Positions 1 to 64,000 of a stretch of DNA of 64,000 nt are shown piece after piece (positions within the stretch are counted from its first letter, which is position 1; each line of letters opens with the position of its first letter). The position numbers and the translations under genes were made by a program. The notes under the pieces are model-generated. The model was not told where the DNA came from. It saw only the letters and a program-made list of their open reading frames with translations, and did no database searches. The stretch comes from Candidatus Parcubacteria bacterium (GTDB lineage: Bacteria > Patescibacteriota > Minisyncoccia > Phycocordibacterales > CAIZLB01): positions 750 through 64,749 of the forward strand of contig JBDKKY010000001.1 in the NCBI GenBank assembly GCA_039795875.1. Reading direction: 5' to 3'.

Positions 1-87
1 GAAAGTATAATAAATATTTTTTTGGCTTTTAGCTTTATCATGGATGATATTATAGTACAGTAACTTTCTTGGTGCAATAAAAAAGTA

Positions 88-849
88 TTATGGAGTTGTC
101 TTGGTAACCGTAATCGAATATGGATCTATATTGATATTCATTGACTGGCCAAAATTGGTTTGAACCAAAAGGCCATTGGATTCGACGGCCTGTTTCCAAC
201 TATTGGTTGGACCAAATGTCCCACATACATCCCAGAGAGGATTTTCTTCTTTCTCAGCCTTATCAACTAACACTTGTCCTGGTTCTGCAGTCCAAACCAC
301 AGCTCCATCTTTCTCCTCACGTTTAGGAGTACAATTGTTACGCTCTTCGACATTTGTGATAGCGGCAATATCGGCTTTTACAATCGCTTCTGCTCCTTTG
401 TCGGGAGTTAGAATCCAATAACTTAAAATATTTTGATTATATTTTACACTGTCTTGATAACCTGCCGGTACGTTGGCTATTTCTATATCAGCTTTGATTT
501 TTCCATTTTCAGCACGGATGTTTTTATAATCAGTGGCAAATAAATCTCGACCGTGTGTATCTTTACACACACCGTATCGGAAATTGATCTTGGCACCATT
601 TTCTACCGCAATTGCAGCAGTTTGTACAACACAGGTTGGCATCTGACTCATATCTCCATCCACACCATAGTTTATGACACCACCCAATTCATTTTCAACA
701 TATGATTGCCACAGAGCAGATTGCTCATTTTCCAAAGGTTTTGTTTCTATCGTTACATCTGGTCGAGAACGCTGTATCTCTATCACTTTAACAGTGATGA
801 AAATAAGAGCAAAAACTACGAGTACTATTGTGAGAGTTTTTTTAGTCAT
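88..849 (-). CDS. hypothetical membrane-anchored secreted protein
   Basis: 253-aa ORF with an N-terminal hydrophobic anchor (LTIVLVVFALIFITV); no recognisable catalytic motif. Confidence 0.5.
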   Translation of the reverse strand: MTKKTLTIVLVVFALIFITVKVIEIQRSRPDVTIETKPLENEQSALWQSYVENELGGVINYGVDGDMSQMPTCVVQTAAIAVENGAKINFRYGVCKDTHGRDLFATDYKNIRAENGKIKADIEIANVPAGYQDSVKYNQNILSYWILTPDKGAEAIVKADIAAITNVEERNNCTPKREEKDGAVVWTAEPGQVLVDKAEKEENPLWDVCGTFGPTNSWKQAVESNGLLVQTNFGQSMNINIDPYSITVTKTTP

Positions 850-940
850 AAAGTTATGAATATTGTATCATGTTCTCTATTTTGCTTTCAGCAGCTCATT
901 CACCTTCGCCCTAGTCTTTGGATCGAAGGGGCTTGTGAAA

Positions 941-1282
941 TTACACTGCATACGTCCAAAGCAGTTTGCCAACTTGGTCGATGGCTGCTTTTGAGACAAC
1001 TTTTTCTCCTGCCGGTGTCACGACGATCTTGTCTAGCTCCGCTTTAATCAAGTTAGCGCCGTCTGGTGTTACATTACTAAACTCACTAACTTCGATGCCT
1101 TTCATGGTGCAGACTGCGTCGATGCGCGCCAACTCTGCTGCAGAGTATGTGGCAAAGATAGCTTTCATCGGACCAACAACTTCAGTCAGACGAACGCCTG
1201 GTGCGACCTCTTGTTCCTTTGCCTCTTCATTTGCACCAGCAGCACTGCCGTGACCAATGAATACTTCATATTTCATTATCAT
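941..1282 (-). CDS. hypothetical protein (113 aa)
   Basis: intact ORF, slightly GC-richer than its surroundings; no family recognised. Confidence 0.4.
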   Translation of the reverse strand: MIMKYEVFIGHGSAAGANEEAKEQEVAPGVRLTEVVGPMKAIFATYSAAELARIDAVCTMKGIEVSEFSNVTPDGANLIKAELDKIVVTPAGEKVVSKAAIDQVGKLLWTYAV

Positions 1283-1336
1283 AATGCTGTTAATTATAAC
1301 ACATTCCTGCCTTAAGGTTTAAAACAACTTTTTTAA

Positions 1337-1996
1337 CTAAATAAACTTAAAATCATCAACAAACACTTGTAAAACGTTTGTAAATTCTATTATGGCTGAG
1401 GCATTTACCTTCTCCTGATCCTCATATGCCTTACCTTCAAGGTTATACGGCCAAGAACCGTGAACTTGTCCGACTATACAGTACTGTTTTTTACCATTTG
1501 AAACTGAATAGATACTCAAATCTTCATATTGGCCCATGGCTGCATCACCCCAATTTCTCTGAAGGATTGTGAGATTGGCTTTATTTTGTCTTGGCTCAAT
1601 AACATTTGGACGATTTTCCACTATCAATTTTGGCAAACACGCACCATTCTCTTCTTGCCATACAACAATCCGGCTTTTAATATTTGTCTTTGCATCAGGT
1701 CCGTACACATACACGAACTGAGGATTTTCACTTTCGTAGAATGACCAATTTACTGTGTCAGTTTTCATATCACCAACTCTCCCTTTGTTGCTGATGATTG
1801 TAGAAAATCCAACTGTTTGGTTTGAATAGTTCTGGTATCCGGCTGGCGCTGTAGTGGCTGAAACAATTGTCGTCGTATCGGTTGTATATTCGGTGACTTT
1901 ATCGTTCTTACTTAAGAAATATCCACCAGCCAAACCAATTGCCAAGACAATTATGATAAGTAGGGCAATTTCCGTAGAGCCTTTTTTTGTATTCAT
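1337..1996 (-). CDS. hypothetical N-terminally anchored extracytoplasmic protein
   Basis: 219-aa ORF with an N-terminal TM helix (IALLIIIVLAIGLAGGYFL). Confidence 0.5.
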   Translation of the reverse strand: MNTKKGSTEIALLIIIVLAIGLAGGYFLSKNDKVTEYTTDTTTIVSATTAPAGYQNYSNQTVGFSTIISNKGRVGDMKTDTVNWSFYESENPQFVYVYGPDAKTNIKSRIVVWQEENGACLPKLIVENRPNVIEPRQNKANLTILQRNWGDAAMGQYEDLSIYSVSNGKKQYCIVGQVHGSWPYNLEGKAYEDQEKVNASAIIEFTNVLQVFVDDFKFI

Positions 1997-2164
1997 GAAA
2001 TAATCATATCATGACTTTAGACTTTCAAAATATCCTTAAAAATCAATCCTATTCGTGCTAGCACGAGTTGGCAGGCGTATTCGTGCTAGAACCGTTTATT
2101 GTTAAGACTTGTAACGTCCGTTGGGGACATTGTAGTGTGTTGTGATCGACCCCACTCGGGCATG

Positions 2165-2863
2165 TTATAAGACTAGGTAAATATCATTAACGATTTTAGG
2201 TATTTCATCGTGAATCTTTTTTAACAACGGTAACGCTGAGACTTTATCATTGAATCGAAAATCAACCCATATTTCTTTTGTAACTGTTGTTTCTGGAGTA
2301 GAAACAGGCATTTGTGTATGAGGATTAACTTGTGCTCCATTTATAAACACACCCGAGCCAAACTGTACACCACTAGGATTCCACGACACGGACCCTCCCC
2401 CGATGTGGGTAGATGTGATCCTTTCGGTCTCTGTTTTGGTTTGTGGTGTCAGTTGAGAGTGTTTTGTATCAATATTAACTTCTGCAAAATCTGCTAGCCA
2501 AGAAAAATTTTCATGGTAAGGTTGAATACTTTCGAGGTAATCGAACATCTTCTTATTTTTTGATTCCAAGCCAGGTAAATTTCTACCAATAAAGCCCTTA
2601 AAGCTGTTTATATCTACTGTCCCTTCTACTATAGGGAAATATATCTTTGTTGCCGAAATCCCAAGAACCTCTGCAACATCATGCGCACAGTAATCAAGAG
2701 CTGATCTCGCGTTTTCAAGATAATTTTTAACATCAATTTTCAGACTTGAGTCTATTTCTTTCTTTTGGAGTGACGACGTATAGAGACTCTCAATTTTTGC
2801 ATATTGAGATTTAATATTTACAACTAAGGCATCTATATCATTTTTTCTTGAAGATGTTTTCAT
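2165..2863 (-). CDS. hypothetical protein immediately downstream of tRNA-Trp
   Basis: track ORF 2165..2989 has an N-terminus that is a translation of the tRNA gene; trimmed to the internal Met (MKTSSRK...); no TM, no recognised domain. Confidence 0.45.
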   Translation of the reverse strand: MKTSSRKNDIDALVVNIKSQYAKIESLYTSSLQKKEIDSSLKIDVKNYLENARSALDYCAHDVAEVLGISATKIYFPIVEGTVDINSFKGFIGRNLPGLESKNKKMFDYLESIQPYHENFSWLADFAEVNIDTKHSQLTPQTKTETERITSTHIGGGSVSWNPSGVQFGSGVFINGAQVNPHTQMPVSTPETTVTKEIWVDFRFNDKVSALPLLKKIHDEIPKIVNDIYLVL

Positions 2864-2929
2864 ACTATTTATTATATATACCACCCTTCTCATGCGCCCG
2901 AATGGGATACCCCACTCAGGCGCCCTTGT

Positions 2930-3004
2930 TGGCGGGCTCACCAGGACTCGAACCTGGAACTGCGCGTTTGGAGTGCGATGTTTTACCATTGAAACTATAA
3001 GCCC
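2930..3004 (-). tRNA. tRNA-Trp (anticodon CCA), anticodon stem with two mismatches
   Basis: minus-strand GGGCTTA acceptor, GTTT/AAAC D-stem, CCAGG-TTCGAGT-CCTGG T-arm, TGAGCCC-G-CCA 3' end; loop CTCCAAA; anticodon stem TCGCA/CGCGC gives only 3 canonical pairs. Confidence 0.55.
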
Positions 3005-3046
3005 TTTTGTGCAAAAACCTGCACTACATCAATATAGCACAGGTTT

Positions 3047-3316
3047 CTAAGATTTTTCACCCTTGTTTTTCTTCCGAGTTCGATATGTTTTATTAGCCTG
3101 GTGATGCAAATCAGACACTAGGTCCCACTCCGTACCATCCCACTCCTCCAGAGAATCATCATTTTTTGGAAGGAAATCAATTTGGTTTAATTCGTCTTTC
3201 AGAAGCAGTCTCCGCCCTTTATTTGTCCCCACGATCTCTTCAGTCAAAAAATCTGGATTATGGAACTTATCAGTCTTTTCTAAGAAAACCCCTGATTCTA
3301 ATCGATTGATAGACAT
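3047..3316 (-). CDS. hypothetical acidic protein (89 aa)
   Basis: intact ORF between rpmG and tRNA-Trp; no TM helix, so not SecE. Confidence 0.4.
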   Translation of the reverse strand: MSINRLESGVFLEKTDKFHNPDFLTEEIVGTNKGRRLLLKDELNQIDFLPKNDDSLEEWDGTEWDLVSDLHHQANKTYRTRKKNKGEKS

Positions 3317-3322
3317 ATACTA

Positions 3323-3487
3323 TTACTTCTTTGACTCTTCAAAAATCTCTCGTTTCCGAGTAACTTTACTGTATTTTTTAAGCTTGATCTTAGGCATTGT
3401 TGAAGAACCTGCTTTACCTGACTTTCGCATGTAAATAGTCTCCCCTGTCTTTTTGTTTCTAAGCTTTACTAATTTTTTCTGTGGCAT
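3323..3487 (-). CDS. rpmG: 50S ribosomal protein L33
   Basis: hand-translated 54-aa ORF MPQKKLVKLRNKKTGETIYMRKSGKAGSSTMPKIKLKKYSKVTRKREIFEESKK, L33-like; missing from the ORF track because it is under 60 aa. Confidence 0.8.
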   Translation of the reverse strand: MPQKKLVKLRNKKTGETIYMRKSGKAGSSTMPKIKLKKYSKVTRKREIFEESKK

Positions 3488-3513
3488 GTGATACTTCTGT
3501 TATATTGATAATT

Positions 3514-3599
3514 TGGTGCGCAGAGTAGGATTTGAACCTACGTAGCCCGAAGGCGTCTGATTTACAGTCAGATGCGATTGACCACTCCGCCATCTGCGC
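3514..3599 (-). tRNA. tRNA-Tyr (GTA), long variable arm
   Basis: GCGCAGA acceptor, anticodon arm TCTGA-CTGTAAA-TCAGA, long variable arm, GTAGG-TTCAAAT-CCTAC T-arm, CCA encoded. Confidence 0.85.
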
Positions 3600-3655
3600 T
3601 CGTGCATATGACAAATATACACTTTTCTTGAGAAATTACAACCTGTAGCTTGCGA

Positions 3656-6364
3656 CTAGTCTACATCTTCAACCAGAGCCTTGACAGTGTGAGAGCTCTT
3701 GATCTTGCTCTTATGTCCCGCTGATTTGATTTCAAATTTCATTTCATTGTTCTTATCCATGTCGATAACCACCCTCGCTCCACTTTTTATACCTTCAGTG
3801 ATCATCATAGACGCCAACGGTGTCAACACCTTAGTCTGAATCAATCGTCGAAGCGGTCGCGCTCCATATTGAGGGTTGTATCCTTCTTTGGCTAGATACT
3901 CATACACTGGATCTTTAAGTTCCAGAGTAATCTCTTTCTCAGTCAATCGAGCTTGAACTTTCTTAACTTCAATATCGACGATCTTACGTATGGCTTCTGG
4001 TTTCAAGACGTCGAACAGAATGATCTCATCAAGTCGGTTCAAGAATTCTGGTCGGAAATAATCTTTGAGACTTTCCATAACTTTTTCTTTAACATCATCG
4101 TATGATTGAGAGTCATCATTTGAAGTTGAGAAACCAATATTTTTCATCTTATCGATGTATTGAGCACCAATGTTCGAGGTCATGATAATGATTGTATTTT
4201 TAAAATTCACTGTTCGGCCTTTTGAATCAGTCAATCGTCCGTTATCAAGGACTTGCAAAAGAATATTGAAAATATCTGGGTGAGCTTTTTCAATCTCATC
4301 AAAGAGAATCACTGAGTACGGTCGGTGTTTTACTTTATCAACCAAGTTTCCAGATGTATCATCGTGACCAACATAACCTGGAGGTGCTCCGATAATCTTA
4401 GAGACTGAATGTCTCTCGGCAAATTCAGACATATCAACTCGGATCAATGATTTTTCATTTTCAAACATAAAGTCAGCCAAAGCTTTAGTAAGCTCTGTCT
4501 TTCCTACTCCGGTTGGTCCAAGAAAAATGAACGAGCCAATAGGTCGGAGGGGATCGTGAATACCAACCCGTGATCGTTTGATAGTATCAGAAACTTTTTT
4601 AACCGCCTCATCTTGCCCAACAACTTGGGCTTTAAGAACTTCTTCCATGCGTCCAAGTTTTTTAACCTCTTCTTCAAGCATACGGGTTACAGGAACTCCG
4701 GTCCATCGCGCAACAACCTGAGCGATATCTGCCTCGTTGATCTCTTCTTTCAGAACTCGTTTATTGCTGTCCATTTTTCGAAGTTTCTTCAATCGAGCCT
4801 CTAGGTCTTTTTCCAACATTGGCAATTTGCCATAACGAATCTCAGCCGCTTTTCCAAGATCAGCACGTGCTTCCGCACGCTCCGCCTCTTGCCGAAGAGT
4901 TTCTAGATTTTTCTTAATCTCTTTGATGCTATTCAAAGCATCTCGTTCTGACTGCCATTTGGCCTCTGTATCTTTGATGCCATCTTTGACATCAGCAATA
5001 TTTAACTCTAGTTCCTTGATACGCTCTTTAGTGGCTTTATTTTCAGGATCTTTGAGCAATGCCTCTCGTTCGATCTCTAGGCGCATGATCTTTCGATGCG
5101 CGTCTTCAACCGCCTGTGGTTTATTTTCCAAAGAAATCTTAAGAGATGAGGCCGCTTCATCGATCAGGTCAACGGCTTTATCTGGCAATTGTCTATCCGT
5201 AATATATCGTGCGGAAAGTGATACCGCTGCAACAATAGCTTCATCGAGTATTCGTACACCGTGGAACAATTCGTATTTGTCTTTCAATCCTCGCAAAATC
5301 GCTGTTGCATCTTCCAATGTTGGCTCCTGAACATACACAGGTTGAAAACGTCTCTGCAGGGCAGGATCTTTTTCGATGTGTTTTTGATATTCTCGTAGAG
5401 TGGTCGCACCGATAGCGCGAAGCTCTCCGCGTGCCAGTGCAGGCTTCAACATATTTGAAGCATCAAGAGATCCTTCTGTTCCACCAGCACCCATGATGGT
5501 GTGTGTCTCATCGATAAACATGATGATCTTACCGTCGGCCTTCTCAACTTCTTTTAAAATATTTTTTAAGCGATCTTCGAATTCTCCTCGATACTTAGTG
5601 CCTGCAACCAGCGACCCCATATCAAGTGACAACAGTTCTTTGTCCTTCAATGATTCTGGAATATCCCCCATGGCGATACGATTGGCCAATCCTTCGACAA
5701 TGGCTGTTTTACCGACTCCAGCTTCTCCAAGAAGTATCGGATTATTTTTTGTTCGCCGTGAAAGGATCTGAATCACTCGTGAGATCTCTGCATCTCGTCC
5801 GATCACTGGATCAAGTTTGTGCTCACGTGCAAGTGCAGTTAAGTTTCGGGTATATTTTGTTAAAACTTTGGCTTTCTTTGCATCTGTTTGTTGACCACCA
5901 GACGTACCGTTAGTTTTTTGAGATTTGATCAATTCCAAAGTCTCAATACATTTTTCTTTATCAATTTTAAATTTCTCGATCAATTCTCGTCCAGGATTGA
6001 GCGAGTCAAAAAAGGCAATGAAGAGATGCTCCACTGAAACAAAGTTGTCTTTTACTAAAGCTGAGACGGCACCTGAGGCTTCGATGATCGCAGCAAGTTC
6101 TGGTGTTAGGAAAAGTTGATACGCCGGGCTCAGTGTGTTTGAGGCCTCAGTTGAATCGATGGCTTCGAAAGCGTTGTCGGCCATCAAGATAAAATCAACC
6201 TCCATCTTTTCAAGCAGAGTGGTAACCAGAGTGTCTTCTTGGGTCAAGAGTGAGGCTAGGAGGTGCATTGGCTGGACATTTGTTTGTCCTCGTTCTATGG
6301 CCAATTCGTGGGCTCGACGAATAGCCTCCTTGGCTCTCGTAGTGAAGTGATTTAAGGGTAACAT
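3656..6364 (-). CDS. clpB: ATP-dependent chaperone ClpB (Hsp100)
   Basis: 902 aa; Clp N domain, two AAA+ modules ([15 protein letters not shown] and [15 protein letters not shown] Walker A motifs) and a long middle coiled coil. Confidence 0.95.
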
Positions 6365-6455
6365 ATAAGGAGTATAGCATAGCTGTCAATCCTTGATAAT
6401 AGCAGATCATTTCTTCATAAAGTCTTAATTTAAGGGATATTTTGAGTGGTCTGAC

Positions 6456-6484
6456 TTGACATCGCCTATTAAGATTGTCATACT
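6456..6484 (+). promoter_or_regulatory. sigma70-like promoter (TTGACA-17 nt-CATACT)
   Basis: consensus -35 TTGACA at 6456; placed upstream of the GC-rich small ORF. Confidence 0.4.
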
Positions 6485-6534
6485 TTAGACCACCCCTTCA
6501 TCCCCGCACTTTTAACCCTCCACTCTCCAAAAAT

Positions 6535-6759
6535 ATGCCCATGAATCCTATCACTCGCCGTATCCGAGTGAGACGCGGTCGTCGTCAACTTAAACACTGG
6601 ACCCCACGGGTCGCAGTCGGTCTAGCTCTCGGCATCGCTCTCGCCTTTTGCCTAGATTCAATTCAAGGCATGCGACTACTCACACCGGTCTACTGGACCA
6701 TCTCGGGAATACTCCTGCTCGTCGCGATCGGGCATGATATCCGCCGGTATCGCAAATAA
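6535..6759 (+). CDS. small basic two-TM membrane protein in a GC-rich cassette
   Basis: track ORF 6475..6759 overlaps the promoter; the internal Met MPMNPITRR is the likelier start; about 55% GC against a 40% baseline. Confidence 0.4.
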   Translation: MPMNPITRRIRVRRGRRQLKHWTPRVAVGLALGIALAFCLDSIQGMRLLTPVYWTISGILLLVAIGHDIRRYRK

Positions 6760-6782
6760 CACAGAGAAGGCTCTCTGCCCAA

Positions 6783-6823
6783 ACTCCCGGACCCAAACAT
6801 TGGTCCGCGGAGTTTATTTTTTT
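6783..6823. terminator. intrinsic terminator (GC-rich hairpin plus T-run)
   Basis: CTCCCGGACC-caaacatt-GGTCCGCGGAG followed by TTTATTTTTTTA; lies between the convergent small ORF and iscS. Confidence 0.6.
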
Positions 6824-8007
6824 ATAATTTTTCCTAGTACTTTTATAAATGTCTCCACATGCCGCTTAGTTGTTCCTCTTCCCATACTGATTCGTAGTGA
6901 CGATCCACCACATTCATTACCTAATGCATCCACAACATATGAACGTGAGTCCTCTTGTTTGTTTTGACAAGTTGTTCCAGTTGATAATTCAATACCAGCT
7001 ACATCAAATTTAAATAATAAAAATTCTGCATCTAGTCCTGGCAAACAAATATTTACATTGTTTGAAATTCTTTTATCGGGATCCATAGTGCCATTGATAG
7101 ACACACTTTCTGGTAAATTTTTCTTTATATATTCTTGAAAACTTCTCAAGCGATTATTTTCTTTTTCTTTATCCGCATGTACGAGTCGCAAAGCGGCAGC
7201 AAAACCAACAATACCAGGTAGATTTTCAGTTCCTGGCCGTAGATCAGACTCTTGAGCGCCGCCGAAAAATATCTTATGTATAGGAGTATTTCTCTTGATA
7301 TATAGACATCCTGTGCCTCGAGGACCGTATATCTTACCACCATCAAGCGTCAGCAGGTCAACACCCATCTTGTCAATCTGCATGTCAATATAGTTGGGCG
7401 CCTGACAGGCATCAGTATGAAAAATAGGATAGACACCACCCTGTTCTTTCCTGTATTTTCGAATCAAACTAGCGATCTCGGAGATTGGTTGAATAGTACC
7501 CAATTCGTTGTTAACCAACATGACAGAAACCAAAGCAATATTTTTGTGAGTTTGGAGGATTTCTTTAAGTTCTTTTAAGTCGACTAGGCCATCGGCGTCA
7601 ACTCCGACAAAACTGGCTGTGATTTTACTTTCTTTGATCAGATTCTCTACCAGCTTCTTTACTGAAGGATGTTCGATAGCTGTTGTGACTATATGAGGTA
7701 ATCCTACACCTTTCCAGGCCTTAAGTACCCCTTGAATCGCCATGTTGTTTGATTCGGTACCACCACCTGTGAAAATAATCTCATCAGAGTGAACGCTGTT
7801 GGCAGAAACACCAGAAAGGATAGCCGAAACATCCTTTCTCGACTTTTCTAGGTACTTACTAGCCTGAACCCCTGCGTCATATAAAGATGATGGATTATGC
7901 CAATGACTTTTCAAGATTTTGTTCATGATCTTGACCACCCTCAAATCTACCGGTGTAATAGCGGCATAATCGAGGTAAATCTTTTGGCCAAAAATCCTTG
8001 AAAACAT
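6814..8007 (-). CDS. iscS: cysteine desulfurase (class V aminotransferase, IscS/NifS-like)
   Basis: N-terminal IYLDYAAITPV, SNNMAIQG, TTAIEHPSV, PLP-lysine region HTDACQA; 397 aa. Confidence 0.9.
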   Translation of the reverse strand: MFSRIFGQKIYLDYAAITPVDLRVVKIMNKILKSHWHNPSSLYDAGVQASKYLEKSRKDVSAILSGVSANSVHSDEIIFTGGGTESNNMAIQGVLKAWKGVGLPHIVTTAIEHPSVKKLVENLIKESKITASFVGVDADGLVDLKELKEILQTHKNIALVSVMLVNNELGTIQPISEIASLIRKYRKEQGGVYPIFHTDACQAPNYIDMQIDKMGVDLLTLDGGKIYGPRGTGCLYIKRNTPIHKIFFGGAQESDLRPGTENLPGIVGFAAALRLVHADKEKENNRLRSFQEYIKKNLPESVSINGTMDPDKRISNNVNICLPGLDAEFLLFKFDVAGIELSTGTTCQNKQEDSRSYVVDALGNECGGSSLRISMGRGTTKRHVETFIKVLGKIIKK

Positions 8008-8023
8008 TGTATTTTCCTAAAAA

Positions 8024-10333
8024 ATGTGTATATTTACTTATAACATGGCTATCAAGAAAAACCTACAAAATACCCCTGATGAACAGGTGCCATCTGACGA
8101 TCATAAAGATGATACGGAGGACACTTTTGGTGGTGCCTTTGGAGGAGCTTTCGGCGGAGCCTTTGGAGGTGGTTTTGAAGTCAAATTTAACAGTGATGGC
8201 TCTACTTCTAAGGTGAAAAAGCAGAAAGATGAGGTAGCAGACAAGAAAGACGTCCCTCTTCGATCCTCTTCTCGAACTTTTACTGTGCAGACCGAAGCTC
8301 CAGTTATTCCAGCCAAAAAGACAGAAACCAAACAAGACGCATGGATGGACGAGATCGCCCGCTCATATGAAAAACGCACCAAAGTGGCTGAATCAACACC
8401 CGCAGTTGTTACTCCCCCAGTTCAAGCACCGGTCCACACATTTGTTGCTCCAACTCCTTTTCGATCAAAGATCTTAACAGTTGAAGAGAAAAAAGCTTTG
8501 AAAGCCAAAGAGGAGGCAAGTAAAAACACTCCCCCTGTCACCGCTCAATCAACTGATACTGACCGAGGCACAGCCTTTGCCAAAACATTTTTAAAAAAAC
8601 CAGGAGAGGTGGGTGCTGGTTTCCGAAAACCACTCAGTCCGTTTTCTCGACCGTTTCAACGACCTGACAATCGCGGACCACAAAGTGGTGGTGGATATTT
8701 TAAACGAACACCACGAGTAAAAGTTAAAAATGCTCCCACACTCAAAACTCGAGTCAGTGGAAAATCTTCTCAGAACAAACTAGAGCTAGTGAAAAATCAC
8801 AACGCTGATATCACTCGTCGCGCACCAGTGATCGCTATCATGGGTCACGTCGATCATGGTAAATCAACATTGTTGGATTACATTCGAAAATCAAATACCG
8901 TTGACCGCGAAGTTGGAGGAATCACTCAAAAGATGTCTGCCTACGAAGTGGAGCACAATGGACAAAAGATTACTTTCCTTGATACACCCGGTCACGAAGC
9001 ATTTACCAGCATGCGAGCCCGTGGAGCTAGTGCAGCCGATATTGCGATCTTGATCGTTTCAGCCGAAGACGGTGTAAAACCACAGACTCTTGATGCCTTG
9101 AAAGCAATCACAGATGCCAAGGTTCCCTACTTTATTGGTGCAAGTAAGATTGATAGACCTGGAGCTGATATTGAGAAAGCAAAACAATCTCTAGCAGAAA
9201 ACAGTGTATTCGTAGAAGGATACGGTGGTGATATTTCCATTGTACCTTTCTCAGGAAAAACTGGCGAAGGGATTGATGATTTGCTTGATATGATTCTCTT
9301 GATGGCCGATGTCGCCGATATCAGCGCGGCTCTTGATGTGCCAGCTGAATGTTTGGTCATCGAAGCCAGTCGAGATAAAGTACGAGGTATCCAGGCGACA
9401 TTGATTGTAAAAAATGGAACACTAAAAACTGGTGCTTTTATTATTTCTGGTGGCGAGGTGTCACCGATCCGAAGTATTGAAAATGCAGAAGGTAAGCAGA
9501 TCAAATCTGCCCTTCCAGGACAACCTGTACGAGTCATGGGTTGGATCGCCGAACCTCGCGTTGGAGATATGTGTGTCATGGCAGCAGATAAAGCTATGGC
9601 TGAATTGATCGCTGCAGAACAAAAATCAATACAAGATCTAGCCAAAGAGATGGATGGCACCCCTGTTGAAAAGAAGGGCGGTATTCCTGTAAACATCCGC
9701 GTACTCTATGGTCTTGATAAAGATGATACTTGGACTCTTCCTGTTGTACTGAAAGCAGACAGCGTTGGAACCCTTGATGCTTTGAAGCAAGAGATTGGGA
9801 AAATAAAATTGGAGCGAATCAATATCCGAGTGATCCGTGCTGAGACTGGAGACATCAATGAAAATGATATCAAACTTGCTCAAGGCAGTAATGATTCAGT
9901 TGTACTTGGATACAATACGAAGATCGACGCCGGTGCTCGACGGCTGGCTGAAGCCACAAAAACAACTGTCGAGACATTTGATATTATTTATAAACTGATC
10001 GAATGGACGACAGAGGAGGCGCAAAAACGAGCACCGAAAGTCCGAAACGAAGAATCTCACTCTACTCTCAAAGTACTGAAAGTGTTTAGTGCAAATAAAC
10101 ACAAACAAGTTCTTGGAGGACGAGTAGAGACAGGTACGCTATCACTTGGTAACACGGTCAAGATCTTACGACGAGAAAATGAAATCGGACGCGGTGAAGT
10201 TGTTGAGCTACAACAAATGCGTGTTGCAACGAAAACTGTCGAGGCTGGTGCTGAGTGTGGATTGATGGTTGAATCAAAGATCGAAATCGTCGCGGGTGAC
10301 GTTCTATCAGCTGTATCATTTATAGAAAGATAA
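8024..10333 (+). CDS. infB: translation initiation factor IF-2
   Basis: G domain [25 protein letters not shown], canonical domain order; N-terminal [16 protein letters not shown] repeat; alternative start at 8045 (MAIKK). Confidence 0.95.
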
Positions 10334-10338
10334 TTTAT

Positions 10339-10680
10339 ATGAAGAAAACTAACAACGCACGAAGCAAAGAAGTCACTCGAGGACGAGGAACATCAATTGT
10401 TCGACAACTGCTCGATCAATATATTTCTCGTAACTCTGGTGGACAATCATTGATCACCATCACATCACTTGAACAAGCTGATCGAAGCAACAACATGATG
10501 GTCCGTGTTTCTGTTTTACCTGAGACTCAGGAAAAAGCAGTGATCGATTTTCTACAACGACATGCGACTGAGATGCGAAATTATATTAAGGAAAATTCAG
10601 CCTTGGGCATGCTACCCTTTCTGTCTTTTGAAATTGATCAAGGTGAAAAACATAGACAAAGCATTTTTGAGATTATCTAG
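10339..10680 (+). CDS. rbfA: ribosome-binding factor A
   Basis: 113 aa directly downstream of infB in the conserved infB-rbfA order; RbfA-like pattern (ITITSLEQADRSNNMMVRVSVL ... LPFLSFEID). Confidence 0.7.
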   Translation: MKKTNNARSKEVTRGRGTSIVRQLLDQYISRNSGGQSLITITSLEQADRSNNMMVRVSVLPETQEKAVIDFLQRHATEMRNYIKENSALGMLPFLSFEIDQGEKHRQSIFEII

Positions 10681-10723
10681 CATCCGTGCTATATTGGCTC
10701 TGTGGTAGATCTATGCCTATATT

Positions 10724-10797
10724 GGCGCAGTGGCGAAGTGGCCCAACGCGGCAGTTTGCAAAACTGATATTCGCCGGTTCGACTCCGGCCTGCGCCT
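10724..10797 (+). tRNA. tRNA-Cys (GCA)
   Basis: GGCGCAG/CTGCGCC acceptor, anticodon loop TTGCAAA, T-arm GCCGG-TTCGACT-CCGGC. Confidence 0.8.
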
Positions 10798-10803
10798 CCC
10801 AAC

Positions 10804-10886
10804 GCCTTGGTGGTGGAATGGTAGACACGAGAGACTTAAAATCTCTTGGTAGCAATACCGTGCGGGTTCGAGTCCCGCCCTCGGCA
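10804..10886 (+). tRNA. tRNA-Leu (TAA), long variable arm
   Basis: GCCTTGGTGGTGGAATGGTAGACACG 5' half typical of tRNA-Leu, anticodon arm AGAGA-CTTAAAA-TCTCT, long variable arm, T-arm GCGGG-TTCGAGT-CCCGC. Confidence 0.8.
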
Positions 10887-10890
10887 CAAT

Positions 10891-10930
10891 AAACATAAAA
10901 GCATCCTTCGGGGTGCTTTTATGTTTATTG
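10891..10930 (+). terminator. intrinsic terminator after tRNA-Leu
   Basis: near-perfect hairpin AAACATAAAAGCATCC-TTCG-GGGTGCTTTTATGTTT with a TTCG tetraloop and U-rich tail. Confidence 0.75.
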
Positions 10931-11076
10931 CCAGAGGGACGGGACGAGAAAGCCGGAACCCTGTTGCCATGTCCCAACGGGACGGCAACAAGTGAGGCGG
11001 GGCTGCGCAAAAATTGCGCAGCAATTTTATGTGTAGCCGAGCCCCTCCCTAGCCTTGTAAGGGTCGAGTCCCACCA

Positions 11077-11105
11077 TTGACTCCTCGAACTACTAGTTAT
11101 ATAAT
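11077..11105 (+). promoter_or_regulatory. consensus sigma70 promoter TTGACT-17 nt-TATAAT
   Basis: exact -35 and -10 consensus with a 17-nt spacer, inside the GC-rich island. Confidence 0.5.
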
Positions 11106-11129
11106 ACCGATGGGCACGTGCCCCTACCT

Positions 11130-11276
11130 ATGAGACCCCTAACCGTCCTGTTCTTCCTCGCCCTTATCTGGACCGTCAACCGACACAACAACTCCAGCAA
11201 AAAGAGCCATCCGCCTACTGTAACCACCGAAACAGTAACGGCAGGAGCATCCATCCCCAACCCTGATCAGAAATAA
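11130..11276 (+). CDS. putative 48-aa single-TM peptide
   Basis: hand-translated MRPLTVLFFLALIWTVNRHNNSSKKSHPPTVTTETVTAGASIPNPDQK; downstream of the consensus promoter; GC-rich. Confidence 0.25.
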   Translation: MRPLTVLFFLALIWTVNRHNNSSKKSHPPTVTTETVTAGASIPNPDQK

Positions 11277-11472
11277 CACTGGTCAGAACCTTCCATCACC
11301 TGCAGCCTTGCTGCATGAGTGATTGGGAGGATTTTTTTTATTTGGGCCTTATTTTAAAAGATTATTTACCCTTTTAATCTCACTCGAGTCCTTGACTTTT
11401 ATACATATATATTATAGGATGATACACGAGCTTATTTGAAGGCTTTAAACCTTCCAGAACCATAAGCTCACC

Positions 11473-11739
11473 TTGAAAACGCAAAAAATGAACACCAACC
11501 GCATCGCAATTGGGCTTTGTCTGCTCGGAGCGATTGGCGTCCTTCATTGGGCCGCCACTCATCCAGCCGATAAAGCATCACCGGACACGGCCGTCACCAC
11601 GACATCTGCGCCCAAAAAAACCAAAACCCATAACCCGGGAGTCGTAGCGCAGCTGGAGGGTCACGCCTCCTTCAACCAAACTGCCCCCACAAAACTCGAA
11701 GTCAAACCCGAAATCACCATCCACCCCATCTCCCAGTAA
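11473..11739 (+). CDS. small secreted protein (signal peptide) in the GC-rich island
   Basis: 88 aa; N-terminal hydrophobic segment IAIGLCLLGAIGVL; about 58% GC. Confidence 0.45.
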   Translation: MKTQKMNTNRIAIGLCLLGAIGVLHWAATHPADKASPDTAVTTTSAPKKTKTHNPGVVAQLEGHASFNQTAPTKLEVKPEITIHPISQ

Positions 11740-11742
11740 AAC

Positions 11743-12949
11743 ATGAAAACCATCCTACACTTCTTCATCCTGCTCATCCTCATCACCACCAGCTTCGGCC
11801 AGGTCATCCCCGGCGCCGCACCACCGGTGCCGGCCGGGTTCCCTGCACAAATCCCAGCCTCCTTCGAGGAGGCATGGGACGCAGCGATCACCCGCTCCAC
11901 GACCTACCGTCGCCACATCGGCAGCAACCCTGGCGGTGAAGGTGAGCTGACAGTCATCGGTGGTGGTGCACAGAATCTCGTCGCCATCCTCACTACGCCA
12001 GGAACAATGGACACCATCGACAATGCGACAACGCTCGACAACGCGTACTTCCGGTTGGCCGACGAAAGGACAACCGTGTACGTCTCACGCACCATCACCG
12101 ATGGCGACGGGTTCAGTACGTTCGAATCGTACAGCTCGTTCCAGTTGGAAAAAATCGAGGGACCGGTCGTTATCGGACAGCCCGTCCTGTCACAGCCCAC
12201 GTATCGCATCCCGGAATGGGCCCGGGCAGTCGGATACAACCTGTCCTACTATACGCCTATCCCCTTGCCGGACAATGTGAACAATGCCGAGGTCATCACG
12301 TATGATCCAGAGCGCCCCTGGCACGTCGAAACACATGAGATGCCCATCATCCGGCACGGAGCCAAGACGTTCGTGATGATGGAAAATTGGATCTACGGAG
12401 ATCCAGAACTGCTGAAAAACTCAGTTCTGGTCATCCATACAGACACGGATCCTGTTCGCTACGACTTCGGAGATGGCGGACAGATCTCGAAGCGCCGGAC
12501 CTCTCCGGTTGGCATCGCACCGACTCGCGTCGAATGGAATGGCGGAAAAAAAAATCCGCATCCCTTACACGACCGGGGAACTGGCCCCAGTTGAAGAAAC
12601 TATCTTTCGCTACGGCGAAGAAGGTCAGTTCCTCGAAAACGTCGTGTATGACATCGCCATGACCAACGCGCCGGCAAACAGCTTCAAGATCTTGAGGTTT
12701 CGTGTGCTCGGTCAGTGGGGCAACGGCGGTGTAGCACCTACCGCGCTCCGCATCGTCACCCGCAACAGTGCAGGTGTGGTGGTCGAGAATGCCACGGAAC
12801 CGTTGAGTATCAACTCGGACCTCTGGTTCCGGGTCATCCTACGCAGTAGCGCATCATCCTGCCGCGTCTGGGCTATCTGGCCCGACGGCATCACAACCAC
12901 CAACGGCCAACAGTATGGCCGTCCGACCATGACGGAGAAAGGAAACTAA
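11743..12949 (+). pseudogene. secreted protein gene broken by a frameshift at an A9 tract (track ORFs 11743..12594 and 12473..12949)
   Basis: signal peptide MKTILHFFILLILITTSFG; frames join exactly at GGCGG-AAAAAAAAA-TCCGC (12546-12554); removing one A gives a continuous ~402-aa ORF (...VEWNGGKK|IRIPYTTGELAPVEE...). Confidence 0.5.
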
Positions 12950-12989
12950 CCCTCCGTCATATCCAACCCGAACTTTTAACCCCTAACCA

Positions 12990-13033
12990 CCCGCTCGCAC
13001 AGACCCAACTGTGCGCGCGGGATTTTTTATTTA
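12990..13033 (+). terminator. intrinsic terminator ending the GC-rich island
   Basis: CCCGCTCGCACAG-acccaa-CTGTGCGCGCGGG then ATTTTTTATTTA. Confidence 0.7.
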
Positions 13034-13036
13034 TAT

Positions 13037-13480
13037 TTACTCAAACACCACCAAAAACTCCACCCCCTCATGCCACATTACATTCCACGGATATGGGGTT
13101 ATAGTCTTACCCTCTCCCTTTCCTTCTCGTATCACTACCGCTTCTAGTCCTGGATCAGCGATGAAAGCCCTCTCGCCTAAAGCCACCGTCCTGGTTCCGT
13201 CAATCAGTTCCTTATGATCAATCTCAAATGACACCAACTCTTCAGCTGTCGCAGCTCGTGCAATCATATCATCATGCGCCAATCCATTTATACTTTTTAG
13301 TGCATCATCTGAAGTAATAGGCTTGTTTGGGCGCCACACATATCCTTTTTTCTTACCAATAACATGTGAGGAAAAATTCTTGGAATTTATTTCAGGCAAC
13401 ATTAACTCTACATCAAACCCAGCTTCTTTTATTTTCTCTTCAAATGAAGAATCGGTAACTTCAAAGTCGTATATTTGCAT
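13037..13480 (-). CDS. hypothetical protein (147 aa)
   Basis: intact ORF, baseline composition, no recognised motif. Confidence 0.5.
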   Translation of the reverse strand: MQIYDFEVTDSSFEEKIKEAGFDVELMLPEINSKNFSSHVIGKKKGYVWRPNKPITSDDALKSINGLAHDDMIARAATAEELVSFEIDHKELIDGTRTVALGERAFIADPGLEAVVIREGKGEGKTITPYPWNVMWHEGVEFLVVFE

Positions 13481-13487
13481 AAATCTA

Positions 13488-14651
13488 TTATAGCAATTTT
13501 TGATATACCTCCTCTATCCTATCCACCATGTGTCGCAAGGTAAACTTTTCTGGAAACGAAGATTTACTCAATGTCATCTTTCTGATCTTCTTAGCATTTA
13601 AAAAATCTATAATCTTTTCTGTTAAAAACTTGGCGGAACCTGGAGGCACCAACGGTGCAGCAGCGTATTGCTCGATCTCCGGGATACCACCAACCCGTGT
13701 AGCGATAAAGGGAACTTTAGCCAACATCATCTCAAGTAGGGCATATGGAAAACCTTCTTTAACAGACGGCATGACAAATAGATCAAACGCTTTGGCATAT
13801 CGATATGCATCAGGGATAGCTCCAACTAAAAAGAATATTGTTCCGAGATCCAATTCTTTGATCTGTTGTTCTAATTCTTGCCGCAATTCACCTTCACCAA
13901 TCACTACAAAGATAGTATTGTCCAGACCTTTGTATCGTCGTGCCAGATATGCTGCTTGTATCAGATGCGTCACACCTTTGGCCGAATACAGATTGGCCAC
14001 CAGTCCAATCATACGCACAGTCTGTGGCAAAGCGATTCCCATTTTTCTATATATCACTTCTCGAGCGTCGTTCCGCTCCAAAATCTTATCAACATTTTGC
14101 TCATTGATTCCATTGTAAATAACGGCACCTTTTTTCTTTGGAATAATGTGCATGTGCCGACCAACATCAAAATCGAATTTGGAAACGGTGATTGTAAAAT
14201 TTCTAAAGAAGCGTGAAATAAACTCTGACAGAATATAAAAATATCTTTTCAGTTTCGACATCGGTTCTGTGAAAACAAAACCATGAACTGTATAGACAAC
14301 CTTGGCCCCAGCTAATTTGGCAGCAACAGCGCAGACCGAACCAGCCTTAGAACTATGCAGATGTACAATCTCGGGACGAATCGATCTGACCAACTTAATT
14401 GTTTCTAAACCAGCTTTGATATCTCTCCAAAAACTAACAGAACGACTCAGATTTTTAATCATTCGCAATTGGTGGCCTTGAAAACCGTGAACTTTCAGTT
14501 CTCCAAATAGCCAAGCATCTTGCGGACCTTCTTGAATCCCAGTCGCCACATACGTTTGATGTCCTTTGCTTTGTAGACCAACAATAACATCACGCACATG
14601 GGCTTGAGCTCCTCCCCTTTCACCTTGAGTAATGATATGAAGAATTTTCAT
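13488..14651 (-). CDS. glycosyltransferase family 4 (GT-B fold)
   Basis: N-terminal MKILHIITQGERGGAQAHV and a C-terminal EGFPYALLEMMLAKVPFIATRVGGIPE motif typical of GT4/RfaB-like enzymes. Confidence 0.8.
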   Translation of the reverse strand: MKILHIITQGERGGAQAHVRDVIVGLQSKGHQTYVATGIQEGPQDAWLFGELKVHGFQGHQLRMIKNLSRSVSFWRDIKAGLETIKLVRSIRPEIVHLHSSKAGSVCAVAAKLAGAKVVYTVHGFVFTEPMSKLKRYFYILSEFISRFFRNFTITVSKFDFDVGRHMHIIPKKKGAVIYNGINEQNVDKILERNDAREVIYRKMGIALPQTVRMIGLVANLYSAKGVTHLIQAAYLARRYKGLDNTIFVVIGEGELRQELEQQIKELDLGTIFFLVGAIPDAYRYAKAFDLFVMPSVKEGFPYALLEMMLAKVPFIATRVGGIPEIEQYAAAPLVPPGSAKFLTEKIIDFLNAKKIRKMTLSKSSFPEKFTLRHMVDRIEEVYQKLL

Positions 14652-14668
14652 ACAGCGCTATGCCCAGA

Positions 14669-15451
14669 TTATACTATATCTTTGTCTATGTATAGCTCGA
14701 CAGCTGCTTGAAAATCTTTTGGAAGTGGCGACTCAAAGTTTCTCATCTTGCCTTTTAAGTCGACGAAGTTGATCATGTGTGCATGTAAAGCCTGGCGGCC
14801 AAACCCTAAAGCTTTTGGATGAGATGGTGCATACAGTGTATCGGCAACAATAACGTGATTCACAACTTTCATATGAACGCGGAGCTGATGCGTTCTACCT
14901 GTTCGCGGTCGGAGTGACATATATGAAAAACGTGGAGTGATAGCAACTTTGGGAAATTTCTTAGTTTCAAATTCTCCTAACACTTCATATTCGGTGACGG
15001 CATCTCGCATGTCACCACGAGCAAAACGTCCAGCTGAATATTGCCGAAAATCTGTTCGACTACGTCCAATAGGTGCATTAATAATTCCTTTCTTAGTCCC
15101 TTCTTTAAACCAGCCCCAAACAAAAGCTCGATATTCTTTTTGTACCAAGTGCTCTTGAAACTGAGTTTTAATATGATCAAAAAACTTTTTTGTTCGAGCG
15201 AAGATCATCACGCCTGACGTCTCAGCATCAAGTCTATGAACTACCCCTGGACGCTCCACAGTGATCAAGGTGCCACCCTTCTCTGTCAATTGCATAGGTT
15301 CACCGATCTTGGACAGATCAGGATACAACTTAACCAACTGCTCACACAGAGTCTCCTTATCACCAGACCCTGGCTTGCCATCAGGGTGCGTGACAACACC
15401 TGCCGGTTTGTCGACAATAATAAAATCTTTCTCTTCATGCAGGATTTTCAT
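14669..15451 (-). CDS. RluA-family pseudouridine synthase
   Basis: IIVDKPAGVVTHP and the catalytic HRLDAETSGVMIFA motif. Confidence 0.85.
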   Translation of the reverse strand: MKILHEEKDFIIVDKPAGVVTHPDGKPGSGDKETLCEQLVKLYPDLSKIGEPMQLTEKGGTLITVERPGVVHRLDAETSGVMIFARTKKFFDHIKTQFQEHLVQKEYRAFVWGWFKEGTKKGIINAPIGRSRTDFRQYSAGRFARGDMRDAVTEYEVLGEFETKKFPKVAITPRFSYMSLRPRTGRTHQLRVHMKVVNHVIVADTLYAPSHPKALGFGRQALHAHMINFVDLKGKMRNFESPLPKDFQAAVELYIDKDIV

Positions 15452-15501
15452 ACTATTGACTGTATCAGTATAACGTTACACAATCAAGCTCTACCGCTTT
15501 G

Positions 15502-16119
15502 TTATATCAATCTTTTTAACTGCTCCAACTCTTGCGCTAGCTTGTCTGAATCTTTCTTATAATTTTCAAAATTGCGCTTAGCGATCTCCATCTTTTCTCG
15601 AATACTGGTAACAAAAGCTGTTTTTTTGTCGGTGATCATTTTGGCCGTCTTACCATTCTGCTCTAGCCTAGAAATATCTTGAATCAGTCTCTGGTGTCTG
15701 TTTTTAAATGATAGCAAGTCCGCTTCCATCTGATGAATTTTCTTTTCCAAATCCTCAGCTTCTTTTTTGTGTGTCGGTAGGTCTTGTATAGCTCGCTTTT
15801 CTTCGGATTCAGCATGACCAACTTCTGTCTCATATCGAGTTAGCTCTGCGTGCAATCTCCTCTCCTCATTCTGAAAACGTTCTTGTGAGGCCAACAGCCC
15901 ATCATGTTCTCGCTTTTTACTATCATATTCCATTCGTGCACGCTCTTTATCTCTTCGCTCTTTTTCTTTTTTTAAATATTCCATCTCCATCCGCTGAGCA
16001 CCACCAGCATCATATGTACCACTATGAGAGGCACCACGAATTTCCTCAAGTTTGTTTTGAGTTATTCGATTTGTACTATTATTGTTTTGTCTTGACGGAG
16101 GGGTTGTAATGCCAAACAT
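15502..16119 (-). CDS. coiled-coil protein of unknown function
   Basis: 205 aa, highly charged heptad-like E/K/R-rich sequence. Confidence 0.5.
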   Translation of the reverse strand: MFGITTPPSRQNNNSTNRITQNKLEEIRGASHSGTYDAGGAQRMEMEYLKKEKERRDKERARMEYDSKKREHDGLLASQERFQNEERRLHAELTRYETEVGHAESEEKRAIQDLPTHKKEAEDLEKKIHQMEADLLSFKNRHQRLIQDISRLEQNGKTAKMITDKKTAFVTSIREKMEIAKRNFENYKKDSDKLAQELEQLKRLI

Positions 16120-16208
16120 GCAAATATTTTAGCACAAATCCATACTCAAGAAAAAAACAATGCTCAAGTTCGAGACATTGTTTTTTTCTTTCCGTGTGGA
16201 TTTCTCTA

Positions 16209-16281
16209 GAGCCGCCTCCCAGATTCGAACCGGGGACCTACTGTTTACAAAACAGTTGCTCTACCAACTGAGCTAAGGCGG
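16209..16281 (-). tRNA. tRNA-Thr (TGT)
   Basis: GCCGCCT acceptor, anticodon arm ACTGT-TTTGTAA-ACAGT, T-arm CCCGG-TTCGAAT-CTGGG. Confidence 0.85.
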
Positions 16282-16325
16282 CAAATGTAGAAAGACGATC
16301 TCTCGACCTCCCTACTATACACTAT

Positions 16326-16826
16326 CTACTTTCCTATTTCAAATCGTGCGAATCGCACCAATTCTACTTTCTCACCGAACTTTTGAATAGCCCCATCAAC
16401 TAGACCTTGAATTGTAATATCTCCATTTTTGATGAATGGCTGTGACATCAAAGCTTCTTCTGCAGATGCCCCAGCTGCTGTGGCCTCATCAGCTTTTAGA
16501 TAGGCTGGATTCATAGCGACAACGTGCATCGCAATGTCATTTGCAAGCGCCCGAAACTCTGGGTTGTTTGACACAAAGTCCGTTTCTGAAGCCAGTTGAA
16601 CCATGGCACCCATCAAACCATTTGAGTGAATGTATGATTGAATAACACCGGCACCCAATTCTCGATCAGCCTTTTTAGCAGCCTGCTCAGCACTTTTTTC
16701 TTTTAAAATAGCAAGCGCCTTCTCTCGATCCCCGTCCGCCTCTTCAAGCGCCTTCTTGCATTGCATGACTGAGATTCCGGTTTCTTCTCGCAAGGCTTTG
16801 ATTTGATCAGCTGTGATTGTACTCAT
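16326..16826 (-). CDS. tsf: elongation factor Ts (short form)
   Basis: N-terminal UBA-like IKALREETGISVMQCKKALEEADGD; rpsB-tsf synteny. Confidence 0.9.
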   Translation of the reverse strand: MSTITADQIKALREETGISVMQCKKALEEADGDREKALAILKEKSAEQAAKKADRELGAGVIQSYIHSNGLMGAMVQLASETDFVSNNPEFRALANDIAMHVVAMNPAYLKADEATAAGASAEEALMSQPFIKNGDITIQGLVDGAIQKFGEKVELVRFARFEIGK

Positions 16827-16879
16827 AATTTAATTGTGTGAATGTTAAAAAATTGATTAATGTAAATATTCTACACTAT

Positions 16880-17548
16880 TTAGGCAACCAATTGGTGTAG
16901 GATGAAATCTACTGATGATCGTGATGAATCATTGGCAAGGATAGGATACGTAATATTTGAAATCTTGCAGTCTGTGTTCGCAATGGCAATAACAGGAACT
17001 TTCATAGCGATAGCTTCGTCAACCGCAATAAATTCTTTCTTAGGATCCAACACAACAATAGCGGCCGGCATAGCTTTTAGATCTTTTACTCCTGAGAATA
17101 GCATCTGTAGCCGCTCAACTTCTTTGTCCATCAAAGATTGTTCTTTCTTTGTGTATTTTTTTAATTCTCCTTTGGCTTTCATATCGATAAGCTCAAGCAT
17201 TCGATCGATTCGTTTTCGGATGATCTCGAAGTTTGTAAGTAGACCTCCTACCCATCGGCCTGATACATACATCTGTCCTAGCTTCTCGGCGTATGTTTTT
17301 GCCAAGTCTTTGATTTCATTTTTACTAGCTACAAAAACAATAGGTTTGTTTTCAGCAATCAATGTTGCAAGAAATTCTTTAGCTGTAGCAATCTGTTTTG
17401 CAGTGACCTCGATATCAATGATATCCATGTTGCCTTTTGTACCATAAACATGCTTTGCAACTGAAGGGTTTCGTGAAGAACGTAGTGTTCCGTAGTGAAC
17501 TCCAGCCTCGAACATAGCTTGTGTGTCTGCTGTTTTTTGTTGTGTCAT
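16880..17548 (-). CDS. rpsB: 30S ribosomal protein S2
   Basis: MFEAGVHYGT, YVSGRWVGGLLTNF motifs; 222 aa. Confidence 0.92.
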   Translation of the reverse strand: MTQQKTADTQAMFEAGVHYGTLRSSRNPSVAKHVYGTKGNMDIIDIEVTAKQIATAKEFLATLIAENKPIVFVASKNEIKDLAKTYAEKLGQMYVSGRWVGGLLTNFEIIRKRIDRMLELIDMKAKGELKKYTKKEQSLMDKEVERLQMLFSGVKDLKAMPAAIVVLDPKKEFIAVDEAIAMKVPVIAIANTDCKISNITYPILANDSSRSSVDFILHQLVA

Positions 17549-17646
17549 ATAAGGTTTATGTATATCAAATTATAAGCCATAAATCAAGGGTTTTTTGGGT
17601 GGTTTCCGAGGGAGTGGCCGGGGTGGGTTTGGGGGTGTGATGGTAC

Positions 17647-17674
17647 TTGACTTTAGTTCTAGATATGGTATAAT
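17647..17674 (+). promoter_or_regulatory. consensus sigma70 promoter TTGACT-16 nt-TATAAT
   Basis: textbook hexamers upstream of the GC-rich small ORF. Confidence 0.5.
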
Positions 17675-17737
17675 ATACACATAAGACTCAATTAGGCACA
17701 GTGCCTATTTCTTAAAATCACCAACCTACCCACGTAC

Positions 17738-18145
17738 ATGAAACCAAAAACCAATAAAGCCTACAATGTTCCCCTATGGATCTGCATACTCATAGCAGGC
17801 ATCCTATTGGCCGTCTATTCCATGAACACCTCTTGGCTCGGCGAAGGCGGACCCATCGTCGCCTGTCTCGCTCTCAGCGGATCCCTTATGTCAATCCTCT
17901 TCTTGTTCTTCGAATGGGACCGTCGGCGTGAGCCACTACCTAATCCAGAAAAGTTCAGGTTTACTTGGAGGCAATTCTATATTGACACCCCCACCCTGCA
18001 CCGACGCGCGACCCCGCCGTTGAATGCAGCGGCGGGGTTTTTATTTTATATATTTTCTAATGGCGATCCTCATATTGCCTCAAGATCTCGGCTCCTCTCT
18101 GAAGCCAAACAGCCTTGCCGGCCAAATCAGTACCTATTTTTCTAG
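17738..18145 (+). CDS. small two-TM membrane protein in a GC-rich cassette; 3' end uncertain
   Basis: 135-aa ORF; hydrophobic segments LWICILIAGILLAVY and IVACLALSGSLMSILFLFF; the ORF reads through a strong terminator at 18012-18047, so its C-terminus is doubtful. Confidence 0.35.
   Translation: MKPKTNKAYNVPLWICILIAGILLAVYSMNTSWLGEGGPIVACLALSGSLMSILFLFFEWDRRREPLPNPEKFRFTWRQFYIDTPTLHRRATPPLNAAAGFLFYIFSNGDPHIASRSRLLSEAKQPCRPNQYLFF
18012..18047 (+). terminator. intrinsic terminator
   Basis: CCCCGCCG-ttgaatgcag-CGGCGGGG followed by TTTTTATTTT. Confidence 0.7.
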
Positions 18146-18593
18146 ATATCTCTACCAACATCTCAGCTCCTGCATGTTCTGTGGCCTCATCAGCAATCCT
18201 CATCAGGCACTCGGCAGATACTTTTATGGAACGAGCTAGAGCACCCCAAGAAGCTCCGTTGTCCAGTCGAACTCCTGCCACAGGCTTCTCATCGAGTGAA
18301 GAGAGTAAAGGCGCTAATTCATTTAGCGCCTGGGTAATTTCGAATATATCTTCAGAGGAAGTTATTTTTCTATCCAACCTCGTGGAGACATCACGAATAC
18401 GGGGAATATTTTCCGGTGATGTTAAATGAACCGTATAGTGTCCTTGTTCTCGAAGAGCAAGTGCGTGCGCTATTTCTATACATCTAATTTTTAATTTTAC
18501 ACACTCGCTGTGAATACTCTCAAGAGACTCTGGAGAAAATTCAACACCACCCCCAGATTCAACTGGAGTTGTTACATCAAAGCGTTCATACAT
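18057..18593 (-). CDS. hypothetical protein (178 aa)
   Basis: intact ORF, acidic, no recognised domain. Confidence 0.45.
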   Translation of the reverse strand: MYERFDVTTPVESGGGVEFSPESLESIHSECVKLKIRCIEIAHALALREQGHYTVHLTSPENIPRIRDVSTRLDRKITSSEDIFEITQALNELAPLLSSLDEKPVAGVRLDNGASWGALARSIKVSAECLMRIADEATEHAGAEMLVEISRKIGTDLAGKAVWLQRGAEILRQYEDRH

Positions 18594-18622
18594 ATCTATA
18601 TAGAATATCCTAAGCTGCGCGA

Positions 18623-19615
18623 TTAGTCACTATCTTCGTCATCCACAATTATTTCACCACCATTTTCAAAATACGTCACAACTTCATTTATCATCTTATC
18701 AATCTGACCTTGGAAAATAGTCTGGATACCATGCCATGATTGTTTAAGTCGATGATCTGTTACTCGATCTTGCAATACGTTATATGTTCGAATCTTTTCT
18801 GATCTATCTCCAGTTCCCAACTGAGACTTTTTCAAACCTGAAAACTTGGCCATGTCTTCCTCTTCTTTTTTAAGCGCAAGCTTGGCCTGCAAAATAGACA
18901 TAGCTTTTTCTCGGTTCTTCAGCTGACTTCGCTCCGATGTACAACGCACATCAATACCGGTTGGCTTGTGAATCAAACGCACAGCCGTTTCCACTTTGTT
19001 CACATTTTGTCCTCCAGCTCCACCTGATCGGGAGAATTCCATCTCTAGATCCGCCGGATTGATCTCAAACTTAACTCTTTTTCGGATCGGTAGTACTGCT
19101 ACAACCGCAGTTGACGTGTGCACTCGCCCTGACTTTTCTGTAGAAGGGATTCGCTGAATTCGATGTACACCGATCTCATATCTAAAAAATCTATACACTT
19201 CAAGACCACGGACCTCGAAGGCCGCCTCTTTATATCCACCGATACCGTTTTCAGAAATATCGACGGTCGAAAAGTTCCAACCTCTCTGCTCAGCCCAGAT
19301 CTTGTACATCTCTGACAGATCAGCCGCAAACAAGGCCGCTTCTTCTCCACCAACTCCGGCTCGGATCTCAAGCACGATCTCATTTGGATAGGCATCAGCA
19401 ACCTCTTCTTCTTTGACGATATCTTTGATCTTGGCCACAACTGCCTCCATCTGCTCATCAATGCCCTTCATGTCACCTTCGGCCATCTCTTTCATCTCAG
19501 GATCTTTCATCATGTCCAAAAGAGACTCCTTTTCTTTTTGGAGTCGCTCCAATTCGCCGACAAAAAAGCTTGTCTTAAAATCTTTCTTTAATTCTTCTAG
19601 GTTTAGATCTTCCAT
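18623..19615 (-). CDS. prfA: peptide chain release factor 1
   Basis: GGQ motif ([16 protein letters not shown]) and PST tripeptide (the PxT motif of RF1) in [14 protein letters not shown]. Confidence 0.85.
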
Positions 19616-19689
19616 GGTTTTGTTTGATTATATCATGCATATAACACAAAAGAGCCCTGTTATTGAGCTCTTTGTGGTGCGCGTAAGCG

Positions 19690-19920
19690 CTATTTACTCT
19701 TCTTAGCAACCTTCTTTGTTGTCGCAGCCTGTCGAGCCTTGAATTTCTCAACTCGTCCAGCAGTGTCAACGATCTTCTCATTTCCAGTATAAAATGGGTG
19801 GCACGCAGAGCAGATTTCTACGACGTTTTTCTCTCGGGTTGAGCCGATAGTATATGTGGCTCCACAAGCACAGGTAAAGCTTGCTGCAGGAAAATAGGTT
19901 GGATGTATCGATTTCTTCAT
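19690..19920 (-). CDS. rpmE: 50S ribosomal protein L31
   Basis: MKKSIHPTY..., CxxC...CxxCHPFYTG zinc-ribbon pattern. Confidence 0.9.
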
Positions 19921-19936
19921 AAGGCCCTATTATACA

Positions 19937-21280
19937 TTAATTCGTAATTAAATCAATATCAGCTTGTAACTTAAGGGCATGGGCCATAACTGAGTTTCCA
20001 TAGCTGGTATTTCCACTCACAGAGCCGCAGGCTTTGCCCGAATAGTATCGACAGGCCGCGTTTCGCTCAGCAGAGGCAGTCTGAGCACTAGCTCCAAGAT
20101 CCGCTACATAGAGAGCTGTCGCAGTGAAGGCATCTTGCGCATTCCAAGGGTTGGCTGTGCCCCCTCCCCCTCTGGCAGACACCACTCGAGCGGCGAACAT
20201 TTCCCATGTCGAAGGAATGAACTGTGATGGCCCCATAGCGCCTCCATATCCGATAGACAAAGGACAAGAAACGCGAGTTTTATATGGATCTTTGCCTAGG
20301 GCTTTGGTGATTCGCAAGAAAGGCTGAACATCTCGTGAAGGCTTCATCACGTTGGCCACAGCTTTGCCTGAGTTCGCCCCTACCCCTGCTCCTGTATCAG
20401 CGTCAGACAGATAACATGAACCGAGATTTGATCCGATATTGGTTTCTTGTTTCAAAATACCGAGAATAAATGCAGGCCGTACACCCGTGGCCGCTCCGGC
20501 GGCTTTGGCATATTTTACCGCATCCTCGAACTTGATAGAACCTGAGTCACGCAAAGCGAACAGTGCGTTCTTGATTTCATTTACTTTCTTTTGCTTTTCA
20601 TTGATCACCACATTGTACTCAGCTTTTTCTTTATTTTTTAAATTCAACAACCTCTGTTTTTCGGCCTCAGCTTTTTCTACAACTTTCTTTTTTTCTTCGA
20701 TTTGATATTTGGTATCATACTCTTCATTTCGTTTTTGGCCGAGAGAATCTTTTTCTTTTTCTTCGTCTTGCTTATCTTTATTGATATAACCGATCTCGTC
20801 TTTGATACGTGATTGTATGGATGTATATGCATCCATGTCTTGGAAAAAAGCTGACATCTCTTGCTGTGCCAGTAAGGCCTCAACCATAGTGTAGTTGTCT
20901 AACTCATAACTAGCCCGAATAATCTCAGCCAAACCCTCTCTACTGCGCACAATTCTACCCTGGAGAGTATTGATGTTTTTCTCTTTAGTGGTGATGTCTT
21001 TACCCAACTTGGCAATAGAAAGCTCTCGAGCTTTGATCTGTAGTTTGGCCTGCTGAATCTCAATCTCTAGGAGTTTCTTATCACGAGAAATAGAAGCCGC
21101 TTCACTTTCTAGCTTGCCGGTCTGAGTCTTTAAGCCAGCAATCTCAGCCTCGATCTTAGCCAATTCGGCCAGACAAGAGTCACGGTTCTCCGGTAAGTTA
21201 CAATCTAGAGACTGGGCACTAGCGAAAGTGAAAGCGGAAAAGATTGCAACAGCAAAGCCAATGGAAAAGACATATTTCAT
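19937..21280 (-). CDS. secreted coiled-coil protein with a C-terminal MltB-like lytic transglycosylase domain
   Basis: signal peptide, long coiled coil, then GAMGPSQFIPSTW (the GAMGQxQFMPS motif of the lytic murein transglycosylase B family). Confidence 0.6.
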   Translation of the reverse strand: MKYVFSIGFAVAIFSAFTFASAQSLDCNLPENRDSCLAELAKIEAEIAGLKTQTGKLESEAASISRDKKLLEIEIQQAKLQIKARELSIAKLGKDITTKEKNINTLQGRIVRSREGLAEIIRASYELDNYTMVEALLAQQEMSAFFQDMDAYTSIQSRIKDEIGYINKDKQDEEKEKDSLGQKRNEEYDTKYQIEEKKKVVEKAEAEKQRLLNLKNKEKAEYNVVINEKQKKVNEIKNALFALRDSGSIKFEDAVKYAKAAGAATGVRPAFILGILKQETNIGSNLGSCYLSDADTGAGVGANSGKAVANVMKPSRDVQPFLRITKALGKDPYKTRVSCPLSIGYGGAMGPSQFIPSTWEMFAARVVSARGGGGTANPWNAQDAFTATALYVADLGASAQTASAERNAACRYYSGKACGSVSGNTSYGNSVMAHALKLQADIDLITN

Positions 21281-21340
21281 ATATGAATATCATTATACCA
21301 GCTCCATCCATATATGCGAGTCCTGATATAGAGTAGGTGA

Positions 21341-21979
21341 CTAAGCCGTAGGTTCGTCTGCGCCCTCTTCATCCTTCTTACCTTTTTGATCAGACACTTC
21401 GATCGCAGTCATGTCTATCTCTGTAGCAGCCTCCTCTTCAACTTCTTCCTTGTGTTTAGCGGCCAAAACAATAACCTCATCTGCTCCTGTTAGGTATTTA
21501 ACACCTGGCAAGGCTGGTAGATCAGAAACAAGGATTTGATCCTCAACTTCTGCCAATTTTGCAAGATCAACTTCAATCTCGTGAGGAAGATCTTTTGCTT
21601 CAGCTTCAACTTCAACTTCGTGGAGAACTTTGACGAGATCGGCGTTGAGAGCTTTTACGGCATTTGATACTCCTGTAAAGATGATAGGAATATGTACGTG
21701 TAGTTTCTTTCCTTTCTCTACTACATAGAGGTCAGCGTGAAAAATATTTCCTTTTACAACATCTTTTTGGATATCGTGAATAAGAACATCTTGATCCTTA
21801 TCTAAGCCTTTCAGAGTAATAACTGAAGACTCTCCAGCATCTTTATATAATTTTGCAAATTCTTTTGTATCAACGGCAATCGGAGTTGACGGAAACTTTG
21901 CCCCATAGCAAACAGCCTTCATCTTGCCTGTCATATCAAGACCAGCCTCGATTTTCACCGCATTTAGTGTGTATGTCAT
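21341..21979 (-). CDS. rplY: 50S ribosomal protein L25 / general stress protein Ctc
   Basis: L25 N-terminal beta-barrel pattern plus an acidic C-terminal extension, as in the Ctc form. Confidence 0.8.
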   Translation of the reverse strand: MTYTLNAVKIEAGLDMTGKMKAVCYGAKFPSTPIAVDTKEFAKLYKDAGESSVITLKGLDKDQDVLIHDIQKDVVKGNIFHADLYVVEKGKKLHVHIPIIFTGVSNAVKALNADLVKVLHEVEVEAEAKDLPHEIEVDLAKLAEVEDQILVSDLPALPGVKYLTGADEVIVLAAKHKEEVEEEAATEIDMTAIEVSDQKGKKDEEGADEPTA

Positions 21980-22029
21980 AATGTACCGAAGTATACACTA
22001 ATTCTTGGATTTATCAACGTCTCTACCTA

Positions 22030-22713
22030 CTAATATCCAGTTGGTCCTAGGGCGTTCGTATCGTCGATAACACCTGTCGTATAGTTGTTGTTGAGGGACA
22101 CAGGGGGTGTTGTACCAACACTTATACCTTCAACTGAAGTATAGCCTGAGAAAGTTTTTTGGGTTTCTCGAGGAAAGGCAAATACGGCATTTGGAGACTT
22201 TGTCACTTCAGTTGCGGCTAGGTAGATAGGCTCTCCTACGTATGATTGACCCTCAAGATCGAAGACTGCTCCGGCGACCATATTACCCTCTGCTCCTTGT
22301 CCAACAGATTGACCAGCATCAGTGATATATACATAACAATATCCTTGACCAGCTAATGGATCTGGAGAAGGTGCGGAAGCTAGATATTTCTGAGACACAA
22401 GAATACCGAACAGTGTGTCATTATTGGTTTTAACCGCGCCTAGACAATCAAGCTGACCGCTGGGTAGTTTTGCATCGTCCCAAGTGTGGAACTGTGAGTT
22501 TGGCAGATATCCTCTATGATCAATCGAATACAAAGACAAAGCCTTTTCGATAGAATGGACTTCAGCTTGTCGTTTGGCATCTCGAGCTTTGGCCCGTGCA
22601 GTTGAAAGACTGGCACTGACAATAGAGGTTAAGAGACCGATGATGGCGATCACCACCAAAAGTTCGATGAGTGTAAATCCTTGTTGATTTGAACGATTTT
22701 TTAATTTCATCAT
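22030..22713 (-). CDS. type IV pilin / pseudopilin
   Basis: class III signal QQGFTLIELLVVIAIIGLL (prepilin cleavage and N-methylation motif). Confidence 0.85.
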   Translation of the reverse strand: MMKLKNRSNQQGFTLIELLVVIAIIGLLTSIVSASLSTARAKARDAKRQAEVHSIEKALSLYSIDHRGYLPNSQFHTWDDAKLPSGQLDCLGAVKTNNDTLFGILVSQKYLASAPSPDPLAGQGYCYVYITDAGQSVGQGAEGNMVAGAVFDLEGQSYVGEPIYLAATEVTKSPNAVFAFPRETQKTFSGYTSVEGISVGTTPPVSLNNNYTTGVIDDTNALGPTGY

Positions 22714-22726
22714 AGGTATATAAATA

Positions 22727-23050
22727 TTATAGTGTAGGGCTAATAATAGCTGGATTGACTCCGGAACTCTTGAATATTACAACTGTGGCGATGATCAATA
22801 ATATACAAATGCCGATCGTGACCGCCACGGCTTGATTTTCAGTTTTTACAAAGCCTTTGGTAACCAAGAATCGAATCATTGTTGGCACTTCAGGCTGACC
22901 GAGGATCTTCCGAGATCGTAGTTTGAATTTTGATTCATCAAAGGTAAGCTGGCCTGTTGATTGGCCTGGATTTGGCATTGTTTCAAATGTTGACATATAC
23001 CATAAGTCTACACCACAATATTTGACACCACAACTTGAATGCCTGGGCAT
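22727..23050 (-). CDS. hypothetical small protein with a C-terminal TM helix
   Basis: 107-aa ORF upstream of the pilin gene; start uncertain. Confidence 0.35.
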   Translation of the reverse strand: MPRHSSCGVKYCGVDLWYMSTFETMPNPGQSTGQLTFDESKFKLRSRKILGQPEVPTMIRFLVTKGFVKTENQAVAVTIGICILLIIATVVIFKSSGVNPAIISPTL

Positions 23051-23055
23051 AATAT

Positions 23056-24105
23056 ATGATAATCAATACTATGAACAAAATAAACTTCCTGGCCATCGGA
23101 GATACCGTAATCGATGCATTTATCAAGCTGACAACCGCTTCTGTACACGAAGATCCGCACGGAGAGAATAAAACTCTCTGTATGCCATTTGCGGAAAAGG
23201 TCCCTTTTGAGAGTGTGACCGAGATCCCGGCCGTTGGAAACAGTGCTAACGCCGCCGTATCCGCTGCCCGACTGGGACTATCGTCTGCCCTGCTCACTTG
23301 TTTGGGTGCTGATGAAAATGGAAAAAAATGTTTGGATCAATTTGCTGCGGAGAAAGTGGATGTATCTGAAGTAAACAGTATTCCAGGAAAAATTACCAAC
23401 TATCACTATGTGTTGTGGTACCAGAACGACCGGACCATTTTAATCAAGCACGAACTCTTTGAATATCATGTACCAATTATTGTGCCTGAATATATCTATC
23501 TCAGTTCACTTGGAGAAAACTCTCTGCCATTCCATCATGACATGGCTGCCTATCTGCAAGCACACCCAGAGGTAAAGTTGGTTTTCCAACCAGGCACATT
23601 TCAGATAAAGTTTGGGACGGATGAGCTGGCCGAGATTTACAAAAGGACTCATATCCTGTTTTGTAACAAAGAAGAAGCCATCCGGATTTTAAAATTGGAC
23701 GACAAAGCCGATCATGATATTAAACATTTGTTACTAGGATTACGGAATCTAGGAGTGCAGCTGCCTGTGATCACTGATGGTCCCTTTGGAGCTTATACAT
23801 ATGATACTGATATACGAGTTGTCGACAGCGCGACATTTGATGAATTGACACCTGTTGTGCACATGCCTATTTATCCTGATATCAAACCACCACTTGAGCG
23901 AACTGGTGCTGGTGATGCTTTTGCCTCTACATTTACCAGCGCATTGGCTTTGGGACGAACTATCACTGAAGCGTTGATGTGGGGATCTATCAACTCAATG
24001 TCAGTCTGCCAAGATATCGGCGCACAACGAGGGTTGCTGACTGAAGAGAAGATCGAAGCGTACATCAAAGTGGCACCAGAGGGTTGGGGTCCGGTAACGC
24101 TTTAA
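23056..24105 (+). CDS. PfkB-family carbohydrate/nucleoside kinase
   Basis: ribokinase-like fold signature TGAGDAFASTF near the C-terminus. Confidence 0.8.
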   Translation: MIINTMNKINFLAIGDTVIDAFIKLTTASVHEDPHGENKTLCMPFAEKVPFESVTEIPAVGNSANAAVSAARLGLSSALLTCLGADENGKKCLDQFAAEKVDVSEVNSIPGKITNYHYVLWYQNDRTILIKHELFEYHVPIIVPEYIYLSSLGENSLPFHHDMAAYLQAHPEVKLVFQPGTFQIKFGTDELAEIYKRTHILFCNKEEAIRILKLDDKADHDIKHLLLGLRNLGVQLPVITDGPFGAYTYDTDIRVVDSATFDELTPVVHMPIYPDIKPPLERTGAGDAFASTFTSALALGRTITEALMWGSINSMSVCQDIGAQRGLLTEEKIEAYIKVAPEGWGPVTL

Positions 24106-25112
24106 AGCGCAGCTTTTACAATATCCCCAGCATCAAGCTTATACTCTTTCATCAACTCTGCCGGTGTTCCTGATTGACCAAATCGATCATGTATCCCGAT
24201 TCTTTTAACTGGCTTTGGACATTGTTCAGATAAGATTTCACATACCAAGCTGCCAAATCCAGCAGCGATCTGATGCTCTTCTACTGTCACAACTTTTTGT
24301 GCATGTTTCGCATATGCAATCAGAGTTTTTTCATCAAATGGTTTTATCGTGTGAAAATTGATAACGACTACTTTTTTCCTGTGAGTCTTTTCCAGTTCGA
24401 TGCAGGCTTTGATAGCGTTAAACACCAGCGGGCCAGTGGCACAGATGAGCACGTCAAAATCGACTCCTTGGGTTACACCTTCAGTCATATATAAAATATT
24501 GGCTTTGCCAAAAACAAATGGAGTTTCTTCGGTGGTAATCACTGGTGTTTTTTCTCGAGCTAGGCGGATGTAGACAGATGATGTTACTTTTTTATCAAAT
24601 GCCGCAACAGTGGCTTTTCGTGCTTCGATGACGTCGCAAGGATAAATAATCTGCATGTTGGGAGTTACACGCATGAGGGCAATATCTTCAAGTGCCTGGT
24701 GGGATCCCCCATCAGGTCCGACAGAAAGTCCTGAGTGCGATCCTGCGATGATGACCTTGCGATCGTTATAGCAAATAGTGGTCCTGATCTGCTCCCAGTT
24801 ACGTCCTGGACTGAACATGGCATATGACGTTATAGCTGGCACCTTGCCCATAGCAGCCATTCCTGAGGCCACTGAGGCCATGTTTTGCTCAGCTACACCC
24901 ATCTCGACGAAGCGGTTGGGGAATTTCTTTTTAAATGCAGACATCTGCGTTGATTCTGTTAAATCGGCACATAGTCCTACTATAGATTCGTCCTTTTCCC
25001 CGGCCAACACAAAACCATCACCAAAACCTTTTCGCGTGTACACTTGCTCTACATCTTCGTCGAAAAGTTTTGGATTGAGGTTTGATGGGGCGTATAACAT
25101 ATATAGATACAT
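24102..25112 (-). CDS. transketolase C-terminal subunit (split transketolase, pyrimidine-binding plus C-terminal domains)
   Basis: FVEMGVAEQNMASVASGMAAMG, GSHSGLSVGPDGGSHQALEDIALMR; the N-terminal subunit gene is not adjacent. Confidence 0.8.
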   Translation of the reverse strand: MYLYMLYAPSNLNPKLFDEDVEQVYTRKGFGDGFVLAGEKDESIVGLCADLTESTQMSAFKKKFPNRFVEMGVAEQNMASVASGMAAMGKVPAITSYAMFSPGRNWEQIRTTICYNDRKVIIAGSHSGLSVGPDGGSHQALEDIALMRVTPNMQIIYPCDVIEARKATVAAFDKKVTSSVYIRLAREKTPVITTEETPFVFGKANILYMTEGVTQGVDFDVLICATGPLVFNAIKACIELEKTHRKKVVVINFHTIKPFDEKTLIAYAKHAQKVVTVEEHQIAAGFGSLVCEILSEQCPKPVKRIGIHDRFGQSGTPAELMKEYKLDAGDIVKAAL

Positions 25113-25334
25113 TATACATTAACAAGGGTGCGGACCAACTTTTTTGTGGTCACAGATAATCTCTTCGCCGTCGCTCAGATATTTGCTCGACCCTTACAGG
25201 GTCAGTACACCTTTTGGATCTTTTGCAGAGCAAAAGCTCTCAAAAGGTTTTACGCCTTGGGTCCCAACCCAAGACTCACCCGACTCGCCCGTTTTTCCAC
25301 AAGGAAAAACATGGCTCCGTCTCGCACATGTACG

Positions 25335-25364
25335 AAAAAAGAGCGGAACTATCCGCTCTTTTTT
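25335..25364. terminator. bidirectional intrinsic terminator downstream of tRNA-Ile
   Basis: AAAAAA-GAGCGG-aactat-CCGCTC-TTTTTT. Confidence 0.7.
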
Positions 25365-25370
25365 GTCATG

Positions 25371-25443
25371 TGCGCATGCTTGGGTTCGAACCAAGGACCT
25401 TTCGAGTATCAGTCGAATGCTCTACCAACTGAGCTACACGCGC
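25371..25443 (-). tRNA. tRNA-Ile (GAT)
   Basis: GCGCGTG acceptor, anticodon arm TTCGA-CTGATAC-TCGAA, T-arm CTTGG-TTCGAAC-CCAAG. Confidence 0.85.
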
Positions 25444-25669
25444 ATTATTCGTCTTCGTTCTCGGACCGCACGAAGCAGTCCTTCACTCATCCTCATAATG
25501 AAGAAGACAAGACATTCTCCGCGCTCCGACGCTTCACGATAGAAGCGCTGCGCGCATCGTCGTAAATGCCTACAGAGACGTGGACAATCTACAACGACGA
25601 ATAAACGATATTATACACAAAAACTGCCATTTGGCAATTTATTCTGATTTTAAATAGCTATTTTGGACC

Positions 25670-26272
25670 TTATTTAGCAACAGCTTTTTGTACGAAGAAC
25701 TTACCAGCGTCCTCCATTTCTGTCAAAGACTCACAGGCATTTGTTCCAGACAATCGGCCTGCATTTGTAGCAGTTGCCTTACCTCGTAGCTTAGGGTCAG
25801 ACTCTGTCGAACTTACAAGTTCACCCAATGAACCATATGTGTCAACTCGCTTCTTAATATACATCTCAACCGCAGTACGTGATTCTGCCCCACTGTCGGC
25901 AACAAAGACTTTGGTGTCTGATTTTGCGGGGAATGCCGGAGCTGACGCCGCATCTGTATACCAGGCAAATGTACATGAAGTATTTCTCTGTACTATGGCT
26001 GATCTACTATAATTACAAGCTGAACGCTCCATACATCCATCTCCACCTTGTCCTGGGACGTATCTACCTTGTCCTGGGACATATCCACCTTTTGTGACAT
26101 CACCTGATACAGCGCCTGCTGTAGGAGTTGTTGCAGTAGTAGGGTTATTTATCAATACTGCCTTAGTTGTGGCGGCTTGATTATCTTTATTGCTAATCGA
26201 TGTGCGTACACTGTAGACAATTGACGCTACAATAATTGCCAAAAGAACAACAATAGTTAATGTTTTTTTCAT
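25670..26272 (-). CDS. hypothetical signal-anchored secreted protein encoded in the 16S/tRNA-Ile spacer
   Basis: 200 aa; N-terminal TM LTIVVLLAIIVASIVY; contains a 21-nt tandem duplication encoding YVPGQG RYVPGQG. Confidence 0.5.
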   Translation of the reverse strand: MKKTLTIVVLLAIIVASIVYSVRTSISNKDNQAATTKAVLINNPTTATTPTAGAVSGDVTKGGYVPGQGRYVPGQGGDGCMERSACNYSRSAIVQRNTSCTFAWYTDAASAPAFPAKSDTKVFVADSGAESRTAVEMYIKKRVDTYGSLGELVSSTESDPKLRGKATATNAGRLSGTNACESLTEMEDAGKFFVQKAVAK

Positions 26273-26566
26273 ATACTAATATTGTATCACCTACTTCAAG
26301 AAAAAGAAAAAACCTTTATGAACATAATTCACACAGGTCTTTTCTCAACAAATAAGAATTTTCACAAATCAACGCTTGTTACAAGTTAAATAATTAAATC
26401 TATTATTTTGTTCTGTTTGGCCAGTCTTTCCTGGGGTCAAAATCTTTACGTGATTCCCACGCTCTAAATGCGACGAGTTAGAGTCTCGTTTATACAGTGC
26501 AAGCAAAGTATAAGAACGACCGCTATAAATTTTATACCCTCCCTAAAGAGGACATAAAACAGTTTT

Positions 26567-28110
<1,544 letters not shown>

Positions 28111-28554
28111 ACTCAAACAGAACAAAAGAAAGGATTCAATAAACTTAACTTAATAACTTGCGTTTTTTTGTGATGTATTCCTATTTAGTTTTCAAAAAAC
28201 AATCACAGAGTTCCCTCTATCTTTCTGATAGAAGTTCTTCTACTTTCCACAAGTGGAGTTAGAGGACACTTACTGCAATGGAACCAATTATACGCATATG
28301 GAAACCAAAGTCAAGCGTCTCATAGACTATTTTATCCTTATGATATAAGGGTTTTTTAGTGGTCTTTTTATTTGTCTTTAAAAGACCCTTATTTTACAGC
28401 GCTTTTATCCAAAAATAGTATCTAACTTTTAATTGGAGGCTCGTCGTAAGGGGTCACTTGATGTATTTGACAAGATTTTTGGGGTTGATATACTTACATC
28501 ATCTTCGGGACTTTCCCGCGACTCCACGAAAGTGGAGGCAATGACAAGGGCTCC

Positions 28555-28962
28555 TCAATTGAGGGGCTCTTGTTTTATATACAGACTTTCAAACTCTTTC
28601 TGTATGTTTCGCTTATCAAGTCGATCTACTTCGCCCAATTTATTCATTAACCTTCTATAATCCAGAACCCTGGCTTGATGCAGACAGACTCTAACCTCTT
28701 TTCCTTTTTGCCTAATAGGTACATACCAACTGCCACTTTTCGATTTAGAAGTCATAGGTAAGGTGAAATAAAAATTATGACTCAACTTAGTGTGTATATA
28801 CACAGGCCGAGCAAAGTTCTTACCCTTTCCATTAATTTCCTGTCCAACATTGTCGCCCATATTTGCCCACCAGATATCACCCTCTAAAACATATGGTGGT
28901 GCATGCCCCCGATCATGAATCTTCATCTTTAGTTTGATCCACTCCAAAAACCTTTTTATCAT
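28555..28962 (-). CDS. PemK/MazF-family endoribonuclease toxin-like protein (no apparent antitoxin gene)
   Basis: GDIWWANMG...GQEINGKGKNFARPVYIH, LPMTSKSK and QARVLDYRRL align with the Kid/PemK/MazF pattern (GEIW...G.E..G.RPV.I / P.TS / Q.R..D). Confidence 0.65.
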   Translation of the reverse strand: MIKRFLEWIKLKMKIHDRGHAPPYVLEGDIWWANMGDNVGQEINGKGKNFARPVYIHTKLSHNFYFTLPMTSKSKSGSWYVPIRQKGKEVRVCLHQARVLDYRRLMNKLGEVDRLDKRNIQKEFESLYIKQEPLN

Positions 28963-29057
28963 TGAATAAATATTAACAATAAATACCTCAAGGAAACCTT
29001 AGGGACTACCTAAGAAAATATAAATTTATTCCGTTCTTCCTGAACATATTCTGACTT

Positions 29058-29134
29058 TGGAGCCAATGGCCGGAGTTGAACCGGCGACCTACTCCTTACC
29101 ATGGAGTTGCTCTACCGCGCTGAGCTACATCGGC
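29058..29134 (-). tRNA. tRNA-Thr (GGT)
   Basis: GCCGATG acceptor, anticodon arm ACTCC-ATGGTAA-GGAGT, T-arm GCCGG-TTCAACT-CCGGC, CCA encoded. Confidence 0.85.
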
Positions 29135-29151
29135 GATGTATAGAATATACC

Positions 29152-29868
29152 CTAATCTCGTTTTCTTTCCAAATAGACACTAATCGTTCGTCTCTTAAAC
29201 GGCTTACCCTCTTTGGTGACGTGCTTATATGATTTGATCATTTTATGAATCACAAAATACGGTGCGAATAATTCCTCAATCTCAGTCTGGGTAAACACAT
29301 GCTCCAAAACTTTCAATCGCGGGTGTATATATGAATTGTGCTCTTTATCAGGTGTAGGATATTGCTTAATCATACGTTTAGCATTCTCATCGGCTTCAAG
29401 AACAAAGGTCTTTAAAAACATCCAGCCAAAAGGCTTCACCACACGAGACAATTCTTTAGCATAGGCCGCTCGAGATTTCTCATTGAGAAAATGCATAGTC
29501 ATCATATCCAAAACAATATCAACGGATTCATTTTCAAGCTCAAGCTTATCTCCTACTTTACCCTGCTTAAATACAAGGTTAGGCAGATGCAATGTCTCTA
29601 TAAACTTGTGTTTTGCCTGAGCTAAAGCCGTCTCTGAAATGTCTATCCCAAGACCTCCCATCTTAAATTCTTCACAAACATTGCCAATATTGCGTCCATT
29701 GCCACACCCAATATCCAAAACAAACCCGCCTTCAGGAAAAGGGTCCCATTCTGAGTTTCTTTTGGCCCACCGTACAAACGACAATAGGTCCTCTGCTGGA
29801 TCCTCTGATAACGTTAAGTGTTCACCGGTTTTATACTCTTTGTTCCAGAATTGTTGGGTCATTGACAT
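29152..29868 (-). CDS. class I SAM-dependent methyltransferase
   Basis: motif I VLDIGCGNGRN and an acidic motif II. Confidence 0.7.
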   Translation of the reverse strand: MSMTQQFWNKEYKTGEHLTLSEDPAEDLLSFVRWAKRNSEWDPFPEGGFVLDIGCGNGRNIGNVCEEFKMGGLGIDISETALAQAKHKFIETLHLPNLVFKQGKVGDKLELENESVDIVLDMMTMHFLNEKSRAAYAKELSRVVKPFGWMFLKTFVLEADENAKRMIKQYPTPDKEHNSYIHPRLKVLEHVFTQTEIEELFAPYFVIHKMIKSYKHVTKEGKPFKRRTISVYLERKRD

Positions 29869-29910
29869 CCTTTATACAACATTTTTTAAATTTGTGCTAT
29901 ACTCCCCTAC

Positions 29911-30705
29911 ATGTTAACTAAAGGACGTATACAATCTATAAGATCACTCTCTGAAAGAAAGCAACGAAATGCCAAGGGTGTTTTCGTGGTTGAAGGAGGT
30001 AAAAGTGTGGCTGAATTACTGATGACCGACCTTATTATCGAAGAATTGTACATCACTCACGAGTTTGCCAAGAAATACGAGACCGAATTGCACGCTGCCG
30101 GTAAGCGACAGGCTGAAGTCCAAAAATGGCTCAAGCCGCAACTGGTAGAAGCTGGTGAATTGAAACAGCTGAGCTCTCTTGAGGCTACTGACGGAGCATT
30201 GGCGATCGTAAAGCAACCAGCCAAGATTGAGATCGACATTGTGGAAGCAGCTAAGAAGGACATTGTACTTATACTTGAAGACATTCGAGATCCAGGAAAC
30301 TTGGGGACTATTATGCGTATTGCTGATTGGTATGGCGTTAAGAACATCTTTGCTTCTGTTGGAACAGTAGACATGTTCAACAACAAGACTATTATTGCCT
30401 CTATGGGCTCATTTGCTCGAGTCAATATTCAGTATGCCGAAGTGAAAGCGTTGATACAAAAATGTAACGAAAATAAAATTCTAACTATCGGTTCTGTTCT
30501 AGGAGGAAAAAGCTCTCACGAATATGCTTGGCCAAAAACGGGTGTGCTTGTTATTGGAAATGAAGCCAATGGTATTTACGAAGAAACACGATTTCTGTTA
30601 AAAAATACTGTGACCATTCCCTCATATGGAAAAGCTGAGTCCTTGAACGCGGGAGTTGCTACGGCTGTGTTGTTGGATGAGTGGAGACGAGCTGGCAGTA
30701 AGTAA
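29911..30705 (+). CDS. TrmH/SpoU-family RNA 2'-O-methyltransferase
   Basis: SPOUT motifs LILEDIRDPGNLGTIMRIADWYG, VIGNEANG, SLNAGVATAVLL. Confidence 0.85.
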   Translation: MLTKGRIQSIRSLSERKQRNAKGVFVVEGGKSVAELLMTDLIIEELYITHEFAKKYETELHAAGKRQAEVQKWLKPQLVEAGELKQLSSLEATDGALAIVKQPAKIEIDIVEAAKKDIVLILEDIRDPGNLGTIMRIADWYGVKNIFASVGTVDMFNNKTIIASMGSFARVNIQYAEVKALIQKCNENKILTIGSVLGGKSSHEYAWPKTGVLVIGNEANGIYEETRFLLKNTVTIPSYGKAESLNAGVATAVLLDEWRRAGSK

Positions 30706-30708
30706 TCT

Positions 30709-31278
30709 TTATCTTACCTTTGTAAAAGTAGAAGCAACATCTCTGAGTACGGTCAAATATTCAAATACGAACGGACTGTCGGCTTTCATGGAGCCATAGA
30801 TTGCAACTCCTAGCCCAGTATCCAATACCACCCTCACATCAGTATCTGCAGGGCTTTGTGTTGGACAAAGGAAGCGAATCTGCTGCTCCTTACCAGCTAT
30901 CGTAACTTTCTTAGGCGACAAACATTCCTTAAAATCTGAACCAAAACCTGTTGGCTTTGCAGTTATCGTAAATATGTATGGAAAACCTTCTTGAGAAAGG
31001 TACAGGGCATCCGGCACTTCTTCTACTTGCCAGTTTGAGGGATATTTAAATGAAAAGTTAGGAGTTGAGTAGAGCACCTGTGTTATGGGCACTGGCGGAT
31101 TATACAAAGGTTGATATGGTGTATCACTTCCTGTAACTGGAGTAGAGGTTGTCGATATAGTCATCGGTACAATAGGAGTCACATCCTTTCTCACATACCA
31201 ATACGTAACCCCAGCTGTTAGCGCAATAACAACAAGTAACATCAACAAAGTCCCTAAAAATCCTTTTTGGGTATTCAT
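30709..31278 (-). CDS. hypothetical N-terminally anchored protein
   Basis: 189 aa; TM LGTLLMLLVVIALTAGV. Confidence 0.5.
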   Translation of the reverse strand: MNTQKGFLGTLLMLLVVIALTAGVTYWYVRKDVTPIVPMTISTTSTPVTGSDTPYQPLYNPPVPITQVLYSTPNFSFKYPSNWQVEEVPDALYLSQEGFPYIFTITAKPTGFGSDFKECLSPKKVTIAGKEQQIRFLCPTQSPADTDVRVVLDTGLGVAIYGSMKADSPFVFEYLTVLRDVASTFTKVR

Positions 31279-31319
31279 GCATGTATTCTACTATATGTCG
31301 TGCTACGACGGAACCTTTG

Positions 31320-31961
31320 CTATATCATGCCCGGCACAAAGACAGCTGTATCTGGTACAAATGAGTTTACGACTTCCATAAAATCTGCGTACGCTGCAGT
31401 ACCTGGAGCATACGGATGAAAACCTATTTGGTAATATGATTTCCCGTCCATAGTGAAGAGATAATAATGTACCGTATGTGGTGCATCTTTATTTACATGC
31501 TCTATTCGTAACATCGGCACATTGGCACGAGTTTCCCAGACAGCTTTGGTTGGAGTGCCTTCATATACGTTCTCTTGCGAAACCAATGTCTGTACAAGAT
31601 TGAAAGAGTTACCTGTCACCGGATGTTTGCCAATAATAATATATTCTCCAAGGGCATATATTTCGCTTTCGATATTGGGAAATTCTTTTGATTTAAGAAG
31701 AAAGATCTGGCCATTCTTATCATGAACGGTCCACGCCCGAGAATTATATGAAAATGAAAATCCTTGCGCTACGCTTTTGTATGTTGTTTTATCCGTTGTG
31801 ACGCCTATGGTGGTGGTAGCGGTAACAGGAACTGTTGAGATGGGCGTCTGCACATCATTTCCCTCCTTGACGTCTTTTTGATATATAGCAAAGCCAATCA
31901 ATAGGATGAGAATAAAAAAGAATGCCGTGCTGCCGTTACCTTTGTTTGTAGGTTTATCCAT
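31320..31961 (-). CDS. hypothetical N-terminally anchored protein
   Basis: 213 aa; TM FFFILILLIGFAIY. Confidence 0.5.
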   Translation of the reverse strand: MDKPTNKGNGSTAFFFILILLIGFAIYQKDVKEGNDVQTPISTVPVTATTTIGVTTDKTTYKSVAQGFSFSYNSRAWTVHDKNGQIFLLKSKEFPNIESEIYALGEYIIIGKHPVTGNSFNLVQTLVSQENVYEGTPTKAVWETRANVPMLRIEHVNKDAPHTVHYYLFTMDGKSYYQIGFHPYAPGTAAYADFMEVVNSFVPDTAVFVPGMI

Positions 31962-31981
31962 ATAGCTCGATTATACCATAG

Positions 31982-33109
31982 CTATATTTCTTCATTCAGG
32001 AACTTGAAGTAATCCTTCACAAAAACCTTGTGACTCATGTATTTAAGGAAAAAGTTCATTATTTTTCTACCAAATGAAGATGTGGTGGCTGATATCTTTT
32101 GCATTCGGTGTGTAATCTTTAATGCCTTGGCGACTCTGGCCATACGTTTATCATTGTACACACGAAGTGCCACGTCTAGGTCCTTAGCCTTATATAGTTC
32201 AGAAGCCAAGACATAGGCGTCTTCCATAGCCATCGATCCACCTAGACCTGCAAAAGGTTCAAATCCGTGAGCAGCATCGCCAAGCAAGGCTATACGATTG
32301 TCATACATACACGAGGTATGTATCTCACTCAAATCACTTGGCAAAATATCCGCGGCTTGTTTATCAAGCAAAATATTTGGTACCAAAGTATTCTCTTTGG
32401 CAAATACTTTATTTAGCGTCGCCATACGATTTTCTTCTTTGTCCCACACTGTATGGTCTTGGCGAGCAACCAAGACCGCCAAGGCTTTGTCCCCTTCATT
32501 GAAAATGATAATATATTGACCTGGTTCAACGTGAGTAGATACAGCATGTGGATCAGCATATTTTGGATCAATCCAGATATACCAGACCCGCCAATCAACA
32601 AAGGTCCTGACTGCATGCTTAAAATACTTTTCTCTGGTTGCAGAACATGCACCATCTGCTCCGACCACCAAGTCATACGATTTTTTCTCTCCGTTGGCGA
32701 AGGTGACATTTGGACGTACTACATTTTCTATATCTGTAACAGTTTTTGAAAATTCAACCTTACCAGCCGGCAACTTTGATTGTAGCCCGTCGATTAGAGC
32801 CTTACGATGTATGTGGAAATAACCCATACCGTATTCTTGGAAAAATGGGTCGAAATTATATTGTTGTACTAACTCTTTTTTACCATTAAAAATATTGAAA
32901 TATCTAAATGGCTTTGCATGAGCATCGAACATGTCACGCAGACCCAACTTGGTCAGCATTCTCCGTCCATTGATCCACATACCGAGTGAAAACCCATGAT
33001 GAGACTGATCTGGCTGTTTTTCTACGATATCGTATTCTATGCCGAATTGTTCACAGAATCCTGCGAGGGCCAATCCACCAATTCCTGCTCCAATGATAAG
33101 TATTTTCAT
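31982..33109 (-). CDS. FAD-dependent monooxygenase/oxidoreductase
   Basis: N-terminal Rossmann MKILIIGAGIGGLALA and a C-terminal GDAAHGFEPFAGLGGSMAMEDA motif (FAD_binding_3-like). Confidence 0.75.
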   Translation of the reverse strand: MKILIIGAGIGGLALAGFCEQFGIEYDIVEKQPDQSHHGFSLGMWINGRRMLTKLGLRDMFDAHAKPFRYFNIFNGKKELVQQYNFDPFFQEYGMGYFHIHRKALIDGLQSKLPAGKVEFSKTVTDIENVVRPNVTFANGEKKSYDLVVGADGACSATREKYFKHAVRTFVDWRVWYIWIDPKYADPHAVSTHVEPGQYIIIFNEGDKALAVLVARQDHTVWDKEENRMATLNKVFAKENTLVPNILLDKQAADILPSDLSEIHTSCMYDNRIALLGDAAHGFEPFAGLGGSMAMEDAYVLASELYKAKDLDVALRVYNDKRMARVAKALKITHRMQKISATTSSFGRKIMNFFLKYMSHKVFVKDYFKFLNEEI

Positions 33110-33111
33110 AA

Positions 33112-33819
33112 TTATTGTTTTAATTTTGTTAGATGTTGTTTTGTTGCTTCGACGATTGCTTGATGGACTGCCTCCACGTCTCCATAGGCTCTGTATTGCT
33201 CTTGGCGACCAGGATCATTGAAGCGAACAAAGTATTGCAAAGCTTTATTTTTTGCTTTTGGATCTGTCATCTTATCGATTAAAGCGATCATTCTTTGGAG
33301 ATCGAACTCTTCCTTTGGATATTCTCTCATATACCGAGAGGCAAACTGTCGGGCATGGGCTTGGATCTCACCAAGATTGCTCAGATACTCGATGGACTCC
33401 GCGACGGTCTCTGGTTGTAATGGTGATCCAACATTGTCTATGTGCTCCACTTCGTGATAGACACTATCAATCAATGACTCCAAAGCATTCCTGATATCGG
33501 ACTCTTCGGTTGCGGCACGAAATTCTTCTAATCCGAAACTAAAACGGTTATTGTTAGAGTCATATTCCGTCGACAGTGGCTCAAACCGTACTCCATATCC
33601 CTCGGCAGTGAATACCGGTTTTCTGATCCATACAACCCCATCATTTTCTGGCCAGACCTCTAGAAGGCACTCGACGATATCTACCTGCTCTCCTTCTCTC
33701 TTTTTTCGTATATACAGTTCTGTGGCTGATCTTATTTTTTCTTCGATCAAACGAGAGAGCCTTTGTTTAATTACTTCCTGTTGTTCAGGAGAGATTAGTG
33801 TTTCTAGGATTTCAGTCAT
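33112..33819 (-). CDS. hypothetical acidic cytoplasmic protein
   Basis: 235-aa intact ORF, no recognised domain. Confidence 0.5.
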   Translation of the reverse strand: MTEILETLISPEQQEVIKQRLSRLIEEKIRSATELYIRKKREGEQVDIVECLLEVWPENDGVVWIRKPVFTAEGYGVRFEPLSTEYDSNNNRFSFGLEEFRAATEESDIRNALESLIDSVYHEVEHIDNVGSPLQPETVAESIEYLSNLGEIQAHARQFASRYMREYPKEEFDLQRMIALIDKMTDPKAKNKALQYFVRFNDPGRQEQYRAYGDVEAVHQAIVEATKQHLTKLKQ

Positions 33820-33838
33820 GAAAATGGTGTTAAATTAA

Positions 33839-34432
33839 TTATAATGAAAACATCTCTAACCAATTCTGTAACTCAGAGATGCGGGCTTGTGTGATAGCAC
33901 TCTTGCAACTTGAGATTGTAAAAGGTTGCAAACTTCCACCTTCATATTGATGTCCTTCAGCTTCACACTCACTGTCTCGATAAGCCAACCACTTCTCTTG
34001 GGATTTTTTGATCTTTGGACCGATATCTGACAAAAATTGCTCTTTCTGTGTTACTTGTGTGTATAGAGTATTCATTTGAACATCAAGATTTTGAAAAACT
34101 TCATACGCACATTGGTTCATGGGCTGTTGTTGGAGTAATTCCGCACATTCATCAGAACTTGTTGCAACATCTTCCGAAGTAGTCGTGGTGGGCATTTGCA
34201 TTACTACCCCAGATTCAACAGGCACCGGCAAGCTATATCTTTCTCCCAATCGAAAAAATACTATTGGTAAAATGATCAGCAGCACAATTACGCTTAATAG
34301 TTTTGAGTACCAGGTGACATGATTCCATTGGATAGACATATGTAAATTATACACTACCCCACGAAAAAACCCTCCCGAAGGAGGATCTTTTCTACCAATT
34401 AATTTGGCGCGACTTTGTTTTCTCGGCTGCAA
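33839..34432 (-). CDS. DUF1311 (LprI-like) domain membrane-anchored protein
   Basis: C-terminal W..YRDSECE...GGS....C.....T..R..EL pattern typical of DUF1311. Confidence 0.45.
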   Translation of the reverse strand: MQPRKQSRAKLIGRKDPPSGGFFRGVVYNLHMSIQWNHVTWYSKLLSVIVLLIILPIVFFRLGERYSLPVPVESGVVMQMPTTTTSEDVATSSDECAELLQQQPMNQCAYEVFQNLDVQMNTLYTQVTQKEQFLSDIGPKIKKSQEKWLAYRDSECEAEGHQYEGGSLQPFTISSCKSAITQARISELQNWLEMFSL

Positions 34433-34463
34433 AGCAGCTTAGAAAACAAGAAGTGCCCTTTAG

Positions 34464-34540
34464 TGGCGCGGTCGACCGGACTTGAACCGGCGACCTTCCG
34501 CGTGACAGGCGGACGCTCTAACCAGCTGAGCTACGACCGC
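34464..34540 (-). tRNA. tRNA-Asp (GTC)
   Basis: GCGGTCG acceptor, anticodon arm TCCGC-CTGTCAC-GCGGA, T-arm GCCGG-TTCAAGT-CCGGT, CCA encoded. Confidence 0.85.
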
Positions 34541-34748
34541 ATACTAAGACATTATACATAGATTTCCTTTAAAACCAAGGCCCTTGCTGACAGAATTGAG
34601 GACCGACAAAACACAATAGAACATAAGGAGTGGCGAAAAAGGCTTGACGGAGGATTTGCGAATGCAAATCTGAGTCAGAGGAAAATTCCCCTTGGGATGG
34701 GACCCAAGGGGAGTTATTCCGGTCTTTTTCAGAGCGACGTTGTTCTGT

Positions 34749-34822
34749 GTCAGTAGGTGGAATCGAACCACCGACCTTGGGCTTATGAGTCCCACGCTCT
34801 AACCGACTGAGCTATACTGACT
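34749..34822 (-). tRNA. tRNA-Met (CAT), elongator type (or tRNA-Ile2)
   Basis: GTCAGTA/TACTGAC acceptor with 1:72 paired, loop CTCATAA, T-arm GGTGG-TTCGATT-CCACC. Confidence 0.8.
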
Positions 34823-34831
34823 CTATCTTGT

Positions 34832-34902
34832 TGCGGAGCCCGGATTTGCACCGAGGCTTTCAGGTTATGAGCCTGACGAGCTACTGTTACTCCACCCCGC
34901 TA
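34832..34902 (-). tRNA. initiator tRNA-fMet (CAT)
   Basis: AGCGGGGTGGAG...GCTCGTCAGGCTCATAACCTGA...CAAATCCGGGCTCCGCA closely resembles bacterial initiator tRNA; 1:72 mismatched (A-A). Confidence 0.75.
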
Positions 34903-34952
34903 TTTCTATATACGTCTCCGTATACACATTGAAGCAGTATAATATACTTTTT

Positions 34953-35849
34953 CTATAAATGCAAACAGAATAAGCACCGTCCGGTAAAATACACCACATA
35001 CAAAGCGATGATCATAAATGGACCAAAAGGAATCTCCGTCCGGAGACCCATTCGAGGGAATATCTTTCTAAATGCAGAGCTTAATTTTCCATTAAATAGA
35101 CGAATACCGAGTGCATTGTTTTTACTTGAGAAGGCATCGATTGCCTCACCTAAAAAGATGCCACCAAGTATCACTACTGTACCGATCCAGAAAGAGTACA
35201 CAAGGGCCGTAAAGCCTTGAGATACACCCAACATCCAACCTATCACAAGAGCTAGTTTGGCGTCTCCTAGGCCCATCCAGCGGCCTCCCGACACAAGCCA
35301 CAAGAAGGCAAAAGGAGCTGCAATAATCAAACCAGCGATTAGACTTAGAAAAATATCAAGGCCTACCAAGTGTTTGACCCAAATGAATCCAAGCATTTTG
35401 ATGAAAGCTAAGACCGCGGCGGAATAAACCAATCCATTCGGAATAATCTTGTGTCTCAAATCGTACACCCCAATACATATAAGGAGCGCAGCAATGGCAC
35501 AATCGGTCATTAAAGAAATCCAATAATATATATTGGTCAGGTCAAACATCAGACCTCCCACGAATAAATACTTAGCGAAAATACTTGTGAGTACACAGGC
35601 TGTTAGAAGTTCAACTATCGGATATTGCCAAGATATTTTTGATTTACAAGTCCGGCATCGACCTTTATAAAAAATAAAACTAAATAGCGGAATCAGATCT
35701 TTGGCTTCCAGCGTTCGCCCGCAAGAAAAACATTTTGACCTTCCTTTTGAGATAGCCAACCCGGTGTTATATCTATAGATGACTACATTCAAAAAACTCC
35801 CCAGGATCAATGAGAAGAGGAAGAATAAAACAAGGAATAGATATGTCAT
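34953..35849 (-). CDS. pilD: type IV prepilin peptidase (A24 family)
   Basis: N-terminal LGSFLNVVIYR, zinc-binding CxxC...CxxC (CFSCGRTL / CRTCKSKI), multiple TM helices. Confidence 0.9.
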   Translation of the reverse strand: MTYLFLVLFFLFSLILGSFLNVVIYRYNTGLAISKGRSKCFSCGRTLEAKDLIPLFSFIFYKGRCRTCKSKISWQYPIVELLTACVLTSIFAKYLFVGGLMFDLTNIYYWISLMTDCAIAALLICIGVYDLRHKIIPNGLVYSAAVLAFIKMLGFIWVKHLVGLDIFLSLIAGLIIAAPFAFLWLVSGGRWMGLGDAKLALVIGWMLGVSQGFTALVYSFWIGTVVILGGIFLGEAIDAFSSKNNALGIRLFNGKLSSAFRKIFPRMGLRTEIPFGPFMIIALYVVYFTGRCLFCLHL

Positions 35850-36059
35850 ATAGGTACATTATATCATCACTGCACAATCGCCCCAAGCAGGATCATGGCG
35901 GTGGTAACAATCGCCAGGAAACCGAGGATAAATTTAATTGCAGTTGAATCAAGCATGTTGAGATTATAACAAAAAAAACAGAAAACCGCCCGAAGGCGGT
36001 TTTCTGCAATTTTTTGAATTTAGGTTAGAGATCTAGCTCTTAAACTAATCTGTTGAGGA

Positions 36060-37820
36060 CTAGTAAGTAACTGATGCTGTATCCATTAATTCGAATCCTT
36101 GTGTTTGTGCAACTTGTGATCCTCCTGTTGGTGTCCACAAAACTTTTGCAATCACAGCTTTGTATACTCCTGTTGAAGGGATTGAAGTTGTTCCGAAGAA
36201 TGCTGTGAACTCTGCGTTCTTAACAGCTCCTTCTGGGAATGTTGCTAGTCCACTCTCAACTACGGCTGTAGTTGTAGATGTTGAAGCAACAGCACCACTG
36301 TTTACGTTAACTAGTTGGATTACAGCTTGTAGAGTACCAGTGTTGATTGGACCTCCTTGTGCTGTAACTGTAGCAACGAACTTAGCTTCGATACCTGTAG
36401 GTTGAGCGTTTGCTCCGTTCTTGATAACAGTTGCTGATGAAGAAACTTTACCAAATTGTGGAACGACAGGGGCTAGGTAGTGGTAAGGACCTGCGATGTT
36501 AAGACCAGTCTGAGTTTCTGAAGAACCGTTTGGTTTTTCATATGTGACTTCTGTAACTGCTGTAGAAACTGTTGTTCCTGTAGCTGTGTTAGATGGGAAG
36601 TCTGCTCGGATTGTGAATGTCTTAGTTGTATCTTGTTCTACGTACACACTGTAGTTGTTTAGATCAAATGTAACTGTAGCTGGAGACGCTAGAGATGTCA
36701 CTGATCGTGCATCAATAAGTGTTGATCCATCATACAAGTATACGTTTGAAGGCAATGTACTTGAGTTTGTGTATGTTGAAGTTGTAGCGATTGAAACTTT
36801 TACAGCTGTAATCTTTGATCGGCCAGTTTCTGACTTCACAGCGAATGTAGATGTAAGAACTTTCTCTGCTCCATTTCCTGTTCGACTTACTCGGTAGTTC
36901 ATTGAGTAAACTGTTACAGCATCTGATCGTACTGAAGATTGTGATGTACCTGGTTTCTTGAATGTATGTACTCGTGTATCAGATAGTGCGTTATAACTAC
37001 TGATTCCTCGTCCATCCACTGTTCGAATACCTGATTGACCATAAACTCCTACTGTTACAACTCGATCTGAGTCAATTGAGTTTGTATCAAATGTTACTGT
37101 AAGTGTTTTTAGAGTATCTTTTGAAACTTTAACTCCTAGACCAGCGATTTGTAGGTAGTATTGATTTGGTGTAACTGAAGTATCTTTTGAGAAAGAACTT
37201 GAGTTAACGGGTACTGAAGCGATAACTGTTGAACCGTCTTTGATAGTAACTTTGTTAACCAAAGTTGCTGGGTTCTCGAGTGATCCTGCTTGAGTAACTG
37301 CAACCAATAGGTTGATTCTCTCAACTAGGATATCAGATTGCTTAGCCTTGAATTCAACTGCGTAAACTGGAACGTCAATGTTTGTTTGAACATTTGGGTT
37401 GTTTGTTACAACTGGAGAAACTCGTACTTCAGCAAATCCTTCTGATCCTACTAGTGTAGGACTTGTTGGAGTTGTTGCTGTACATGTAAATCCTGTTGGG
37501 CAAGTTGCTCCTGGAGTAGGTGTAGTTGCAACTGGTGATGAGTTAAGAACTCCTCGTGTTAGAACTCCTACAAAGCCTGTTCCTGGAAGATTGTTAGCTA
37601 ACTGGAATGCTACTACGGCTCGTTTTGTAACTGAACCGAAGTATCCTGTAGCTGCAACGTTAAAGAAACCTGCGTCTGCTAGATAGTTTTGAAGTGCTGT
37701 TACATCAGCTCCTCGCATACCTAGTTGTAGGCTTTTGTTAAACATGAATCCTTGCGCTGAAGCTGTTACAGAAACTGTAAGAGCAAGAGCAAAAATTGCT
37801 GCTGAAATTGATTTTTTCAT
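36060..37820 (-). CDS. secreted Thr/Ser/Val-rich surface protein with an N-terminal peptidoglycan-binding (PG_binding_1-like) domain
   Basis: signal peptide, then LQLGMRGADVTALQNYLADAGFF...GYFGSVTKRAVVAFQ. Confidence 0.6.
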   Translation of the reverse strand: MKKSISAAIFALALTVSVTASAQGFMFNKSLQLGMRGADVTALQNYLADAGFFNVAATGYFGSVTKRAVVAFQLANNLPGTGFVGVLTRGVLNSSPVATTPTPGATCPTGFTCTATTPTSPTLVGSEGFAEVRVSPVVTNNPNVQTNIDVPVYAVEFKAKQSDILVERINLLVAVTQAGSLENPATLVNKVTIKDGSTVIASVPVNSSSFSKDTSVTPNQYYLQIAGLGVKVSKDTLKTLTVTFDTNSIDSDRVVTVGVYGQSGIRTVDGRGISSYNALSDTRVHTFKKPGTSQSSVRSDAVTVYSMNYRVSRTGNGAEKVLTSTFAVKSETGRSKITAVKVSIATTSTYTNSSTLPSNVYLYDGSTLIDARSVTSLASPATVTFDLNNYSVYVEQDTTKTFTIRADFPSNTATGTTVSTAVTEVTYEKPNGSSETQTGLNIAGPYHYLAPVVPQFGKVSSSATVIKNGANAQPTGIEAKFVATVTAQGGPINTGTLQAVIQLVNVNSGAVASTSTTTAVVESGLATFPEGAVKNAEFTAFFGTTSIPSTGVYKAVIAKVLWTPTGGSQVAQTQGFELMDTASVTY

Positions 37821-38079
37821 AATGATTGATTTAAAATAAAAAATTGTGTTTTTGTTTATTGTCTGATTTATTAATAATTAAGTTGATAAGTCCAGACACA
37901 CAATTTTCGGGCTAAATCTTTGCGAACCCGTCTCGAGCATCATATATATAGAATATACACATGAGAATCAAAACGGACTCCAAAGGGCTAACCTGTACCT
38001 ATTAAAACGGGTACATAAGCAATATATTACACTTGTTTGCTAGGGACAGGCAAAGAGGGCTATATGTCCTTTAAAAGGC

Positions 38080-38886
38080 CTACTTTAGGGAGTACTTACT
38101 CCAGCGCCGTTCCCCTGACTTTTTGAGTGTCCCAGATAACACCAAAGAAGTCAACTCTCTCTGTATGGTCTTAGAGCTGCAGCCTTGTATGGAATCTATG
38201 AATTCATTGATGGTTACTTGACCCTTAGCCCGTACAATTTCCAGTATTTTCTTACGTCTTGACCCTATATCCATGCCTGCGGGTTGGGTAAAGTTTCGAT
38301 CTTTAGGCATGTCTCTAACAGCGGGCGTAACAGCGGGAGAGTTGTCTGAGACTGACTGTGCTGAGACTGATTGTGGAGTCGGCCGATAGACCTGAGAAAT
38401 CTGTGGTAGCGAATGACTTGTATGACTTGAGACAGCCTCATCTTTTTCTTCATGGACACCATCGCCCACACCTGTTCCGATATCTAAGACATGTGTAATG
38501 TCAACCGCAGGTTGGTCATTCAAAGTTGGTCTCAGCCCTTCAATCGCATTCATTAAAAGACGCGCATTCATCTCTGAAATAAGCTGTATATCCTTAGCTA
38601 TTCTGACCATCGAGTGCAGTTTTTGTAATGACTCTGCTGTATGACCTTTATCAAAACTAGCGACCGCCGCGACCGAAGTCTTTCGTAACCCTAAACGTAG
38701 TGGTTCGTCCAAATCAAAAAGATCTGTAACGAGATAGATTGCTTTCGAAATTGCCTCAATCTGTATCTGTCTTTTAATAACAATGGTGTTTGAATTGGCG
38801 TCGATTTGCTTGTCCATTAACTGACAGTATATATAAGACAAGTGAAAATGCAAGGCGAAAACAGCCCTTATGATAAAATAAGACAC
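38080..38886 (-). CDS. putative transcriptional regulator with a C-terminal winged HTH
   Basis: C-terminal KKILEIVRAKGQVTINEFIDSIQGCSSKTIQRELTSLVLSGTLKKSG; the true start is probably the internal MDKQID. Confidence 0.45.
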   Translation of the reverse strand: MSYFIIRAVFALHFHLSYIYCQLMDKQIDANSNTIVIKRQIQIEAISKAIYLVTDLFDLDEPLRLGLRKTSVAAVASFDKGHTAESLQKLHSMVRIAKDIQLISEMNARLLMNAIEGLRPTLNDQPAVDITHVLDIGTGVGDGVHEEKDEAVSSHTSHSLPQISQVYRPTPQSVSAQSVSDNSPAVTPAVRDMPKDRNFTQPAGMDIGSRRKKILEIVRAKGQVTINEFIDSIQGCSSKTIQRELTSLVLSGTLKKSGERRWSKYSLK

Positions 38887-41292
38887 ATGTCCAAAAAGAG
38901 TGCTAATTCTAAGAAGAAAAAAACCAAAAAAGATTATGTCTCTGAGAGCTCAAAAGGCCTTTCGGCAACTGGGTATTTAAAGAGTTTGACTCCTAACGTC
39001 TTGCCAGAGAACAGGTATGTAAAGAACACTGTGCTGGCACTTGTCTTTTTCGTCCTTTGTCTATTTTTCATACTGGCGGCGTGTGGCTTTGGTGGCACCA
39101 TTGGCACCTCTACCTATAGATGGTTCCACGGACTACTTGGTTATGGTTACTACGTATTGCCCTTCCTACTGGGTATTCAAGCCTACTTTTATGGCATACA
39201 CAAAGAGAGTAGTTCGTTTGCTAAGACTAAGATCTTTTTTTCATTATTATTATTAGCCTCTGCACTAGGAATATTCGAACTTTCTGTTGCAACCACAGGA
39301 GGGATCTTAGGCCAGTGGATTGCATCGCCTCTGATGAGCATGCTAGATAAGACGCTGAGTTATGTGGTGTTGACCGCCCTACTTTTGATCTCTCTCGTCG
39401 TGCTCTTTGAATATTCATTTGGCATGCGAAAACCAAGCGACGAAACAATCATCGGCGACGCAGAAATACAAGCAAACAAAACTCCTCGAAAAATTAGGAT
39501 TGATGGTGTTGACCTTGAGGACTTGCAAGTAAAAGACATCAAAATAAGCTCCCAAACCTTAAAAGACAATACTGATGATATAAAGGACAGTGTAAAAGAC
39601 ATGGAAAAAACCTTGGTAAATAAGGCCAAAACGGCGGCTCTTGAAGAAGCTGCCACAAAAGAAGAAGAAATGCTTCAAGTAAGCAGGAAATCTCTTTTGC
39701 TTGGCAAGCCCTACGTCCCTCCACCTCTCGCCCTACTTGAAAGAGATAAAGGAAAACCAGAAGTTGGTGACATTAAAGCTAATGCAAACATCATTAAAAG
39801 AACACTGCAGAACTTTGGAGTGCAAGTTGAGATGGACGAAATCTCTGTCGGCCCCTCAGTTACACGGTACGCGCTTAAGCCAGCAGAAGGAGTTAAATTG
39901 TCAAAGATCTTAGGTCTGCAAAATAACCTGTCGCTTGCGCTGGCCGCGCACCCTATCCGTATAGAGGCACCAATCCCTGGTAAGTCTTTGGTTGGTATTG
40001 AAGTGCCAAACACAACCAAGACTATTGTCGGGCTAGGAACTTTGTTGGGTAGTGATGAATATCAAAAATCTCCTGATCCCCTACTTGTTGCATTGGGCAA
40101 AGGAGTGTCTGGAAAAATGTATTATGAAAACCTGGCCAAGATGCCACACGTACTCATCGCCGGAACAACCGGTTCTGGAAAGTCTGTGATGATTCACAAT
40201 CTTATTACTTCTCTCTTATATAAGAACTCGCCTGAAAATTTACGATTTATTTTTATTGACCCTAAGCGCGTAGAACTTACTTTATATAATAGAATCCCCC
40301 ACCTCTTAACCCCTGTGATCACTGATCCTAAAAAAGCTATCCTTTCCCTAAAATGGGCAGGTAAGGAAATGAGTCGACGGTATGACATTTTGGAAAAATA
40401 TTCCGTCCGCGATATTGATTCATATCATAAGAATATTTTGATGCCAGCTCTCGAGAAAGCCAAACGAGACGCCAACAAGAAACCGGACACTGTTGATGAA
40501 GTGAGCGAAATGTTGCCAGATAGTATGCCTTACATTGTTATTGTGATCGATGAATTGGCTGATATCATGCAGACATATCCACGAGAACTTGAGTCAGGCA
40601 TCGTACGTTTGGCTCAAATGAGTCGTGCTGTTGGTATTCACCTCGTGCTTTCAACTCAACGGCCTTCTGTAAACGTAATCACCGGATTGATCAAGGCCAA
40701 TATCCCATCTCGATTTGCCTTGCAAGTGGCTTCTCAGATTGACTCTCGAACCATTCTGGATGCTCGTGGCGCTGAAGAACTACTTGGAAAAGGAGACATG
40801 CTCTTTATGACTGGACGAATGCCTAATCCTCAACGTGTACAGTCTCCAAATATTACTGAGGACGAGACCAAGTCAATCGTTAAGCATTTGATCAATAATA
40901 TGGAATACCTACCCGATACTATTGCGCTCGGCAATCAAGAGCAGGAAAGTTCAGGCACAAACGCCATCTTCTCTTCATCTATGGGTGATATGAGTGACCA
41001 TGATATGGAAGATGAAGACGATTTATACGCCGAAGCCAAGCAGGCTGTGATTGAGGCGAAGAAGGCTTCAACCTCATACTTACAACGCAAACTGCGCATA
41101 GGTTACTCGCGTGCCGCTCGACTTATTGATATACTTGAGTCTAAAGGAGTTATCGGACCGGCAGATGGCTCAAAGCCCCGGGACATCCTGGATGCAGGAA
41201 ACCCCACAGCACAAACATCCTCTACCCTCGAAAGCGCCGCTGACGCTTTGCTAGGAGAAGAGTCAGACGACAATAGAGATATGGTGATTTAA
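38842..41292 (+). CDS. ftsK: DNA translocase FtsK/SpoIIIE
   Basis: N-terminal TM helices; ATPase LIAGTTGSGKSVMIHN, VIVIDELADIM; C-terminal gamma-domain wHTH (SYLQRKLRIGYSRAARLIDILE). Confidence 0.95.
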   Translation: MKMQGENSPYDKIRHMSKKSANSKKKKTKKDYVSESSKGLSATGYLKSLTPNVLPENRYVKNTVLALVFFVLCLFFILAACGFGGTIGTSTYRWFHGLLGYGYYVLPFLLGIQAYFYGIHKESSSFAKTKIFFSLLLLASALGIFELSVATTGGILGQWIASPLMSMLDKTLSYVVLTALLLISLVVLFEYSFGMRKPSDETIIGDAEIQANKTPRKIRIDGVDLEDLQVKDIKISSQTLKDNTDDIKDSVKDMEKTLVNKAKTAALEEAATKEEEMLQVSRKSLLLGKPYVPPPLALLERDKGKPEVGDIKANANIIKRTLQNFGVQVEMDEISVGPSVTRYALKPAEGVKLSKILGLQNNLSLALAAHPIRIEAPIPGKSLVGIEVPNTTKTIVGLGTLLGSDEYQKSPDPLLVALGKGVSGKMYYENLAKMPHVLIAGTTGSGKSVMIHNLITSLLYKNSPENLRFIFIDPKRVELTLYNRIPHLLTPVITDPKKAILSLKWAGKEMSRRYDILEKYSVRDIDSYHKNILMPALEKAKRDANKKPDTVDEVSEMLPDSMPYIVIVIDELADIMQTYPRELESGIVRLAQMSRAVGIHLVLSTQRPSVNVITGLIKANIPSRFALQVASQIDSRTILDARGAEELLGKGDMLFMTGRMPNPQRVQSPNITEDETKSIVKHLINNMEYLPDTIALGNQEQESSGTNAIFSSSMGDMSDHDMEDEDDLYAEAKQAVIEAKKASTSYLQRKLRIGYSRAARLIDILESKGVIGPADGSKPRDILDAGNPTAQTSSTLESAADALLGEESDDNRDMVI

Positions 41293-41349
41293 CCACTTTA
41301 TAAAAACTTTAACCTTTCTTAAAGAAAATAATAATACAAAAAAGCTAAT

Positions 41350-41724
41350 ATGACACTGGGATACACCGATGGAAAAACCAAAATCAAAATAATCTTTTTT
41401 ACATTATGTATCCTAGGTATTTGTGGTCTTACCGCCTATGAACTCCGAAAAGTACTCCGCGGGCCAAACATCGTCCTTACTTGCGGTCATTGTGACCACA
41501 TCACAAGCGATGCCAACACCTACACCCTAGAAGGTCAAACCTCCAATATATCCGAAATACACCTGGGAAATAAGAAGATATACATTAGCTCGAAAGGAGA
41601 GTTTGCTGAGACGGTCCTCCTTTATCCTGGCGAAAACATGCTTTCCCTACACGCTAAGGACAGATTTGGCAAAGAAGTCAAGAAAGATGTCATTGTATAC
41701 TATAAGGGTGAAGCTAAAAAGTAA
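41350..41724 (+). CDS. hypothetical small membrane-anchored protein
   Basis: 124 aa; TM IIFFTLCILGICGLTAY. Confidence 0.5.
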   Translation: MTLGYTDGKTKIKIIFFTLCILGICGLTAYELRKVLRGPNIVLTCGHCDHITSDANTYTLEGQTSNISEIHLGNKKIYISSKGEFAETVLLYPGENMLSLHAKDRFGKEVKKDVIVYYKGEAKK

Positions 41725-41741
41725 TCAACAATTAATACAAT

Positions 41742-42863
41742 ATGCAAAAGAAAAAAAATACTACTAAACCGAAAAACCAAAAAGAAAGAGAAGACGATGA
41801 CAAACTAGAACTAGAAGAGGTAGAAGGTCAGAGTTCCGGCGCTAAGAAAAAAGGCGTCGGCAGTCGAGGTGACGATCAAGGTGTTAACATCAGCGACACT
41901 ATTGCCGAGATCAAGAGTCGTTTTGGAGACGAATCAATCATGAAGCTTGGGGAAAAACCCAAAGTTGATGTTGATGTTGTTCCGACCGGATCTATTGGAC
42001 TAGATGCAGCACTCGGTGTAGGTGGGCTACCTCGAGGAAGAATCATCGAGATCTTCGGACCAGAATCATCTGGTAAGACAACTCTTGCCCTTCATGTCAT
42101 CGCTGAAGCTCAAAAGAAGAATGGTATCTGCGCCTTCATCGATGCTGAACACTCACTGGATCCTGATTATGCTCAGAGACTTGGAGTAAAGATCGACAAT
42201 CTCCTACTCTCTCAACCAGATGCAGGCGAGCAAGCTCTTGAGATTGTTGAGAGCCTCGTTCGAAGTGGAAAGATCGATGTTATTGTTATCGACTCAGTTG
42301 CTGCTCTAACACCTAAAGACGAGATCGAGGGTGATATGGGCGCTCAACACATGGGTAAGCAAGCACGACTTATGTCTCAGGCTTTGCGAAAACTTACTGC
42401 TATCGTAGCCAAGAGTAAAACTATTGTTATCTTTATCAACCAGATCCGTATGCAAATCGGTGTGATGTTTGGTAACCCTGAAACAACACCAGGAGGAAAA
42501 GCGCTTAAGTTCTACACATCTATTCGACTCGACATTCGACGTATTGCTCAGATCAAGAAAGGAGAAGATGTTATGGGAGGACGCGTACGAGTAAAAGTGG
42601 TAAAGAACAAAGTCGCTGCACCATTCCGTCAAACAGAATTCGACCTTATGTACAACGAAGGTATTTCTCTAGAAGGAGAGATGATCGCTCTTGGAGAAAA
42701 AATGAAACTTATACAAAAGAGCGGTTCATCCTATGCATATGGCGATATAAAACTCGGCCGTGGCTATGACGCAACTCGACAATTTTTGAAAGATAAAGAA
42801 AATAAGGACATCAAGGCCAAGATCTTGAAAGAGATTCGTGAAGGTCTTAAGAATGCAGCGTAG
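41742..42863 (+). CDS. recA: recombinase RecA (with a ~45-aa lysine/acidic N-terminal extension)
   Basis: [13 protein letters not shown] Walker A, loops L1/L2, strong end-to-end RecA identity. Confidence 0.97.
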
Positions 42864-42872
42864 CTTCTCAAT

Positions 42873-42907
42873 AAAAAACTAGTTCACGATAGAACTAGTT
42901 TTTTATT
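42873..42907 (+). terminator. intrinsic terminator after recA
   Basis: AAAAAACTAGTTC-acgata-GAACTAGTTTTTT. Confidence 0.75.
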
Positions 42908-43166
42908 TGCGAGGCTCCGCAGTAGTGTACATTTGAGCAGACCTTGGTACACATTGTTTCGGATATAAATGCACTATGACGAAAGAGCTCTTCACCTTTT
43001 GTTCCCTTCGTTTCCTCGGAAAACTCTGAAACCTGTTGTAACAAGGTCACCCTCATGTACACTGCACTTCGGAGAGCAAGCTAAAACACCATCTCTATCG
43101 TGAGTGGTGTTTTAGCTAAACGACGAAGCTTCTATCGTGAGTGGTCTTTTCATTAAGCGCTGAAGC

Positions 43167-43373
43167 CTATGCGTTGTTTATATAAGGAATCATCGCCATA
43201 AACCGTGCTCGTTTGATAGCTAGACCTAGATTTCTCTGGTGCTTAGCTGTCACTCCGGATCGCTTTCGTGATACGATTCGTCCGTATTTGTTGATGAACT
43301 TGTTCAATACATCTGTATCTTTATAGTCGATGTGTTGAATATTGTTCTCTGTGAAGTAACACTTTTTTGTCAT
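43167..43373 (-). CDS. rpsR: 30S ribosomal protein S18
   Basis: 68 aa; ...DYKDTDVLNKFI...GRIVSRKRSGVTAKHQRNLGLAIKRARFMAMIPY. Confidence 0.9.
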   Translation of the reverse strand: MTKKCYFTENNIQHIDYKDTDVLNKFINKYGRIVSRKRSGVTAKHQRNLGLAIKRARFMAMIPYINNA

Positions 43374-43406
43374 AATATTCTTTTGATTGGTTAATAATTA
43401 AGGTAA

Positions 43407-43883
43407 CTAGAACGGAATGTCTTCAGGATTGATATCTTCATCAGGATATTTTACTCCATCATCTTTTGATTCACCTGGCATTGGGCCTGCATCATTAGAT
43501 CCTGGGATATCGCCTGAGTCTTGAGAATGACTGTTTCCAGAACTACCTGAACCAGCTCCTCGGGGACCAAATTGGAAGTTCTCAAGAACAATCTCTGTTC
43601 TATACTGCTTCTTTCCGTCTTGACCGTCCCAAGAACGAGTCTGGATTCGTCCTTCTAGATATATAGCACTACCCTTTTTCAAATACTGATTGATTACCTC
43701 AGCCTGTTTTCCGAAGGCCACGATATTGTGGAATTCAGCAACATCTTTCTTTGCTCCAGACGAATCCTTGGTAGAACGGTTTGTGGCAACACTGAATGAA
43801 CTTACGTGCATACCTGATGGTAATGACTTTAGTTCAGGGTCTTTGGTAATATTTCCGTATAAAGTTACTTTGTTTATGTACAT
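43407..43883 (-). CDS. ssb: single-stranded DNA-binding protein
   Basis: OB-fold N-terminus MYINKVTLYGNITKDPELK..., Gly-rich linker, acidic tail ending DIPF. Confidence 0.95.
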   Translation of the reverse strand: MYINKVTLYGNITKDPELKSLPSGMHVSSFSVATNRSTKDSSGAKKDVAEFHNIVAFGKQAEVINQYLKKGSAIYLEGRIQTRSWDGQDGKKQYRTEIVLENFQFGPRGAGSGSSGNSHSQDSGDIPGSNDAGPMPGESKDDGVKYPDEDINPEDIPF

Positions 43884-43976
43884 AATGTTTTCTCTTAGTT
43901 GATAATGTATGTTTGAAAGCTCGAAAGCTGCACACCCATACTCGGAAACTAAGGCGTATCTACTACATGCGTAGTC

Positions 43977-44474
43977 TTATTTTGCATCGACTGTATCTTC
44001 GACAACCGCGTCGGCTTTCACCTCTTCGATTGGAGCCACAGTTTCTGCTTTAGGGACAACATTCTCTTCCATACCGTCGGTATCATTGGCGAGTAGATCT
44101 TTTGAAACAAGAGTATCCTCTGCTACTGTCTTAACGAAAACATATCGAAGAGTTGAATCCAACTCCTTTACATATTTTTCGATAGCAGCAAGAGCTTTTG
44201 CTTCTAATTCGAACTTAACCCAGCCAAAGTACGCGGTTTCATACCATTTCTTTTGGGCTTTGATGGTCTTTGGAATCTCGTAAGCAAGTGAGAACAGTCG
44301 AGGAGCAGACTCAGAGATAAACTCTCCGTTTGCTTTTTCGATTTGTGACTTGATTTTTGAGAATTCAATTTGAACATCAGCCTCAGATAGGGTCGGAAGG
44401 AGATGAATTCCTAATTCATACACCTTGAAGCCTTCCTTTGTGCTTTGTTTTGTAATTTCGGTCATGCCAAACAC
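43977..44474 (-). CDS. rpsF: 30S ribosomal protein S6
   Basis: rpsF-ssb-rpsR synteny; S6-like pattern (YEL...HLLPTLSEADV ... LRYVFVKT); the track start appears to be a GTG, and the ATG at 44465 (MTEITK) may be the true start. Confidence 0.8.
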   Translation of the reverse strand: MFGMTEITKQSTKEGFKVYELGIHLLPTLSEADVQIEFSKIKSQIEKANGEFISESAPRLFSLAYEIPKTIKAQKKWYETAYFGWVKFELEAKALAAIEKYVKELDSTLRYVFVKTVAEDTLVSKDLLANDTDGMEENVVPKAETVAPIEEVKADAVVEDTVDAK

Positions 44475-44514
44475 TTTAGCATGAAAGCTTAAAAAACGCC
44501 AGTTTTATGGGCTT

Positions 44515-45306
44515 TTATAGGGTTTTCAACCAGTATCTACGGGCGTTGGTGGCAAGGGTATCTATAACCTCTTGTAAGGGCACCTGCTTGATCTCAGCGA
44601 TCTTCTTATATATCTCTATCACATAGAGCGGACTGTTCCTTTGGCCTCTGTAAGGGGTTGGAGCGACATATGGGCTGTCTGTTTCGGCGAACATACGGTC
44701 TAGTGGTACTGCTTGGACCAACTCCTCATAAGCCTTAACAAAAGTGATCACCCCAGTAAAAGAGATGCTAAAACCCAGGTCTAGAAATGCTTGGGCCTCT
44801 TCTTTGGAACCAACGAAGAAGTGAGCATTTCCTCTATATTCTACCTCTCCGGGCTTAAAGTATTCTTTAAGAATCTCTAAAGTTTTACTGTAGGCCTCAC
44901 GCACATGGAGCATCAATGGCTTTTTATATTTTATAGAAAATGCAATCTGTGTACGAAAGACTTTTTCTTGCATGGCCAAATCTTCCTCTGTCAATTTGAT
45001 ATCTCCTCGTTCAAAGTAATCCAAACCACACTCCCCTATACCAACTACTTTGGGATTAGCCGCCAATTCTTCAAACTTAGCATTATCCTCGTGCTCGTTA
45101 GCATGCACAGGGTGACTACCAATAATAGGAAAAATTTGCCCCGGATATTTTTCGGCCAGTACAATACCCTCTACTGAAGTCTTATGTGTAGTCCCGATAT
45201 TTATCGCCACCACATTTTTCTCTTTCATTTCAGTCAAAAGCTGCTCCCGATCTTCATCGAAATCTTTAAAATTTATATGGGCATGTAGGTCAATATATGG
45301 GTTCAT
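44515..45306 (-). CDS. tatD: TatD-family metal-dependent hydrolase/DNase
   Basis: IDLHAHI, IGECGLDYF, HVREAY, ETDSPYVAP motifs. Confidence 0.9.
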   Translation of the reverse strand: MNPYIDLHAHINFKDFDEDREQLLTEMKEKNVVAINIGTTHKTSVEGIVLAEKYPGQIFPIIGSHPVHANEHEDNAKFEELAANPKVVGIGECGLDYFERGDIKLTEEDLAMQEKVFRTQIAFSIKYKKPLMLHVREAYSKTLEILKEYFKPGEVEYRGNAHFFVGSKEEAQAFLDLGFSISFTGVITFVKAYEELVQAVPLDRMFAETDSPYVAPTPYRGQRNSPLYVIEIYKKIAEIKQVPLQEVIDTLATNARRYWLKTL

Positions 45307-45308
45307 GG

Positions 45309-46763
45309 CTAAATCTTATCAAACAACGGCCTCTCCGGCATTTGCCTTGTTTCAATGTGTTTAATAATCTCTGGCACATTGTCTGGTAGGATAGGCTGAG
45401 CAAAAGACGCCAAGATGTAAAACTTGACCATCATCTCACCCACAATCTTTTTTGCCTTTTCTGGATCAGTCTTGAATAATTTGAATGGCTCTGTCTCTTG
45501 AATCCAGACATCGATAGAAGCAAATCCTTGCCAAAGATAGTTAGCATAACCGGTGACGTCATTATTTTCTAGATACTCACCCACTTTCTCATGAACTTCT
45601 TGCCAATAGGTATTATTGGTAATAGTCATTGGATCAAACTGCACATCATAACTAATCATCATTTTCAAAAGACGGTTGGTCAGGTTGCCAATACCGTTTG
45701 CCAGGTGCGCATTGTATGATGCAACAATCAAATCTTTAGTGATCTCACCATCATCCAAAAGTGGCACATCGTGGGCAAAAAAGAATCGTAGACCCTCAGC
45801 TCCAACAAGCTCAATCATTTCGTATGGATCTATTACATTTCCCAAACTCTTACTCATCTTCTTACCACCTGATTGCATCAAGCCGGTAACCAATATTTTT
45901 TTAGGTAGAGAGATCCCAGCGGACAACAACATACCCGGCCAAATAGCAGCATGGAAACGTAAAATATCTTTTCCAATAAGATGTATGGCCTCTGGCCAAA
46001 ATGTCTTGAATGTCTCATCCACCATTGTGCCAAAACCGAGAGCAGAGATATAATTGACCAATGCATCACCCCACACATATATAGCTTGTGTTGGATCATT
46101 CGGAACAAGAATAGCATTCTTCTGACCATGATACGGTCGAGAAAAACTGATATCTTCTAAGCCTTCTTCAAGCACGGCCAAGATCTCATTCTTCCGAGCT
46201 TCAGGGCGCACCAGTAGTTCGTCGGACTCTATAGCCTTCTTGATCCGATCTCTATATTTAGAAAGTCTAAAGAAATAATTTTTTTCTTTTAATAATTCTG
46301 CAGGCGTTTCATGTATAGGACAGCAACCATGTATTAAGTCTTTTTCAGTTTTAAAAGATTCACAACCAACACAATAATATCCTTCGTAACTTCCCTCATA
46401 TATATCCCCTGCTTTTTCCAAACGATTCCACATCTCAATAACTCCCTGATGATGTGCATCCGGATCTGTAGTCCGAATATATTGATCATATGAGATATGT
46501 AATTGACCAAACAAGTGCTGAGAAATAGCTGCCTGCTCATCTAAAAACGCAATAACTTCTTTACCTTCTAAATCAGCCATTCTTTGTACCTTCAAACTAT
46601 TTTCATCAGCTCCTGTAAGGAAGTACGTTGGTCGTCCTACCATACGAGCCATACGGGCAAAAATATCACACATACTTGCAGCATATGCATGCCCGATGTG
46701 TAATTTGCCATTTGGATAAAAAATCGGCGTAGTTATATAAAATGGTCGGTTTTCAGAAGTCAT
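45309..46763 (-). CDS. metG: methionyl-tRNA synthetase (short form)
   Basis: HIGH-type motif (YPNGKLHIGHAY), KMSKS, zinc knuckle CVGCESF...CPIH. Confidence 0.95.
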   Translation of the reverse strand: MTSENRPFYITTPIFYPNGKLHIGHAYAASMCDIFARMARMVGRPTYFLTGADENSLKVQRMADLEGKEVIAFLDEQAAISQHLFGQLHISYDQYIRTTDPDAHHQGVIEMWNRLEKAGDIYEGSYEGYYCVGCESFKTEKDLIHGCCPIHETPAELLKEKNYFFRLSKYRDRIKKAIESDELLVRPEARKNEILAVLEEGLEDISFSRPYHGQKNAILVPNDPTQAIYVWGDALVNYISALGFGTMVDETFKTFWPEAIHLIGKDILRFHAAIWPGMLLSAGISLPKKILVTGLMQSGGKKMSKSLGNVIDPYEMIELVGAEGLRFFFAHDVPLLDDGEITKDLIVASYNAHLANGIGNLTNRLLKMMISYDVQFDPMTITNNTYWQEVHEKVGEYLENNDVTGYANYLWQGFASIDVWIQETEPFKLFKTDPEKAKKIVGEMMVKFYILASFAQPILPDNVPEIIKHIETRQMPERPLFDKI

Positions 46764-46797
46764 GTAATCTATGGTAGCAGAAAATCAACAAAAAAGG

Positions 46798-47886
46798 CTA
46801 TACAGCCTCAGGTAACTGTATATCCTCAGCATCCTCGATCATTTTCTTCCTTCGAGTATAGTCATCTAGGTATTCTACTATCAACACAGCGACAGGAATA
46901 GACAAGATGATGCCTACAAACCCAGCCAACTCTACTCCGGCGATCAAAGAGATGATAACAAGTAGTGGTGGGACACCTGTGATTTTTTTAACCACCAGAG
47001 GATAAATGATGTGGGATTCTACCTGGTGAATAACAGTAAAGATGATCACCACGATCAAGGCCACACCCAATCCGCCTTTGATCAACGTAAAGAGAAAAGC
47101 GATAGCGGTTGCAAGGAAGATCCCAACAACCGGAATAAACTCTAAGAGTCCTGCTATAAGAGAGAGCAAGAAAACATGTTGGATTTGATCGCCGAGGAAA
47201 ATCTTGGCGATCCCCAATCCAACAAACATCATCAGGAATACCAGCCCCATCAACATAAATTGTCCCTGAATCCATTTTCCAATCTTGTCTTGTACTCTGT
47301 CCCACAGGCTGATGACATATTTTTCGTATTGCCGAGGTGTAATCAGTCCTAAAAATCGTGCAACTCCTCTGTCTTCTATAGACAAATACACCGCCATCAC
47401 CAACACCAGAACCAAACTGATGATGCCTCCAAAGAAACGAGTGACGGTATCAAATACCCCTCCGGCAAAATCAGAAAACGAAGAGGTGATCAGACTGATC
47501 AAGTCTTCCATAGAGATTGTTTGCGGGATACCTGGAAATACATGCTTTGCACTAGCATATAAACTTTTTTGAATTGGATTTAAAATATCAGCAGTCTTAA
47601 TAGTTCCCGGCAAAGAGTTCAATGCTGAAAAAGTTTCTTTTACCAGTGGTGGTAGCGCCAACAAAATAAATGACGTGACTGCTATAATGATAATGCTATA
47701 TGAAAAAAATACAGACGAACCTCGACGCGAACCTTTACGTATAAAGAAATTGATCATTGGTTCCATAAATGAGGCCAACACTACCGCCACCAACACGGAG
47801 AGAAGAAGGCCTTGCAACTGAACAAGAGCCAGGAATACAAGTATGCCGCAAATGATCTTTGCGATGGCACCACCGGTAATATTCAT
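46798..47886 (-). CDS. AI-2E family transporter (PerM/UPF0118)
   Basis: 362 aa, about 8 TM helices, topology and size typical of the AI-2E/UPF0118 family. Confidence 0.7.
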   Translation of the reverse strand: MNITGGAIAKIICGILVFLALVQLQGLLLSVLVAVVLASFMEPMINFFIRKGSRRGSSVFFSYSIIIIAVTSFILLALPPLVKETFSALNSLPGTIKTADILNPIQKSLYASAKHVFPGIPQTISMEDLISLITSSFSDFAGGVFDTVTRFFGGIISLVLVLVMAVYLSIEDRGVARFLGLITPRQYEKYVISLWDRVQDKIGKWIQGQFMLMGLVFLMMFVGLGIAKIFLGDQIQHVFLLSLIAGLLEFIPVVGIFLATAIAFLFTLIKGGLGVALIVVIIFTVIHQVESHIIYPLVVKKITGVPPLLVIISLIAGVELAGFVGIILSIPVAVLIVEYLDDYTRRKKMIEDAEDIQLPEAV

Positions 47887-47919
47887 ATTTTTATAATATC
47901 ACACAAACAGGTTGCTTTA

Positions 47920-48453
47920 TCAATAGAGGTCTGGCTTTATGAAGGGAATCAAGGCAAAGATAGTGGCGTGCCGATCGAGCTCAACCCGGTCTATAATTCC
48001 ACCCGTCAAGAGACCGCTGGCCCCTGAACCTTGTTTAGAGTTCTGCATTTTGAATATTGTGTCTCCTACCTCACCTATCTCCATACCTTGGTCTATAAGC
48101 ATTGTTCTATATATAGAAGGAGCGATATAGGTCGCTGATCGTCCTTTGCCCTCCCGCCCATCGGCGGAACAGACATAGGTCCAAGAGAATTGGTGCAGTT
48201 CGCCCATGATGTCGTCGACCCCTCCTTCAAGTCCCACCCAGAAATCCGCGTTTGGATGTTCGGCCTTAATCCCAAGAACTCGGTTTCGAGCACCCAACAA
48301 AGTCTCCTCATCAGTCATCGGCTGTCCGGAAACGCCAGAGGCTGAGGCAACCCCTTCAAATACAAGCTCTTCATCGGGAAAAACTGCCGCGAAGGCACAC
48401 CGTGTTGATTCGATCTTTGTTGGATTGGTTGAGGCAACAATAATCTTTTTCAT
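47920..48453 (-). CDS. inosine/xanthosine triphosphatase (YjjX-type non-canonical NTP phosphatase)
   Basis: IIVASTNPTKI...SGVSGQPMTDEETLLGARNRV...FWVGLEGGVD...RSATYIAP close to the E. coli YjjX pattern. Confidence 0.8.
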   Translation of the reverse strand: MKKIIVASTNPTKIESTRCAFAAVFPDEELVFEGVASASGVSGQPMTDEETLLGARNRVLGIKAEHPNADFWVGLEGGVDDIMGELHQFSWTYVCSADGREGKGRSATYIAPSIYRTMLIDQGMEIGEVGDTIFKMQNSKQGSGASGLLTGGIIDRVELDRHATIFALIPFIKPDLY

Positions 48454-48461
48454 AAAATATC

Positions 48462-49712
48462 TTATAATAACAAATGATCAACATTCTCACCAATAGCGGC
48501 AAGATAGGTATTTTCTTTTTTAAATAATGCCCGAGCAATTCGCAAGATATCTTTTTCTGTTACGGCGTCGATCTTTTTATACATTTCTTTAGGCGTCATC
48601 AACTCGCCCGTTCGTAGATATTGCGATGCATAAAAGTTTGATAATTCTTCACACGACTCAAGACTCATAGCAATGGCAGACTTTATCATTTGTTTAGCTT
48701 TATCAAGTTCCGCCTTGCCTGTTCCATATGTAGCCAACTGCTCACACTCTCCCCAAATCCCCATCAGGCCGATCTGTGACCGAGCCATGTCAACACCGGC
48801 CGCTAGGATAAATCGCCCCTTGTTTTTGGTTGAAGTCTCTTGTACTGCGTGGACATAGTAACAGATACCGAGCTCCTCTCGCATTTTCAGAAATAGTCGT
48901 GAGCTCATACCTTGACCCAAGATGACGGCTATGAGCCTATATACAAATCGATCCTTATGAGTGTATCCCGGCGTCTCCAGTCCAAGAATCATATGCACCT
49001 GGTCTGTTGTTTTAGATAGAATCTCTTTTTTCTTTTGGGTTGGAACAATTTTTGGGTCAGCTAGAACTTGTTTTTTAAATTTTCCTTTTTTATCTTCAAA
49101 CAACTTTTTCAACAGAGTATGGATCTCTGCTGGTTTGATACCTCCTGAAACTGTAACCAACGTATTTTCTGGCACGTAGTATTTGTCATAAAAAGCCCGC
49201 AAATCTTCTTGAGAGAAACTTGAGACCGTTTTCTTAGTACCGAGTATACTTCGACCAAAGGCTTGGCCAGGATACATCAACTCATCGAGCATTATTGAAA
49301 CTTTTTCCGGATACATATCCTCATACATGGCCATCTCTTGGATTACCACACCTTTTTCTTTCTCTACTTCAGTGACCGGAAACTGTGCATTTTTATAAAT
49401 ATCCGAAAGAATTTCTATAATATTAGCAGCATTATTTTTAGAAGCTTTCGCCCAATACCCTGTCAGAGTTGTGGAAGTGAAGGCATTATTCATCGCACCT
49501 ATTTTCTCAAAATCAAAAGCGATATCTTTAGCACTGCCTCGCTTCTCTGTTTTCTTAAACATCATGTGTTCAAGAAAATGAGCAACCCCATTTTGCGGGG
49601 CCGTCTCGTAGGCTGACCCTGTTTTTATCAACACAGAAACCGCCACCGTTTCACTTTGGGTCGGAATTACTAGATATTGTAGGCCGTTTTTCAGTTTTTT
49701 GACTTTATACAT
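48462..49712 (-). CDS. M16-family zinc peptidase (insulinase-like)
   Basis: inverted zinc motif HFLEHMMFKKT (HxxEH) with a downstream Glu. Confidence 0.85.
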   Translation of the reverse strand: MYKVKKLKNGLQYLVIPTQSETVAVSVLIKTGSAYETAPQNGVAHFLEHMMFKKTEKRGSAKDIAFDFEKIGAMNNAFTSTTLTGYWAKASKNNAANIIEILSDIYKNAQFPVTEVEKEKGVVIQEMAMYEDMYPEKVSIMLDELMYPGQAFGRSILGTKKTVSSFSQEDLRAFYDKYYVPENTLVTVSGGIKPAEIHTLLKKLFEDKKGKFKKQVLADPKIVPTQKKKEILSKTTDQVHMILGLETPGYTHKDRFVYRLIAVILGQGMSSRLFLKMREELGICYYVHAVQETSTKNKGRFILAAGVDMARSQIGLMGIWGECEQLATYGTGKAELDKAKQMIKSAIAMSLESCEELSNFYASQYLRTGELMTPKEMYKKIDAVTEKDILRIARALFKKENTYLAAIGENVDHLLL

Positions 49713-49724
49713 GTTTAGGAATTT

Positions 49725-51113
49725 TTAGAGTAGGCTTGATAAATCCGCAATATTGATAGTCCTCTGTTCCCCACTATCTCGATCTCGTACTGTTACAGTG
49801 CCTTTCTCCAGAGAATCGAAATCAACAGTGACACACAAAGGCGTACCAATCTCATCCTGTCGTCGATATCGTTTACCAATAGAACCGGTTTCGTCGTAAG
49901 CGATCTTAGAAGCGGGAATACCATGTTTAGCAGCCAGTGCTCGGAGACCATCCCAAACTTCTTTGGCTTTGGCTATCAATTCTGGTTTATTTTTCAATAA
50001 TGGAAATACTGCGATACGATATGGCGCCACCGCTGGGGAAAGTTTGAGGAAAATTCGAGGCTCACCACCAAGATCATCGGTAGAATAAGCTGTGGCGATA
50101 ACCGCCAAAACAGCTCGATCCAAACCGAAGGCAGGCTCAATACAATGTGGCATAAACCGTTCTTTCGCCTCTTCATCATAATATGACAAATCCACTTTTG
50201 ATCCATCAGTATGGGCTTTCAAATCAAAATCTGTTCTGTATGCCAAACCAGAAAATTCTTTGGTACCGAACGGAAAATCATATTCAAAATCAATTGTCCG
50301 AGCTGAGTAGTGAGCCCTATCCTCTGCCGCAATCTCGTGCTCATGCATCTTTTCTTTATCTAACCCGATATCCTCTATAAAATTCCAAGTCTCTTTTCTA
50401 AATTCTTCAAATGACTTTTCCCAATCTTTTGGATTCACAAAATATTCAATCTCCATTTGTTCAAGTTCCCGCACTCGGAACACGAAGTCACGTGGGGCAA
50501 TCTCATTTCGGAAAGATTTACCAATCTGGCCCATACCAAATGGAAGTTTTGGATGAAATGTGTCTTGAATATTTTTGAAGTTAACAAACATACCTTGAGC
50601 GGTCTCTGGTCGTAGATACACAACATTGTCATCTGACTCAATAGCACCCATGTTTGTTTTGAACATCATATTAAATTGCCGAACTTCGCCAAGAGGATTT
50701 CCGTCTGGACTTTTTATTCCCTTCTCTTTGATCATAGTAGACATGTCATCAACCGACTTTCCTGCAGGATCAATACCCGCCTCTTCCAGAAGATGGTCAG
50801 CTCGATACCGTTTCTTTGTTTTTAAATCTTCAACCAGCGGATCGGCAAATCCAGCTACGTGTCCAGAAGCTTTCCAGACTTTTGAATTCATCAGAATCGC
50901 AGCGTCCATACCATACATATCTGTTTTATCATCAACAAAACGCTTCCACCAGATCTGCTTAATAGAGTTTTTTAGCATCACTCCGAGAGGGCCGTAGTCC
51001 CAAGTACCAGCTAGACCTCCATAGATCTCAGAACCTTGATAAATAAAACCTCGTCTCTTACATAGAGAAATGAGGTCTTCCATTGTTACTTTCGCTGTTT
51101 CGTCGTGTGCCAT
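49725..51113 (-). CDS. glyQS: glycyl-tRNA synthetase (class II, dimeric GlyQS type)
   Basis: N-terminal LCKRRGFIYQGSEIYGGLAGTWDYGPLG and class II motifs; 462 aa. Confidence 0.95.
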   Translation of the reverse strand: MAHDETAKVTMEDLISLCKRRGFIYQGSEIYGGLAGTWDYGPLGVMLKNSIKQIWWKRFVDDKTDMYGMDAAILMNSKVWKASGHVAGFADPLVEDLKTKKRYRADHLLEEAGIDPAGKSVDDMSTMIKEKGIKSPDGNPLGEVRQFNMMFKTNMGAIESDDNVVYLRPETAQGMFVNFKNIQDTFHPKLPFGMGQIGKSFRNEIAPRDFVFRVRELEQMEIEYFVNPKDWEKSFEEFRKETWNFIEDIGLDKEKMHEHEIAAEDRAHYSARTIDFEYDFPFGTKEFSGLAYRTDFDLKAHTDGSKVDLSYYDEEAKERFMPHCIEPAFGLDRAVLAVIATAYSTDDLGGEPRIFLKLSPAVAPYRIAVFPLLKNKPELIAKAKEVWDGLRALAAKHGIPASKIAYDETGSIGKRYRRQDEIGTPLCVTVDFDSLEKGTVTVRDRDSGEQRTINIADLSSLL

Positions 51114-51179
51114 AATAGACCCACTATAGCATTAAAAAACGCCCTTTTCGAGGGGGTTTTGATTGTGAGCAACCCTGGT

Positions 51180-53660
51180 CTAATAACTAACCGCCCCACC
51201 ACCTCCTGGACCCGACGTATCAAGTGCGCCGACACCACTCTCCATCGTGGTTCCAGTAAATGTATCTGTACCACTAATCTTTGGCGCGATGATGATCTGT
51301 GGCGTTGTGCCTTTTTGTGTTAGTGTCGGTGTAAACCCAAAGTCAAAATAGAAATCAATCGGATCTTTACCGATGCCTATGTCAGCCGGGATCTCTCCTA
51401 GTGTCAATGTGATCTCTCGCTTGCCCGAACTGTAGCTCACACCTTTCGCTGGAAGATTTGTACTATACAAATTTTTCCATGTACCGTTTGGAGGTAACTT
51501 AGCAACAAAGACCACATTTTTGACAGTGTTGGCTGAATTGGTTATACGTCCTGTGTATCGATATACAGTTTCTTGATTGACTTCAGCTGGTGACGGACCA
51601 GATATATGTGTCACAAATGATGATAAATTGAGCTCAGTCTGCAATCGTAATTCTCGTGATGTCCCATATGTAATTTCTTCAGGCACACGGTTTTCATTCA
51701 AACGCTTTCCTTTCACAGTGATGGTTAAGTTAGATGTTGCCCGACGCAGAATGCGAACCAAATCATCTCTGCGATTAGACACACTCATACTGAAACTCAG
51801 CTCTCGTGTTTCGCTGGGATTGATGATCTCGAGAGTTGGACTTTCTGCTTTATCCCAAAATAGGGTGTCATCGCCTGATCGATAAAATCCACCATCGGCT
51901 TTGACAGAAGTTCGATCAATCAGAACACCGGCCAGTCGCATTTCCACCACCGCATCTGTAAGTGGCACTTTTAAGTCATTTCTAAAAACGATACTTCCCT
52001 GCAATTGGTCTTCAAACTGCACTGGCTTGTTACCTTCGGCAGAGCCGTTGATCGTCAGAGTTGTGGCCACAAACGGTTTCCGGATAGAGACTTTTTGATC
52101 TTGCGTTGATAGCACAGTTGCCAATTCACCCGTTTTTTCATCGACTACACCCAAAGTAAATCTAAAGTTTTTCTCAAGATTGGTCGTGCCGACCAGAACA
52201 CCTTTCAACTTGATGACTTTTCTACCGAGCGCTTCGATATCACCGATGGCCCAAGCATTGTTATTGGCAACTGGTTTTACATTAGACTCAATCAATTTGA
52301 AACCAAAAGGATAATCTACTTTTAATTGAATATTTTTGATAATCTCGTCTGAGTTTGAGGTGACCTCGATGTCGAAAGCCAATTCCTGATTATTGGTGAT
52401 CTCTTTTACATTGATGATTTTGGCAGTCACCGGAGATCCTGAGATGAAAACACCAACGACTTTTTCTGCATTAAAAATATTATTTGAATCTTCAATATTA
52501 AACTCAAATGAATACCGAACATTTTTCTTCACATTCTCTTCTCCAAAAAATATAGCGCCGACTTTTCTTCGAGCCGTTTCTCCAGGAGCCACCGTACCGA
52601 CATCAATACGCTGATTGTTCAATGACTTAGACGTGTCGGCCGGGTCTTTTGTTCCTTCTGGGAATTGAATCACTAGATCCGATTGGACGAGCTCAGCATT
52701 GTTACGATTGGTAATATCGACATAGAATTCACTCACCTCTCCTGATCGTACAGATACAGGACCGGTGACTGCTATGTCAATTTTATCCGAAGAAATGACA
52801 TTGGTTCCTTTTTGGAAATATACATAAGCGTACCCTAGAGCTCCAACAAAAAATAGAAATATTAACAAAAACATTATTGTGCCAAAACCTACACGCTTTC
52901 TTTTTTCTTGTTTCTGGACTTGTGCCATTTCCTCCTCTTCTCGCTGTTTTGCTTCTGCAATGGCATCTTGAACTTTGGTTGGATTACCAGTATGGTGCAC
53001 AGCAAAGTCCATATCTTCAAGGCGTTTTTGACCCACGGTAAACACCTTAAAATCAGGATGGTACCGATCGGCCTCATTGACCTCCGCCGCCTTAAGTTCT
53101 TCGTTTATTTTGATCTGCTCTGGAGTAGGCTTCTTAACCAGATTTGGATATAGCGTGCTGCCAGTTGCTTTGGCCTGAGCAGCAGCATATGTTAAGGCCA
53201 CTTTTCCTGCAGCCAATTTCTTTTGTATAACTTCTGCTCGATCAGATGAAAATTTTTCACTCAAAAACTCACCGATAGGATTTCGTTTATGTTCTTCTAT
53301 TCTGCGAGCCAGCCCAGTATCGATAGGTTTACTTTTCACATGAGACAGTCGGCGATTTTTTTCTGCGTCTTCAGCTAGACTATAGTGACCATATGCACCA
53401 TATGCTGCAGATCCAAATCCAGGGTCTACTCCATCTGCCTCTTCCTCTGCTATTCTTTTACTCTCCGCCTCTTCAGCAGCGATCTTGGCATCAGTCTCAA
53501 CCCAGGTGTGTCCGACTTTAGTGCTATGCTTGTGTAGGGCTTCTTCTTGAGTGGCACTATGCATTGGACGTGCGTTTGAATACAACTTGCGCTTCAATGC
53601 TTCTATACGCAAAAGTTTATCATTTGTGGAGTCGTCAGGATTAACTTTATTCAAACTCAT
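51180..53660 (-). CDS. large single-pass membrane protein with a ~550-aa extracytoplasmic domain, unknown function
   Basis: 826 aa; charged N-terminal cytoplasmic region, TM FGTIMFLLIFLFFVGALGYAYVYF, Gly-rich C-terminus. Confidence 0.5.
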   Translation of the reverse strand: MSLNKVNPDDSTNDKLLRIEALKRKLYSNARPMHSATQEEALHKHSTKVGHTWVETDAKIAAEEAESKRIAEEEADGVDPGFGSAAYGAYGHYSLAEDAEKNRRLSHVKSKPIDTGLARRIEEHKRNPIGEFLSEKFSSDRAEVIQKKLAAGKVALTYAAAQAKATGSTLYPNLVKKPTPEQIKINEELKAAEVNEADRYHPDFKVFTVGQKRLEDMDFAVHHTGNPTKVQDAIAEAKQREEEEMAQVQKQEKRKRVGFGTIMFLLIFLFFVGALGYAYVYFQKGTNVISSDKIDIAVTGPVSVRSGEVSEFYVDITNRNNAELVQSDLVIQFPEGTKDPADTSKSLNNQRIDVGTVAPGETARRKVGAIFFGEENVKKNVRYSFEFNIEDSNNIFNAEKVVGVFISGSPVTAKIINVKEITNNQELAFDIEVTSNSDEIIKNIQLKVDYPFGFKLIESNVKPVANNNAWAIGDIEALGRKVIKLKGVLVGTTNLEKNFRFTLGVVDEKTGELATVLSTQDQKVSIRKPFVATTLTINGSAEGNKPVQFEDQLQGSIVFRNDLKVPLTDAVVEMRLAGVLIDRTSVKADGGFYRSGDDTLFWDKAESPTLEIINPSETRELSFSMSVSNRRDDLVRILRRATSNLTITVKGKRLNENRVPEEITYGTSRELRLQTELNLSSFVTHISGPSPAEVNQETVYRYTGRITNSANTVKNVVFVAKLPPNGTWKNLYSTNLPAKGVSYSSGKREITLTLGEIPADIGIGKDPIDFYFDFGFTPTLTQKGTTPQIIIAPKISGTDTFTGTTMESGVGALDTSGPGGGGAVSY

Positions 53661-53708
53661 ATGACTCTATTGTAAATGGAAAGCAGTTTATACGCTACTA
53701 TGCAGAAC

Positions 53709-54125
53709 TTAGTTGGTGGCAATTTTAACTTTACGAGCTGTTATGGTTTGACTTGTGGCATCTATCGAACCAGTAACGATGATCTTTTGACCGACTACTA
53801 TATCCTTAAAAGTGGCGGCCAAGCCATTTTTCTCAAACGTTGTATGGCTATTTGTTTGCACATCAATAGATACCGTTTTGGCACCCAGACTATTCTTTCC
53901 TGCTTGAGTAACAAAAGTAATAACCGTGCCATTAATACCTGTCACTGCTCCTACTACGTGGTTGGCCTTATTTTTAATATTCTTAAATTGATCTCTACGA
54001 GAAGCGTGCTCAGCACTACGTGTGATGTGGGCTGCCGCTTGTCCTCCTGATGCAGCAAATGTAGGTCCTCCCACTAAAAGTGATAGAGCGATTGCACCAG
54101 TTACGATGCGTCTTTTGTATTTCAT
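53709..54125 (-). CDS. small secreted protein, DUF5666-like
   Basis: signal peptide, repeated beta-rich G.V..ING..IT/V segments; adjacent to the two-component system. Confidence 0.45.
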   Translation of the reverse strand: MKYKRRIVTGAIALSLLVGGPTFAASGGQAAAHITRSAEHASRRDQFKNIKNKANHVVGAVTGINGTVITFVTQAGKNSLGAKTVSIDVQTNSHTTFEKNGLAATFKDIVVGQKIIVTGSIDATSQTITARKVKIATN

Positions 54126-54220
54126 ATGAAAATTAAGTGATTAGGTTAATTAATACCATCGAATCTTTGCAGTACAGTTACAATAATACGCCCTTGAAAT
54201 GAACTAAAAATGAAGTGGAG

Positions 54221-55189
54221 CTAGACTAGGGGCAAAAAGACTGTCACGGTGGTACCAGAATTGACTTCACTCTGTATGTCAATAGAACCTCTGTGACTTT
54301 CTATAATACGCTTGGCCAATGTTAGGCCAAGACCAGCACCCCCATTGTTGTGAGCCGCATCTCCTTGAAAGAACGGGTCGAAAATCTTGTCCAAGGCCTC
54401 TTTATCTATGCCAATACCAGTATCCCGAATCGTCACTGAATATCTTCGTGTCCGCTTTTGACCTTCTACAGTTACATTTCCACCCTTAGGTGTATATTTG
54501 ATAGCATTGTGGAGTAAGTTCAGAAATACTCGACCGAGCTCCAGTTGATGACCATTAATAGATGCCTCGTCTATTTGACCAGTGTGCAGAACAACACCTT
54601 TCTCTTCCGCCAAACGTGTAATTTTTTGGAGGACCGGATTAAGCACTGCTGTTATCTGTATTGGTGATTGGGTGCCGTGTATATCTGCATCGTATCTTGA
54701 AATATCTAGCAAGTGGTTACTTAGTTTAGAAAGCTCCCTCATCTCAGCCAGGGTGTCGTTCAGGGTTTCGCGGGCATCGTCCATAGTCAGGTTTTTATTT
54801 CGCAAAGCGACTTCGAGCCCAGAAACCATCACCGCAACCGGCGTTCGCAACTCATGAGAAGCGTCAGCCACGAATCTTTTTTGTCTTATCATGTTTTCTC
54901 GGATAGGTCGCAGGGTTCTATTTGCCCAAACAAAACTGATACAAATAACAACCAGCAGAATAACAATATCAATAAATAAAATTCTGTTTAGTAAGACATC
55001 TGACGTACGACTGATAATACTGTTGATGATGCGCGGATCAATAGCATAAATCTTGTCTTGGATAGAGTCACGGAAATCAGCTATCAACAATTGGTAGAGC
55101 AAAAGACTGTAACCGCCAGCCATTACGGCAGCGATCAGAGTGTACATAGCAGTCAGTTTGATACGTACCTTTAGAAAATCGTCTTTCAT
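54221..55189 (-). CDS. sensor histidine kinase
   Basis: two TM helices; H-box FVADASHELRTP; N, G1 and G2 boxes (NLLHNAIKYT, DTGIGI, GGAGLGL). Confidence 0.9.
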   Translation of the reverse strand: MKDDFLKVRIKLTAMYTLIAAVMAGGYSLLLYQLLIADFRDSIQDKIYAIDPRIINSIISRTSDVLLNRILFIDIVILLVVICISFVWANRTLRPIRENMIRQKRFVADASHELRTPVAVMVSGLEVALRNKNLTMDDARETLNDTLAEMRELSKLSNHLLDISRYDADIHGTQSPIQITAVLNPVLQKITRLAEEKGVVLHTGQIDEASINGHQLELGRVFLNLLHNAIKYTPKGGNVTVEGQKRTRRYSVTIRDTGIGIDKEALDKIFDPFFQGDAAHNNGGAGLGLTLAKRIIESHRGSIDIQSEVNSGTTVTVFLPLV

Positions 55190-55197
55190 ATATAGTT

Positions 55198-55863
55198 TTA
55201 TTTTATCTCATAACCAACTCCCCGAACAGTCTGGATTAATTTTCCATTATCCTTCAACTTCTTTCGCAAATTTTTGATGTGTACATCTACTGTATTACTT
55301 AGTGTCAGGTCAGCATAATCCCACGCGTGAGAATACAGTTCATCTCGAGACAGCACTCGTCCTTGGTGACGCAATAGATATTCGAGGACCATAAACTCTT
55401 TGAGCGTCAAAGGTACAGGTTTGCCCTTCAGTGTCACACTGTGACTTGTAGTATTTACACTGATATCTTTGAGGGTCAAAACTTCTGGGGCTGTTTGTTT
55501 TGGTCTTCGGAGTAATGCATGTGCTCGAGCCAGTAGTTCTTCAAATGCGAATGGCTTAGCCAAATAATCATCTGCTCCCGAGTCGAGGCCGACAACCTTG
55601 TCATCTGTGGACGATAAGGCTGTGAGCATCAGTACTGGTACGTGTACTCCCTGCTCTCGCCAATGAAGACATACAGACAATCCATCTTTGCCAGGAAGCA
55701 TGCGGTCCAATATGACCAGATCGTATTCATCTCGATTAACCAAGATCTTCTTTTCGGCAGCCAAACCATCCTCTTCCGTGTCCACTGCAAAACCTTCTTG
55801 AGTTAAGCCTTGCTTAATATTTTTAGCCAATTTGATGTTATCTTCGACAAGTAATATTTTCAT
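55198..55863 (-). CDS. OmpR-family response regulator
   Basis: receiver MKILLVEDN...DLVILDRMLPGKDG plus a winged-helix output domain (GVGYEI). Confidence 0.95.
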   Translation of the reverse strand: MKILLVEDNIKLAKNIKQGLTQEGFAVDTEEDGLAAEKKILVNRDEYDLVILDRMLPGKDGLSVCLHWREQGVHVPVLMLTALSSTDDKVVGLDSGADDYLAKPFAFEELLARAHALLRRPKQTAPEVLTLKDISVNTTSHSVTLKGKPVPLTLKEFMVLEYLLRHQGRVLSRDELYSHAWDYADLTLSNTVDVHIKNLRKKLKDNGKLIQTVRGVGYEIK

Positions 55864-55932
55864 ACTGTTTAGTATAGCTACTTACTAGTGAATACTTCAT
55901 GAAGTTCTCTGTACCCGCAAAAACCTTTGCAA

Positions 55933-56670
55933 TTAAGGACGATATATGATTTTTACCCCTGTGATCAAGCCTTTTGAGATAGTAAATTGGACAGGGTTCT
56001 CACAAGTAACACCGGCATTATATTTTCGATAGTAGGCATCCAGTATGGCAGGGGTTGGATTGTGGCAGATCAAGTACAAGTCATCCATGGTTATTTGTGT
56101 GCTGCTGTTTGAAATCGTGACACTTCCCAATTGCTTGTCTCCTGCGATCACACGAACTGCTGTTGATTTATTTCGTATATACACATATCCATCTGGAAAG
56201 GACCCGATGATACCAGCTCTGCTTTCTGTTTTAGATTGATATGATGCATACAACGCATCAAACTCTATCTCGGTCATTGCCCGTACTCCTTTGACTAAGG
56301 CTGCATATGTGGGATATCGATCTTTCATAATATCCCAATTGAAATTGGGGTTTGTTTCCGCGTCTGCTGCTGCGGCTAGAAAGGCTTCCTTTCCACCGAA
56401 TGATTGGACAAAATCTATAGTAAATGTGAATCGATCTGTTTTTGAAAGATTTCGAATATAACCAGTGTAGGTGCCATTGGCATACTCGCCAAGTGCGACA
56501 CTGTTTTTTGGAACGGCTACGTTTTTCGGAGTGGTTGAAGTAGCAGTGCTTGTGGCTGTCACCATGCGAGGCTCAGGATGACTTGTGGCAATATCATTGT
56601 TACCCCTAGCTACTGCCAGTGAAAGTAGTCCGATGAGAACAATGGCTCCGATGATGATGATTTTTTTCAT
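55933..56670 (-). CDS. hypothetical secreted protein
   Basis: track ORF extends to 56778 and would overlap the next gene; the internal start MKKIIIIGAIVLIGLLSLAV gives a clean signal peptide. Confidence 0.5.
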   Translation of the reverse strand: MKKIIIIGAIVLIGLLSLAVARGNNDIATSHPEPRMVTATSTATSTTPKNVAVPKNSVALGEYANGTYTGYIRNLSKTDRFTFTIDFVQSFGGKEAFLAAAADAETNPNFNWDIMKDRYPTYAALVKGVRAMTEIEFDALYASYQSKTESRAGIIGSFPDGYVYIRNKSTAVRVIAGDKQLGSVTISNSSTQITMDDLYLICHNPTPAILDAYYRKYNAGVTCENPVQFTISKGLITGVKIIYRP

Positions 56671-56713
56671 GAGGCTATTATAGCACGGTGGCAAGGGTGG
56701 GAATGGGGTTGTT

Positions 56714-57220
56714 TTAGGGCTTAGAGCCCTCGGCAATAAGCACATGAATGGCCTCAAATACATCCCTAAACTGGCCATCGTACTTGTTTTCCAACTCGTC
56801 TATCTTTTCTTTAAGTTCAGCATGGGTCAGGAGGAGTTCTCGGAGTTTGGTGAATGTTCTCATGATCTGAATGTTGACCTGTATGGCTCTATCGCTACGA
56901 AGGACACTCGAGAGCATAGCTATGCCTTGTTCGGTGAAGGCAAACGTCGGTCGTTTACGCGTCTTATTTCCAATCCTTACGATCACAAATTGTGATCGTA
57001 AGGATAACCGATCCGAATTATCTAATTTAAACATGAAATCTAAAGGAAATCTGTGAATATTTCTCTTCACTGCTTGGTTTAAGGTTCTAGGCTCAACGCC
57101 ATATAAAATAGCCAGCTCAATGTCCAGCATGACTTTTTGAGCTCTCACAATGTAAATCTTTGTCTGTATAGATTCTGGAATGATTATTAAAGCATTAGAT
57201 TGTTTCTGTTCTTTTGGCAT
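56714..57220 (-). CDS. ORF6N-domain (KilA-N-related) DNA-binding protein
   Basis: VRAQKVMLDIELAILYGVEPRTLNQAVKRNIHRFPLDFMFKL...LRSQF...FAFTEQGIAMLSSVLRSDRAIQVNIQIMRTF matches the ORF6N pattern. Confidence 0.75.
   Translation of the reverse strand: MPKEQKQSNALIIIPESIQTKIYIVRAQKVMLDIELAILYGVEPRTLNQAVKRNIHRFPLDFMFKLDNSDRLSLRSQFVIVRIGNKTRKRPTFAFTEQGIAMLSSVLRSDRAIQVNIQIMRTFTKLRELLLTHAELKEKIDELENKYDGQFRDVFEAIHVLIAEGSKP
56974..57004. promoter_or_regulatory. 31-nt perfect palindrome TCCTTACGATCACA-AAT-TGTGATCGTAAGGA inside the ORF6N CDS
   Basis: read directly; it encodes SLRSQFVIVR of the ORF6N protein. Confidence 0.6.
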
Positions 57221-57298
57221 AAATCCATTAAAACATATGAATCCTCAAGAATCTCTGAAGAACCGATCGAGAAACTTTAAAGATATCCACAGTTCCTC

Positions 57299-57329
57299 AA
57301 CTTGATATCACAAATTGTGATATCAAGTT
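57299..57329. promoter_or_regulatory. second palindrome AACTTGATATCACA-AAT-TGTGATATCAAGTT upstream of the ORF6N gene
   Basis: same 15-nt core ATCACAAATTGTGAT as the intragenic copy, with compensatory changes in the outer arms; sits in the 116-bp gap between the GNAT gene end and the ORF6N start. Confidence 0.6.
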
Positions 57330-57336
57330 CGATCCT

Positions 57337-57906
57337 CTACAACTCCTTCTCCATAATCAACTCGTTATGCCTCTTCCCGTCTCCCATTTTGCAATCCGCT
57401 TCTACTCCGATGTGTGTAAAACCCATTTTCTCGTACATAGAAATGGCAGCATTCTGTCCTTCGGTGACGTATAGCATTATTTTTGTGCCACCCTTCTTTT
57501 TTACTTCGTCTGTAACCATATTTACCAATTGTTTAGAAAATCTTTTACCTCGATATGGGACCGAAGTATACACGGCCATAAGTGCCCAGGATTTTTCATC
57601 CTCGTGCCACCGTCCTCCAGCCACAGAAACCAATTTTCCATCTTCTTCTATGCCTACATAAAAACTTTTTGGATCTGTCAGTCGTTCATGCCAATATTCT
57701 TCTTCTCCATCTATTTCCAATTTAGGATCACCCCAAAAAGCTTGAGGGTCTGTTTGCCACCCCTCTATACGAAGTGCTTTAAGTTTTTGCCAGTCGGTGG
57801 TAGTGAGAATTTTCATGTGATGACAATAATTATACCTTGACCGGTATATTGACAATTTGTTCGCAAAATATCCATGTGGTATGTTTAATGTATGCACCTT
57901 CGTCAT
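57337..57906 (-). CDS. GNAT-family N-acetyltransferase
   Basis: acetyl-CoA site PYRGKRFSKQLVNMVTDEVKKKGGTKIMLYV; the likely true start is the internal MKILTTTDW (about 57816). Confidence 0.8.
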   Translation of the reverse strand: MTKVHTLNIPHGYFANKLSIYRSRYNYCHHMKILTTTDWQKLKALRIEGWQTDPQAFWGDPKLEIDGEEEYWHERLTDPKSFYVGIEEDGKLVSVAGGRWHEDEKSWALMAVYTSVPYRGKRFSKQLVNMVTDEVKKKGGTKIMLYVTEGQNAAISMYEKMGFTHIGVEADCKMGDGKRHNELIMEKEL

Positions 57907-58000
57907 ATCTCCGAGGTGTTCGGTGGCTTTGCTTAGGCATGCCTACCATACACCCTAAGATAACCCATTGGGTGTTCTGGGTTGAAGGGTTCCTGTAGTT

Positions 58001-58291
58001 ATGGAAACAAACACTACACTACCCAATATACTCAAAAACACTCCCGAGCTTCCTGCTCACCGTTTCGGCTACCACACCATGGCCAGCAGATATGGAATCT
58101 CCTACCTCGATGTTTTCGCTACCACCGCCCGTCTTCAAGAGGGTGTTACTGTGGTTGGATGGCGTCGTGAAGGAGAAACTGCATTTATGGTTATGTTTGA
58201 AATGCCGGATGGACAAGAAGTGTTCTTCCACTACTCTGAAAAAATGTTTACTGTCGGACTAATGAAAGACGTCTTCGAGAACAGGAAGTGA
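58001..58291 (+). CDS. hypothetical protein (96 aa), first gene of a GC-richer three-gene block
   Basis: intact ORF, about 48-52% GC. Confidence 0.4.
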   Translation: METNTTLPNILKNTPELPAHRFGYHTMASRYGISYLDVFATTARLQEGVTVVGWRREGETAFMVMFEMPDGQEVFFHYSEKMFTVGLMKDVFENRK

Positions 58292-58388
58292 TACAACCCT
58301 GACGGTGGCCACGTGCTGCCGTTGGGGATTTATTTTGCATTTTTGATAAAGTCGTATAGTATACGAGCAAACAACCCCCCCATCATTC

Positions 58389-59024
58389 ATGGACCTTCCA
58401 ACAGCAATAATCCCAGCAATACAACTCACAGGCAAAGTCGAGTGGGTCGGACTCACCCCTCCACTTGGCAATTCAGCGGCAATCCCACGAAAGAGAATCG
58501 ATGTCTTTCAGGGTCAGGGAGTACAGTACGACAAGCATTGGGGCACACGGACTCTGGATGTGCGCGATGAAGTAGCCCAAGCATTCGGGCTGAAAAAAGG
58601 GCTCGAATGCTTCAACATGCGGCAGTGGAGTGCAGTTTCTGCAGAAGAGGTCGCCTTGATTGCCGCAGACATGGGCATACCCGACATCGAGTCTGGAGAC
58701 TTGGGTGAAAATCTGATCGTCTCGGGTATTCCGAATTTCACCTTGTTGCCACCCGGCACGCTGATTTTCTTCAAAGATGCACGGAAGGATACCCGGACCA
58801 CTATCCTGTGCGTCTATGCTGAGAATCAGCCATGCTACATCCCGGCCCAGATCATCCAAGCAAAAAACAAAGGGGTGCCTGGTTTGGTGGGAACATTTGA
58901 CTCCCACGCCCGCAATCGTCGTGGCCTCGTCGGTTGGACCATGTGTTCCGGCATCATTAAGCCCAATGATACTGTGATCGCCTACGTTCCCGCACAGCGT
59001 CCATACCTTGCTCAGATGGCTTGA
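58389..59024 (+). CDS. MOSC-domain protein
   Basis: GDLGENLIVSGI and surrounding beta-barrel pattern typical of MOSC (MOCO sulfurase C-terminal) domains. Confidence 0.6.
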   Translation: MDLPTAIIPAIQLTGKVEWVGLTPPLGNSAAIPRKRIDVFQGQGVQYDKHWGTRTLDVRDEVAQAFGLKKGLECFNMRQWSAVSAEEVALIAADMGIPDIESGDLGENLIVSGIPNFTLLPPGTLIFFKDARKDTRTTILCVYAENQPCYIPAQIIQAKNKGVPGLVGTFDSHARNRRGLVGWTMCSGIIKPNDTVIAYVPAQRPYLAQMA

Positions 59025-59210
59025 AGAGCCATATTACGAGAGCCGTCCAGGAAACTGGGCGGCGCTTTTTATACTAGACTTCCCAAACCCTCTCGGGTAT
59101 ATTTCGAGTAGAGCTTCGAATAGTTCGAGGCACTTGCAGGCCTAGAAAACCTGTATCACCAAACCCGTGGTTTTACGGTCCGCCGTTTCTCCACACAAGC
59201 ACATATAACA

Positions 59211-59852
59211 ATGCAAACAAATATAACATTAGGGATTCTGGTCCGCCAGACTCCACTAGCTGATACAGAGTGGGAAAAGATAATACTCGACCGACTGGAA
59301 CTGATCAAAGACGACTTACGCCGAATGCCTCTGGAAGTCCTAGGCGACAGGAAGATGCTCGTCGATCAGTTCGGTATCCACAGCCTCGCGACACATCCTT
59401 GTTCACGGGAGAGCGACGGAGATCTATCACTTACGACGAAGGTTATCTTCTCTGAAGAACACCACAGCGAGCATGTATACCCTGAACCAGGAACCAGCGA
59501 TGGGCACGCTATCTCAGCCATTCACAAATTCTGGGGCCTAACTCGCCTTGGAAGGTGGATTACCGTGGAGGTGCATACCATCTACCGCGATGAAGAATCG
59601 CACGCTGGATCCGGACGAATGAAAAAAGCACAAGTCGCGCAACAAGTTTACATTCGTTACTGCGACAACCTTCCCCAATTGTGCACCTTCTGTCACACAA
59701 CTCTACAAAGAGTCTGGAAAAGACTCGGAGAAGTTATCAAAGAGTGTGCTGCATACCGCAAAGGACTGTACGAGGAAGTCCAAGAATGGGCCACACGAGT
59801 CGAGCAAGAAGAAGAGCTGGTTGGGATGATTCCCAACCCTCCCAAGGAGTAA
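59211..59852 (+). CDS. hypothetical protein (213 aa), Cys/His-containing
   Basis: intact GC-rich ORF; no family recognised. Confidence 0.45.
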   Translation: MQTNITLGILVRQTPLADTEWEKIILDRLELIKDDLRRMPLEVLGDRKMLVDQFGIHSLATHPCSRESDGDLSLTTKVIFSEEHHSEHVYPEPGTSDGHAISAIHKFWGLTRLGRWITVEVHTIYRDEESHAGSGRMKKAQVAQQVYIRYCDNLPQLCTFCHTTLQRVWKRLGEVIKECAAYRKGLYEEVQEWATRVEQEEELVGMIPNPPKE

Positions 59853-59876
59853 TATATCACTCCGAAAAACATCCGT

Positions 59877-59908
59877 CCGCGCTGAAATATGCGCGGCGGT
59901 TTTTATTT
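59877..59908 (+). terminator. intrinsic terminator
   Basis: CCGCGC-tgaaatat-GCGCGG then CGGTTTTTATTTATTT. Confidence 0.7.
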
Positions 59909-60305
59909 ATTTAATAACCCTCATCTTCCACTTATCTTTATTTTTTAATAAATCTTTACTGGTGATAAGGTATGTAATCTCAAATCTGTCCTTTCTGGTA
60001 GAGTAGTTTTGAAATTCTATAATAAAGTTATCCAGGATATCTTCTACCGGAACATCTATTTCGATTATCACACCACCCTGTCCTTTTATGTACTGCTGAG
60101 TAATTTTCTTATTATCCGTAAAATATTGCCGTGTTAAAGATTGTATTTTATGTAAATCGATTATGATGTCATTTAACTTTTCAGGATATGCGAGATCTTT
60201 GCCTCGGTGGTTTAAAATCTTTCTCCAACCATCTTTAAATCGATCGTTGAACTCCTCGCTGTGTTCGATGTAATCCTTTGATGTGATGCCTCGATAGAGT
60301 TTCAT
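59907..60305 (-). CDS. hypothetical protein (132 aa), very AT-rich
   Basis: intact ORF at about 33% GC, below the genome baseline. Confidence 0.45.
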   Translation of the reverse strand: MKLYRGITSKDYIEHSEEFNDRFKDGWRKILNHRGKDLAYPEKLNDIIIDLHKIQSLTRQYFTDNKKITQQYIKGQGGVIIEIDVPVEDILDNFIIEFQNYSTRKDRFEITYLITSKDLLKNKDKWKMRVIK

Positions 60306-60330
60306 GTGTTTATATTATCATGGTGGGAGA

Positions 60331-61002
60331 TTACCTCTTACACACCTTGCCCGTCACAAATTCGTACAGTGGACCAGCCATCAAACCCATACCAAATGCC
60401 CACAATAATTCTTCAATCGGGATTTTCCAGACAAATATACCGGATATATTTTTAAGCTTCCACCAGGCATCTATAGCCTGAGGAAAGAGCGTCAAGAAAA
60501 TCAAATAGCAGCTGAAAAAACATATTCCCATCAGGATTCCGCTCATGAGACTGTCCATCAACAAATCTTTTCTATATATAATTATTATAAGAGCGAAAAG
60601 CATAAAAGTGACCATACTCACATATATAGAATTCAATCCTAGGGTGAAAAAGATATTGCCTGCACACAGTGCTAAGATCATCCACATAAAAACTATAGGA
60701 GACAATTTAGTCTTTCGTATATTATAGAGATGCCGACTAAATAACTCCTCATAAATCACGGCGGCGATCCCTCCTATGAAGAAACCGAATAGAAAATCTT
60801 CAATGCCAATGATCCATCCATTAAAAAGCTGCGGGTGCCAATAGTCTTGTAAATACCATACTTCTGATAGTGGTCCGATGAGTCCAAAGATTAGACTCAT
60901 GGTCCACAGTTCTTTTCTCAGATCTTTTCGTAGAAAATAAAACAACAACCACAAGGGCAAAAGAATACACAGGTTGCCGATCAAATAGGCATATTGGTAC
61001 AT
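60331..61002 (-). CDS. polytopic membrane protein of unknown function
   Basis: 223 aa, about 6 TM helices. Confidence 0.5.
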   Translation of the reverse strand: MYQYAYLIGNLCILLPLWLLFYFLRKDLRKELWTMSLIFGLIGPLSEVWYLQDYWHPQLFNGWIIGIEDFLFGFFIGGIAAVIYEELFSRHLYNIRKTKLSPIVFMWMILALCAGNIFFTLGLNSIYVSMVTFMLFALIIIIYRKDLLMDSLMSGILMGICFFSCYLIFLTLFPQAIDAWWKLKNISGIFVWKIPIEELLWAFGMGLMAGPLYEFVTGKVCKR

Positions 61003-61026
61003 GAATAAATTATAGCAAACCTGGCG

Positions 61027-61545
61027 TTATTCGGTAGGCAACTCGATACTGTATCTGATCTCCTCAAATGCAAAACCATTTCTAGGTATCACTTTTTCTA
61101 TGCCGTCACACATCCATCCCCTAGATTCATAAAAATCCCTTGTTTTCGTATTACCTTTCAACACCCAAAGTATTGTCTTTTTGTATCCTTTTTCTTTAAG
61201 AAAATGTAATCCCGTTTTCATCAAATCCTTACCCGCTCCTTTTCCTTGATCTTCAGGGTGGGCATATATTGCGTACAACTCCCCTACTTCCTCGATCGCA
61301 TCATCGCCACGCATAGGACCAACACTACAGAATCCGATTATCTTTCCATCTTCTTCAGCCACATAAGTTCTGCAATCCTCTGATGATTTGGCTAAGCTGT
61401 TGGTCCAAAAAGCAGCTCGATCATCGACGGATAGTACGTCCAAAAAATCATCAGGCATATGACCACGATAATGAGATTGCCAAGTTTCTACGTGGACCTT
61501 GGCTATTCCTGGAGCGTCTTGTTGTTGAGCAGGGCGGATTATCAT
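61027..61545 (-). CDS. GNAT-family N-acetyltransferase
   Basis: IGFCSVGPMRGDD...YAHPEDQGKGAGKDLMKTGLHFLKEKGYKKTILWV. Confidence 0.85.
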   Translation of the reverse strand: MIIRPAQQQDAPGIAKVHVETWQSHYRGHMPDDFLDVLSVDDRAAFWTNSLAKSSEDCRTYVAEEDGKIIGFCSVGPMRGDDAIEEVGELYAIYAHPEDQGKGAGKDLMKTGLHFLKEKGYKKTILWVLKGNTKTRDFYESRGWMCDGIEKVIPRNGFAFEEIRYSIELPTE

Positions 61546-61563
61546 GGATACAATTATACCATT

Positions 61564-61824
61564 TTACACATACAGCTTGGCATGAGTCCCAATATCTATC
61601 AATACAGCGACGCCATCACTTTCATATGCGAAAATAGCTCGGTAATCTGCATTTACATTAAAACTGTACTTACCTGCATATCTACCTCTAAGGCCATGTA
61701 CATTCAATATTGAGTCATACTGATCTACCATGAATAGAGCTTGTCGTTCTTTGAACTTTCGCTGTATATTCTTAGGCAACTTTTTATATTGCTTCACAAA
61801 ATATTTGCTGTATATAATCTCCAT
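61564..61824 (-). CDS. RelE/ParE-family type II toxin
   Basis: 86 aa; F.KQYKKLPK...L.G.L.G.....S..V..DYR.IF pattern of RelE/ParE mRNA interferases; 3-nt gap to the upstream antitoxin gene. Confidence 0.75.
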   Translation of the reverse strand: MEIIYSKYFVKQYKKLPKNIQRKFKERQALFMVDQYDSILNVHGLRGRYAGKYSFNVNADYRAIFAYESDGVAVLIDIGTHAKLYV

Positions 61825-61827
61825 ATA

Positions 61828-62103
61828 CTATTGTGCATCCAGCCAGGCAGCTGCTTCTTTGCTATTTTTAAACTTAGGAGACCTATCCCCCTTTTTCTCT
61901 TTCATAACCTCACGAATGGCCGCTTCCAGGTAAGGAGTCATCTGAGGTGCTAAAGACACCGTCAGCTCTTGGGTAGTAACAAAATTGCGCAGCATGGCGG
62001 ATACCACAGAGGACAAGTTGAAACCCATAGCATCAGCTAGATCTGCTGCTTTTTTCTTAAGACCTTTGTCTATCTTGATATTCATCATGGTTTTTATCTG
62101 CAT
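61828..62103 (-). CDS. RelB/DinJ-family antitoxin
   Basis: IKIDKGLKKKAADLADAMGFNLSSVVSAMLRNF resembles the DinJ/RelB RHH fold; operon partner of the RelE-like gene. Confidence 0.75.
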   Translation of the reverse strand: MQIKTMMNIKIDKGLKKKAADLADAMGFNLSSVVSAMLRNFVTTQELTVSLAPQMTPYLEAAIREVMKEKKGDRSPKFKNSKEAAAWLDAQ

Positions 62104-62147
62104 ATCTATAGTATATACTTTGGATAGGGCTTGTCAAATGGATATTA

Positions 62148-62867
62148 CTACACCTCCGGTTGAAAATTATTTCGACTCCAATTCCACAGAACTGGATGCA
62201 TTTCTACCGGAGTAAGTCCCGACCCTTCGAGGGTTTTAAACCACTCGGCGGCGATCTCTTCTGGACTGGCCCCTTCTTTGGTAATACCGAGATGGGCGGA
62301 ACACTGGGCAACGTGGGTATCGGGAATTATGGAAACAAGTTGTTTATTTTTGAGTTTGATATCGGTGTATTGGTCAAGAATGTACAACCAATAATTAGAC
62401 ATCTTGGCTCCGTTTAAATATGGAAACTTTTTCTTGTTGGTTTGGAGCTCTTGAATAATGGATGAAACATTCGCGTTAAACTTCTTGATCAGTTCTCGAG
62501 GATCACTTTTATATTCTTCATTAAATGTTTTACATAATGTGATCCAAATATCTGTGTGCTTATTGAGTTGCAGAGATAATTTATGTTTTCTAAGATCTGT
62601 TTGAACTTTTGAGTATGGAGTATGTACAACTCTTTCTGGGAAGAAGAGGTAGTTTGTCTCTGTATCATGCCAAGTCGCGAAAGCCGCCCTCCACATCGCC
62701 GGTGACTGTCTCTGAAAATTGAGACTGGGCGGCAAAGTGAAATATAAATAATTCTCTCTACTCCCTTTTGGGTTTTCTGGATGCACTTCGTGTTGAGCCA
62801 GAGTTAGGATCTTGCCAGAGTGAAAGAGTTGGTGGAGCTTTTTGATGCGGGTGAGGAGTGATGGCAT
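62148..62867 (-). CDS. hypothetical protein (239 aa)
   Basis: intact ORF; no confident family assignment. Confidence 0.45.
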   Translation of the reverse strand: MPSLLTRIKKLHQLFHSGKILTLAQHEVHPENPKGSRENYLYFTLPPSLNFQRQSPAMWRAAFATWHDTETNYLFFPERVVHTPYSKVQTDLRKHKLSLQLNKHTDIWITLCKTFNEEYKSDPRELIKKFNANVSSIIQELQTNKKKFPYLNGAKMSNYWLYILDQYTDIKLKNKQLVSIIPDTHVAQCSAHLGITKEGASPEEIAAEWFKTLEGSGLTPVEMHPVLWNWSRNNFQPEV

Positions 62868-62884
62868 GACGTATTCAATAGATC

Positions 62885-63421
62885 TTAATCATAAATGTGA
62901 AACTCTGTATATATAGAATCGTTTATAAGTCGAATGGGAGAATCTTCCCTTGTAAAGTGTGTAATCTGAAACAGAAGATGACTTCCTGTCTTGGCTGGCG
63001 GAAAGGTTATTGCGATATCAACATGAGAATTTGCATTTATCTTGTATATAATAGGTCTCCTCCATTTATTACCATCTTTAGTTTCTCCGTGAATTTCAAA
63101 GGCATTTCGGTCAAGCGGTTTCATTTTTTGCTTATCTGTCTCCTCAAAAAAGACCTCTTCTGTTAGTACTTTTACCTTGAGCTCTGTCAGATTTAGGGAA
63201 TTATTTTTCTCGATGATTTTTAACTGGACCGAATATATGGGATAAGGATTATTATTGACGATTTGAATATTCCGGATTTCGGTAAAATTCTGTGGTTTTA
63301 TAACAATTTTATTCGGGACTACGTAGAGAGAATATCTCCATTCTCGAAATTTAGACGGCATATCGAGCGCAAAAAAAGTAATTAAACCTATAAAAATCAA
63401 AACTATAGCCATAAATGTCAT
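62885..63421 (-). CDS. hypothetical N-terminally anchored protein
   Basis: 178 aa; TM FMAIVLIFIGLITFFAL. Confidence 0.45.
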   Translation of the reverse strand: MTFMAIVLIFIGLITFFALDMPSKFREWRYSLYVVPNKIVIKPQNFTEIRNIQIVNNNPYPIYSVQLKIIEKNNSLNLTELKVKVLTEEVFFEETDKQKMKPLDRNAFEIHGETKDGNKWRRPIIYKINANSHVDIAITFPPAKTGSHLLFQITHFTREDSPIRLINDSIYTEFHIYD

Positions 63422-63424
63422 ATG

Positions 63425-63511
63425 CGGAGGATGTGAGATTCGAACTCACGGGGCAGTTTCCCACCCGACAGTTTAGTAAACTGTTGATTTAAACCACTCA
63501 TCCAATCCTCC
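63425..63511 (-). tRNA. class II (long variable arm) tRNA, Ser-like, with apparent anticodon ACT
   Basis: GGAGGAT/ATCCTCC acceptor, 3-bp D-stem, anticodon arm ACAGT-TTACTAA-ACTGT, long variable arm, T-arm GTGAG-TTCGAAT-CTCAC. Confidence 0.65.
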
Positions 63512-63577
63512 ATGCAAGCCACTATAACATAGCGACCCCATCATATCAAAACCCCGGACTAGCCGAGGTTCTGTAAC

Positions 63578-64000
63578 CTACCGTGTCACTTCTGTTTTCG
63601 AAGTAGTCTGATTATTCGCCTCGTAACTCGTATTCTGCACCTCAAAGAAATTCACCAACTCATGCACATCTGTCGCAGTCGCCATCCATTTTGCAGGGTT
63701 TGTTGTATTATAGTATGCCTCAAAACCAAGCTCCTCAAGACGTCGGTCGGCAACATATTTTACATACTGATTCACATACTCTGAGTTCAATCCGAGAATA
63801 CCATTTGGGAAAAGGTCTTTGTTGTAGTTTACCTCAAGCTCTACTCCCTTTAGGATGATAGCCTTGATCTCCTCAGCAAATTCTGGGGTGACGATGTGTG
63901 CATTCTCAGAAAGCATTTCTGTAATAAGGTTAATACCAAACTTTAAGTGCAAACTCTCATCTCGAAGCACCCAGTTAATCATTGATCCAAAGTTTCGTAG
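63578..64000 (-). CDS. nrdB: ribonucleotide reductase small (beta) subunit, C-terminal part; gene continues beyond the window
   Basis: RDESLHLKFGINLI... C-terminal helices of the R2 ferritin-like fold; N-terminus lies off-window. Confidence 0.8.
   Translation of the reverse strand, partial: LRNFGSMINWVLRDESLHLKFGINLITEMLSENAHIVTPEFAEEIKAIILKGVELEVNYNKDLFPNGILGLNSEYVNQYVKYVADRRLEELGFEAYYNTTNPAKWMATATDVHELVNFFEVQNTSYEANNQTTSKTEVTR

Follow-up and report, generated by a model that had tools for sequence, protein, structure and literature searches.

The segment that separates clpB from the iscS-like cysteine desulfurase gene in this Candidatus Parcubacteria genome (positions 6456–6823 of the 64,000-nucleotide stretch of DNA analysed here, referred to as the window) raises the question of what a compact, GC-rich unit placed amid housekeeping genes encodes, and where it comes from. 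A sequence-only reading had taken it for the first of three cassettes sharing one architecture and forming a dispersed family of small acquired membrane-protein genes, toxin-like or immunity-like, or else the remnants of a mobile element. The features of the locus, hereafter cassette A, and of the comparable units of the window are collected in Table 1. Besides clpB and iscS, the genes flanking the cassette A region include infB and rbfA. About 85% of the long ORFs of the window lie on the minus strand and the GC skew of the plus strand is negative throughout; the minus strand is therefore probably the leading strand, and cassette A would be transcribed from the strand opposite to that of nearly all housekeeping genes. 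The exact sequence of its ORF (ORF A) is on record as MEN9604325.1, a 'hypothetical protein RJB39_10' from a 68-kb contig of a Candidatus Parcubacteria MAG, and was annotated by both NCBI and JGI. An independent Logan assembly (L001, SRR35181295) is 100% identical to the window over 7.5 kb, and the cassette A segment is thus no assembly chimera.

Table 1. Positions of cassette A, its neighbours and the comparable units in the window.
Feature	Position	Strand	Description	Basis
clpB	3656..6364	minus	transcribed divergently from cassette A; left slot boundary	profile match and annotation
clpB promoter	6371..6399	minus	-35 TTATCA, 17-nt spacer, TG-extended -10 TATACT	promoter scan
Cassette A promoter	6456..6484	plus	-35 TTGACA (6456-6461), 17-nt spacer, TG-extended -10 CATACT (6479-6484)	promoter scan
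Cassette A 5' leader (putative)	6491..6534	plus	44 nt; start at ~6491	position of the -10
ORF A	6535..6759	plus	74 aa; 72 aa if the start is the second ATG (6541); MPMNPITRRIRVRRGRRQLKHWTPRVAVGLALGIALAFCLDSIQGMRLLTPVYWTISGILLLVAIGHDIRRYRK	
Predicted TM helix 1	6604..6663	plus	~residues 24-43	hydropathy windows and AF2 helix 24-43
Predicted TM helix 2	6682..6735	plus	~residues 50-67, then basic tail HDIRRYRK	hydropathy and AF2
Short 7-bp hairpin	6761..6778	.	directly past the ORF A stop; on the minus strand, a weak terminator-like site downstream of iscS	
Cassette A intrinsic terminator	6781..6823	plus	13-pair stem with one bulged base and an 8-nt loop (6781-6815), then run TTTATTTTTTT (6813-6823)	
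Class-V aminotransferase / cysteine desulfurase (IscS-like)	6814..8007	minus	convergent; right slot boundary	PF00266, 7e-56
infB	8024..10333	plus	beyond iscS	
Cassette B	11077..11345	plus	TTGACT-17-TATAAT promoter, 48-aa ORF 11130-11276, terminator	
C-E operon	11392..13035	plus	promoter; C, 83-aa signal-anchored protein (11488-11739); E, secreted protein of ~400 aa (11743-12949); terminator	
Cassette D	17647..18049	plus	TTGACT-16-TATAAT promoter, two-TM ORF from 17738, terminator 18010-18049 inside the ORF	

The order of promoter, small membrane-protein ORF and terminator that had been read into positions 6456–6823 was borne out by the TTGACA promoter, the 74-aa ORF and a hairpin of −20.5 kcal/mol. 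The segment 6451–6800 has a GC content of 52.6% and a GC skew of −0.28, compared to a GC content of 42.5% for the window as a whole. The promoter hexamers match the consensus at 10 of 12 positions. The leader (48% C and 2% G, i.e., one G in 44 nt) is predicted to be unpaired in the minimum free energy fold and contains no Shine-Dalgarno (SD)-like motif. It had been described as C/A-rich and SD-less, and it is indeed C-rich and devoid of an SD; however, the latter trait is not distinctive, SD-like motifs being present in only 3 of 58 host genes. Many host genes bear a TATAAT-like box 5–12 nt ahead of the ATG, which implies that leaderless mRNAs may be widespread in this host. The -10 of the clpB promoter ends only 6 nt ahead of the clpB ATG (6364), so that the clpB mRNA is probably leaderless; a 91-nt control region is common to this promoter and to cassette A. 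The hairpin of the cassette A terminator has a z-score of −5.2 and is followed by UUUAUUUUUUU, its T-run lying within the last codons and the stop codon of the convergent iscS gene. From this arrangement, a near-consensus sigma-70-type promoter would direct the synthesis of a leadered mRNA of ~325 nt without an SD motif, which would encode 72–74 residues and end at a strong terminator overlapping the end of iscS.

In AT-rich genomes, a GC-rich island is often an RNA gene. The ORF might therefore be incidental, and the segment a small RNA or a bidirectional terminator or insulator between iscS and clpB, the GC-rich stretch being a structural RNA. The folding of cassette A (z-scores of −3.6 on the minus strand and −2.2 on the plus strand) and the position of the hairpin, which adjoins the iscS stop codon, are consistent with such a role, and an ATG-initiated ORF at least as long as ORF A occurred in 229 of 5000 dinucleotide shuffles (p ~0.05), which makes length alone weak evidence for coding. 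However, the fold is unremarkable when the terminator hairpins are set aside, and the Rfam covariance models gave no match at the gathering score and, with E values of up to 10 allowed, only chance-level hits (E of at least 1.7) in 6300–6900. The predicted product of ORF A also argues against an incidental frame: it has an Arg-rich N-terminus, two clean hydrophobic helices and a basic tail, and obeys the positive-inside rule. AlphaFold2, run on the single sequence without alignment, returned a generic three-helix model (residues 5–20, 24–43 and 50–73; pLDDT 68) in which the last two helices are hydrophobic. By the positive-inside rule, the protein may form a helical hairpin in the cytoplasmic membrane, its two basic ends facing the cytoplasm.

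Protein A retrieved only itself, both in a word-prefiltered search (5.8 billion cluster representatives) and in a full HMMER scan (1.84 billion representatives), and Pfam, PHROGs, NCBIfam, PADLOC and PDB gave no match. By these searches, protein A is an orphan with no homologue outside a small clade; the homologue search with protein D likewise returned an orphan. The single match in a genome collection (Angelobacter) was discarded as an out-of-frame chance match inside a VirB3/VirB4 (T4SS) region, and the JGI names 'PrsW' for protein A and 'YbhN' for protein D were not backed by any model match here. Nothing specific to such cassettes in CPR bacteria was found in the literature.

To place the locus in its clade, relatives were reached via the 90% cluster of RpsB and then via the relatives' own InfB and RbfA: L047/L051 (SRR30276816/17), L050 (SRR25168019) and L048 (GCA_964424465.1). 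The 90% clusters of IscS, of ClpB and of the minus-strand ORFs described below yielded no further relatives, and L053 (P0032) was left out of the comparison, its genomic context being different. Amino-acid identities between the relatives and the window are 90–95% for ClpB, 70–78% for IscS and 76–79% for the glycosyltransferase (GT); for L047/L051 and L050, they are 90% for ClpB and 78% for IscS. The flanking genes of these sister species differ by ~19–25% in DNA from those of the window. The clpB–iscS spacer measures 388 nt (49% GC) in L047/L051 and 380 nt (45% GC) in L050, and in both cases carries a cassette A unit at the same site, on the same strand and in the same orientation. In L047 and L050, the TTGACA -35 and the TGGCATACT -10 are the same as in the window, with a spacer of different sequence and of 16 instead of 17 nt; the leader is partly alignable to that of the window. 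The divergent clpB promoter is kept in L047, L050 and L048. The start is conserved (ATGAAYCCNATC): the relatives read ATGAACCC(G/T)ATC, compared to ATGAATCCTATC at the second ATG of ORF A (6541), which lines up with the relatives' start, MNPI. A 58-aa two-TM ORF takes the place of the 74-aa ORF A, and a GC hairpin followed by ATTTATTTTT abuts the iscS stop codon at a position matching that of the window terminator.

In these sister slots, the ORFs called by automatic annotation lie on the minus strand (97 and 64 aa). As judged from their frame, which is not conserved, they appear to be spurious; in the sister genomes' automatic calls a real gene was thus replaced by spurious antisense ORFs, and small plus-strand genes of CPR genomes are easily missed or mis-called. 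In L048, the iscS–clpB spacer is 80 nt long and there is no cassette A; the alignment of a 40-nt remnant of this spacer was unconvincing, being equalled by 66 of 500 shuffles when compared to the window and by 17 of 500 when compared to L047. A by-eye comparison with this empty site revealed neither direct nor inverted repeats at the borders of cassette A. More distant Parcubacteria (L003, L004 and L006; ClpB ~62% identical) keep the order infB / iscS / X / clpB; slot X was considered as a counterpart of cassette A and set aside, as it holds unrelated same-strand genes and is uninformative.

Compared to the window, L047 is 64% identical in the upstream region and unalignable in the ORF body (z-score of −0.06 for nucleotides and ~2.4 for the protein), the two proteins having in common only MNPI and a weak W-x-P-x-V-A motif. 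A frameshift relation between the window ORF and the 58-aa ORF was rejected, as the other frames are without similarity. The layout of the two proteins also differs, with an Arg-rich N-terminal helix and two TM helices in the window and an N-terminal TM helix and one more in the relatives, so that their functions may not be equal. By position, promoter, first four codons and terminator, cassette A nonetheless appears to be the positional orthologue of the 58-aa gene of the sister species. The ORF A body could have been replaced rather than have diverged; however, a threefold faster clock would erase similarity at the distance between the window and L047, so that replacement is not required and the two histories, hyperdivergence and replacement, look alike.

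Selection on the reading frame was measured on the relatives' pair, as the only other copy of the window allele, that of L001, is identical. The 58-aa ORFs of L047 and L050 are both 177 nt long with no indel, the indels falling in the leader. Their divergence at codon positions 1, 2 and 3 is 0.25, 0.14 and 0.44 respectively (3 > 1 > 2), and dN is 0.20 and dS 1.26, which gives an omega of 0.16 for this one pair with ~43 synonymous sites. Omega ranges from 0.5 to 3.3 in the other frames, except in the antisense frame that shares the wobble sites (0.2). The low omega, the codon periodicity and the absence of indels thus show the slot gene of L047 and L050 to be a translated, protein-coding gene under purifying selection. 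These results, the features of the predicted protein and the fact that L048 manages with an 80-nt spacer devoid of the segment make it very unlikely that cassette A is a non-coding element with an incidental ORF.

The same pair revealed an uneven rate of change along the slot. Nucleotide identity between L047 and L050 is 72% in the small ORF, compared to 91.7% in clpB, 89.0% in iscS, 94.6% in the shared upstream control region, 91% in the promoter and about 97% in the terminator hairpin. With a dS of 0.46–0.52 in the flanks, that of the ORF is ~2.5 times higher, and the ORF forms a local divergence peak, changing ~3 times faster than its surroundings. Taken together, these data lead us to regard cassette A as probably a lineage-restricted, autonomously transcribed and hypervariable small membrane-protein gene held at a conserved slot. 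Its ORF body evolves several-fold faster than the flanks, with the promoter, the start codon and the terminator retained. The product would be a small membrane protein with an accessory role, its exact sequence being of little weight beyond hydrophobicity and charge; a component of this type might be expected in an episymbiont at a fast-changing interface, be it with the cell envelope, host or phage.

Fast evolution is also typical of conflict genes, and the size of protein A, its two TM helices and its charged C-terminus would suit class II holins and many membrane toxins. The gene could thus be real and its product toxic, whether as a type I toxin, as a pore former of the holin kind or as a peptide for phage exclusion or abortive infection, and be silenced or countered by antisense read-through from iscS; the convergent orientation of iscS could provide such an antisense RNA if the weak terminators leak. 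However, the scan predicted no minus-strand promoter-like site within 6456–6823, and the leader is predicted to be unstructured, where the mRNAs of type I toxins usually have a long and folded 5' UTR. The context includes neither an endolysin nor phage genes, PHROGs and PADLOC gave no match, and a near-consensus promoter of constitutive appearance is hard to square with a lethal product. On this evidence, a toxic product is decidedly unlikely.

In base composition and codon choice, cassette A stands sharply apart from the neighbouring housekeeping genes, as the sequence-only reading had noted for GC content, and the signature is common to the other plus-strand units. The ratio C/(C+T) at codon position 3 is 0.34 ± 0.06 (range 0.24–0.46) in 32 host genes, plus-strand ones included, and 0.53–0.79 in 14 ORFs of plus-strand units (10 from the window and 4 from relatives): 0.62 in A, 0.79 in B, 0.74 in C, 0.77 in E, 0.71 in D, 0.53–0.63 in the ORFs at 41350 and in the 58–60 kb block, and 0.61–0.77 in the slot ORFs of the relatives. 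Compared to the host value, the binomial p of the cassette ORFs ranges from 4e-3 to 1e-28 (1.5e-4 for A). The untranslated regions of the units are C-rich too, so that the enrichment is regional and extends beyond codon choice. The direction of the skew on the coding strand (C over G, A over T) is that which replication asymmetry would predict for weakly constrained lagging-strand DNA. High GC and C-rich third positions are what a foreign origin would predict, and simple in-situ evolution under AT-biased mutation should have decayed them. Amelioration should erase a raised GC content over a dS of at least 0.5, yet GC stays high without a detectable donor. The persistence of a GC-rich composition with C-ending codons across species is in itself a compositional anomaly.

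The proposal of three cassettes of one architecture describes cassette A well and the other two members loosely. The second (11473, here 11488–11739) has only one hydrophobic segment, at its N-terminus, and opens an operon of two genes, no terminator separating it from the next; the third, the 17738 ORF of cassette D, overruns its own terminator, having no in-frame stop before it and running to 18145. The count of three is also too low, as the unit at 11077–11345 and a plus-strand GC-rich block at 58001–59852 have to be added. The hydrophobic cores had been said to resemble each other; pairwise Smith-Waterman alignments of proteins A, C, D and E (BLOSUM62, 300 shuffles) were not significant, the best pair, A–C, having a z-score of 2.8 (5/300) and all others z-scores below 1. 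Within the 64-kb window, the cassettes are not linked by any family of direct or inverted repeats, and blastn-short comparisons of 16 cassette segments from five genomes gave no cross-slot match better than E ~0.1. A leader motif, CCTTCATCCC(C)GCA, noticed in cassette A of the window and in a cassette of the relative L046, fell below significance in the same comparison. The notion of a dispersed family is thus contradicted at the levels of both protein and DNA. Nor do the units look like remnants of a mobile element: no flanking repeats were seen by eye at cassette A, no integrase, transposase or other mobility genes lie at the slot flanks or in the syntenic blocks of the relatives, no cassette protein matches PHROGs, and PADLOC, Pfam and NCBIfam gave no match, while cassette A occupies the same site in the same orientation in sister species.

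The slots themselves vary among relatives, as a synteny comparison confirmed. Cassette A is missing from L048. Most of cassette B is deleted in L047/L052, and it is missing altogether from L039 and L048; an att-like direct 12-nt copy of the tRNA-Leu 3' end lies just upstream of it in the window (11064–11075). The C-E operon, whose gene E is frameshifted in the window at an A9 run (12546–12554), follows tRNA-Leu in every relative and is GC-rich there too, with an identity of only 37–51%, compared to 76–79% for the adjacent glycosyltransferase. The tRNA-Leu island is common, in diverged form, to all relatives examined, which argues that it is old. An additional 426-nt unit adjoins prfA in L046 (promoter, 101-aa three-TM ORF, terminator) and is lacking in L042. 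At the D slot, near rpsB, the promoter region is kept and the terminator is near-identical among L046, L047 and L048; however, the ORFs of L046 and L047 are 25–29% identical, compared to 96–99% for their flanking proteins, and L048 has an unrelated soluble 151-aa ORF. We view the other GC-rich cassettes as probably independent genes of the same evolutionary class as cassette A (lineage-restricted, hypervariable, on the plus strand and with C-ending codons), and not as paralogues or copies of an element.

These results bear directly on the acquisition of the cassettes as a family of toxin- or immunity-like genes or mobile-element remnants. The atypical composition and codon choice common to all units, the variable occupancy of the slots, the att-like tRNA copy preceding the tRNA-Leu-linked units and an architecture reminiscent of phage morons would all fit such an origin. 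However, the proteins are dissimilar and the units have no DNA repeats or modules in common, be it inside the window or between slots of the five genomes compared; phage genes are absent, as are those for integration or transposition; cassette A is at the same site in species ~20% diverged in DNA; and its borders show no repeats by eye against the empty L048 site. Neither of the two protein searches, in very large databases, contained a donor-like homologue of protein A, which runs counter to a recent acquisition. Beforehand, a lack of similarity between the proteins, the presence of each gene at the same place in relatives and a uniform composition had been named as observations that would speak against the family: similarity is lacking and the position is kept in most relatives, but the composition is not uniform. 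We consider a dispersed family of acquired genes unlikely; if the genes were acquired at all, this would have been by an old event or through an ongoing exchange of alleles within the clade.

The contrast between conserved flanks and an unalignable body between the window and L047 suggests another history, in which the slot is a promoter–terminator frame whose coding content turns over, either by de novo birth of ORFs in G-poor, stop-poor sequence or by repeated recombination that replaces alleles via the conserved flanks, with GC-biased gene conversion sustaining the GC content. The divergence of the D-slot ORFs next to highly conserved flanking proteins, the unrelated ORF found there in one relative, the dS of the A-slot ORF (2.5 times that of the flanks) and the orphan status of all products are consistent with turnover. 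However, the omega of 0.16 and the equal length of the L047 and L050 ORFs are those of an established gene under ordinary purifying selection, the threefold faster clock alone suffices to account for the dissimilarity between the window and L047, and neither recombination breakpoints nor donor alleles were identified. We regard turnover of the coding content as improbable. A broader hypothesis, which we hold to be unlikely, is that in this Parcubacteria clade conserved lagging-strand promoter–terminator slots hold hypervariable, G-depleted, GC-rich small membrane-protein genes whose content is renewed by a dedicated or locus-specific process (flank-mediated recombinational exchange of alleles or cassettes with GC-biased conversion, head-on replication–transcription mutagenesis, or de novo ORF birth) that keeps their composition off the AT-biased equilibrium. 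If true, slot renewal would be a chromosomal system that diversifies envelope proteins with no recognisable machinery of mobile elements or retroelements.

The preferred reading of cassette A, a lineage-restricted and fast-evolving membrane-protein gene at a conserved site, can be set against several known systems. Phage morons are alike in combining an autonomous promoter, a small ORF and an intrinsic terminator with a deviant GC content, between conserved genes, and in being present or absent among relatives; in contrast to them, cassette A lies among clpB, iscS and infB and not in a prophage, is without phage-family matches and is fixed at one chromosomal site across species ~20% diverged in DNA. 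The tRNA-linked islands resemble only B and the C-E operon, which follow directly on tRNA-Leu, are accompanied by a direct partial repeat of its 3' end and have a raised GC content, whereas cassette A has neither a tRNA nor an att-like repeat. Compared to a recent island, cassette A has the atypical composition, but its site is occupied in the relatives (it is absent only from L048) and donor homologues were not found. A small hydrophobic product is common to cassette A and type I toxin-antitoxin systems, but an antisense RNA gene and a structured 5' UTR are not predicted here. Two predicted TM helices, small size and a charged C-terminus recall class II holins, but cassette A has no lysis-cassette neighbours and no Pfam, PHROG, NCBIfam or PADLOC match.

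Orphan genes provide a closer comparison, as no homologue was found beyond a narrow clade and selection on the frame was detected in the L047/L050 pair: cassette A is an otherwise ordinary orphan gene, and no new mobile element or toxin family. Small membrane proteins of fewer than 100 aa, such as those listed for E. coli, act as accessory or regulatory subunits, have one or two TM helices, are encoded by standalone genes and are weakly constrained beyond hydrophobicity and charges. Cassette A differs from them in having no sequence relation, an atypical composition and a context that suggests no partner; it is alike in the size of its product, the number of predicted TM helices, its standalone gene and, probably, its weak sequence constraint. 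CPR bacteria are thought to be host-attached and most of their envelope proteins are uncharacterised; a set of small membrane and secreted proteins such as that described here, independently transcribed and changing fast while their slots stay fixed, would be candidate components of the host or phage interface.

The content of the rpsB-proximal slot was highly variable among the related genomes. Each slot in the L046, L047 and L048 loci holds one or two cassettes, and the ORFs that they carry are hyperdivergent (25–29% amino-acid identity) or unrelated among relatives; in L048 the slot contains a soluble 151-aa ORF with an adjoining Bro-N gene. By contrast with the ORFs, the terminator is near-identical across these three loci; it is different in the window. 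There, ORF D (17738-18145), which occupies this slot, has no in-frame stop ahead of its own strong terminator (18010-18049) and continues into the 3' end of a convergent 178-aa gene. ORF D therefore depends on read-through of the terminator, unless it is a non-stop gene or one in decay. An additional cassette of 426 nt, composed of a promoter, a 101-aa three-TM ORF and a terminator, was found in L046 (8073-8572, reverse strand) between prfA and a 193-aa gene. This prfA-side cassette is absent from L042 (8602-8675), despite flanking proteins that are 96–99% identical.

The region of cassette B, which carries a 48-aa ORF, is marked by copies of the tRNA-Leu 3' end (TCGAGTCCCGCC): a direct repeat at 11064-11075 adjoins the -35 element of the cassette on its upstream side, and an inverted copy is present at 10911-10950. 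The att-like signature of these copies suggests an old event of site-specific integration. The largest part of the cassette B ORF is deleted in L047 and L052; in L039 and L048, the tRNA-Leu 3'-end copy and a TTGACA element directly drive gene C, which encodes the 83-aa signal-anchored protein. The secreted-protein gene of the same operon, gene E, is split by a stretch of 9 As (12546-12554) into two ORFs, 11743-12594 and 12473-12949. Deletion of one A from this tract restores the frame, matching the 414-aa homologue in L039; a sequencing error or a phase-variable tract could account for the split, or gene E could be a pseudogene.

In the clpB-iscS slot, the 58-aa gene of L047 and L050 (the two-TM positional orthologue of ORF A) is a real plus-strand gene covered by spurious antisense ORFs in the public gene calls of these sister genomes. 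The relative frame differs between the two antisense calls, and omega is 3.3 in the frame of the L047 call. On the other side of iscS, this gene and the divergent infB are annotated to begin just 16 nt from each other (8007-8024); therefore, either the two promoters must each lie inside the opposite gene, or the infB start must be mis-set.

Coordinates of features in the window and in related loci
Feature	Position	Strand	Remarks
Spurious antisense call	L047 8472-8765	-	97 aa
Spurious antisense call	L050 8550-8744	-	64 aa
tRNA-Leu-linked region	window 10865-11076
tRNA-Leu-linked region	L047 12700-13160
tRNA-Leu-linked region	L048 6660-6850
rpsB-proximal slot	L047 20793-21535
rpsB-proximal slot	L046 9155-10000	reverse
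rpsB-proximal slot	L048 14390-15185
TATAAT-like box regions (examples)	window 6365-6399, 13481-13510, 19616-19645, 21281-21310		upstream of most minus-strand genes
GC-raised block	window 58001-59908	+	96-aa ORF; MOSC-domain protein (58389-59024); 213-aa ORF
16S rRNA gene	window 26568-28109	-	then tRNA-Ile; region 25370-28109
tRNA-Ser	window 63424-63511	-	anticodon ACT; ARAGORN

Raised GC and a preference for C-ending codons also characterize a further block at 58–60 kb, which ends with a terminator resembling that of cassette D. Neither 23S nor 5S rRNA is encoded within the 64-kb window, and the rRNA genes appear to be unlinked. The unusual A34 of the tRNA-Ser seems real in the DNA, as its anticodon loop reads TTACTAA; the next ORF (62885-63421) starts 3 nt past this tRNA gene. 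Among the host genes of the window, an SD-like motif precedes only 3 of 58, and many have a TATAAT-like box ending 5–12 nt upstream of the ATG, a pattern that points to a predominance of leaderless mRNAs in this Parcubacteria genome.

What the first reader, a model, noticed from the sequence alone, without database searches (positions are those of the whole stretch)
10921..13033. GC-rich (about 55-58%) island inserted directly after tRNA-Cys/tRNA-Leu in a ~40% GC genome
Composition rises sharply right after the tRNA-Leu terminator and falls again at a strong GC-rich terminator at 12990-13033. The block carries its own consensus promoters (TTGACT-17-TATAAT at 11077; TTGACT at 11392) and encodes only secreted or membrane products: a 48-aa TM peptide, an 88-aa signal-peptide protein, and a ~400-aa secreted protein. 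A tRNA-adjacent, compositionally foreign block of this kind is the classic signature of horizontal acquisition, yet I find no integrase, transposase or flanking direct repeat, so the mobilisation mechanism is unclear.
Basis: seen in the sequence. Interest (0 to 1): 0.7.

Follow-up and report, generated by a model that had tools for sequence, protein, structure and literature searches.

The report
GC-rich swappable secreted-protein gene cassette
The GC-rich block after tRNA-Leu is not a freshly inserted foreign island but a two-gene cassette (small membrane protein plus secreted protein) that sits at this spot in every close relative found, keeps its odd GC-rich codon usage in all of them, and is swapped between lineages as deeply different alleles.

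Summary
Bases 10921-13033 are 54% GC (ORF C 57.5%, GC3 0.70) in a 42.5% GC window, directly after tRNA-Cys/tRNA-Leu, with the stated promoters and terminator. The "~400-aa" gene is split by a +1 frameshift in an A9 run (12546-12554).

Nine relatives' alleles from independent assemblies carry the small ORF B plus ORF C. Wherever context is visible the pair lies between tRNA-Leu and a convergent glycosyltransferase gene, except upstream in L086. All have GC3 0.59-0.72 against flanks of 0.25-0.39, although synonymous sites are saturated. That rules out misassembly, recent insertion and un-ameliorated ancient acquisition.

The cassette (ORF B 3' third plus ORF C) exists as deeply divergent alleles (33-39% aa identity between types, against 73-89% in flanking proteins). 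It has sharp boundaries inside conserved promoter and terminator DNA. One allele is shared by two lineages at dS 0.46 where their flanks are saturated, which indicates lateral allele replacement by homologous recombination. No integrase is involved.

The family has no Pfam, PHROG, NCBIfam or PADLOC match and no specific fold match. Codon usage is extremely C-ending, and the mRNA folds better than synonymous shuffles in all four alleles tested. What maintains this is unexplained.

The parts
10724..10887 (+). tRNA-Cys(GCA) 10724-10799 and tRNA-Leu(UAA) 10804-10887. This is the conserved left anchor of the locus, 92-100% identical across relatives.
10888..10929 (+). tRNA operon terminator: a 19-bp perfect hairpin followed by a T-run.
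   Evidence: the fold of 10888-11080 gives z = -6.5; sequence
10930..11076 (+). GC-rich non-coding spacer. It contains hairpins at 10963-10989 and 11002-11022, an inverted partial copy of the tRNA-Leu 3' end (~10929-10950) and a direct T-arm-like fragment (11061-11075). It is homologous to the spacers of L004 and L173.
11077..11105 (+). Promoter P1, TTGACT-17-TATAAT. It is orthologous to the promoter that drives ORF B directly in L001 and L004.
11130..11276 (+). ORF A, 48 aa: a TM segment followed by a Pro/Thr linker ending at 'NPDQK'. It is not conserved: absent in L001 and L004, mostly deleted in L085. It is probably a relic 5' half of an older ORF B allele (inference).
11293..11345 (+). Imperfect hairpin plus a T8 run after ORF A (terminator-like). 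Conserved in L085.
   Evidence: sequence; alignment
11392..11420 (+). Promoter P2, TTGACT-17-TAGGAT. The -35 TTGAC is invariant in five lineages.
11421..11487 (+). 5' UTR with a stem-loop (GAAGG 11438-42 / CCTTC 11450-54). About 95% identical to L085. Other lineages have a different stem-loop at the same place. No Shine-Dalgarno sequence is visible.
11488..11739 (+). ORF B, 83 aa from the conserved ATGAAC start (88 aa from TTG 11473). It has an N-terminal TM/signal anchor, a Pro/Thr/Ser linker, the conserved motif VAQLEGxASF and a variable tail. It is mosaic: the N-terminal class and the C-terminal class have different relatives, and the C-terminal class tracks the ORF C type.
11743..12594 (+). 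ORF C 5' part (283-aa ORF as it stands). It has a signal peptide (MKTILHFFILLILITTSFG|Q) and a beta-rich N-domain. In-frame coding ends functionally at GGKK (12552).
12546..12554 (+). A9 run at the domain junction. It causes a +1 frameshift relative to intact relatives. L001 and L084 have A8; L172 has GGC GGC AAG AAA ATC.
12539..12949 (+). ORF C 3' part (136 aa from ATG 12539; homologous from codon 12554 onward). It is a beta-sandwich C-domain, 74-75% identical to L001 and L084.
12990..13033 (+). Intrinsic terminator of the cassette. It marks the right boundary where identity to L085 returns to about 0.8.
13037..13480 (-). 147-aa orphan ORF, a variable neighbour. It is intact in L004, reduced to a 47-aa C-terminal remnant in L085, and absent in L001.
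13488..14651 (-). GT4 glycosyltransferase, the conserved convergent right flank (73-80% aa identity among relatives; GC3 0.29-0.36).

Best explanation
The block is a resident, clade-specific locus, not an inserted island. It holds a strongly promoted, terminator-bounded two-gene operon. ORF B encodes a small N-terminally membrane-anchored protein. ORF C encodes a signal-peptide-bearing, two-domain, beta-rich secreted or surface protein. The locus lies between tRNA-Leu and a convergent glycosyltransferase gene in a small group of Parcubacteria-like lineages.

The unit made of the ORF B tail plus ORF C behaves as a replaceable cassette. It exists as at least three deeply divergent allele types. 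These are moved between lineages by homologous recombination, with crossovers in the conserved surroundings (tRNAs, spacer, promoter and ORF B 5' half on the left; terminator on the right).

By inference, the products are exposed at the cell surface and are under diversifying or frequency-dependent pressure from phage, host or partner recognition. The ORF B tail probably binds its cognate ORF C.

The high GC is an intrinsic, actively maintained property of the cassette: C-ending codons plus an mRNA that folds better than its protein and codon usage require. By inference this reflects selection on the transcript or its translation (stability, or very high or paced expression). It is not donor composition.

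In this genome the ORF C copy is split at the domain junction by one extra A in a homopolymer.

Shown: conservation, synteny, persistent composition, allele types, sharp boundaries, discordant divergence, purifying selection, excess folding. Inferred: surface exposure, ORF B-ORF C interaction, the selective agent, and the reason for GC richness.
For: Same locus in relatives. The order tRNA-Leu, terminator, TTGAC promoter, ORF B, ORF C, terminator, GT(-), PsU(-) is seen in L001, L004, L085/L168 and L170, with partial views in L084, L086, L172 and L173. The assemblies are independent.

Persistent composition. ORF C GC3 is 0.59-0.72 in nine alleles, against 0.25-0.39 in their flanks.

Saturation. 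At 4-fold sites, window versus L001 identity is 0.386 against 0.297 expected at random in ORF C, and 0.386 against 0.301 in GT. dS is 1.97 for ORF C, 2.9 for GT and 1.35 for PsU.

Real genes. dN/dS is 0.14 for ORF C and 0.37 for ORF B.

Allele types. ORF C aa identity is 60-83% within types and 33-48% between types, while GT is 73-80% and PsU 83-89% for the same genomes.

Sharp boundaries. Window versus L085 nucleotide identity is 0.82-0.87 through P2 and the 5'UTR and 0.77-0.85 from the terminator onward, but 0.39-0.64 in between.

Recent exchange. For L085 versus L004, ORF C is 88.6% aa identical with dS 0.46. The same pair has GT dS 3.1, PsU dS 1.37 and rbfA saturated. The high-identity tract (0.77-0.94) runs from mid ORF B to the ORF C stop codon.

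ORF B mosaic. All four combinations of N-terminal class and C-terminal class are present.

Recombination machinery. RecA is encoded at 41742-42863.

Codon usage. In ORF C: ATC 33, ATT 0, ATA 0; TTC 14, TTT 2; CGC 14, CGA 0; C3 0.46, T3 0.13. The pattern is similar in all alleles. The NNC fraction is 0.78 against a mean of 0.39 (sd 0.12). The next 'normal' genes are recA 0.56, ssb 0.51 and rpsB 0.51.

Folding. With synonymous-codon shuffles the summed z is -6.2, -2.4, -3.0 and -4.5 for four ORF C alleles. Sixteen control genes range from +1.8 to -2.2. All four alleles lie below all sixteen controls, which has rank probability 1/4845 (my arithmetic).

Secretion signals. The conserved A-x-A|Q signal-peptidase motif in homologues is read directly from the sequences. 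The AF2 model shows an N-terminal helix followed by beta domains.
Against: Function is not demonstrated. There is no family, fold or literature match. Surface exposure rests on signal-peptide-like N-termini only.

High expression is not shown. No Shine-Dalgarno sequence is visible before ORF B or ORF C. rpsB, tsf and infB have ordinary GC3 (0.34-0.38), so the bias is far beyond this genome's usual expression-linked bias.

No covariation supports any specific conserved mRNA helix, although only three sequences were compared.

L004 is a co-assembled MAG with N gaps in ORF C. Its mosaic pattern, and the fourth ORF B class combination, could in principle be an assembly chimera of two populations.

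In L086 the upstream neighbour is a DUF3800 gene, not tRNA-Leu.

In this window ORF C is frameshifted, so the locus may be non-functional here.
Confidence: 0.7

Rival explanations
1. Recent horizontal acquisition: a foreign GC-rich island inserted at the tRNA-Leu 3' end by a tRNA-targeting integrative element. The integrase has since been lost.
For: The block is adjacent to a tRNA and compositionally distinct. Short tRNA-Leu 3'-like fragments lie downstream of the tRNA. L126 has different content in the slot.
Against: The same block sits at the same site with the same GC contrast in every close relative whose context is visible. These relatives have saturated synonymous divergence. No integrase or transposase is present. 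The tRNA-like fragment lies upstream of the cassette, so the cassette is not between the repeats. The fragments are only marginally significant in the window (15-17 of 500 shuffles). No donor-like homologue was found in 15 billion proteins, IMG/VR, phage records or plasmid records.
Confidence: 0.04
2. Ancient acquisition from a GC-rich donor in the ancestor of this clade, after the split from the L126 lineage. The present GC is incompletely ameliorated donor composition.
For: L126 lacks the cassette. The family is confined to one small clade. The tRNA-like scar is present.
Against: Synonymous sites are at or near saturation between alleles (identity at 4-fold sites 0.28-0.39 against 0.26-0.30 expected at random). 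Yet every allele keeps GC3 at 0.59-0.72 while flanks sit at 0.25-0.39. Under a two-state mutation model, a deviation from equilibrium decays by more than 60-90% over that much change. The starting GC3 would then have had to exceed 1 (my calculation, an inference). The enrichment is almost all in C3, not G3. That is not what plain donor composition gives.
Confidence: 0.12
3. GC-biased gene conversion: the locus is a recombination hot spot, and repeated conversion tracts drive AT-to-GC fixation at synonymous sites.
For: Recombination at the locus is demonstrated. Recombining genes have higher GC3 in most bacterial groups examined, mainly through non-optimal GC-ending codons (PMC4450053, read).
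Against: The shift is strand-asymmetric. C3 rises about three-fold while G3 hardly rises. The NNC/(NNC+NNT) fraction is 0.78, but NNG/(NNG+NNA) is only 0.50. The conserved non-coding DNA that hosts the crossovers (P2, the 5'UTR, and the gap at 11277-11472, which is 38% GC) is not GC-rich. A GC3 excess of +0.3 is, by my recollection and not checked against that paper's figures, far larger than reported for bacteria.
Confidence: 0.1
4. Repeated re-import from an unsampled GC-rich reservoir, such as a phage, a plasmid or the host organism of these episymbionts, that carries the cassette with its native codon usage.
For: One allele was exchanged recently between lineages. The codon usage resembles that of a moderately GC-rich organism.
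Against: There is no homologue in IMG/VR, INPHARED phages, PLSDB plasmids or JGI metagenome contigs. The only hits among 15 billion proteins lie in this same syntenic context in AT-rich genomes. Promoter, UTR and terminator are host-like and conserved.
Confidence: 0.08
5. Assembly chimera: a GC-rich fragment from another organism was joined to this contig.
For: There is an abrupt change of composition in a MAG.
Against: The same junctions occur in at least six independent assemblies from different projects. Boundary sequences (spacer, promoter, terminator) are homologous across them.
Confidence: 0.01

Closest known systems
Replacement flexible genomic islands (Lopez-Perez et al. 2014, PMC4033161; read)
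   Same: The locus sits at the same genomic position in all strains. Versions are very different but have an equivalent presumed role. The products are exposed or structural. The boundaries carry no integrase or transposase hallmark. Exchange is by homologous recombination in conserved boundaries. The 'smoking gun' is a version that is more similar between two lineages than the rest of their genomes (L085/L004).
   Different: It is tiny (about 1.4 kb, one and a half genes) rather than a multi-gene cluster. The alleles are still homologous (33-48% aa identity), not unrelated genes. The lineages involved are far more divergent than the >96% ANI strains in that paper (flanks about 75-85% nucleotide identity). 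Every allele carries a strong, conserved GC-rich, C-ending codon signature and excess mRNA folding, which is not a described feature of such islands.
S-layer cassette switching in Clostridioides difficile (slpA cassette types; my own knowledge of Dingle et al. 2013; papers using the term are listed but were not read)
   Same: A highly divergent surface-protein gene is exchanged between lineages by recombination within conserved flanks. It lies next to glycosylation genes and is linked to phage-receptor variation.
tRNA-adjacent integrative genomic islands (integrase-mediated, att repeats formed from the tRNA 3' end)
   Same: It lies next to tRNA genes, has atypical composition, and short tRNA 3'-like repeats are nearby.
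   Different: There is no integrase. The cassette lies outside the repeat pair. It is present in all close relatives. Its composition is not decaying.
Homopolymer-mediated phase variation or transcriptional slippage (contingency loci; Thermus dnaX A9 slippage; my own knowledge)
   Same: An A9 run inside a surface-protein gene shifts the frame exactly at a domain junction. Relatives have A8 in frame.
   Different: The run is absent in one same-type allele (L172). No length heterogeneity has been observed. It may be a plain mutation or a consensus error.

Membership tests
tRNA-targeting integrative genomic island | Tyrosine or serine integrase (or remnant) at one end | tested here: not met
   The ORFs from 8000 to 15500 are infB, rbfA, three orphans, a 147-aa orphan, GT4 and RluA-like PsU. 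The orphans have no Pfam, PHROG or PADLOC match.
tRNA-targeting integrative genomic island | The element is bracketed by direct repeats derived from the tRNA 3' end | tested here: not met
   tRNA-Leu-like fragments exist: window 11061-11075 matches 13 of 15, and L004 matches 12 of 12 (7 of 2000 shuffles). They lie upstream of the cassette promoter, so only the terminator and spacer are bracketed. No copy lies at the right end.
tRNA-targeting integrative genomic island | Presence/absence polymorphism among close relatives (empty site) | tested here: not met
   Every close relative whose context is visible carries it. Only L126, whose GT is 64% identical, has other content in the slot.
Replacement flexible genomic island | Same chromosomal position in all members, with highly divergent versions | tested here: met
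   Synteny. ORF C is 33-48% identical between types, against 73-89% for flanking proteins.
Replacement flexible genomic island | Exchange by homologous recombination in conserved boundaries; a version shared by otherwise divergent lineages | tested here: met
   Boundaries. For L085 versus L004, ORF C dS is 0.46 against flank dS of 1.4 to saturated. Caveat: L004 is a co-assembly.
Replacement flexible genomic island | Encodes cell-surface-exposed structures | tested here: inconclusive
   The N-termini look like signal peptides or a TM anchor, and an A-x-A|Q motif is conserved (sequences). The model is beta-rich. There are no localisation data.
S-layer protein | Homology or fold match to known S-layer or anchoring domains; very high expression; lattice formation | tested here: not met
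Phase-variable contingency gene / programmed slippage | Homopolymer conserved across alleles, and length heterogeneity within populations | tested here: inconclusive
   L001 and L084 have A8, the window has A9, but L172 has an interrupted run. Read-level heterogeneity cannot be tested here.
Known protein families (Pfam, NCBIfam, PHROGs, PADLOC, PDB sequences) | Significant profile match | tested here: not met
   Searches gave no hit for ORF A, ORF B, ORF C or the 147-aa ORF.

The most novel reading that the evidence does not exclude
The cassette encodes the main exposed surface protein of these ultra-small bacteria (an S-layer-like protein or an attachment or receptor protein), held on the membrane by the ORF B tail. 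Its GC-rich, C-ending, over-folded mRNA would be a selected device: an RNase-resistant or translation-paced transcript that gives a reduced, AT-rich genome one exceptionally productive message. Whole alleles are swapped across species-level boundaries to escape phage or to change partner specificity. The A9 frameshift, and the stop-plus-restart split in L084 at the same domain junction, would then be alternative ways of producing the two domains separately.
Probability: 0.15. Interest if true: 0.65.

Novelty: new variant of a known kind. Interest (0 to 1): 0.45.

Why it matters
This is a clean counter-example to a standard rule of thumb: [quoted passage not shown]. Here the atypical composition is stable through saturating divergence, so it must be maintained. 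Annotation pipelines that flag islands by composition would misread such loci.

It also defines an orphan two-gene family restricted to a handful of candidate-phyla-radiation lineages. The family shows the population-genetic behaviour of a surface antigen or phage-receptor locus. That makes it a concrete candidate for the molecules through which these uncultured, probably symbiotic cells meet their partners and phages.

The unexplained part is a protein-coding gene that holds GC3 near 0.7 and excess mRNA structure inside a genome with GC3 of 0.3-0.4. This is a testable case of selection on synonymous sites in a very small genome.

Tried and rejected
**Searches with no useful hit**
- Rfam, at gathering thresholds and at permissive E-value over 10650-11800, found only the two tRNAs. 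The block is not a known structured RNA.
- Pfam, PHROGs, NCBIfam, PADLOC and PDB-sequence searches of all island products gave nothing.
- The cassette was not found on mobile elements: IMG/VR, INPHARED phages and PLSDB plasmids gave no match. JGI metagenome contigs also gave none.

**Searches that needed a second attempt**
- The first genome-contig scan with the GT protein failed because poorly conserved peptides were chosen. It was repeated with a two-sequence alignment.
- The alignment of all alleles was too divergent for pattern scans.

**Ideas tested and set aside**
- tRNA-derived att repeats are marginal in the window (p about 0.03) and better in L004. They are in the wrong position to bracket the cassette.
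- ORF A as a conserved gene: rejected, because it is absent or deleted in relatives.
- Ordinary expression-linked codon bias: rpsB, tsf and infB have normal GC3. Only a mild NNC preference is seen in recA, ssb and rpsB.
- A specific conserved mRNA structure: RNAalifold gave a covariation term of +2.8, which is no support.
- A conserved slippery A-run: L172 lacks it.
- Tetranucleotide signature: the island is only about 1.3 sd from the window mean, so this is uninformative.
Full report
**1. The observation**

The window is 42.5% GC. One-kb windows have mean 0.426 and sd 0.032. Bases 10921-13033 are 54.3% GC, and only one other stretch (58001-59500) exceeds 50%.

The block starts right after tRNA-Cys (10724-10799) and tRNA-Leu(UAA) (10804-10887) and their 19-bp terminator hairpin. 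It ends at a strong terminator: a hairpin at 12990-21 plus a U-run, z = -6.8. Both promoters are as described: 11077 TTGACT-17-TATAAT (11/12) and 11392 TTGACT-17-TAGGAT (9/12).

The block is not uniform. An AT-rich gap at 11277-11472 (38% GC) separates an upstream GC-rich spacer plus ORF A from ORF B and ORF C.

The "~400-aa" gene is two ORFs: 11743-12594, and 12539-12949 in the +1 frame. They join into a 401-aa protein only if one A of the A9 run at 12546-12554 is dropped. An intact 414-aa homologue aligns across the junction (...WNGGKK|IRI...), which shows this is a frameshift in a once-continuous gene.

At third codon positions the contrast is extreme. ORF C has GC3 0.70, against 0.385 +/- 0.07 for 51 window ORFs.

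**2. Relatives carry the same block at the same place and the same GC**

Exhaustive protein searches covered 5.8 billion clusters and 1.84 billion representatives of about 15 billion proteins. They found the ORF C family in only a handful of lineages. An ORF B profile added four more contigs.

The fetched contigs show the order (infB-rbfA-tRNA-Cys-)tRNA-Leu, terminator, spacer, TTGAC promoter, ORF B, ORF C, terminator, (147-aa ORF), GT4(-), PsU synthase(-). This is seen in L001-3, L004 (a GTDB species-representative MAG), L085/L168/L169 and L170. L084, L086, L172 and L173 give consistent partial views.

Flanking proteins are 73-80% (GT) and 83-89% (PsU) identical. In every lineage ORF C has GC3 0.59-0.72, while the adjacent GT, PsU, infB and rbfA have 0.25-0.39.

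These are independent assemblies from different projects, so a chimeric join is excluded.

**3. The GC is maintained, not left over**

Between the window and L001, identity at 4-fold sites of conserved residues is 0.386 in ORF C (0.297 expected if random). It is 0.386 in GT (0.301 expected). Nei-Gojobori dS is 1.97 for ORF C, 2.9 for GT and 1.35 for PsU.

Synonymous sites are thus essentially randomised in island and flanks alike. Each gene sits at its own composition. Between allele types, identity at 4-fold sites is at the random expectation (0.28-0.33 against 0.25-0.27), and GC3 stays high.

A simple two-state relaxation argument (my inference) says a donor signature would have decayed by well over half. 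Un-ameliorated acquisition therefore cannot explain it.

ORF C and ORF B are under purifying selection, with dN/dS of 0.14 and 0.37.

**4. The cassette is swapped between lineages**

Flanks are roughly equidistant among the window, L001, L085 and L004. ORF C falls into deep types:
- Type 1: window, L001, L084, L172, L173 (60-83% aa identity within the type).
- Type 2a: L085/L168, L004.
- Type 2b: L086, L170.

Identity between types is 33-48%.

Window versus L085 is the sharpest case. Nucleotide identity is 0.82-0.87 through the ORF A terminator, P2 and the 5'UTR. It is 0.77-0.85 from about 30 nt after the ORF C stop through the terminator and the remnant of the 147-aa ORF. In between it is 0.39-0.64. 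Non-coding DNA being far more conserved than the coding DNA it brackets cannot come from relaxed or positive selection alone. It requires allele replacement.

Conversely, L085 and L004 share ORF C at 88.6% aa identity with dS 0.46, although their GT, PsU and rbfA have dS 3.1, 1.37 and saturated. The high-identity tract runs from mid ORF B to the ORF C stop codon.

ORF B is mosaic. Its N-terminal class groups (window, L085, L086, L170) against (L001, L004, L172, L173). Its C-terminal class groups (window, L001, L172, L173) against (L085, L004) and (L086, L170). The C-terminal class always matches the ORF C type. The breakpoint lies at the conserved NPG...VAQLEGxASF motif.

RecA is encoded in the window. 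The near-identical tRNA genes (0.92-1.00) and the conserved promoter and terminator offer anchors for homologous crossovers (inference).

Caveat: L004 is a co-assembly with N gaps, so the L004-dependent statements need confirmation. The window/L085 contrast does not depend on L004.

**5. Deeper history**

L126 (GT 64% identical, same infB-rbfA-tRNA-Cys-tRNA-Leu ... GT frame) has an AT-rich 632-aa orphan gene in the slot and no GC-rich block. The slot is therefore variable on a longer time-scale, and the cassette may have entered the clade's ancestor.

A 12-15-nt copy of the tRNA-Leu T-arm and acceptor 3' strand sits immediately 5' of the -35 of the cassette promoter. In L004 it matches 12/12 (7 of 2000 shuffles). 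In the window at 11061-11075 it matches 13/15 (15 of 500 shuffles). L001 has TTCGAGTCC. It may be a scar of an old tRNA-site event or of a decayed tRNA duplicate. It lies on the wrong side to bracket the cassette.

In the window, P1 (11077) is orthologous to the promoter that drives ORF B directly in L001 and L004. Here it drives ORF A, a TM-plus-linker peptide that stops exactly where ORF B alleles recombine. ORF A is absent or deleted in relatives. I read ORF A as the stranded 5' half of an older ORF B allele (inference).

**6. What the products are**

There is no Pfam, NCBIfam, PHROG, PADLOC or PDB-sequence match for ORF A, ORF B, ORF C or the 147-aa ORF.

ORF C homologues begin with a basic residue, a hydrophobic run, and A-x-A|Q (S-F-G|Q in the window). 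This is a signal-peptidase-I-type leader, read directly from the sequences.

ORF B has an N-terminal hydrophobic anchor, a Pro/Thr/Ser linker, a conserved motif and a type-specific tail. Co-inheritance of that tail with ORF C suggests that the two proteins bind (inference).

The two disruptions seen in type-1 alleles both fall at the same domain junction. One is the window's A9 frameshift. The other is L084's stop codon, a spacer of about 45 nt, then an RBS-like GAGAGG and an ATG before 'MKRITGGKKIRI'. This suggests the domains can work as separate chains. The A-run is A8 in L001 and L084 but interrupted in L172, so a programmed slippage site is not supported.

**7. Why GC-rich?**

The enrichment is mainly a replacement of T3 by C3: C3 is 0.46 and T3 is 0.13 in ORF C, against about 0.15 and 0.33 in reference genes. 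G3 is barely changed. Codon counts are ATC 33/ATT 0/ATA 0, TTC 14/TTT 2 and CGC 14/CGA 0. The same pattern is seen in all alleles.

That strand asymmetry argues against GC-biased gene conversion as the main cause. Recombining bacterial genes do tend to have higher GC3 (PMC4450053), and the locus does recombine.

The direction of the bias matches the mild NNC preference of likely well-expressed genes: recA 0.56, ssb 0.51 and rpsB 0.51, against a mean of 0.39. At 0.78 ORF C is 3.2 sd out, while rpsB, tsf and infB have ordinary GC3.

The transcript also folds more stably than expected. Dinucleotide-shuffle z averages -1.7 to -3.1 over ORF B-C in four alleles, against -0.4 to 0.0 for flanking genes. 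With shuffles that keep the protein and the codon usage, the summed z is -6.2, -2.4, -3.0 and -4.5 for four ORF C alleles. Sixteen control genes range from +1.8 to -2.2. All four alleles lie below all sixteen controls (1/4845 by rank, my arithmetic).

No specific helix is supported by covariation.

My best reading is selection on the message itself, for stability or paced or high translation. I hold this with modest confidence. The cause remains the main unexplained point.

**8. Comparison and verdict**

Functionally the locus behaves like a miniature replacement flexible genomic island (PMC4033161). It also resembles surface-protein cassette switching such as C. difficile slpA (my own knowledge; the term is seen). 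It fails every defining test of an integrase-type tRNA island.

The new elements are these:
- An orphan gene family limited to a few candidate-phyla-radiation lineages.
- Exchange across quite divergent genomes.
- A stable, allele-independent GC-rich, C-ending, over-folded coding signature inside AT-rich genomes.

It is a useful warning case for composition-based island calling and a candidate surface or interaction locus for uncultured Parcubacteria. Its function is unproven, and in this particular genome the main gene is frameshifted.

Interest is 0.45. Novelty: new variant of a known kind.

Noticed in passing
window 58001-59852: This is the second GC-rich patch (about 51% GC). It holds a MOSC-domain gene at 58389-59024 (GC3 0.57) and an orphan ORF at 59211-59852 (GC3 0.51, NNC fraction 0.69). 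It may be a genuine foreign or otherwise atypical pair.
   Followed up: partly
window 63424-63511 (-): ARAGORN calls a tRNA-Ser with anticodon ACT. A34 is unusual for a bacterial Ser tRNA. Rfam scores it as a tRNA at 54 bits.
   Followed up: no
window 25370-28109 (-): A 16S rRNA gene (26568-28109) and tRNA-Ile (25370-25443) are present, but Rfam finds no 23S rRNA anywhere in the window. Protein-coding ORFs follow instead. The rRNA genes appear unlinked.
   Followed up: no
window 8024-10333 (+): The IF-2 N-terminus carries an [17 protein letters not shown] repeat. The repeat is also present in the distant relative L126.
   Followed up: no
window 10930-11076; L004 ~10225-10390 (-); L173 1-110: The GC-rich non-coding spacer between the tRNA-Leu terminator and P1 is conserved in L004 and L173. 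The outer stem of the hairpin at 10963-10989 (GTTGCC/GGCAAC) is GCTTTG/CAAAGC in L004, which is a compensatory change. It may be a structured trailer or a regulatory element. Rfam has no match.
   Followed up: partly
window 10867-10950: A 40-nt imperfect palindrome is centred on the tRNA-Leu terminator loop. As a result ~10929-10950 is an inverted partial copy of the tRNA-Leu 3' end. It is specific to this window.
   Followed up: partly
window 13037-13480 (-): A 147-aa orphan ORF lies next to the cassette. It is intact in L004, reduced to a 47-aa C-terminal remnant in L085 (5310-5453), and absent in L001. It has no family match in four libraries.
   Followed up: partly
window 15451-15502; L004 4592-6193; L168 10656-12203: Relatives have a cofactor-independent phosphoglycerate mutase (iPGM) gene between the PsU synthase gene and the next gene. 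The window has no gene there.
   Followed up: no
L126 7858-9756 (-): In the more distant relative, the tRNA-Leu|GT slot holds a 632-aa AT-rich orphan protein with no Pfam match. A shorter ORF at 7280-7588 shares a similar C-terminal motif (...SDDSKL.L...FVFLA).
   Followed up: partly
L084 1-100: In this type-1 allele the N-domain ORF ends with a stop right after '...VAW'. About 45 nt later, after an RBS-like GAGAGG, a separate ORF begins with 'MKRITGGKKIRI...'. This is a natural gene split at the same domain junction as the window's frameshift.
   Followed up: partly
window 36060-37820 (-): A 586-aa protein with a peptidoglycan-binding domain has very odd codon statistics: GC2 0.50, GC3 0.21, yet an NNC fraction of 0.66.
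   Followed up: no

What the first reader, a model, noticed from the sequence alone, without database searches (positions are those of the whole stretch)
10921..11040. ~110-nt highly structured GC-rich RNA-like element between the tRNA-Leu terminator and the island genes, ending in its own terminator
The sequence CCAGAGGGACGGGACGAGAAAGCCGGAACCCUGUUGCCAUGUCCCAACGGGACGGCAACAAG folds on paper into a long bulged hairpin (CUGUUGCC…GGCAACAAG enclosing GUCCC-AAC-GGGAC). It is followed by a tight hairpin CUGCGCA-AAAAU-UGCGCAG and a U-rich tract, which is an intrinsic terminator. The layout of a structured domain followed by a terminator followed by downstream genes is that of a riboswitch or attenuator leader, or a small stable RNA. 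Repeated ACGG/GGGAC elements are loosely reminiscent of guanidine-type or c-di-GMP-type aptamers, but I cannot assign a family by eye.
Basis: seen in the sequence. Interest (0 to 1): 0.55.

Follow-up and report, generated by a model that had tools for sequence, protein, structure and literature searches.

The report
Decayed tRNA-flanking structured repeat element
The flagged GC-rich hairpins are a worn-down, rearranged copy of an apparently undescribed structured element that sits just after tRNA genes in these tiny (CPR/Parcubacteria) bacteria and whose two ends copy the tail of the neighbouring tRNA; it is not a riboswitch for the genes downstream.

Summary
The riboswitch/leader reading fails. 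There is no Rfam hit, no promoter upstream, and a strong promoter-like site lies downstream of the element. In related genomes the same element is followed by different or opposite-strand genes.

Orthologous loci and 32 metagenome loci show a family of about 130-nt elements placed directly after a tRNA gene and its terminator. The layout is: a 5' arm that is the reverse complement of that tRNA's 3' end, GAAARG, a long hairpin P2, GURUACYG, hairpin P3 with loop UGUAA, and a 3' arm that is a direct copy of the tRNA 3' end. Units often occur in tandem.

Covariation is strong: 97.9% of cells paired and 62 double-sided changes against 18 in shuffles. Wobble pairs favour the tRNA strand 41:5.

The window copy (about 10930-11075) is a degenerate variant scoring only 8.7 bits, and its "terminator" hairpin is lineage-specific. 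A good second copy follows tRNA-Ile (25189-25251, minus strand, E = 3.5e-8).

Function is unknown. My best guess is a tRNA-linked read-through RNA. The main rival is a recombination module.

The parts
10804..10887 (+). tRNA-Leu(UAA), the gene the element is attached to. Its 3' acceptor strand CCUCGGC leaves two mismatches (U4.C, U5.U) with the 5' strand; relatives have CCGAGGC.
   Evidence: ARAGORN. Rfam tRNA 51.8 bits with two non-canonical pairs marked, against 59.4-59.7 bits in relatives. Alignments A3 and A5.
10888..10929 (.). T1, a palindromic A-tract / GC hairpin (loop UUCG) / U-tract intrinsic terminator of the tRNA operon. It looks bidirectional.
   Evidence: Sequence, fold, inverted repeat I1. 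A terminator of the same design but different sequence is present in every homologous locus.
10930..10952 (+). 5' arm (X'), GCCAGAGGGACGGGAC, the reverse complement of tRNA-Leu positions about 57-73, followed by GAGAAAG (the variant form of GGGACUC-GAAARG).
   Evidence: I1; it pairs with the tRNA 3' end in the MFE fold. It aligns with the 5' arms of L081, L084, L086, L089 and L123. The GGRACGAGAAAR variant is also in L089, L092 and L123/L124.
10960..10992 (+).
   Evidence: Fold. It is single-copy in the window. In L123 the same shape has other letters: GCUUUG-AU-GUCCU-AUC-AGGAC-CAAAGC, with the inner stem changing C-G to U-A.
10993..11032 (+). UGAGGCGGGG linker, conserved in L123 and similar in L092, then the terminator-like hairpin 11002-11022 and its U-rich tail. 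The hairpin is specific to this lineage.
   Evidence: Terminator scan. Alignment A5 shows L123 pairs different segments and has no U tract. One search gives the L092 and L123 sequences.
11037..11049 (+). First 3'-arm remnant, CCGAGCCCCUCCC. It is orthologous to L123 CCGAGTCCCGCCC and resembles the tRNA T-loop/T-stem 3' part.
   Evidence: Alignment A5.
11053..11075 (+). Remnant of hairpin P3 (CCUUGUAAGG, with the family loop UGUAA) plus a second 3'-arm copy, GUCGAGUCCCACC, a direct repeat of the tRNA-Leu T-loop/T-stem.
   Evidence: Direct-repeat family D1. Weak CM hit 10999-11072, 8.7 bits, E = 4.1, aligned on exactly these motifs. Orthologous to P3+X of L081 and to what is left in L125.
11077..11105 (+). 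Promoter-like site TTGACT-17-TATAAT for the downstream GC-rich genes. Its -35 box abuts the end of the element. It is not part of the element.
   Evidence: 11 of 12 matches. CCATTGAC directly after the arm is shared by L081, L123 and L125.
25165..25332 (-). Second, much better preserved family member, following tRNA-Ile(GAU) (25370-25443, minus strand) and its terminator. P2, J23 GUGUACUGA and P3 CCC-UGUAA-GGG are intact; the arms are decayed.
   Evidence: sequence. CM R1 hit 25189-25251 (minus strand), 39.7 bits, E = 3.5e-8.

Best explanation
Window 10930-11075 is a degenerate, rearranged copy of an element family that I could not find described in Rfam 15 or in the papers I searched. The copy is probably the fused remains of two tandem units.

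A canonical unit sits immediately after a tRNA gene and its intrinsic terminator, on the same strand. It reads: 5' arm (exact reverse complement of the tRNA's 3' end, from the T-loop to the discriminator, often split by a small A/U-rich hairpin hp1), GAAARG, long hairpin P2, GURUACYG, 5-6-bp hairpin P3 with loop UGUAA, then a 3' arm that is a direct copy of the same tRNA 3' end. A further terminator usually follows, and sometimes another unit.

The two arms can pair into a helix that reproduces the acceptor/T-arm duplex of the neighbouring tRNA and closes a three-way junction. Alternatively, the 5' arm can extend the terminator hairpin by pairing with the tRNA's own 3' end.

Shown: the anatomy, its conservation, the covariation, the strand bias, the linkage to many different tRNAs, and the decay of the window copy.

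Inferred mechanism (about 45% likely): the element acts as RNA made by read-through of the tRNA terminator. It would be a tRNA-end mimic or antisense module tied to the tRNA transcription unit. The repeated tRNA 3'-end segments also make the locus recombine, so units are gained and lost.

The window copy has lost hp1, the canonical junction strand and most of P3, and has gained a lineage-specific hairpin. It is most likely a relic that at most adds hairpins that stop transcription between the tRNA operon and the next promoter.
For: Orthology. RbfA-tRNA-Cys-tRNA-Leu synteny was recovered in relatives with 81-91% RbfA identity. L081, L084, L086, L089, L129 and L132 carry a canonical unit at the same place, at 70-82 bits with CM R1. 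The window aligns to them at the 5' arm, at GGGAC..GAAAG, at P3 and at the 3' arm. It aligns end to end with the L123/L124 variant.

Family. A motif scan of metagenomes gave 32 loci, and the CM found 37 plus-strand matches at E < 1e-6 in 34 sources. Copies follow tRNA-Asp, Gln(UUG/CUG), Arg, Gly(GCC/UCC), Tyr, Val, Leu and Ile, always downstream and co-oriented.

Arms track the tRNA. tRNA-Gly with T-loop TTTCGATTACC is followed by arms GGTAATCGAAA and CGATTACC. Different tRNA-Asp acceptor stems each have matching arms. In L096 the 5' arm has C where the tRNA 5' strand has U, so the arm is a complement of the 3' strand and not a copy of the 5' strand.

Structure. 97.9% of cells are paired, and 62 cells changed on both sides against 18.3 +/- 3.0 in shuffles (0 of 500 reach it). 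The covariation score is 0.391 against at most 0.098 when partners are slid.

Strand. Plus-strand folds are more stable in 19 of 25 members. There are 41 G.U pairs against 5 A.C 1x1 mismatches.

Age. Copies at different tRNAs are about 70% identical whether or not they share a contig, so they are old and constrained rather than recent insertions.

Decay in the window's sub-clade. L125/L127 keep only TGTAAACTTCGAGTCC. L128 scores 24 bits, L123 scores nothing, and the window scores 8.7 bits.

Not a leader.
Against: No expression data are available. The element lies behind a strong-looking terminator and has no promoter of its own, so any RNA depends on read-through, which I could not measure.

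The stems are mostly perfect Watson-Crick. The tRNA 3' end, trailer, terminator and 5' arm often form one long continuous palindrome that includes the discriminator and trailer (L105, L107 and the window). This looks like DNA-level templated copying and can mimic compensatory evolution without any RNA function.

In several lineages the outer 3' arm has decayed while the 5' arm is kept, so the closing helix is not always maintained.

Segments of foreign-looking DNA lie between or beside copies (L094, L092, the window clade), which fits a recombination role.

The family alignment came from a pattern search that fixed GGGAYTCGAAARG, TGTAA and CGAGYCC. The invariance of those columns is therefore partly ascertainment.

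The window copy's membership rests on synteny and alignment, not on the CM score (E = 4.1).
Confidence: 0.6

Rival explanations
1. DNA-level recombination module. The unit would be an attachment-site-like cassette whose folded single strand (arms paired) imitates the duplex of the tRNA gene's 3' end. A recombinase acting in trans would exchange strands at the repeated tRNA 3' end. Units and gene-carrying segments would then accumulate in tandem downstream of tRNAs, as with integron attC x attI, CTX-phage attP x dif, or accretion of integrase-less CIMEs at tRNA genes.
For: The tRNA 3' end occurs as direct repeats bounding each unit, and tandem arrays exist (L093, L096, L102, L115). In L094 a 3-kb segment is flanked by two copies that share 124 nt at 100% identity and then differ completely in P3. 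In L092 a 1791-aa ORF lies between two copies. The DNA directly 3' of the tRNA-Leu copy is variable among close relatives. The window and L128 have a hybrid tRNA-Leu 3' end, CCCTCGGCA, matching the element-type arm rather than the tRNA 5' strand. Orientation is fixed and the wobble bias is strand-specific, as for attC.
Against: No integrase or other recombinase gene was seen beside any copy by ORF inspection, and only two neighbouring ORFs were run against Pfam. The motif is absent from IMG/VR viral contigs, GenBank phages and PLSDB plasmids. Copies are old and show no recent intragenomic spread. Conserved single-stranded junction letters and GA-hairpin-GA(A) loops in P2 look more like RNA architecture. 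Site-specific recombination does not by itself explain why the inverted arm is re-matched to each tRNA.
Confidence: 0.25
2. Non-functional debris. In this reading, palindromes grow around tRNA terminators by template switching (quasi-palindrome correction) and unequal crossing-over, and nothing is selected. The window segment would be a GC-rich spacer with chance hairpins.
For: Long perfect palindromes run through the trailer and discriminator. In the window, the two-base GA>TC change in the tRNA-Leu 3' strand makes it a perfect complement of the 5' arm at the cost of acceptor pairing, which is typical of templated mutation. There is rapid gain, loss and replacement of hairpins in the window's sub-clade.
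Against: The unpaired letters GAAARG, GURUACYG and UGUAA are kept, as is the whole architecture, across at least 9 tRNA identities and many genomes, while terminators and hairpin interiors diverge freely. The wobble asymmetry is 41:5. About 70% core identity persists among old copies.
Confidence: 0.1
3. Riboswitch or attenuator leader controlling the downstream 'island' genes through the 11002-11022 terminator.
For: The layout is a three-way-junction-like fold followed by a hairpin with a U-rich tail and then genes on the same strand.
Against: There is no Rfam match at E <= 10. No promoter lies upstream, and a strong promoter-like site lies downstream of the hairpin. The downstream genes differ or are convergent in homologous loci. 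The terminator hairpin is not conserved in L123.
Confidence: 0.03
4. A pseudo-tRNA or convergent small RNA gene on the minus strand that shares the bidirectional terminator, or a short protein-coding ORF (10913-11080 plus strand, 55 aa; 10836-11024 minus strand, 62 aa).
For: The minus strand ends in UUCUCGUCCCGUCCCUCUGGCA, which resembles the T-arm and acceptor 3' strand of tRNA-Leu, and it is followed by the terminator. ORFs do exist there.
Against: ARAGORN and the Rfam tRNA model find nothing there on either strand. The resemblance follows from the arm being an inverted copy of the tRNA 3' end. Wobble pairs and fold energies favour the plus strand. Orthologues differ by many indels and by hairpin-compensating changes that do not preserve a reading frame.
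Confidence: 0.02

Closest known systems
tRNA-gene attachment-site duplications and integrase-less remnants (CIMEs) accreted in tandem at tRNA 3' ends (from general knowledge of integrative elements)
   Same: A direct repeat of the tRNA 3' end, from the T-loop to the 3' terminus, bounds each unit. Arrays are tandem. Variable DNA lies next to them. A tRNA with a hybrid 3' end occurs.
   Different: The unit is only about 170 nt and carries no genes. No integrase was seen nearby. Each unit also carries an inverted copy of the same tRNA end and a conserved three-way-junction core with covariation, which att scars do not have.
Integron attC sites and the CTX-phage folded attP (single-stranded, structure-defined recombination sites; general knowledge)
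   Same: Imperfect inverted arms fold on one specific strand. Structure is conserved more than sequence. Orientation is fixed relative to the primary site. Arrays are tandem and start at that site.
   Different: No IntI or Xer-type gene association has been shown. The arms copy about 19-22 nt of the target rather than a 7-nt core. The 'cassette' between sites is usually just a terminator. Recombination has not been demonstrated.
REP/BIME, ERIC, Correia and other intergenic palindromic repeats and MITEs (general knowledge)
   Same: Hairpin-forming elements of about 100-150 nt lie just after genes and terminators, with terminal inverted repeats, and are probably transcribed as 3' extensions.
   Different: The copies are not near-identical dispersed repeats; they are about 70% identical and old. 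The terminal repeats are not fixed but equal the neighbouring tRNA's 3' end. The element is strictly tRNA-linked and co-oriented.
tRNA-like RNA domains: tmRNA TLD, bacterial Y-RNA-like YrlA, viral 3' TLS, mascRNA (Rfam RF00023, RF02553, RF01684)
   Same: The terminal helix can imitate an acceptor/T-arm stack with the correct discriminator base, and a T-arm-like hairpin sits directly 5' of the 3' strand.
   Different: There is no meaningful CM match: YrlA gives 14 bits at E = 5.4, and the mascRNA hits fall only on the real tRNA. There is no D/T-loop elbow signature. The mimicry is specific to the adjacent tRNA. Processing and CCA addition are untested.
   Same: A P1-closed three-way junction with conserved junction strands, followed by a terminator.
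   Different: There are no Rfam hits. There is no associated regulated gene and no upstream promoter. P1 is dictated by the neighbouring tRNA.

Membership tests
tRNA-3'-flank three-way-junction element (family defined here; CM R1) | Lies directly downstream of, and co-oriented with, a tRNA gene and its hairpin terminator | tested here: met
   The window element starts at 10930, one base after the terminator of tRNA-Leu. The same holds in the homologues.
tRNA-3'-flank three-way-junction element (family defined here; CM R1) | The 5' arm is the reverse complement of the neighbouring tRNA's 3' end (T-loop to discriminator) | tested here: met
   Window 10930-10947, GCCAGAGGGACGGGAC, compared with the reverse complement of tRNA-Leu, TGCCGAGGGCGGGAC, shows two 1-nt insertions.
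tRNA-3'-flank three-way-junction element (family defined here; CM R1) | Core junction and hairpins: GGGACUC-GAAARG, P2, GURUACYG, P3 with loop UGUAA, scored by the covariance model | tested here: not met
   CM R1 gives only 8.7 bits, E = 4.1, at 10999-11072. The window has GGGAC-GAG-AAAG, UGAGGCGGGG in place of GURUACYG, and only a half P3 (CCUUGUAAGG). The canonical core is met by the second window copy, 25189-25251 (minus strand), 39.7 bits, E = 3.5e-8.
tRNA-3'-flank three-way-junction element (family defined here; CM R1) | The 3' arm is a direct copy of the tRNA 3' end | tested here: inconclusive
   Two partial copies exist: CCGAGCCCCUCCC (11037-11049) and GUCGAGUCCCACC (11063-11075). Only the T-loop/T-stem part is kept and the acceptor part is replaced by ATTGAC....
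tRNA-3'-flank three-way-junction element (family defined here; CM R1) | Orthology with canonical members at the same genomic site | tested here: met
   RbfA-tRNA-Cys-tRNA-Leu synteny holds with canonical units in L081, L084, L086, L089, L129 and L132, and with the same variant in L123/L124.
Riboswitch / attenuator leader (any Rfam cis-regulatory family, including guanidine-I and c-di-GMP-I) | Match to a curated aptamer or leader covariance model | tested here: not met
   cmscan at the gathering threshold and at E <= 10 gives nothing on the element in the window, L086 or L089.
Riboswitch / attenuator leader (any Rfam cis-regulatory family, including guanidine-I and c-di-GMP-I) | Sits between a promoter and a conserved regulated gene on the same strand | tested here: not met
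   There is no room for a promoter upstream, and a promoter-like site lies downstream at 11077-11105. The downstream genes differ or are convergent among homologues.
tRNA / pseudo-tRNA gene | Cloverleaf detectable by ARAGORN or the Rfam tRNA model | tested here: not met
   No call on either strand in 10888-11110.
Integrated element bounded by att repeats at a tRNA gene | Direct repeat of the tRNA 3' end at the far boundary | tested here: met
   D1 repeat GGTTCGAGTCCCGCC / GGGTCGAGTCCCACC, 196 nt apart. Perfect repeats of 19-22 nt occur in canonical loci.
Integrated element bounded by att repeats at a tRNA gene | Integrase/recombinase gene inside or beside the element | tested here: not met
   ORF lists beside 13 copies show none recognisable by inspection. 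The window's island ORFs have no Pfam match. A trans-acting enzyme is not excluded.
Folded single-strand recombination site (attC-like) | Recombination at the folded site by a dedicated recombinase | not testable with these tools
   Only indirect hints are available: arrays, flanked segments and strand-specific wobble.
Intrinsic terminator (hairpin 11002-11022) | GC-rich stem followed by a U tract, conserved in orthologues | tested here: inconclusive
   The consensus scan lists it (9 bp, 6 GC, tail AATTTTATGT), but the region has no excess of such sites (3 found, 3.1 expected). The hairpin is absent from L123.

The most novel reading that the evidence does not exclude
The canonical elements are functional, tRNA-specific partners of their neighbouring tRNA genes. 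Two readings remain open. In one, a read-through RNA carries an antisense arm and a decoy arm that sense or control folding, 3'-end processing or CCA addition of that particular tRNA. This would be a class of cis-encoded tRNA-end mimics in genome-reduced CPR bacteria. In the other, the elements are integron-like, structure-defined recombination sites that use the tRNA 3' end as primary site and capture DNA downstream of tRNA genes without an adjacent integrase. In either case three sequence segments (the tRNA 3' strand, the inverted arm and the direct arm) co-evolve, which I am not aware of in any described system.
Probability: 0.3. Interest if true: 0.85.

Novelty: new variant of a known kind. 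Interest (0 to 1): 0.6.

Why it matters
If the family is functional, it is a widespread and so far unannotated feature of tRNA loci in Patescibacteria. It occurs at 9 or more tRNA identities, with several copies per genome and two in this 64-kb window. It has an unusual property: its ends are re-written to match whichever tRNA it follows.

That would bear on how these minimal genomes terminate, process or protect tRNA transcripts, or on how they acquire DNA at tRNA genes. It also matters for annotation. The arms are tRNA fragments that can confuse tRNA and genomic-island callers. The repeats can also remodel the tRNA itself, as in this window, where tRNA-Leu(UAA) carries a two-mismatch acceptor stem.

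For the specific finding the lesson is more modest. It is a relic copy, not a regulator of the downstream genes.

Tried and rejected
- Rfam: cmscan at the gathering threshold on the whole window, and at E <= 10 on window 10700-11500, L086 and L089. The only hits were the tRNAs plus chance low scores such as snoR143 at 26 bits against a cut-off of 50.
- Genome-contig scan with IF-2: wasted. The pattern MGHVDHGK matched all bacteria. The only useful hit was L001 (Taylorbacteria, 50% identity), which has tRNA-Cys, Leu, Lys and Leu and no element.
- Exact look-up of the window's own RbfA: nothing on record. RbfA homologues were used instead.
- Hammerhead and other small ribozymes: the junction strands GAAARG and ..CUGA.. 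were compared by eye with the hammerhead core. The order of strands and stems does not fit, and Rfam ribozyme models gave nothing.
- Phage or plasmid origin: two motif scans of IMG/VR plus blastn against GenBank phages and PLSDB gave no match.
- Neighbouring integrase: none seen. HTH proteins with a C-terminal region that looks LAGLIDADG-like by eye lie near some tRNA genes; Pfam found only HTH domains, there is no homologue in the window, and no consistent linkage.
- 'Copies within one genome resemble each other': this was my impression by eye, and it was rejected by measurement. Identity was 0.70 within a contig, 0.72 for the same tRNA elsewhere, and 0.69 over all pairs.
- Invertible-segment idea: every copy at a significant score is in the same orientation, and the only reverse-strand CM hits are weak (about 17-22 bits) echoes at the same coordinates as strong forward hits.
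- Retroviral-type primer-binding site: the 5' arm lacks the complement of CCA.
- Literature: four full-text searches found no description of such an element. The Patescibacteria tRNA group I intron paper (PMC13011429) concerns anticodon-loop introns, not this.
Full report
**1. The observation**

The quoted sequence is window 10931-10992, and the second hairpin is 11002-11022 with an AAUUUUAUGU tail. The 120-nt stretch folds to -48.9 kcal/mol (z = -3.85 against dinucleotide shuffles). The minus strand reaches -41.5 kcal/mol (z = -3.07). tRNA-Cys (10724-10799) and tRNA-Leu(UAA) (10804-10887) lie immediately upstream, followed by a palindromic hairpin terminator at 10888-10929.

The first 18 nt after the terminator are an inverted copy of the 3' end of tRNA-Leu (40-nt arms, 75% complementary, I1). 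In a fold of 10800-11110 they pair with the tRNA's own 3' end (z = -9.8). A short direct copy of the tRNA T-loop/T-stem, GGGTCGAGTCCCACC, lies at 11061-11075 (D1).

**2. It is not a known RNA family and not a leader**

Rfam 15 finds only the tRNAs and 16S rRNA at gathering thresholds. Nothing hits the element at E <= 10 in the window or in two canonical homologues.

The best promoter-like site of the region (TTGACT-17-TATAAT, 11 of 12) is downstream of the element at 11077-11105. Between the terminator and the element there is no space for a promoter.

**3. Homologous loci**

The window is a Candidatus Parcubacteria MAG; the RbfA hit P0001 is 100% identical. RbfA homologues at 81-91% identity led to loci with the same order IF-2, RbfA, tRNA-Cys, tRNA-Leu.

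In L081, L084, L086, L089, L129 and L132, the tRNA-Leu terminator is followed by a conserved unit of about 130 nt. The genes after it differ:
- a convergent glycosyltransferase in L089
- DUF378 in L086
- a 129-aa ORF plus NUDIX in L084
- AAA_33 in L129
- orphan GC-rich genes in L081, L123, L125 and the window

The element therefore belongs to the tRNA side of the locus. More distant relatives (67-70% RbfA) have no tRNA cluster after RbfA. A Taylorbacteria genome has the tRNAs without the element.

**4. The family**

A degenerate motif taken from these units matched 32 metagenome loci. A covariance model built from 25 distinct cores found 37 plus-strand matches at E < 1e-6 in 34 sources, plus further ones later.

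Every copy lies downstream of a tRNA gene and on the same strand as it. The tRNAs are Asp-GUC, Gln-UUG/CUG, Arg-UCG, Gly-GCC/UCC, Tyr, Val, Leu-UAA and Ile. A few copies follow only a fragment of a tRNA 3' end.

The anatomy, in order, is:
- T1, an A-tract / GC stem / U-tract terminator
- the 5' arm, an exact reverse complement of the tRNA from the T-loop to the discriminator, often interrupted by an A/U-rich hairpin hp1
- GAAARG
- P2, a long hairpin often carrying a GA-[short hairpin]-GA(A) loop
- GURUACYG
- P3, 5-6 bp with loop UGUAA
- the 3' arm, a direct copy of the same tRNA 3' end, often running on into a copy of the trailer and terminator and then into a second unit (L093, L096, L102, L115)

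The arms follow the tRNA. tRNA-Gly with T-loop TTTCGATTACC has arms GGTAATCGAAA / CGATTACC. Different tRNA-Asp acceptor stems each have matching arms. In L096 the arm is the Watson-Crick complement of the 3' strand at a position where the tRNA itself has a G.U pair.

**5. Support for the structure**

On the 25-sequence core alignment, 97.9% of cells pair. There are 62 cells with changes on both sides against 18.3 +/- 3.0 in shuffles (0 of 500). The covariation score is 0.391, against at most 0.098 with slid partners (pair table).

P3 and the base of P2 carry most of the compensatory changes. The inner closing helix varies only through G.U pairs.

Folds are more stable on the tRNA strand in 19 of 25 members. 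There are 41 G.U pairs against 5 A.C mismatches. So one specific strand, the tRNA-sense strand, is the one that folds.

Three caveats apply:
- The pattern search fixed several motifs.
- The stems are mostly perfect.
- The tRNA end, trailer, T1 and 5' arm are often one continuous palindrome, which DNA-level template switching could maintain.

**6. Age and mobility**

Core identity is about 0.70 whether two copies share a contig (different tRNAs, n = 6), share a tRNA type (0.72, n = 110) or neither (0.69). The copies are therefore old and there is no sign of recent intragenomic spread.

The motif is absent from IMG/VR, GenBank phages and PLSDB. No recombinase was seen beside copies by ORF inspection.

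There are nonetheless signs of recombination at the repeats:
- unit number varies
- L094 has a 3-kb segment flanked by two copies that are 100% identical for 124 nt and then differ entirely in P3
- L092 has a 1791-aa ORF between two copies
- L125/L127 have lost all but the last 16 nt of the element

**7. The window copy**

It aligns with the orthologues at the 5' arm, at GGGAC..GAAAG, at P3 and at the 3' arm. It aligns throughout with L123/L124, which share a variant also seen at a tRNA-Gln in L092 and as a truncated second unit in L089. The variant reads GGGAC-GAG-AAAG, P2, UGAGGCGGGG, a second hairpin, and CCGAG(U/C)CCC.

Between the window and L123, P2 keeps its shape with different letters. 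The outer stems differ, and the inner stem is GUCCC/GGGAC in the window against GUCCU/AGGAC in L123.

The 'terminator' hairpin at 11002-11022 is formed by segments that do not pair in L123, so it is a novelty of this lineage.

The window also has an extra 26 nt (AGCCUUGUAAGGGUCGAGUCC) that looks like the P3 loop plus arm of a canonical unit. The CM scores the region at only 8.7 bits (E = 4.1).

I read 10930-11075 as the fused, decayed remains of tandem units.

By contrast, a second copy after tRNA-Ile (25189-25251, minus strand) scores 39.7 bits, E = 3.5e-8.

**8. Mechanism**

What is shown is a conserved, strand-specific structure that is physically and evolutionarily coupled to the adjacent tRNA's 3' end.

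Most likely (about 45%, inferred): canonical units act as RNA produced when polymerase reads through T1. The 5' arm can zip onto the tRNA 3' end as an extension of T1. The 3' arm competes for the 5' arm and closes a three-way junction whose terminal helix imitates the acceptor/T-arm stack, with the right discriminator. This could be recognised by tRNA-end enzymes.

Main rival (about 25%): a folded-single-strand recombination module analogous to attC or CTX attP, or accreted att remnants.

Neutral palindrome growth: about 10%.

For the window copy itself, a relic that at most adds hairpins between the tRNA operon and the next promoter is the most economical reading.

**9. Comparison and novelty**

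The nearest known things are att duplications and CIME arrays at tRNA genes, integron attC sites, REP/MITE-type palindromes and tRNA-like RNA domains. Each shares some features, but none combines a conserved junction core with both an inverted and a direct copy of the neighbouring tRNA's 3' end.

I found no description in Rfam 15 or in four literature searches. Those searches cover only open-access papers and preprints.

Noticed in passing
window 25165-25332 (-), next to tRNA-Ile 25370-25443 (-) downstream of the 16S rRNA gene: A second, well-preserved member of the same element family. The CM hit is 25189-25251, 39.7 bits, E = 3.5e-8. P2, GUGUACUGA and CCC-UGUAA-GGG are intact, while its arms, which should match tRNA-Ile, are decayed.
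   Followed up: partly
window 10804-10887 (tRNA-Leu UAA), 3' acceptor strand 10879-10885: The acceptor 3' strand reads CCUCGGC where most relatives have CCGAGGC. This gives two mismatches (U4.C, U5.U) and a lower tRNA score (51.8 against about 59.5 bits). The changed bases make the tRNA end a perfect complement of the element's 5' arm, and L128 shares them. It looks like a templated (quasi-palindrome) change or a recombination with an element arm. Whether the tRNA still works is unknown.
   Followed up: partly
window 11450-13100 (ORFs 11473-11739, 11743-12594, 12473-12949; also 13037-13480 on the minus strand): This is a GC-rich block (53-62% GC against about 40-45% around it). Its ORFs have no Pfam match; by eye the first ones look secreted or membrane-anchored. 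Homologous sequence follows the element in L081, L123 and L125 but not in L089, L086, L084 or L129. It is therefore a clade-specific insertion beside the tRNA-Leu element rather than a recent arrival in this genome.
   Followed up: partly
window 63424-63511 (-): ARAGORN calls a tRNA-Ser with anticodon ACU, which is unusual for bacteria (GCU is the norm). Rfam scores it at 54.4 bits.
   Followed up: no
window 26568-28109 (-) and 25370-25443 (-): The 16S rRNA gene is followed by tRNA-Ile and then by the element, but no 23S rRNA was found anywhere in the 64-kb window. The rRNA genes therefore seem to be unlinked here.
   Followed up: no
L095 870-1547, L105 4901-5563, L107 8218-8883 and 8918-9592, L102 and L096 (related loci): Free-standing ORFs of about 220 aa lie beside tRNA genes in several element-bearing contigs. 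They have an N-terminal HTH (Pfam HTH_23 and similar) and a C-terminal region with LYWGEG/LMLYIGEGD-type motifs that look like LAGLIDADG homing endonucleases by eye. There is no homologue in the window, and no consistent link to the element.
   Followed up: partly
L095 about 2080-2130: The element here follows a tRNA-Asp 3' half that ARAGORN does not call as a tRNA. This may be an intron-containing tRNA-Asp of the kind reported for Patescibacteria (PMC13011429).
   Followed up: no
L094 (reverse-complement orientation) 5213-5336 and 8284-8407: Two element copies flank about 3 kb of genes. They are 100% identical for 124 nt (trailer, terminator, 5' arm, P2 and the junction strand) and then have entirely different but perfectly paired P3 stems. 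The break in identity falls exactly at the junction/P3 boundary.
   Followed up: partly
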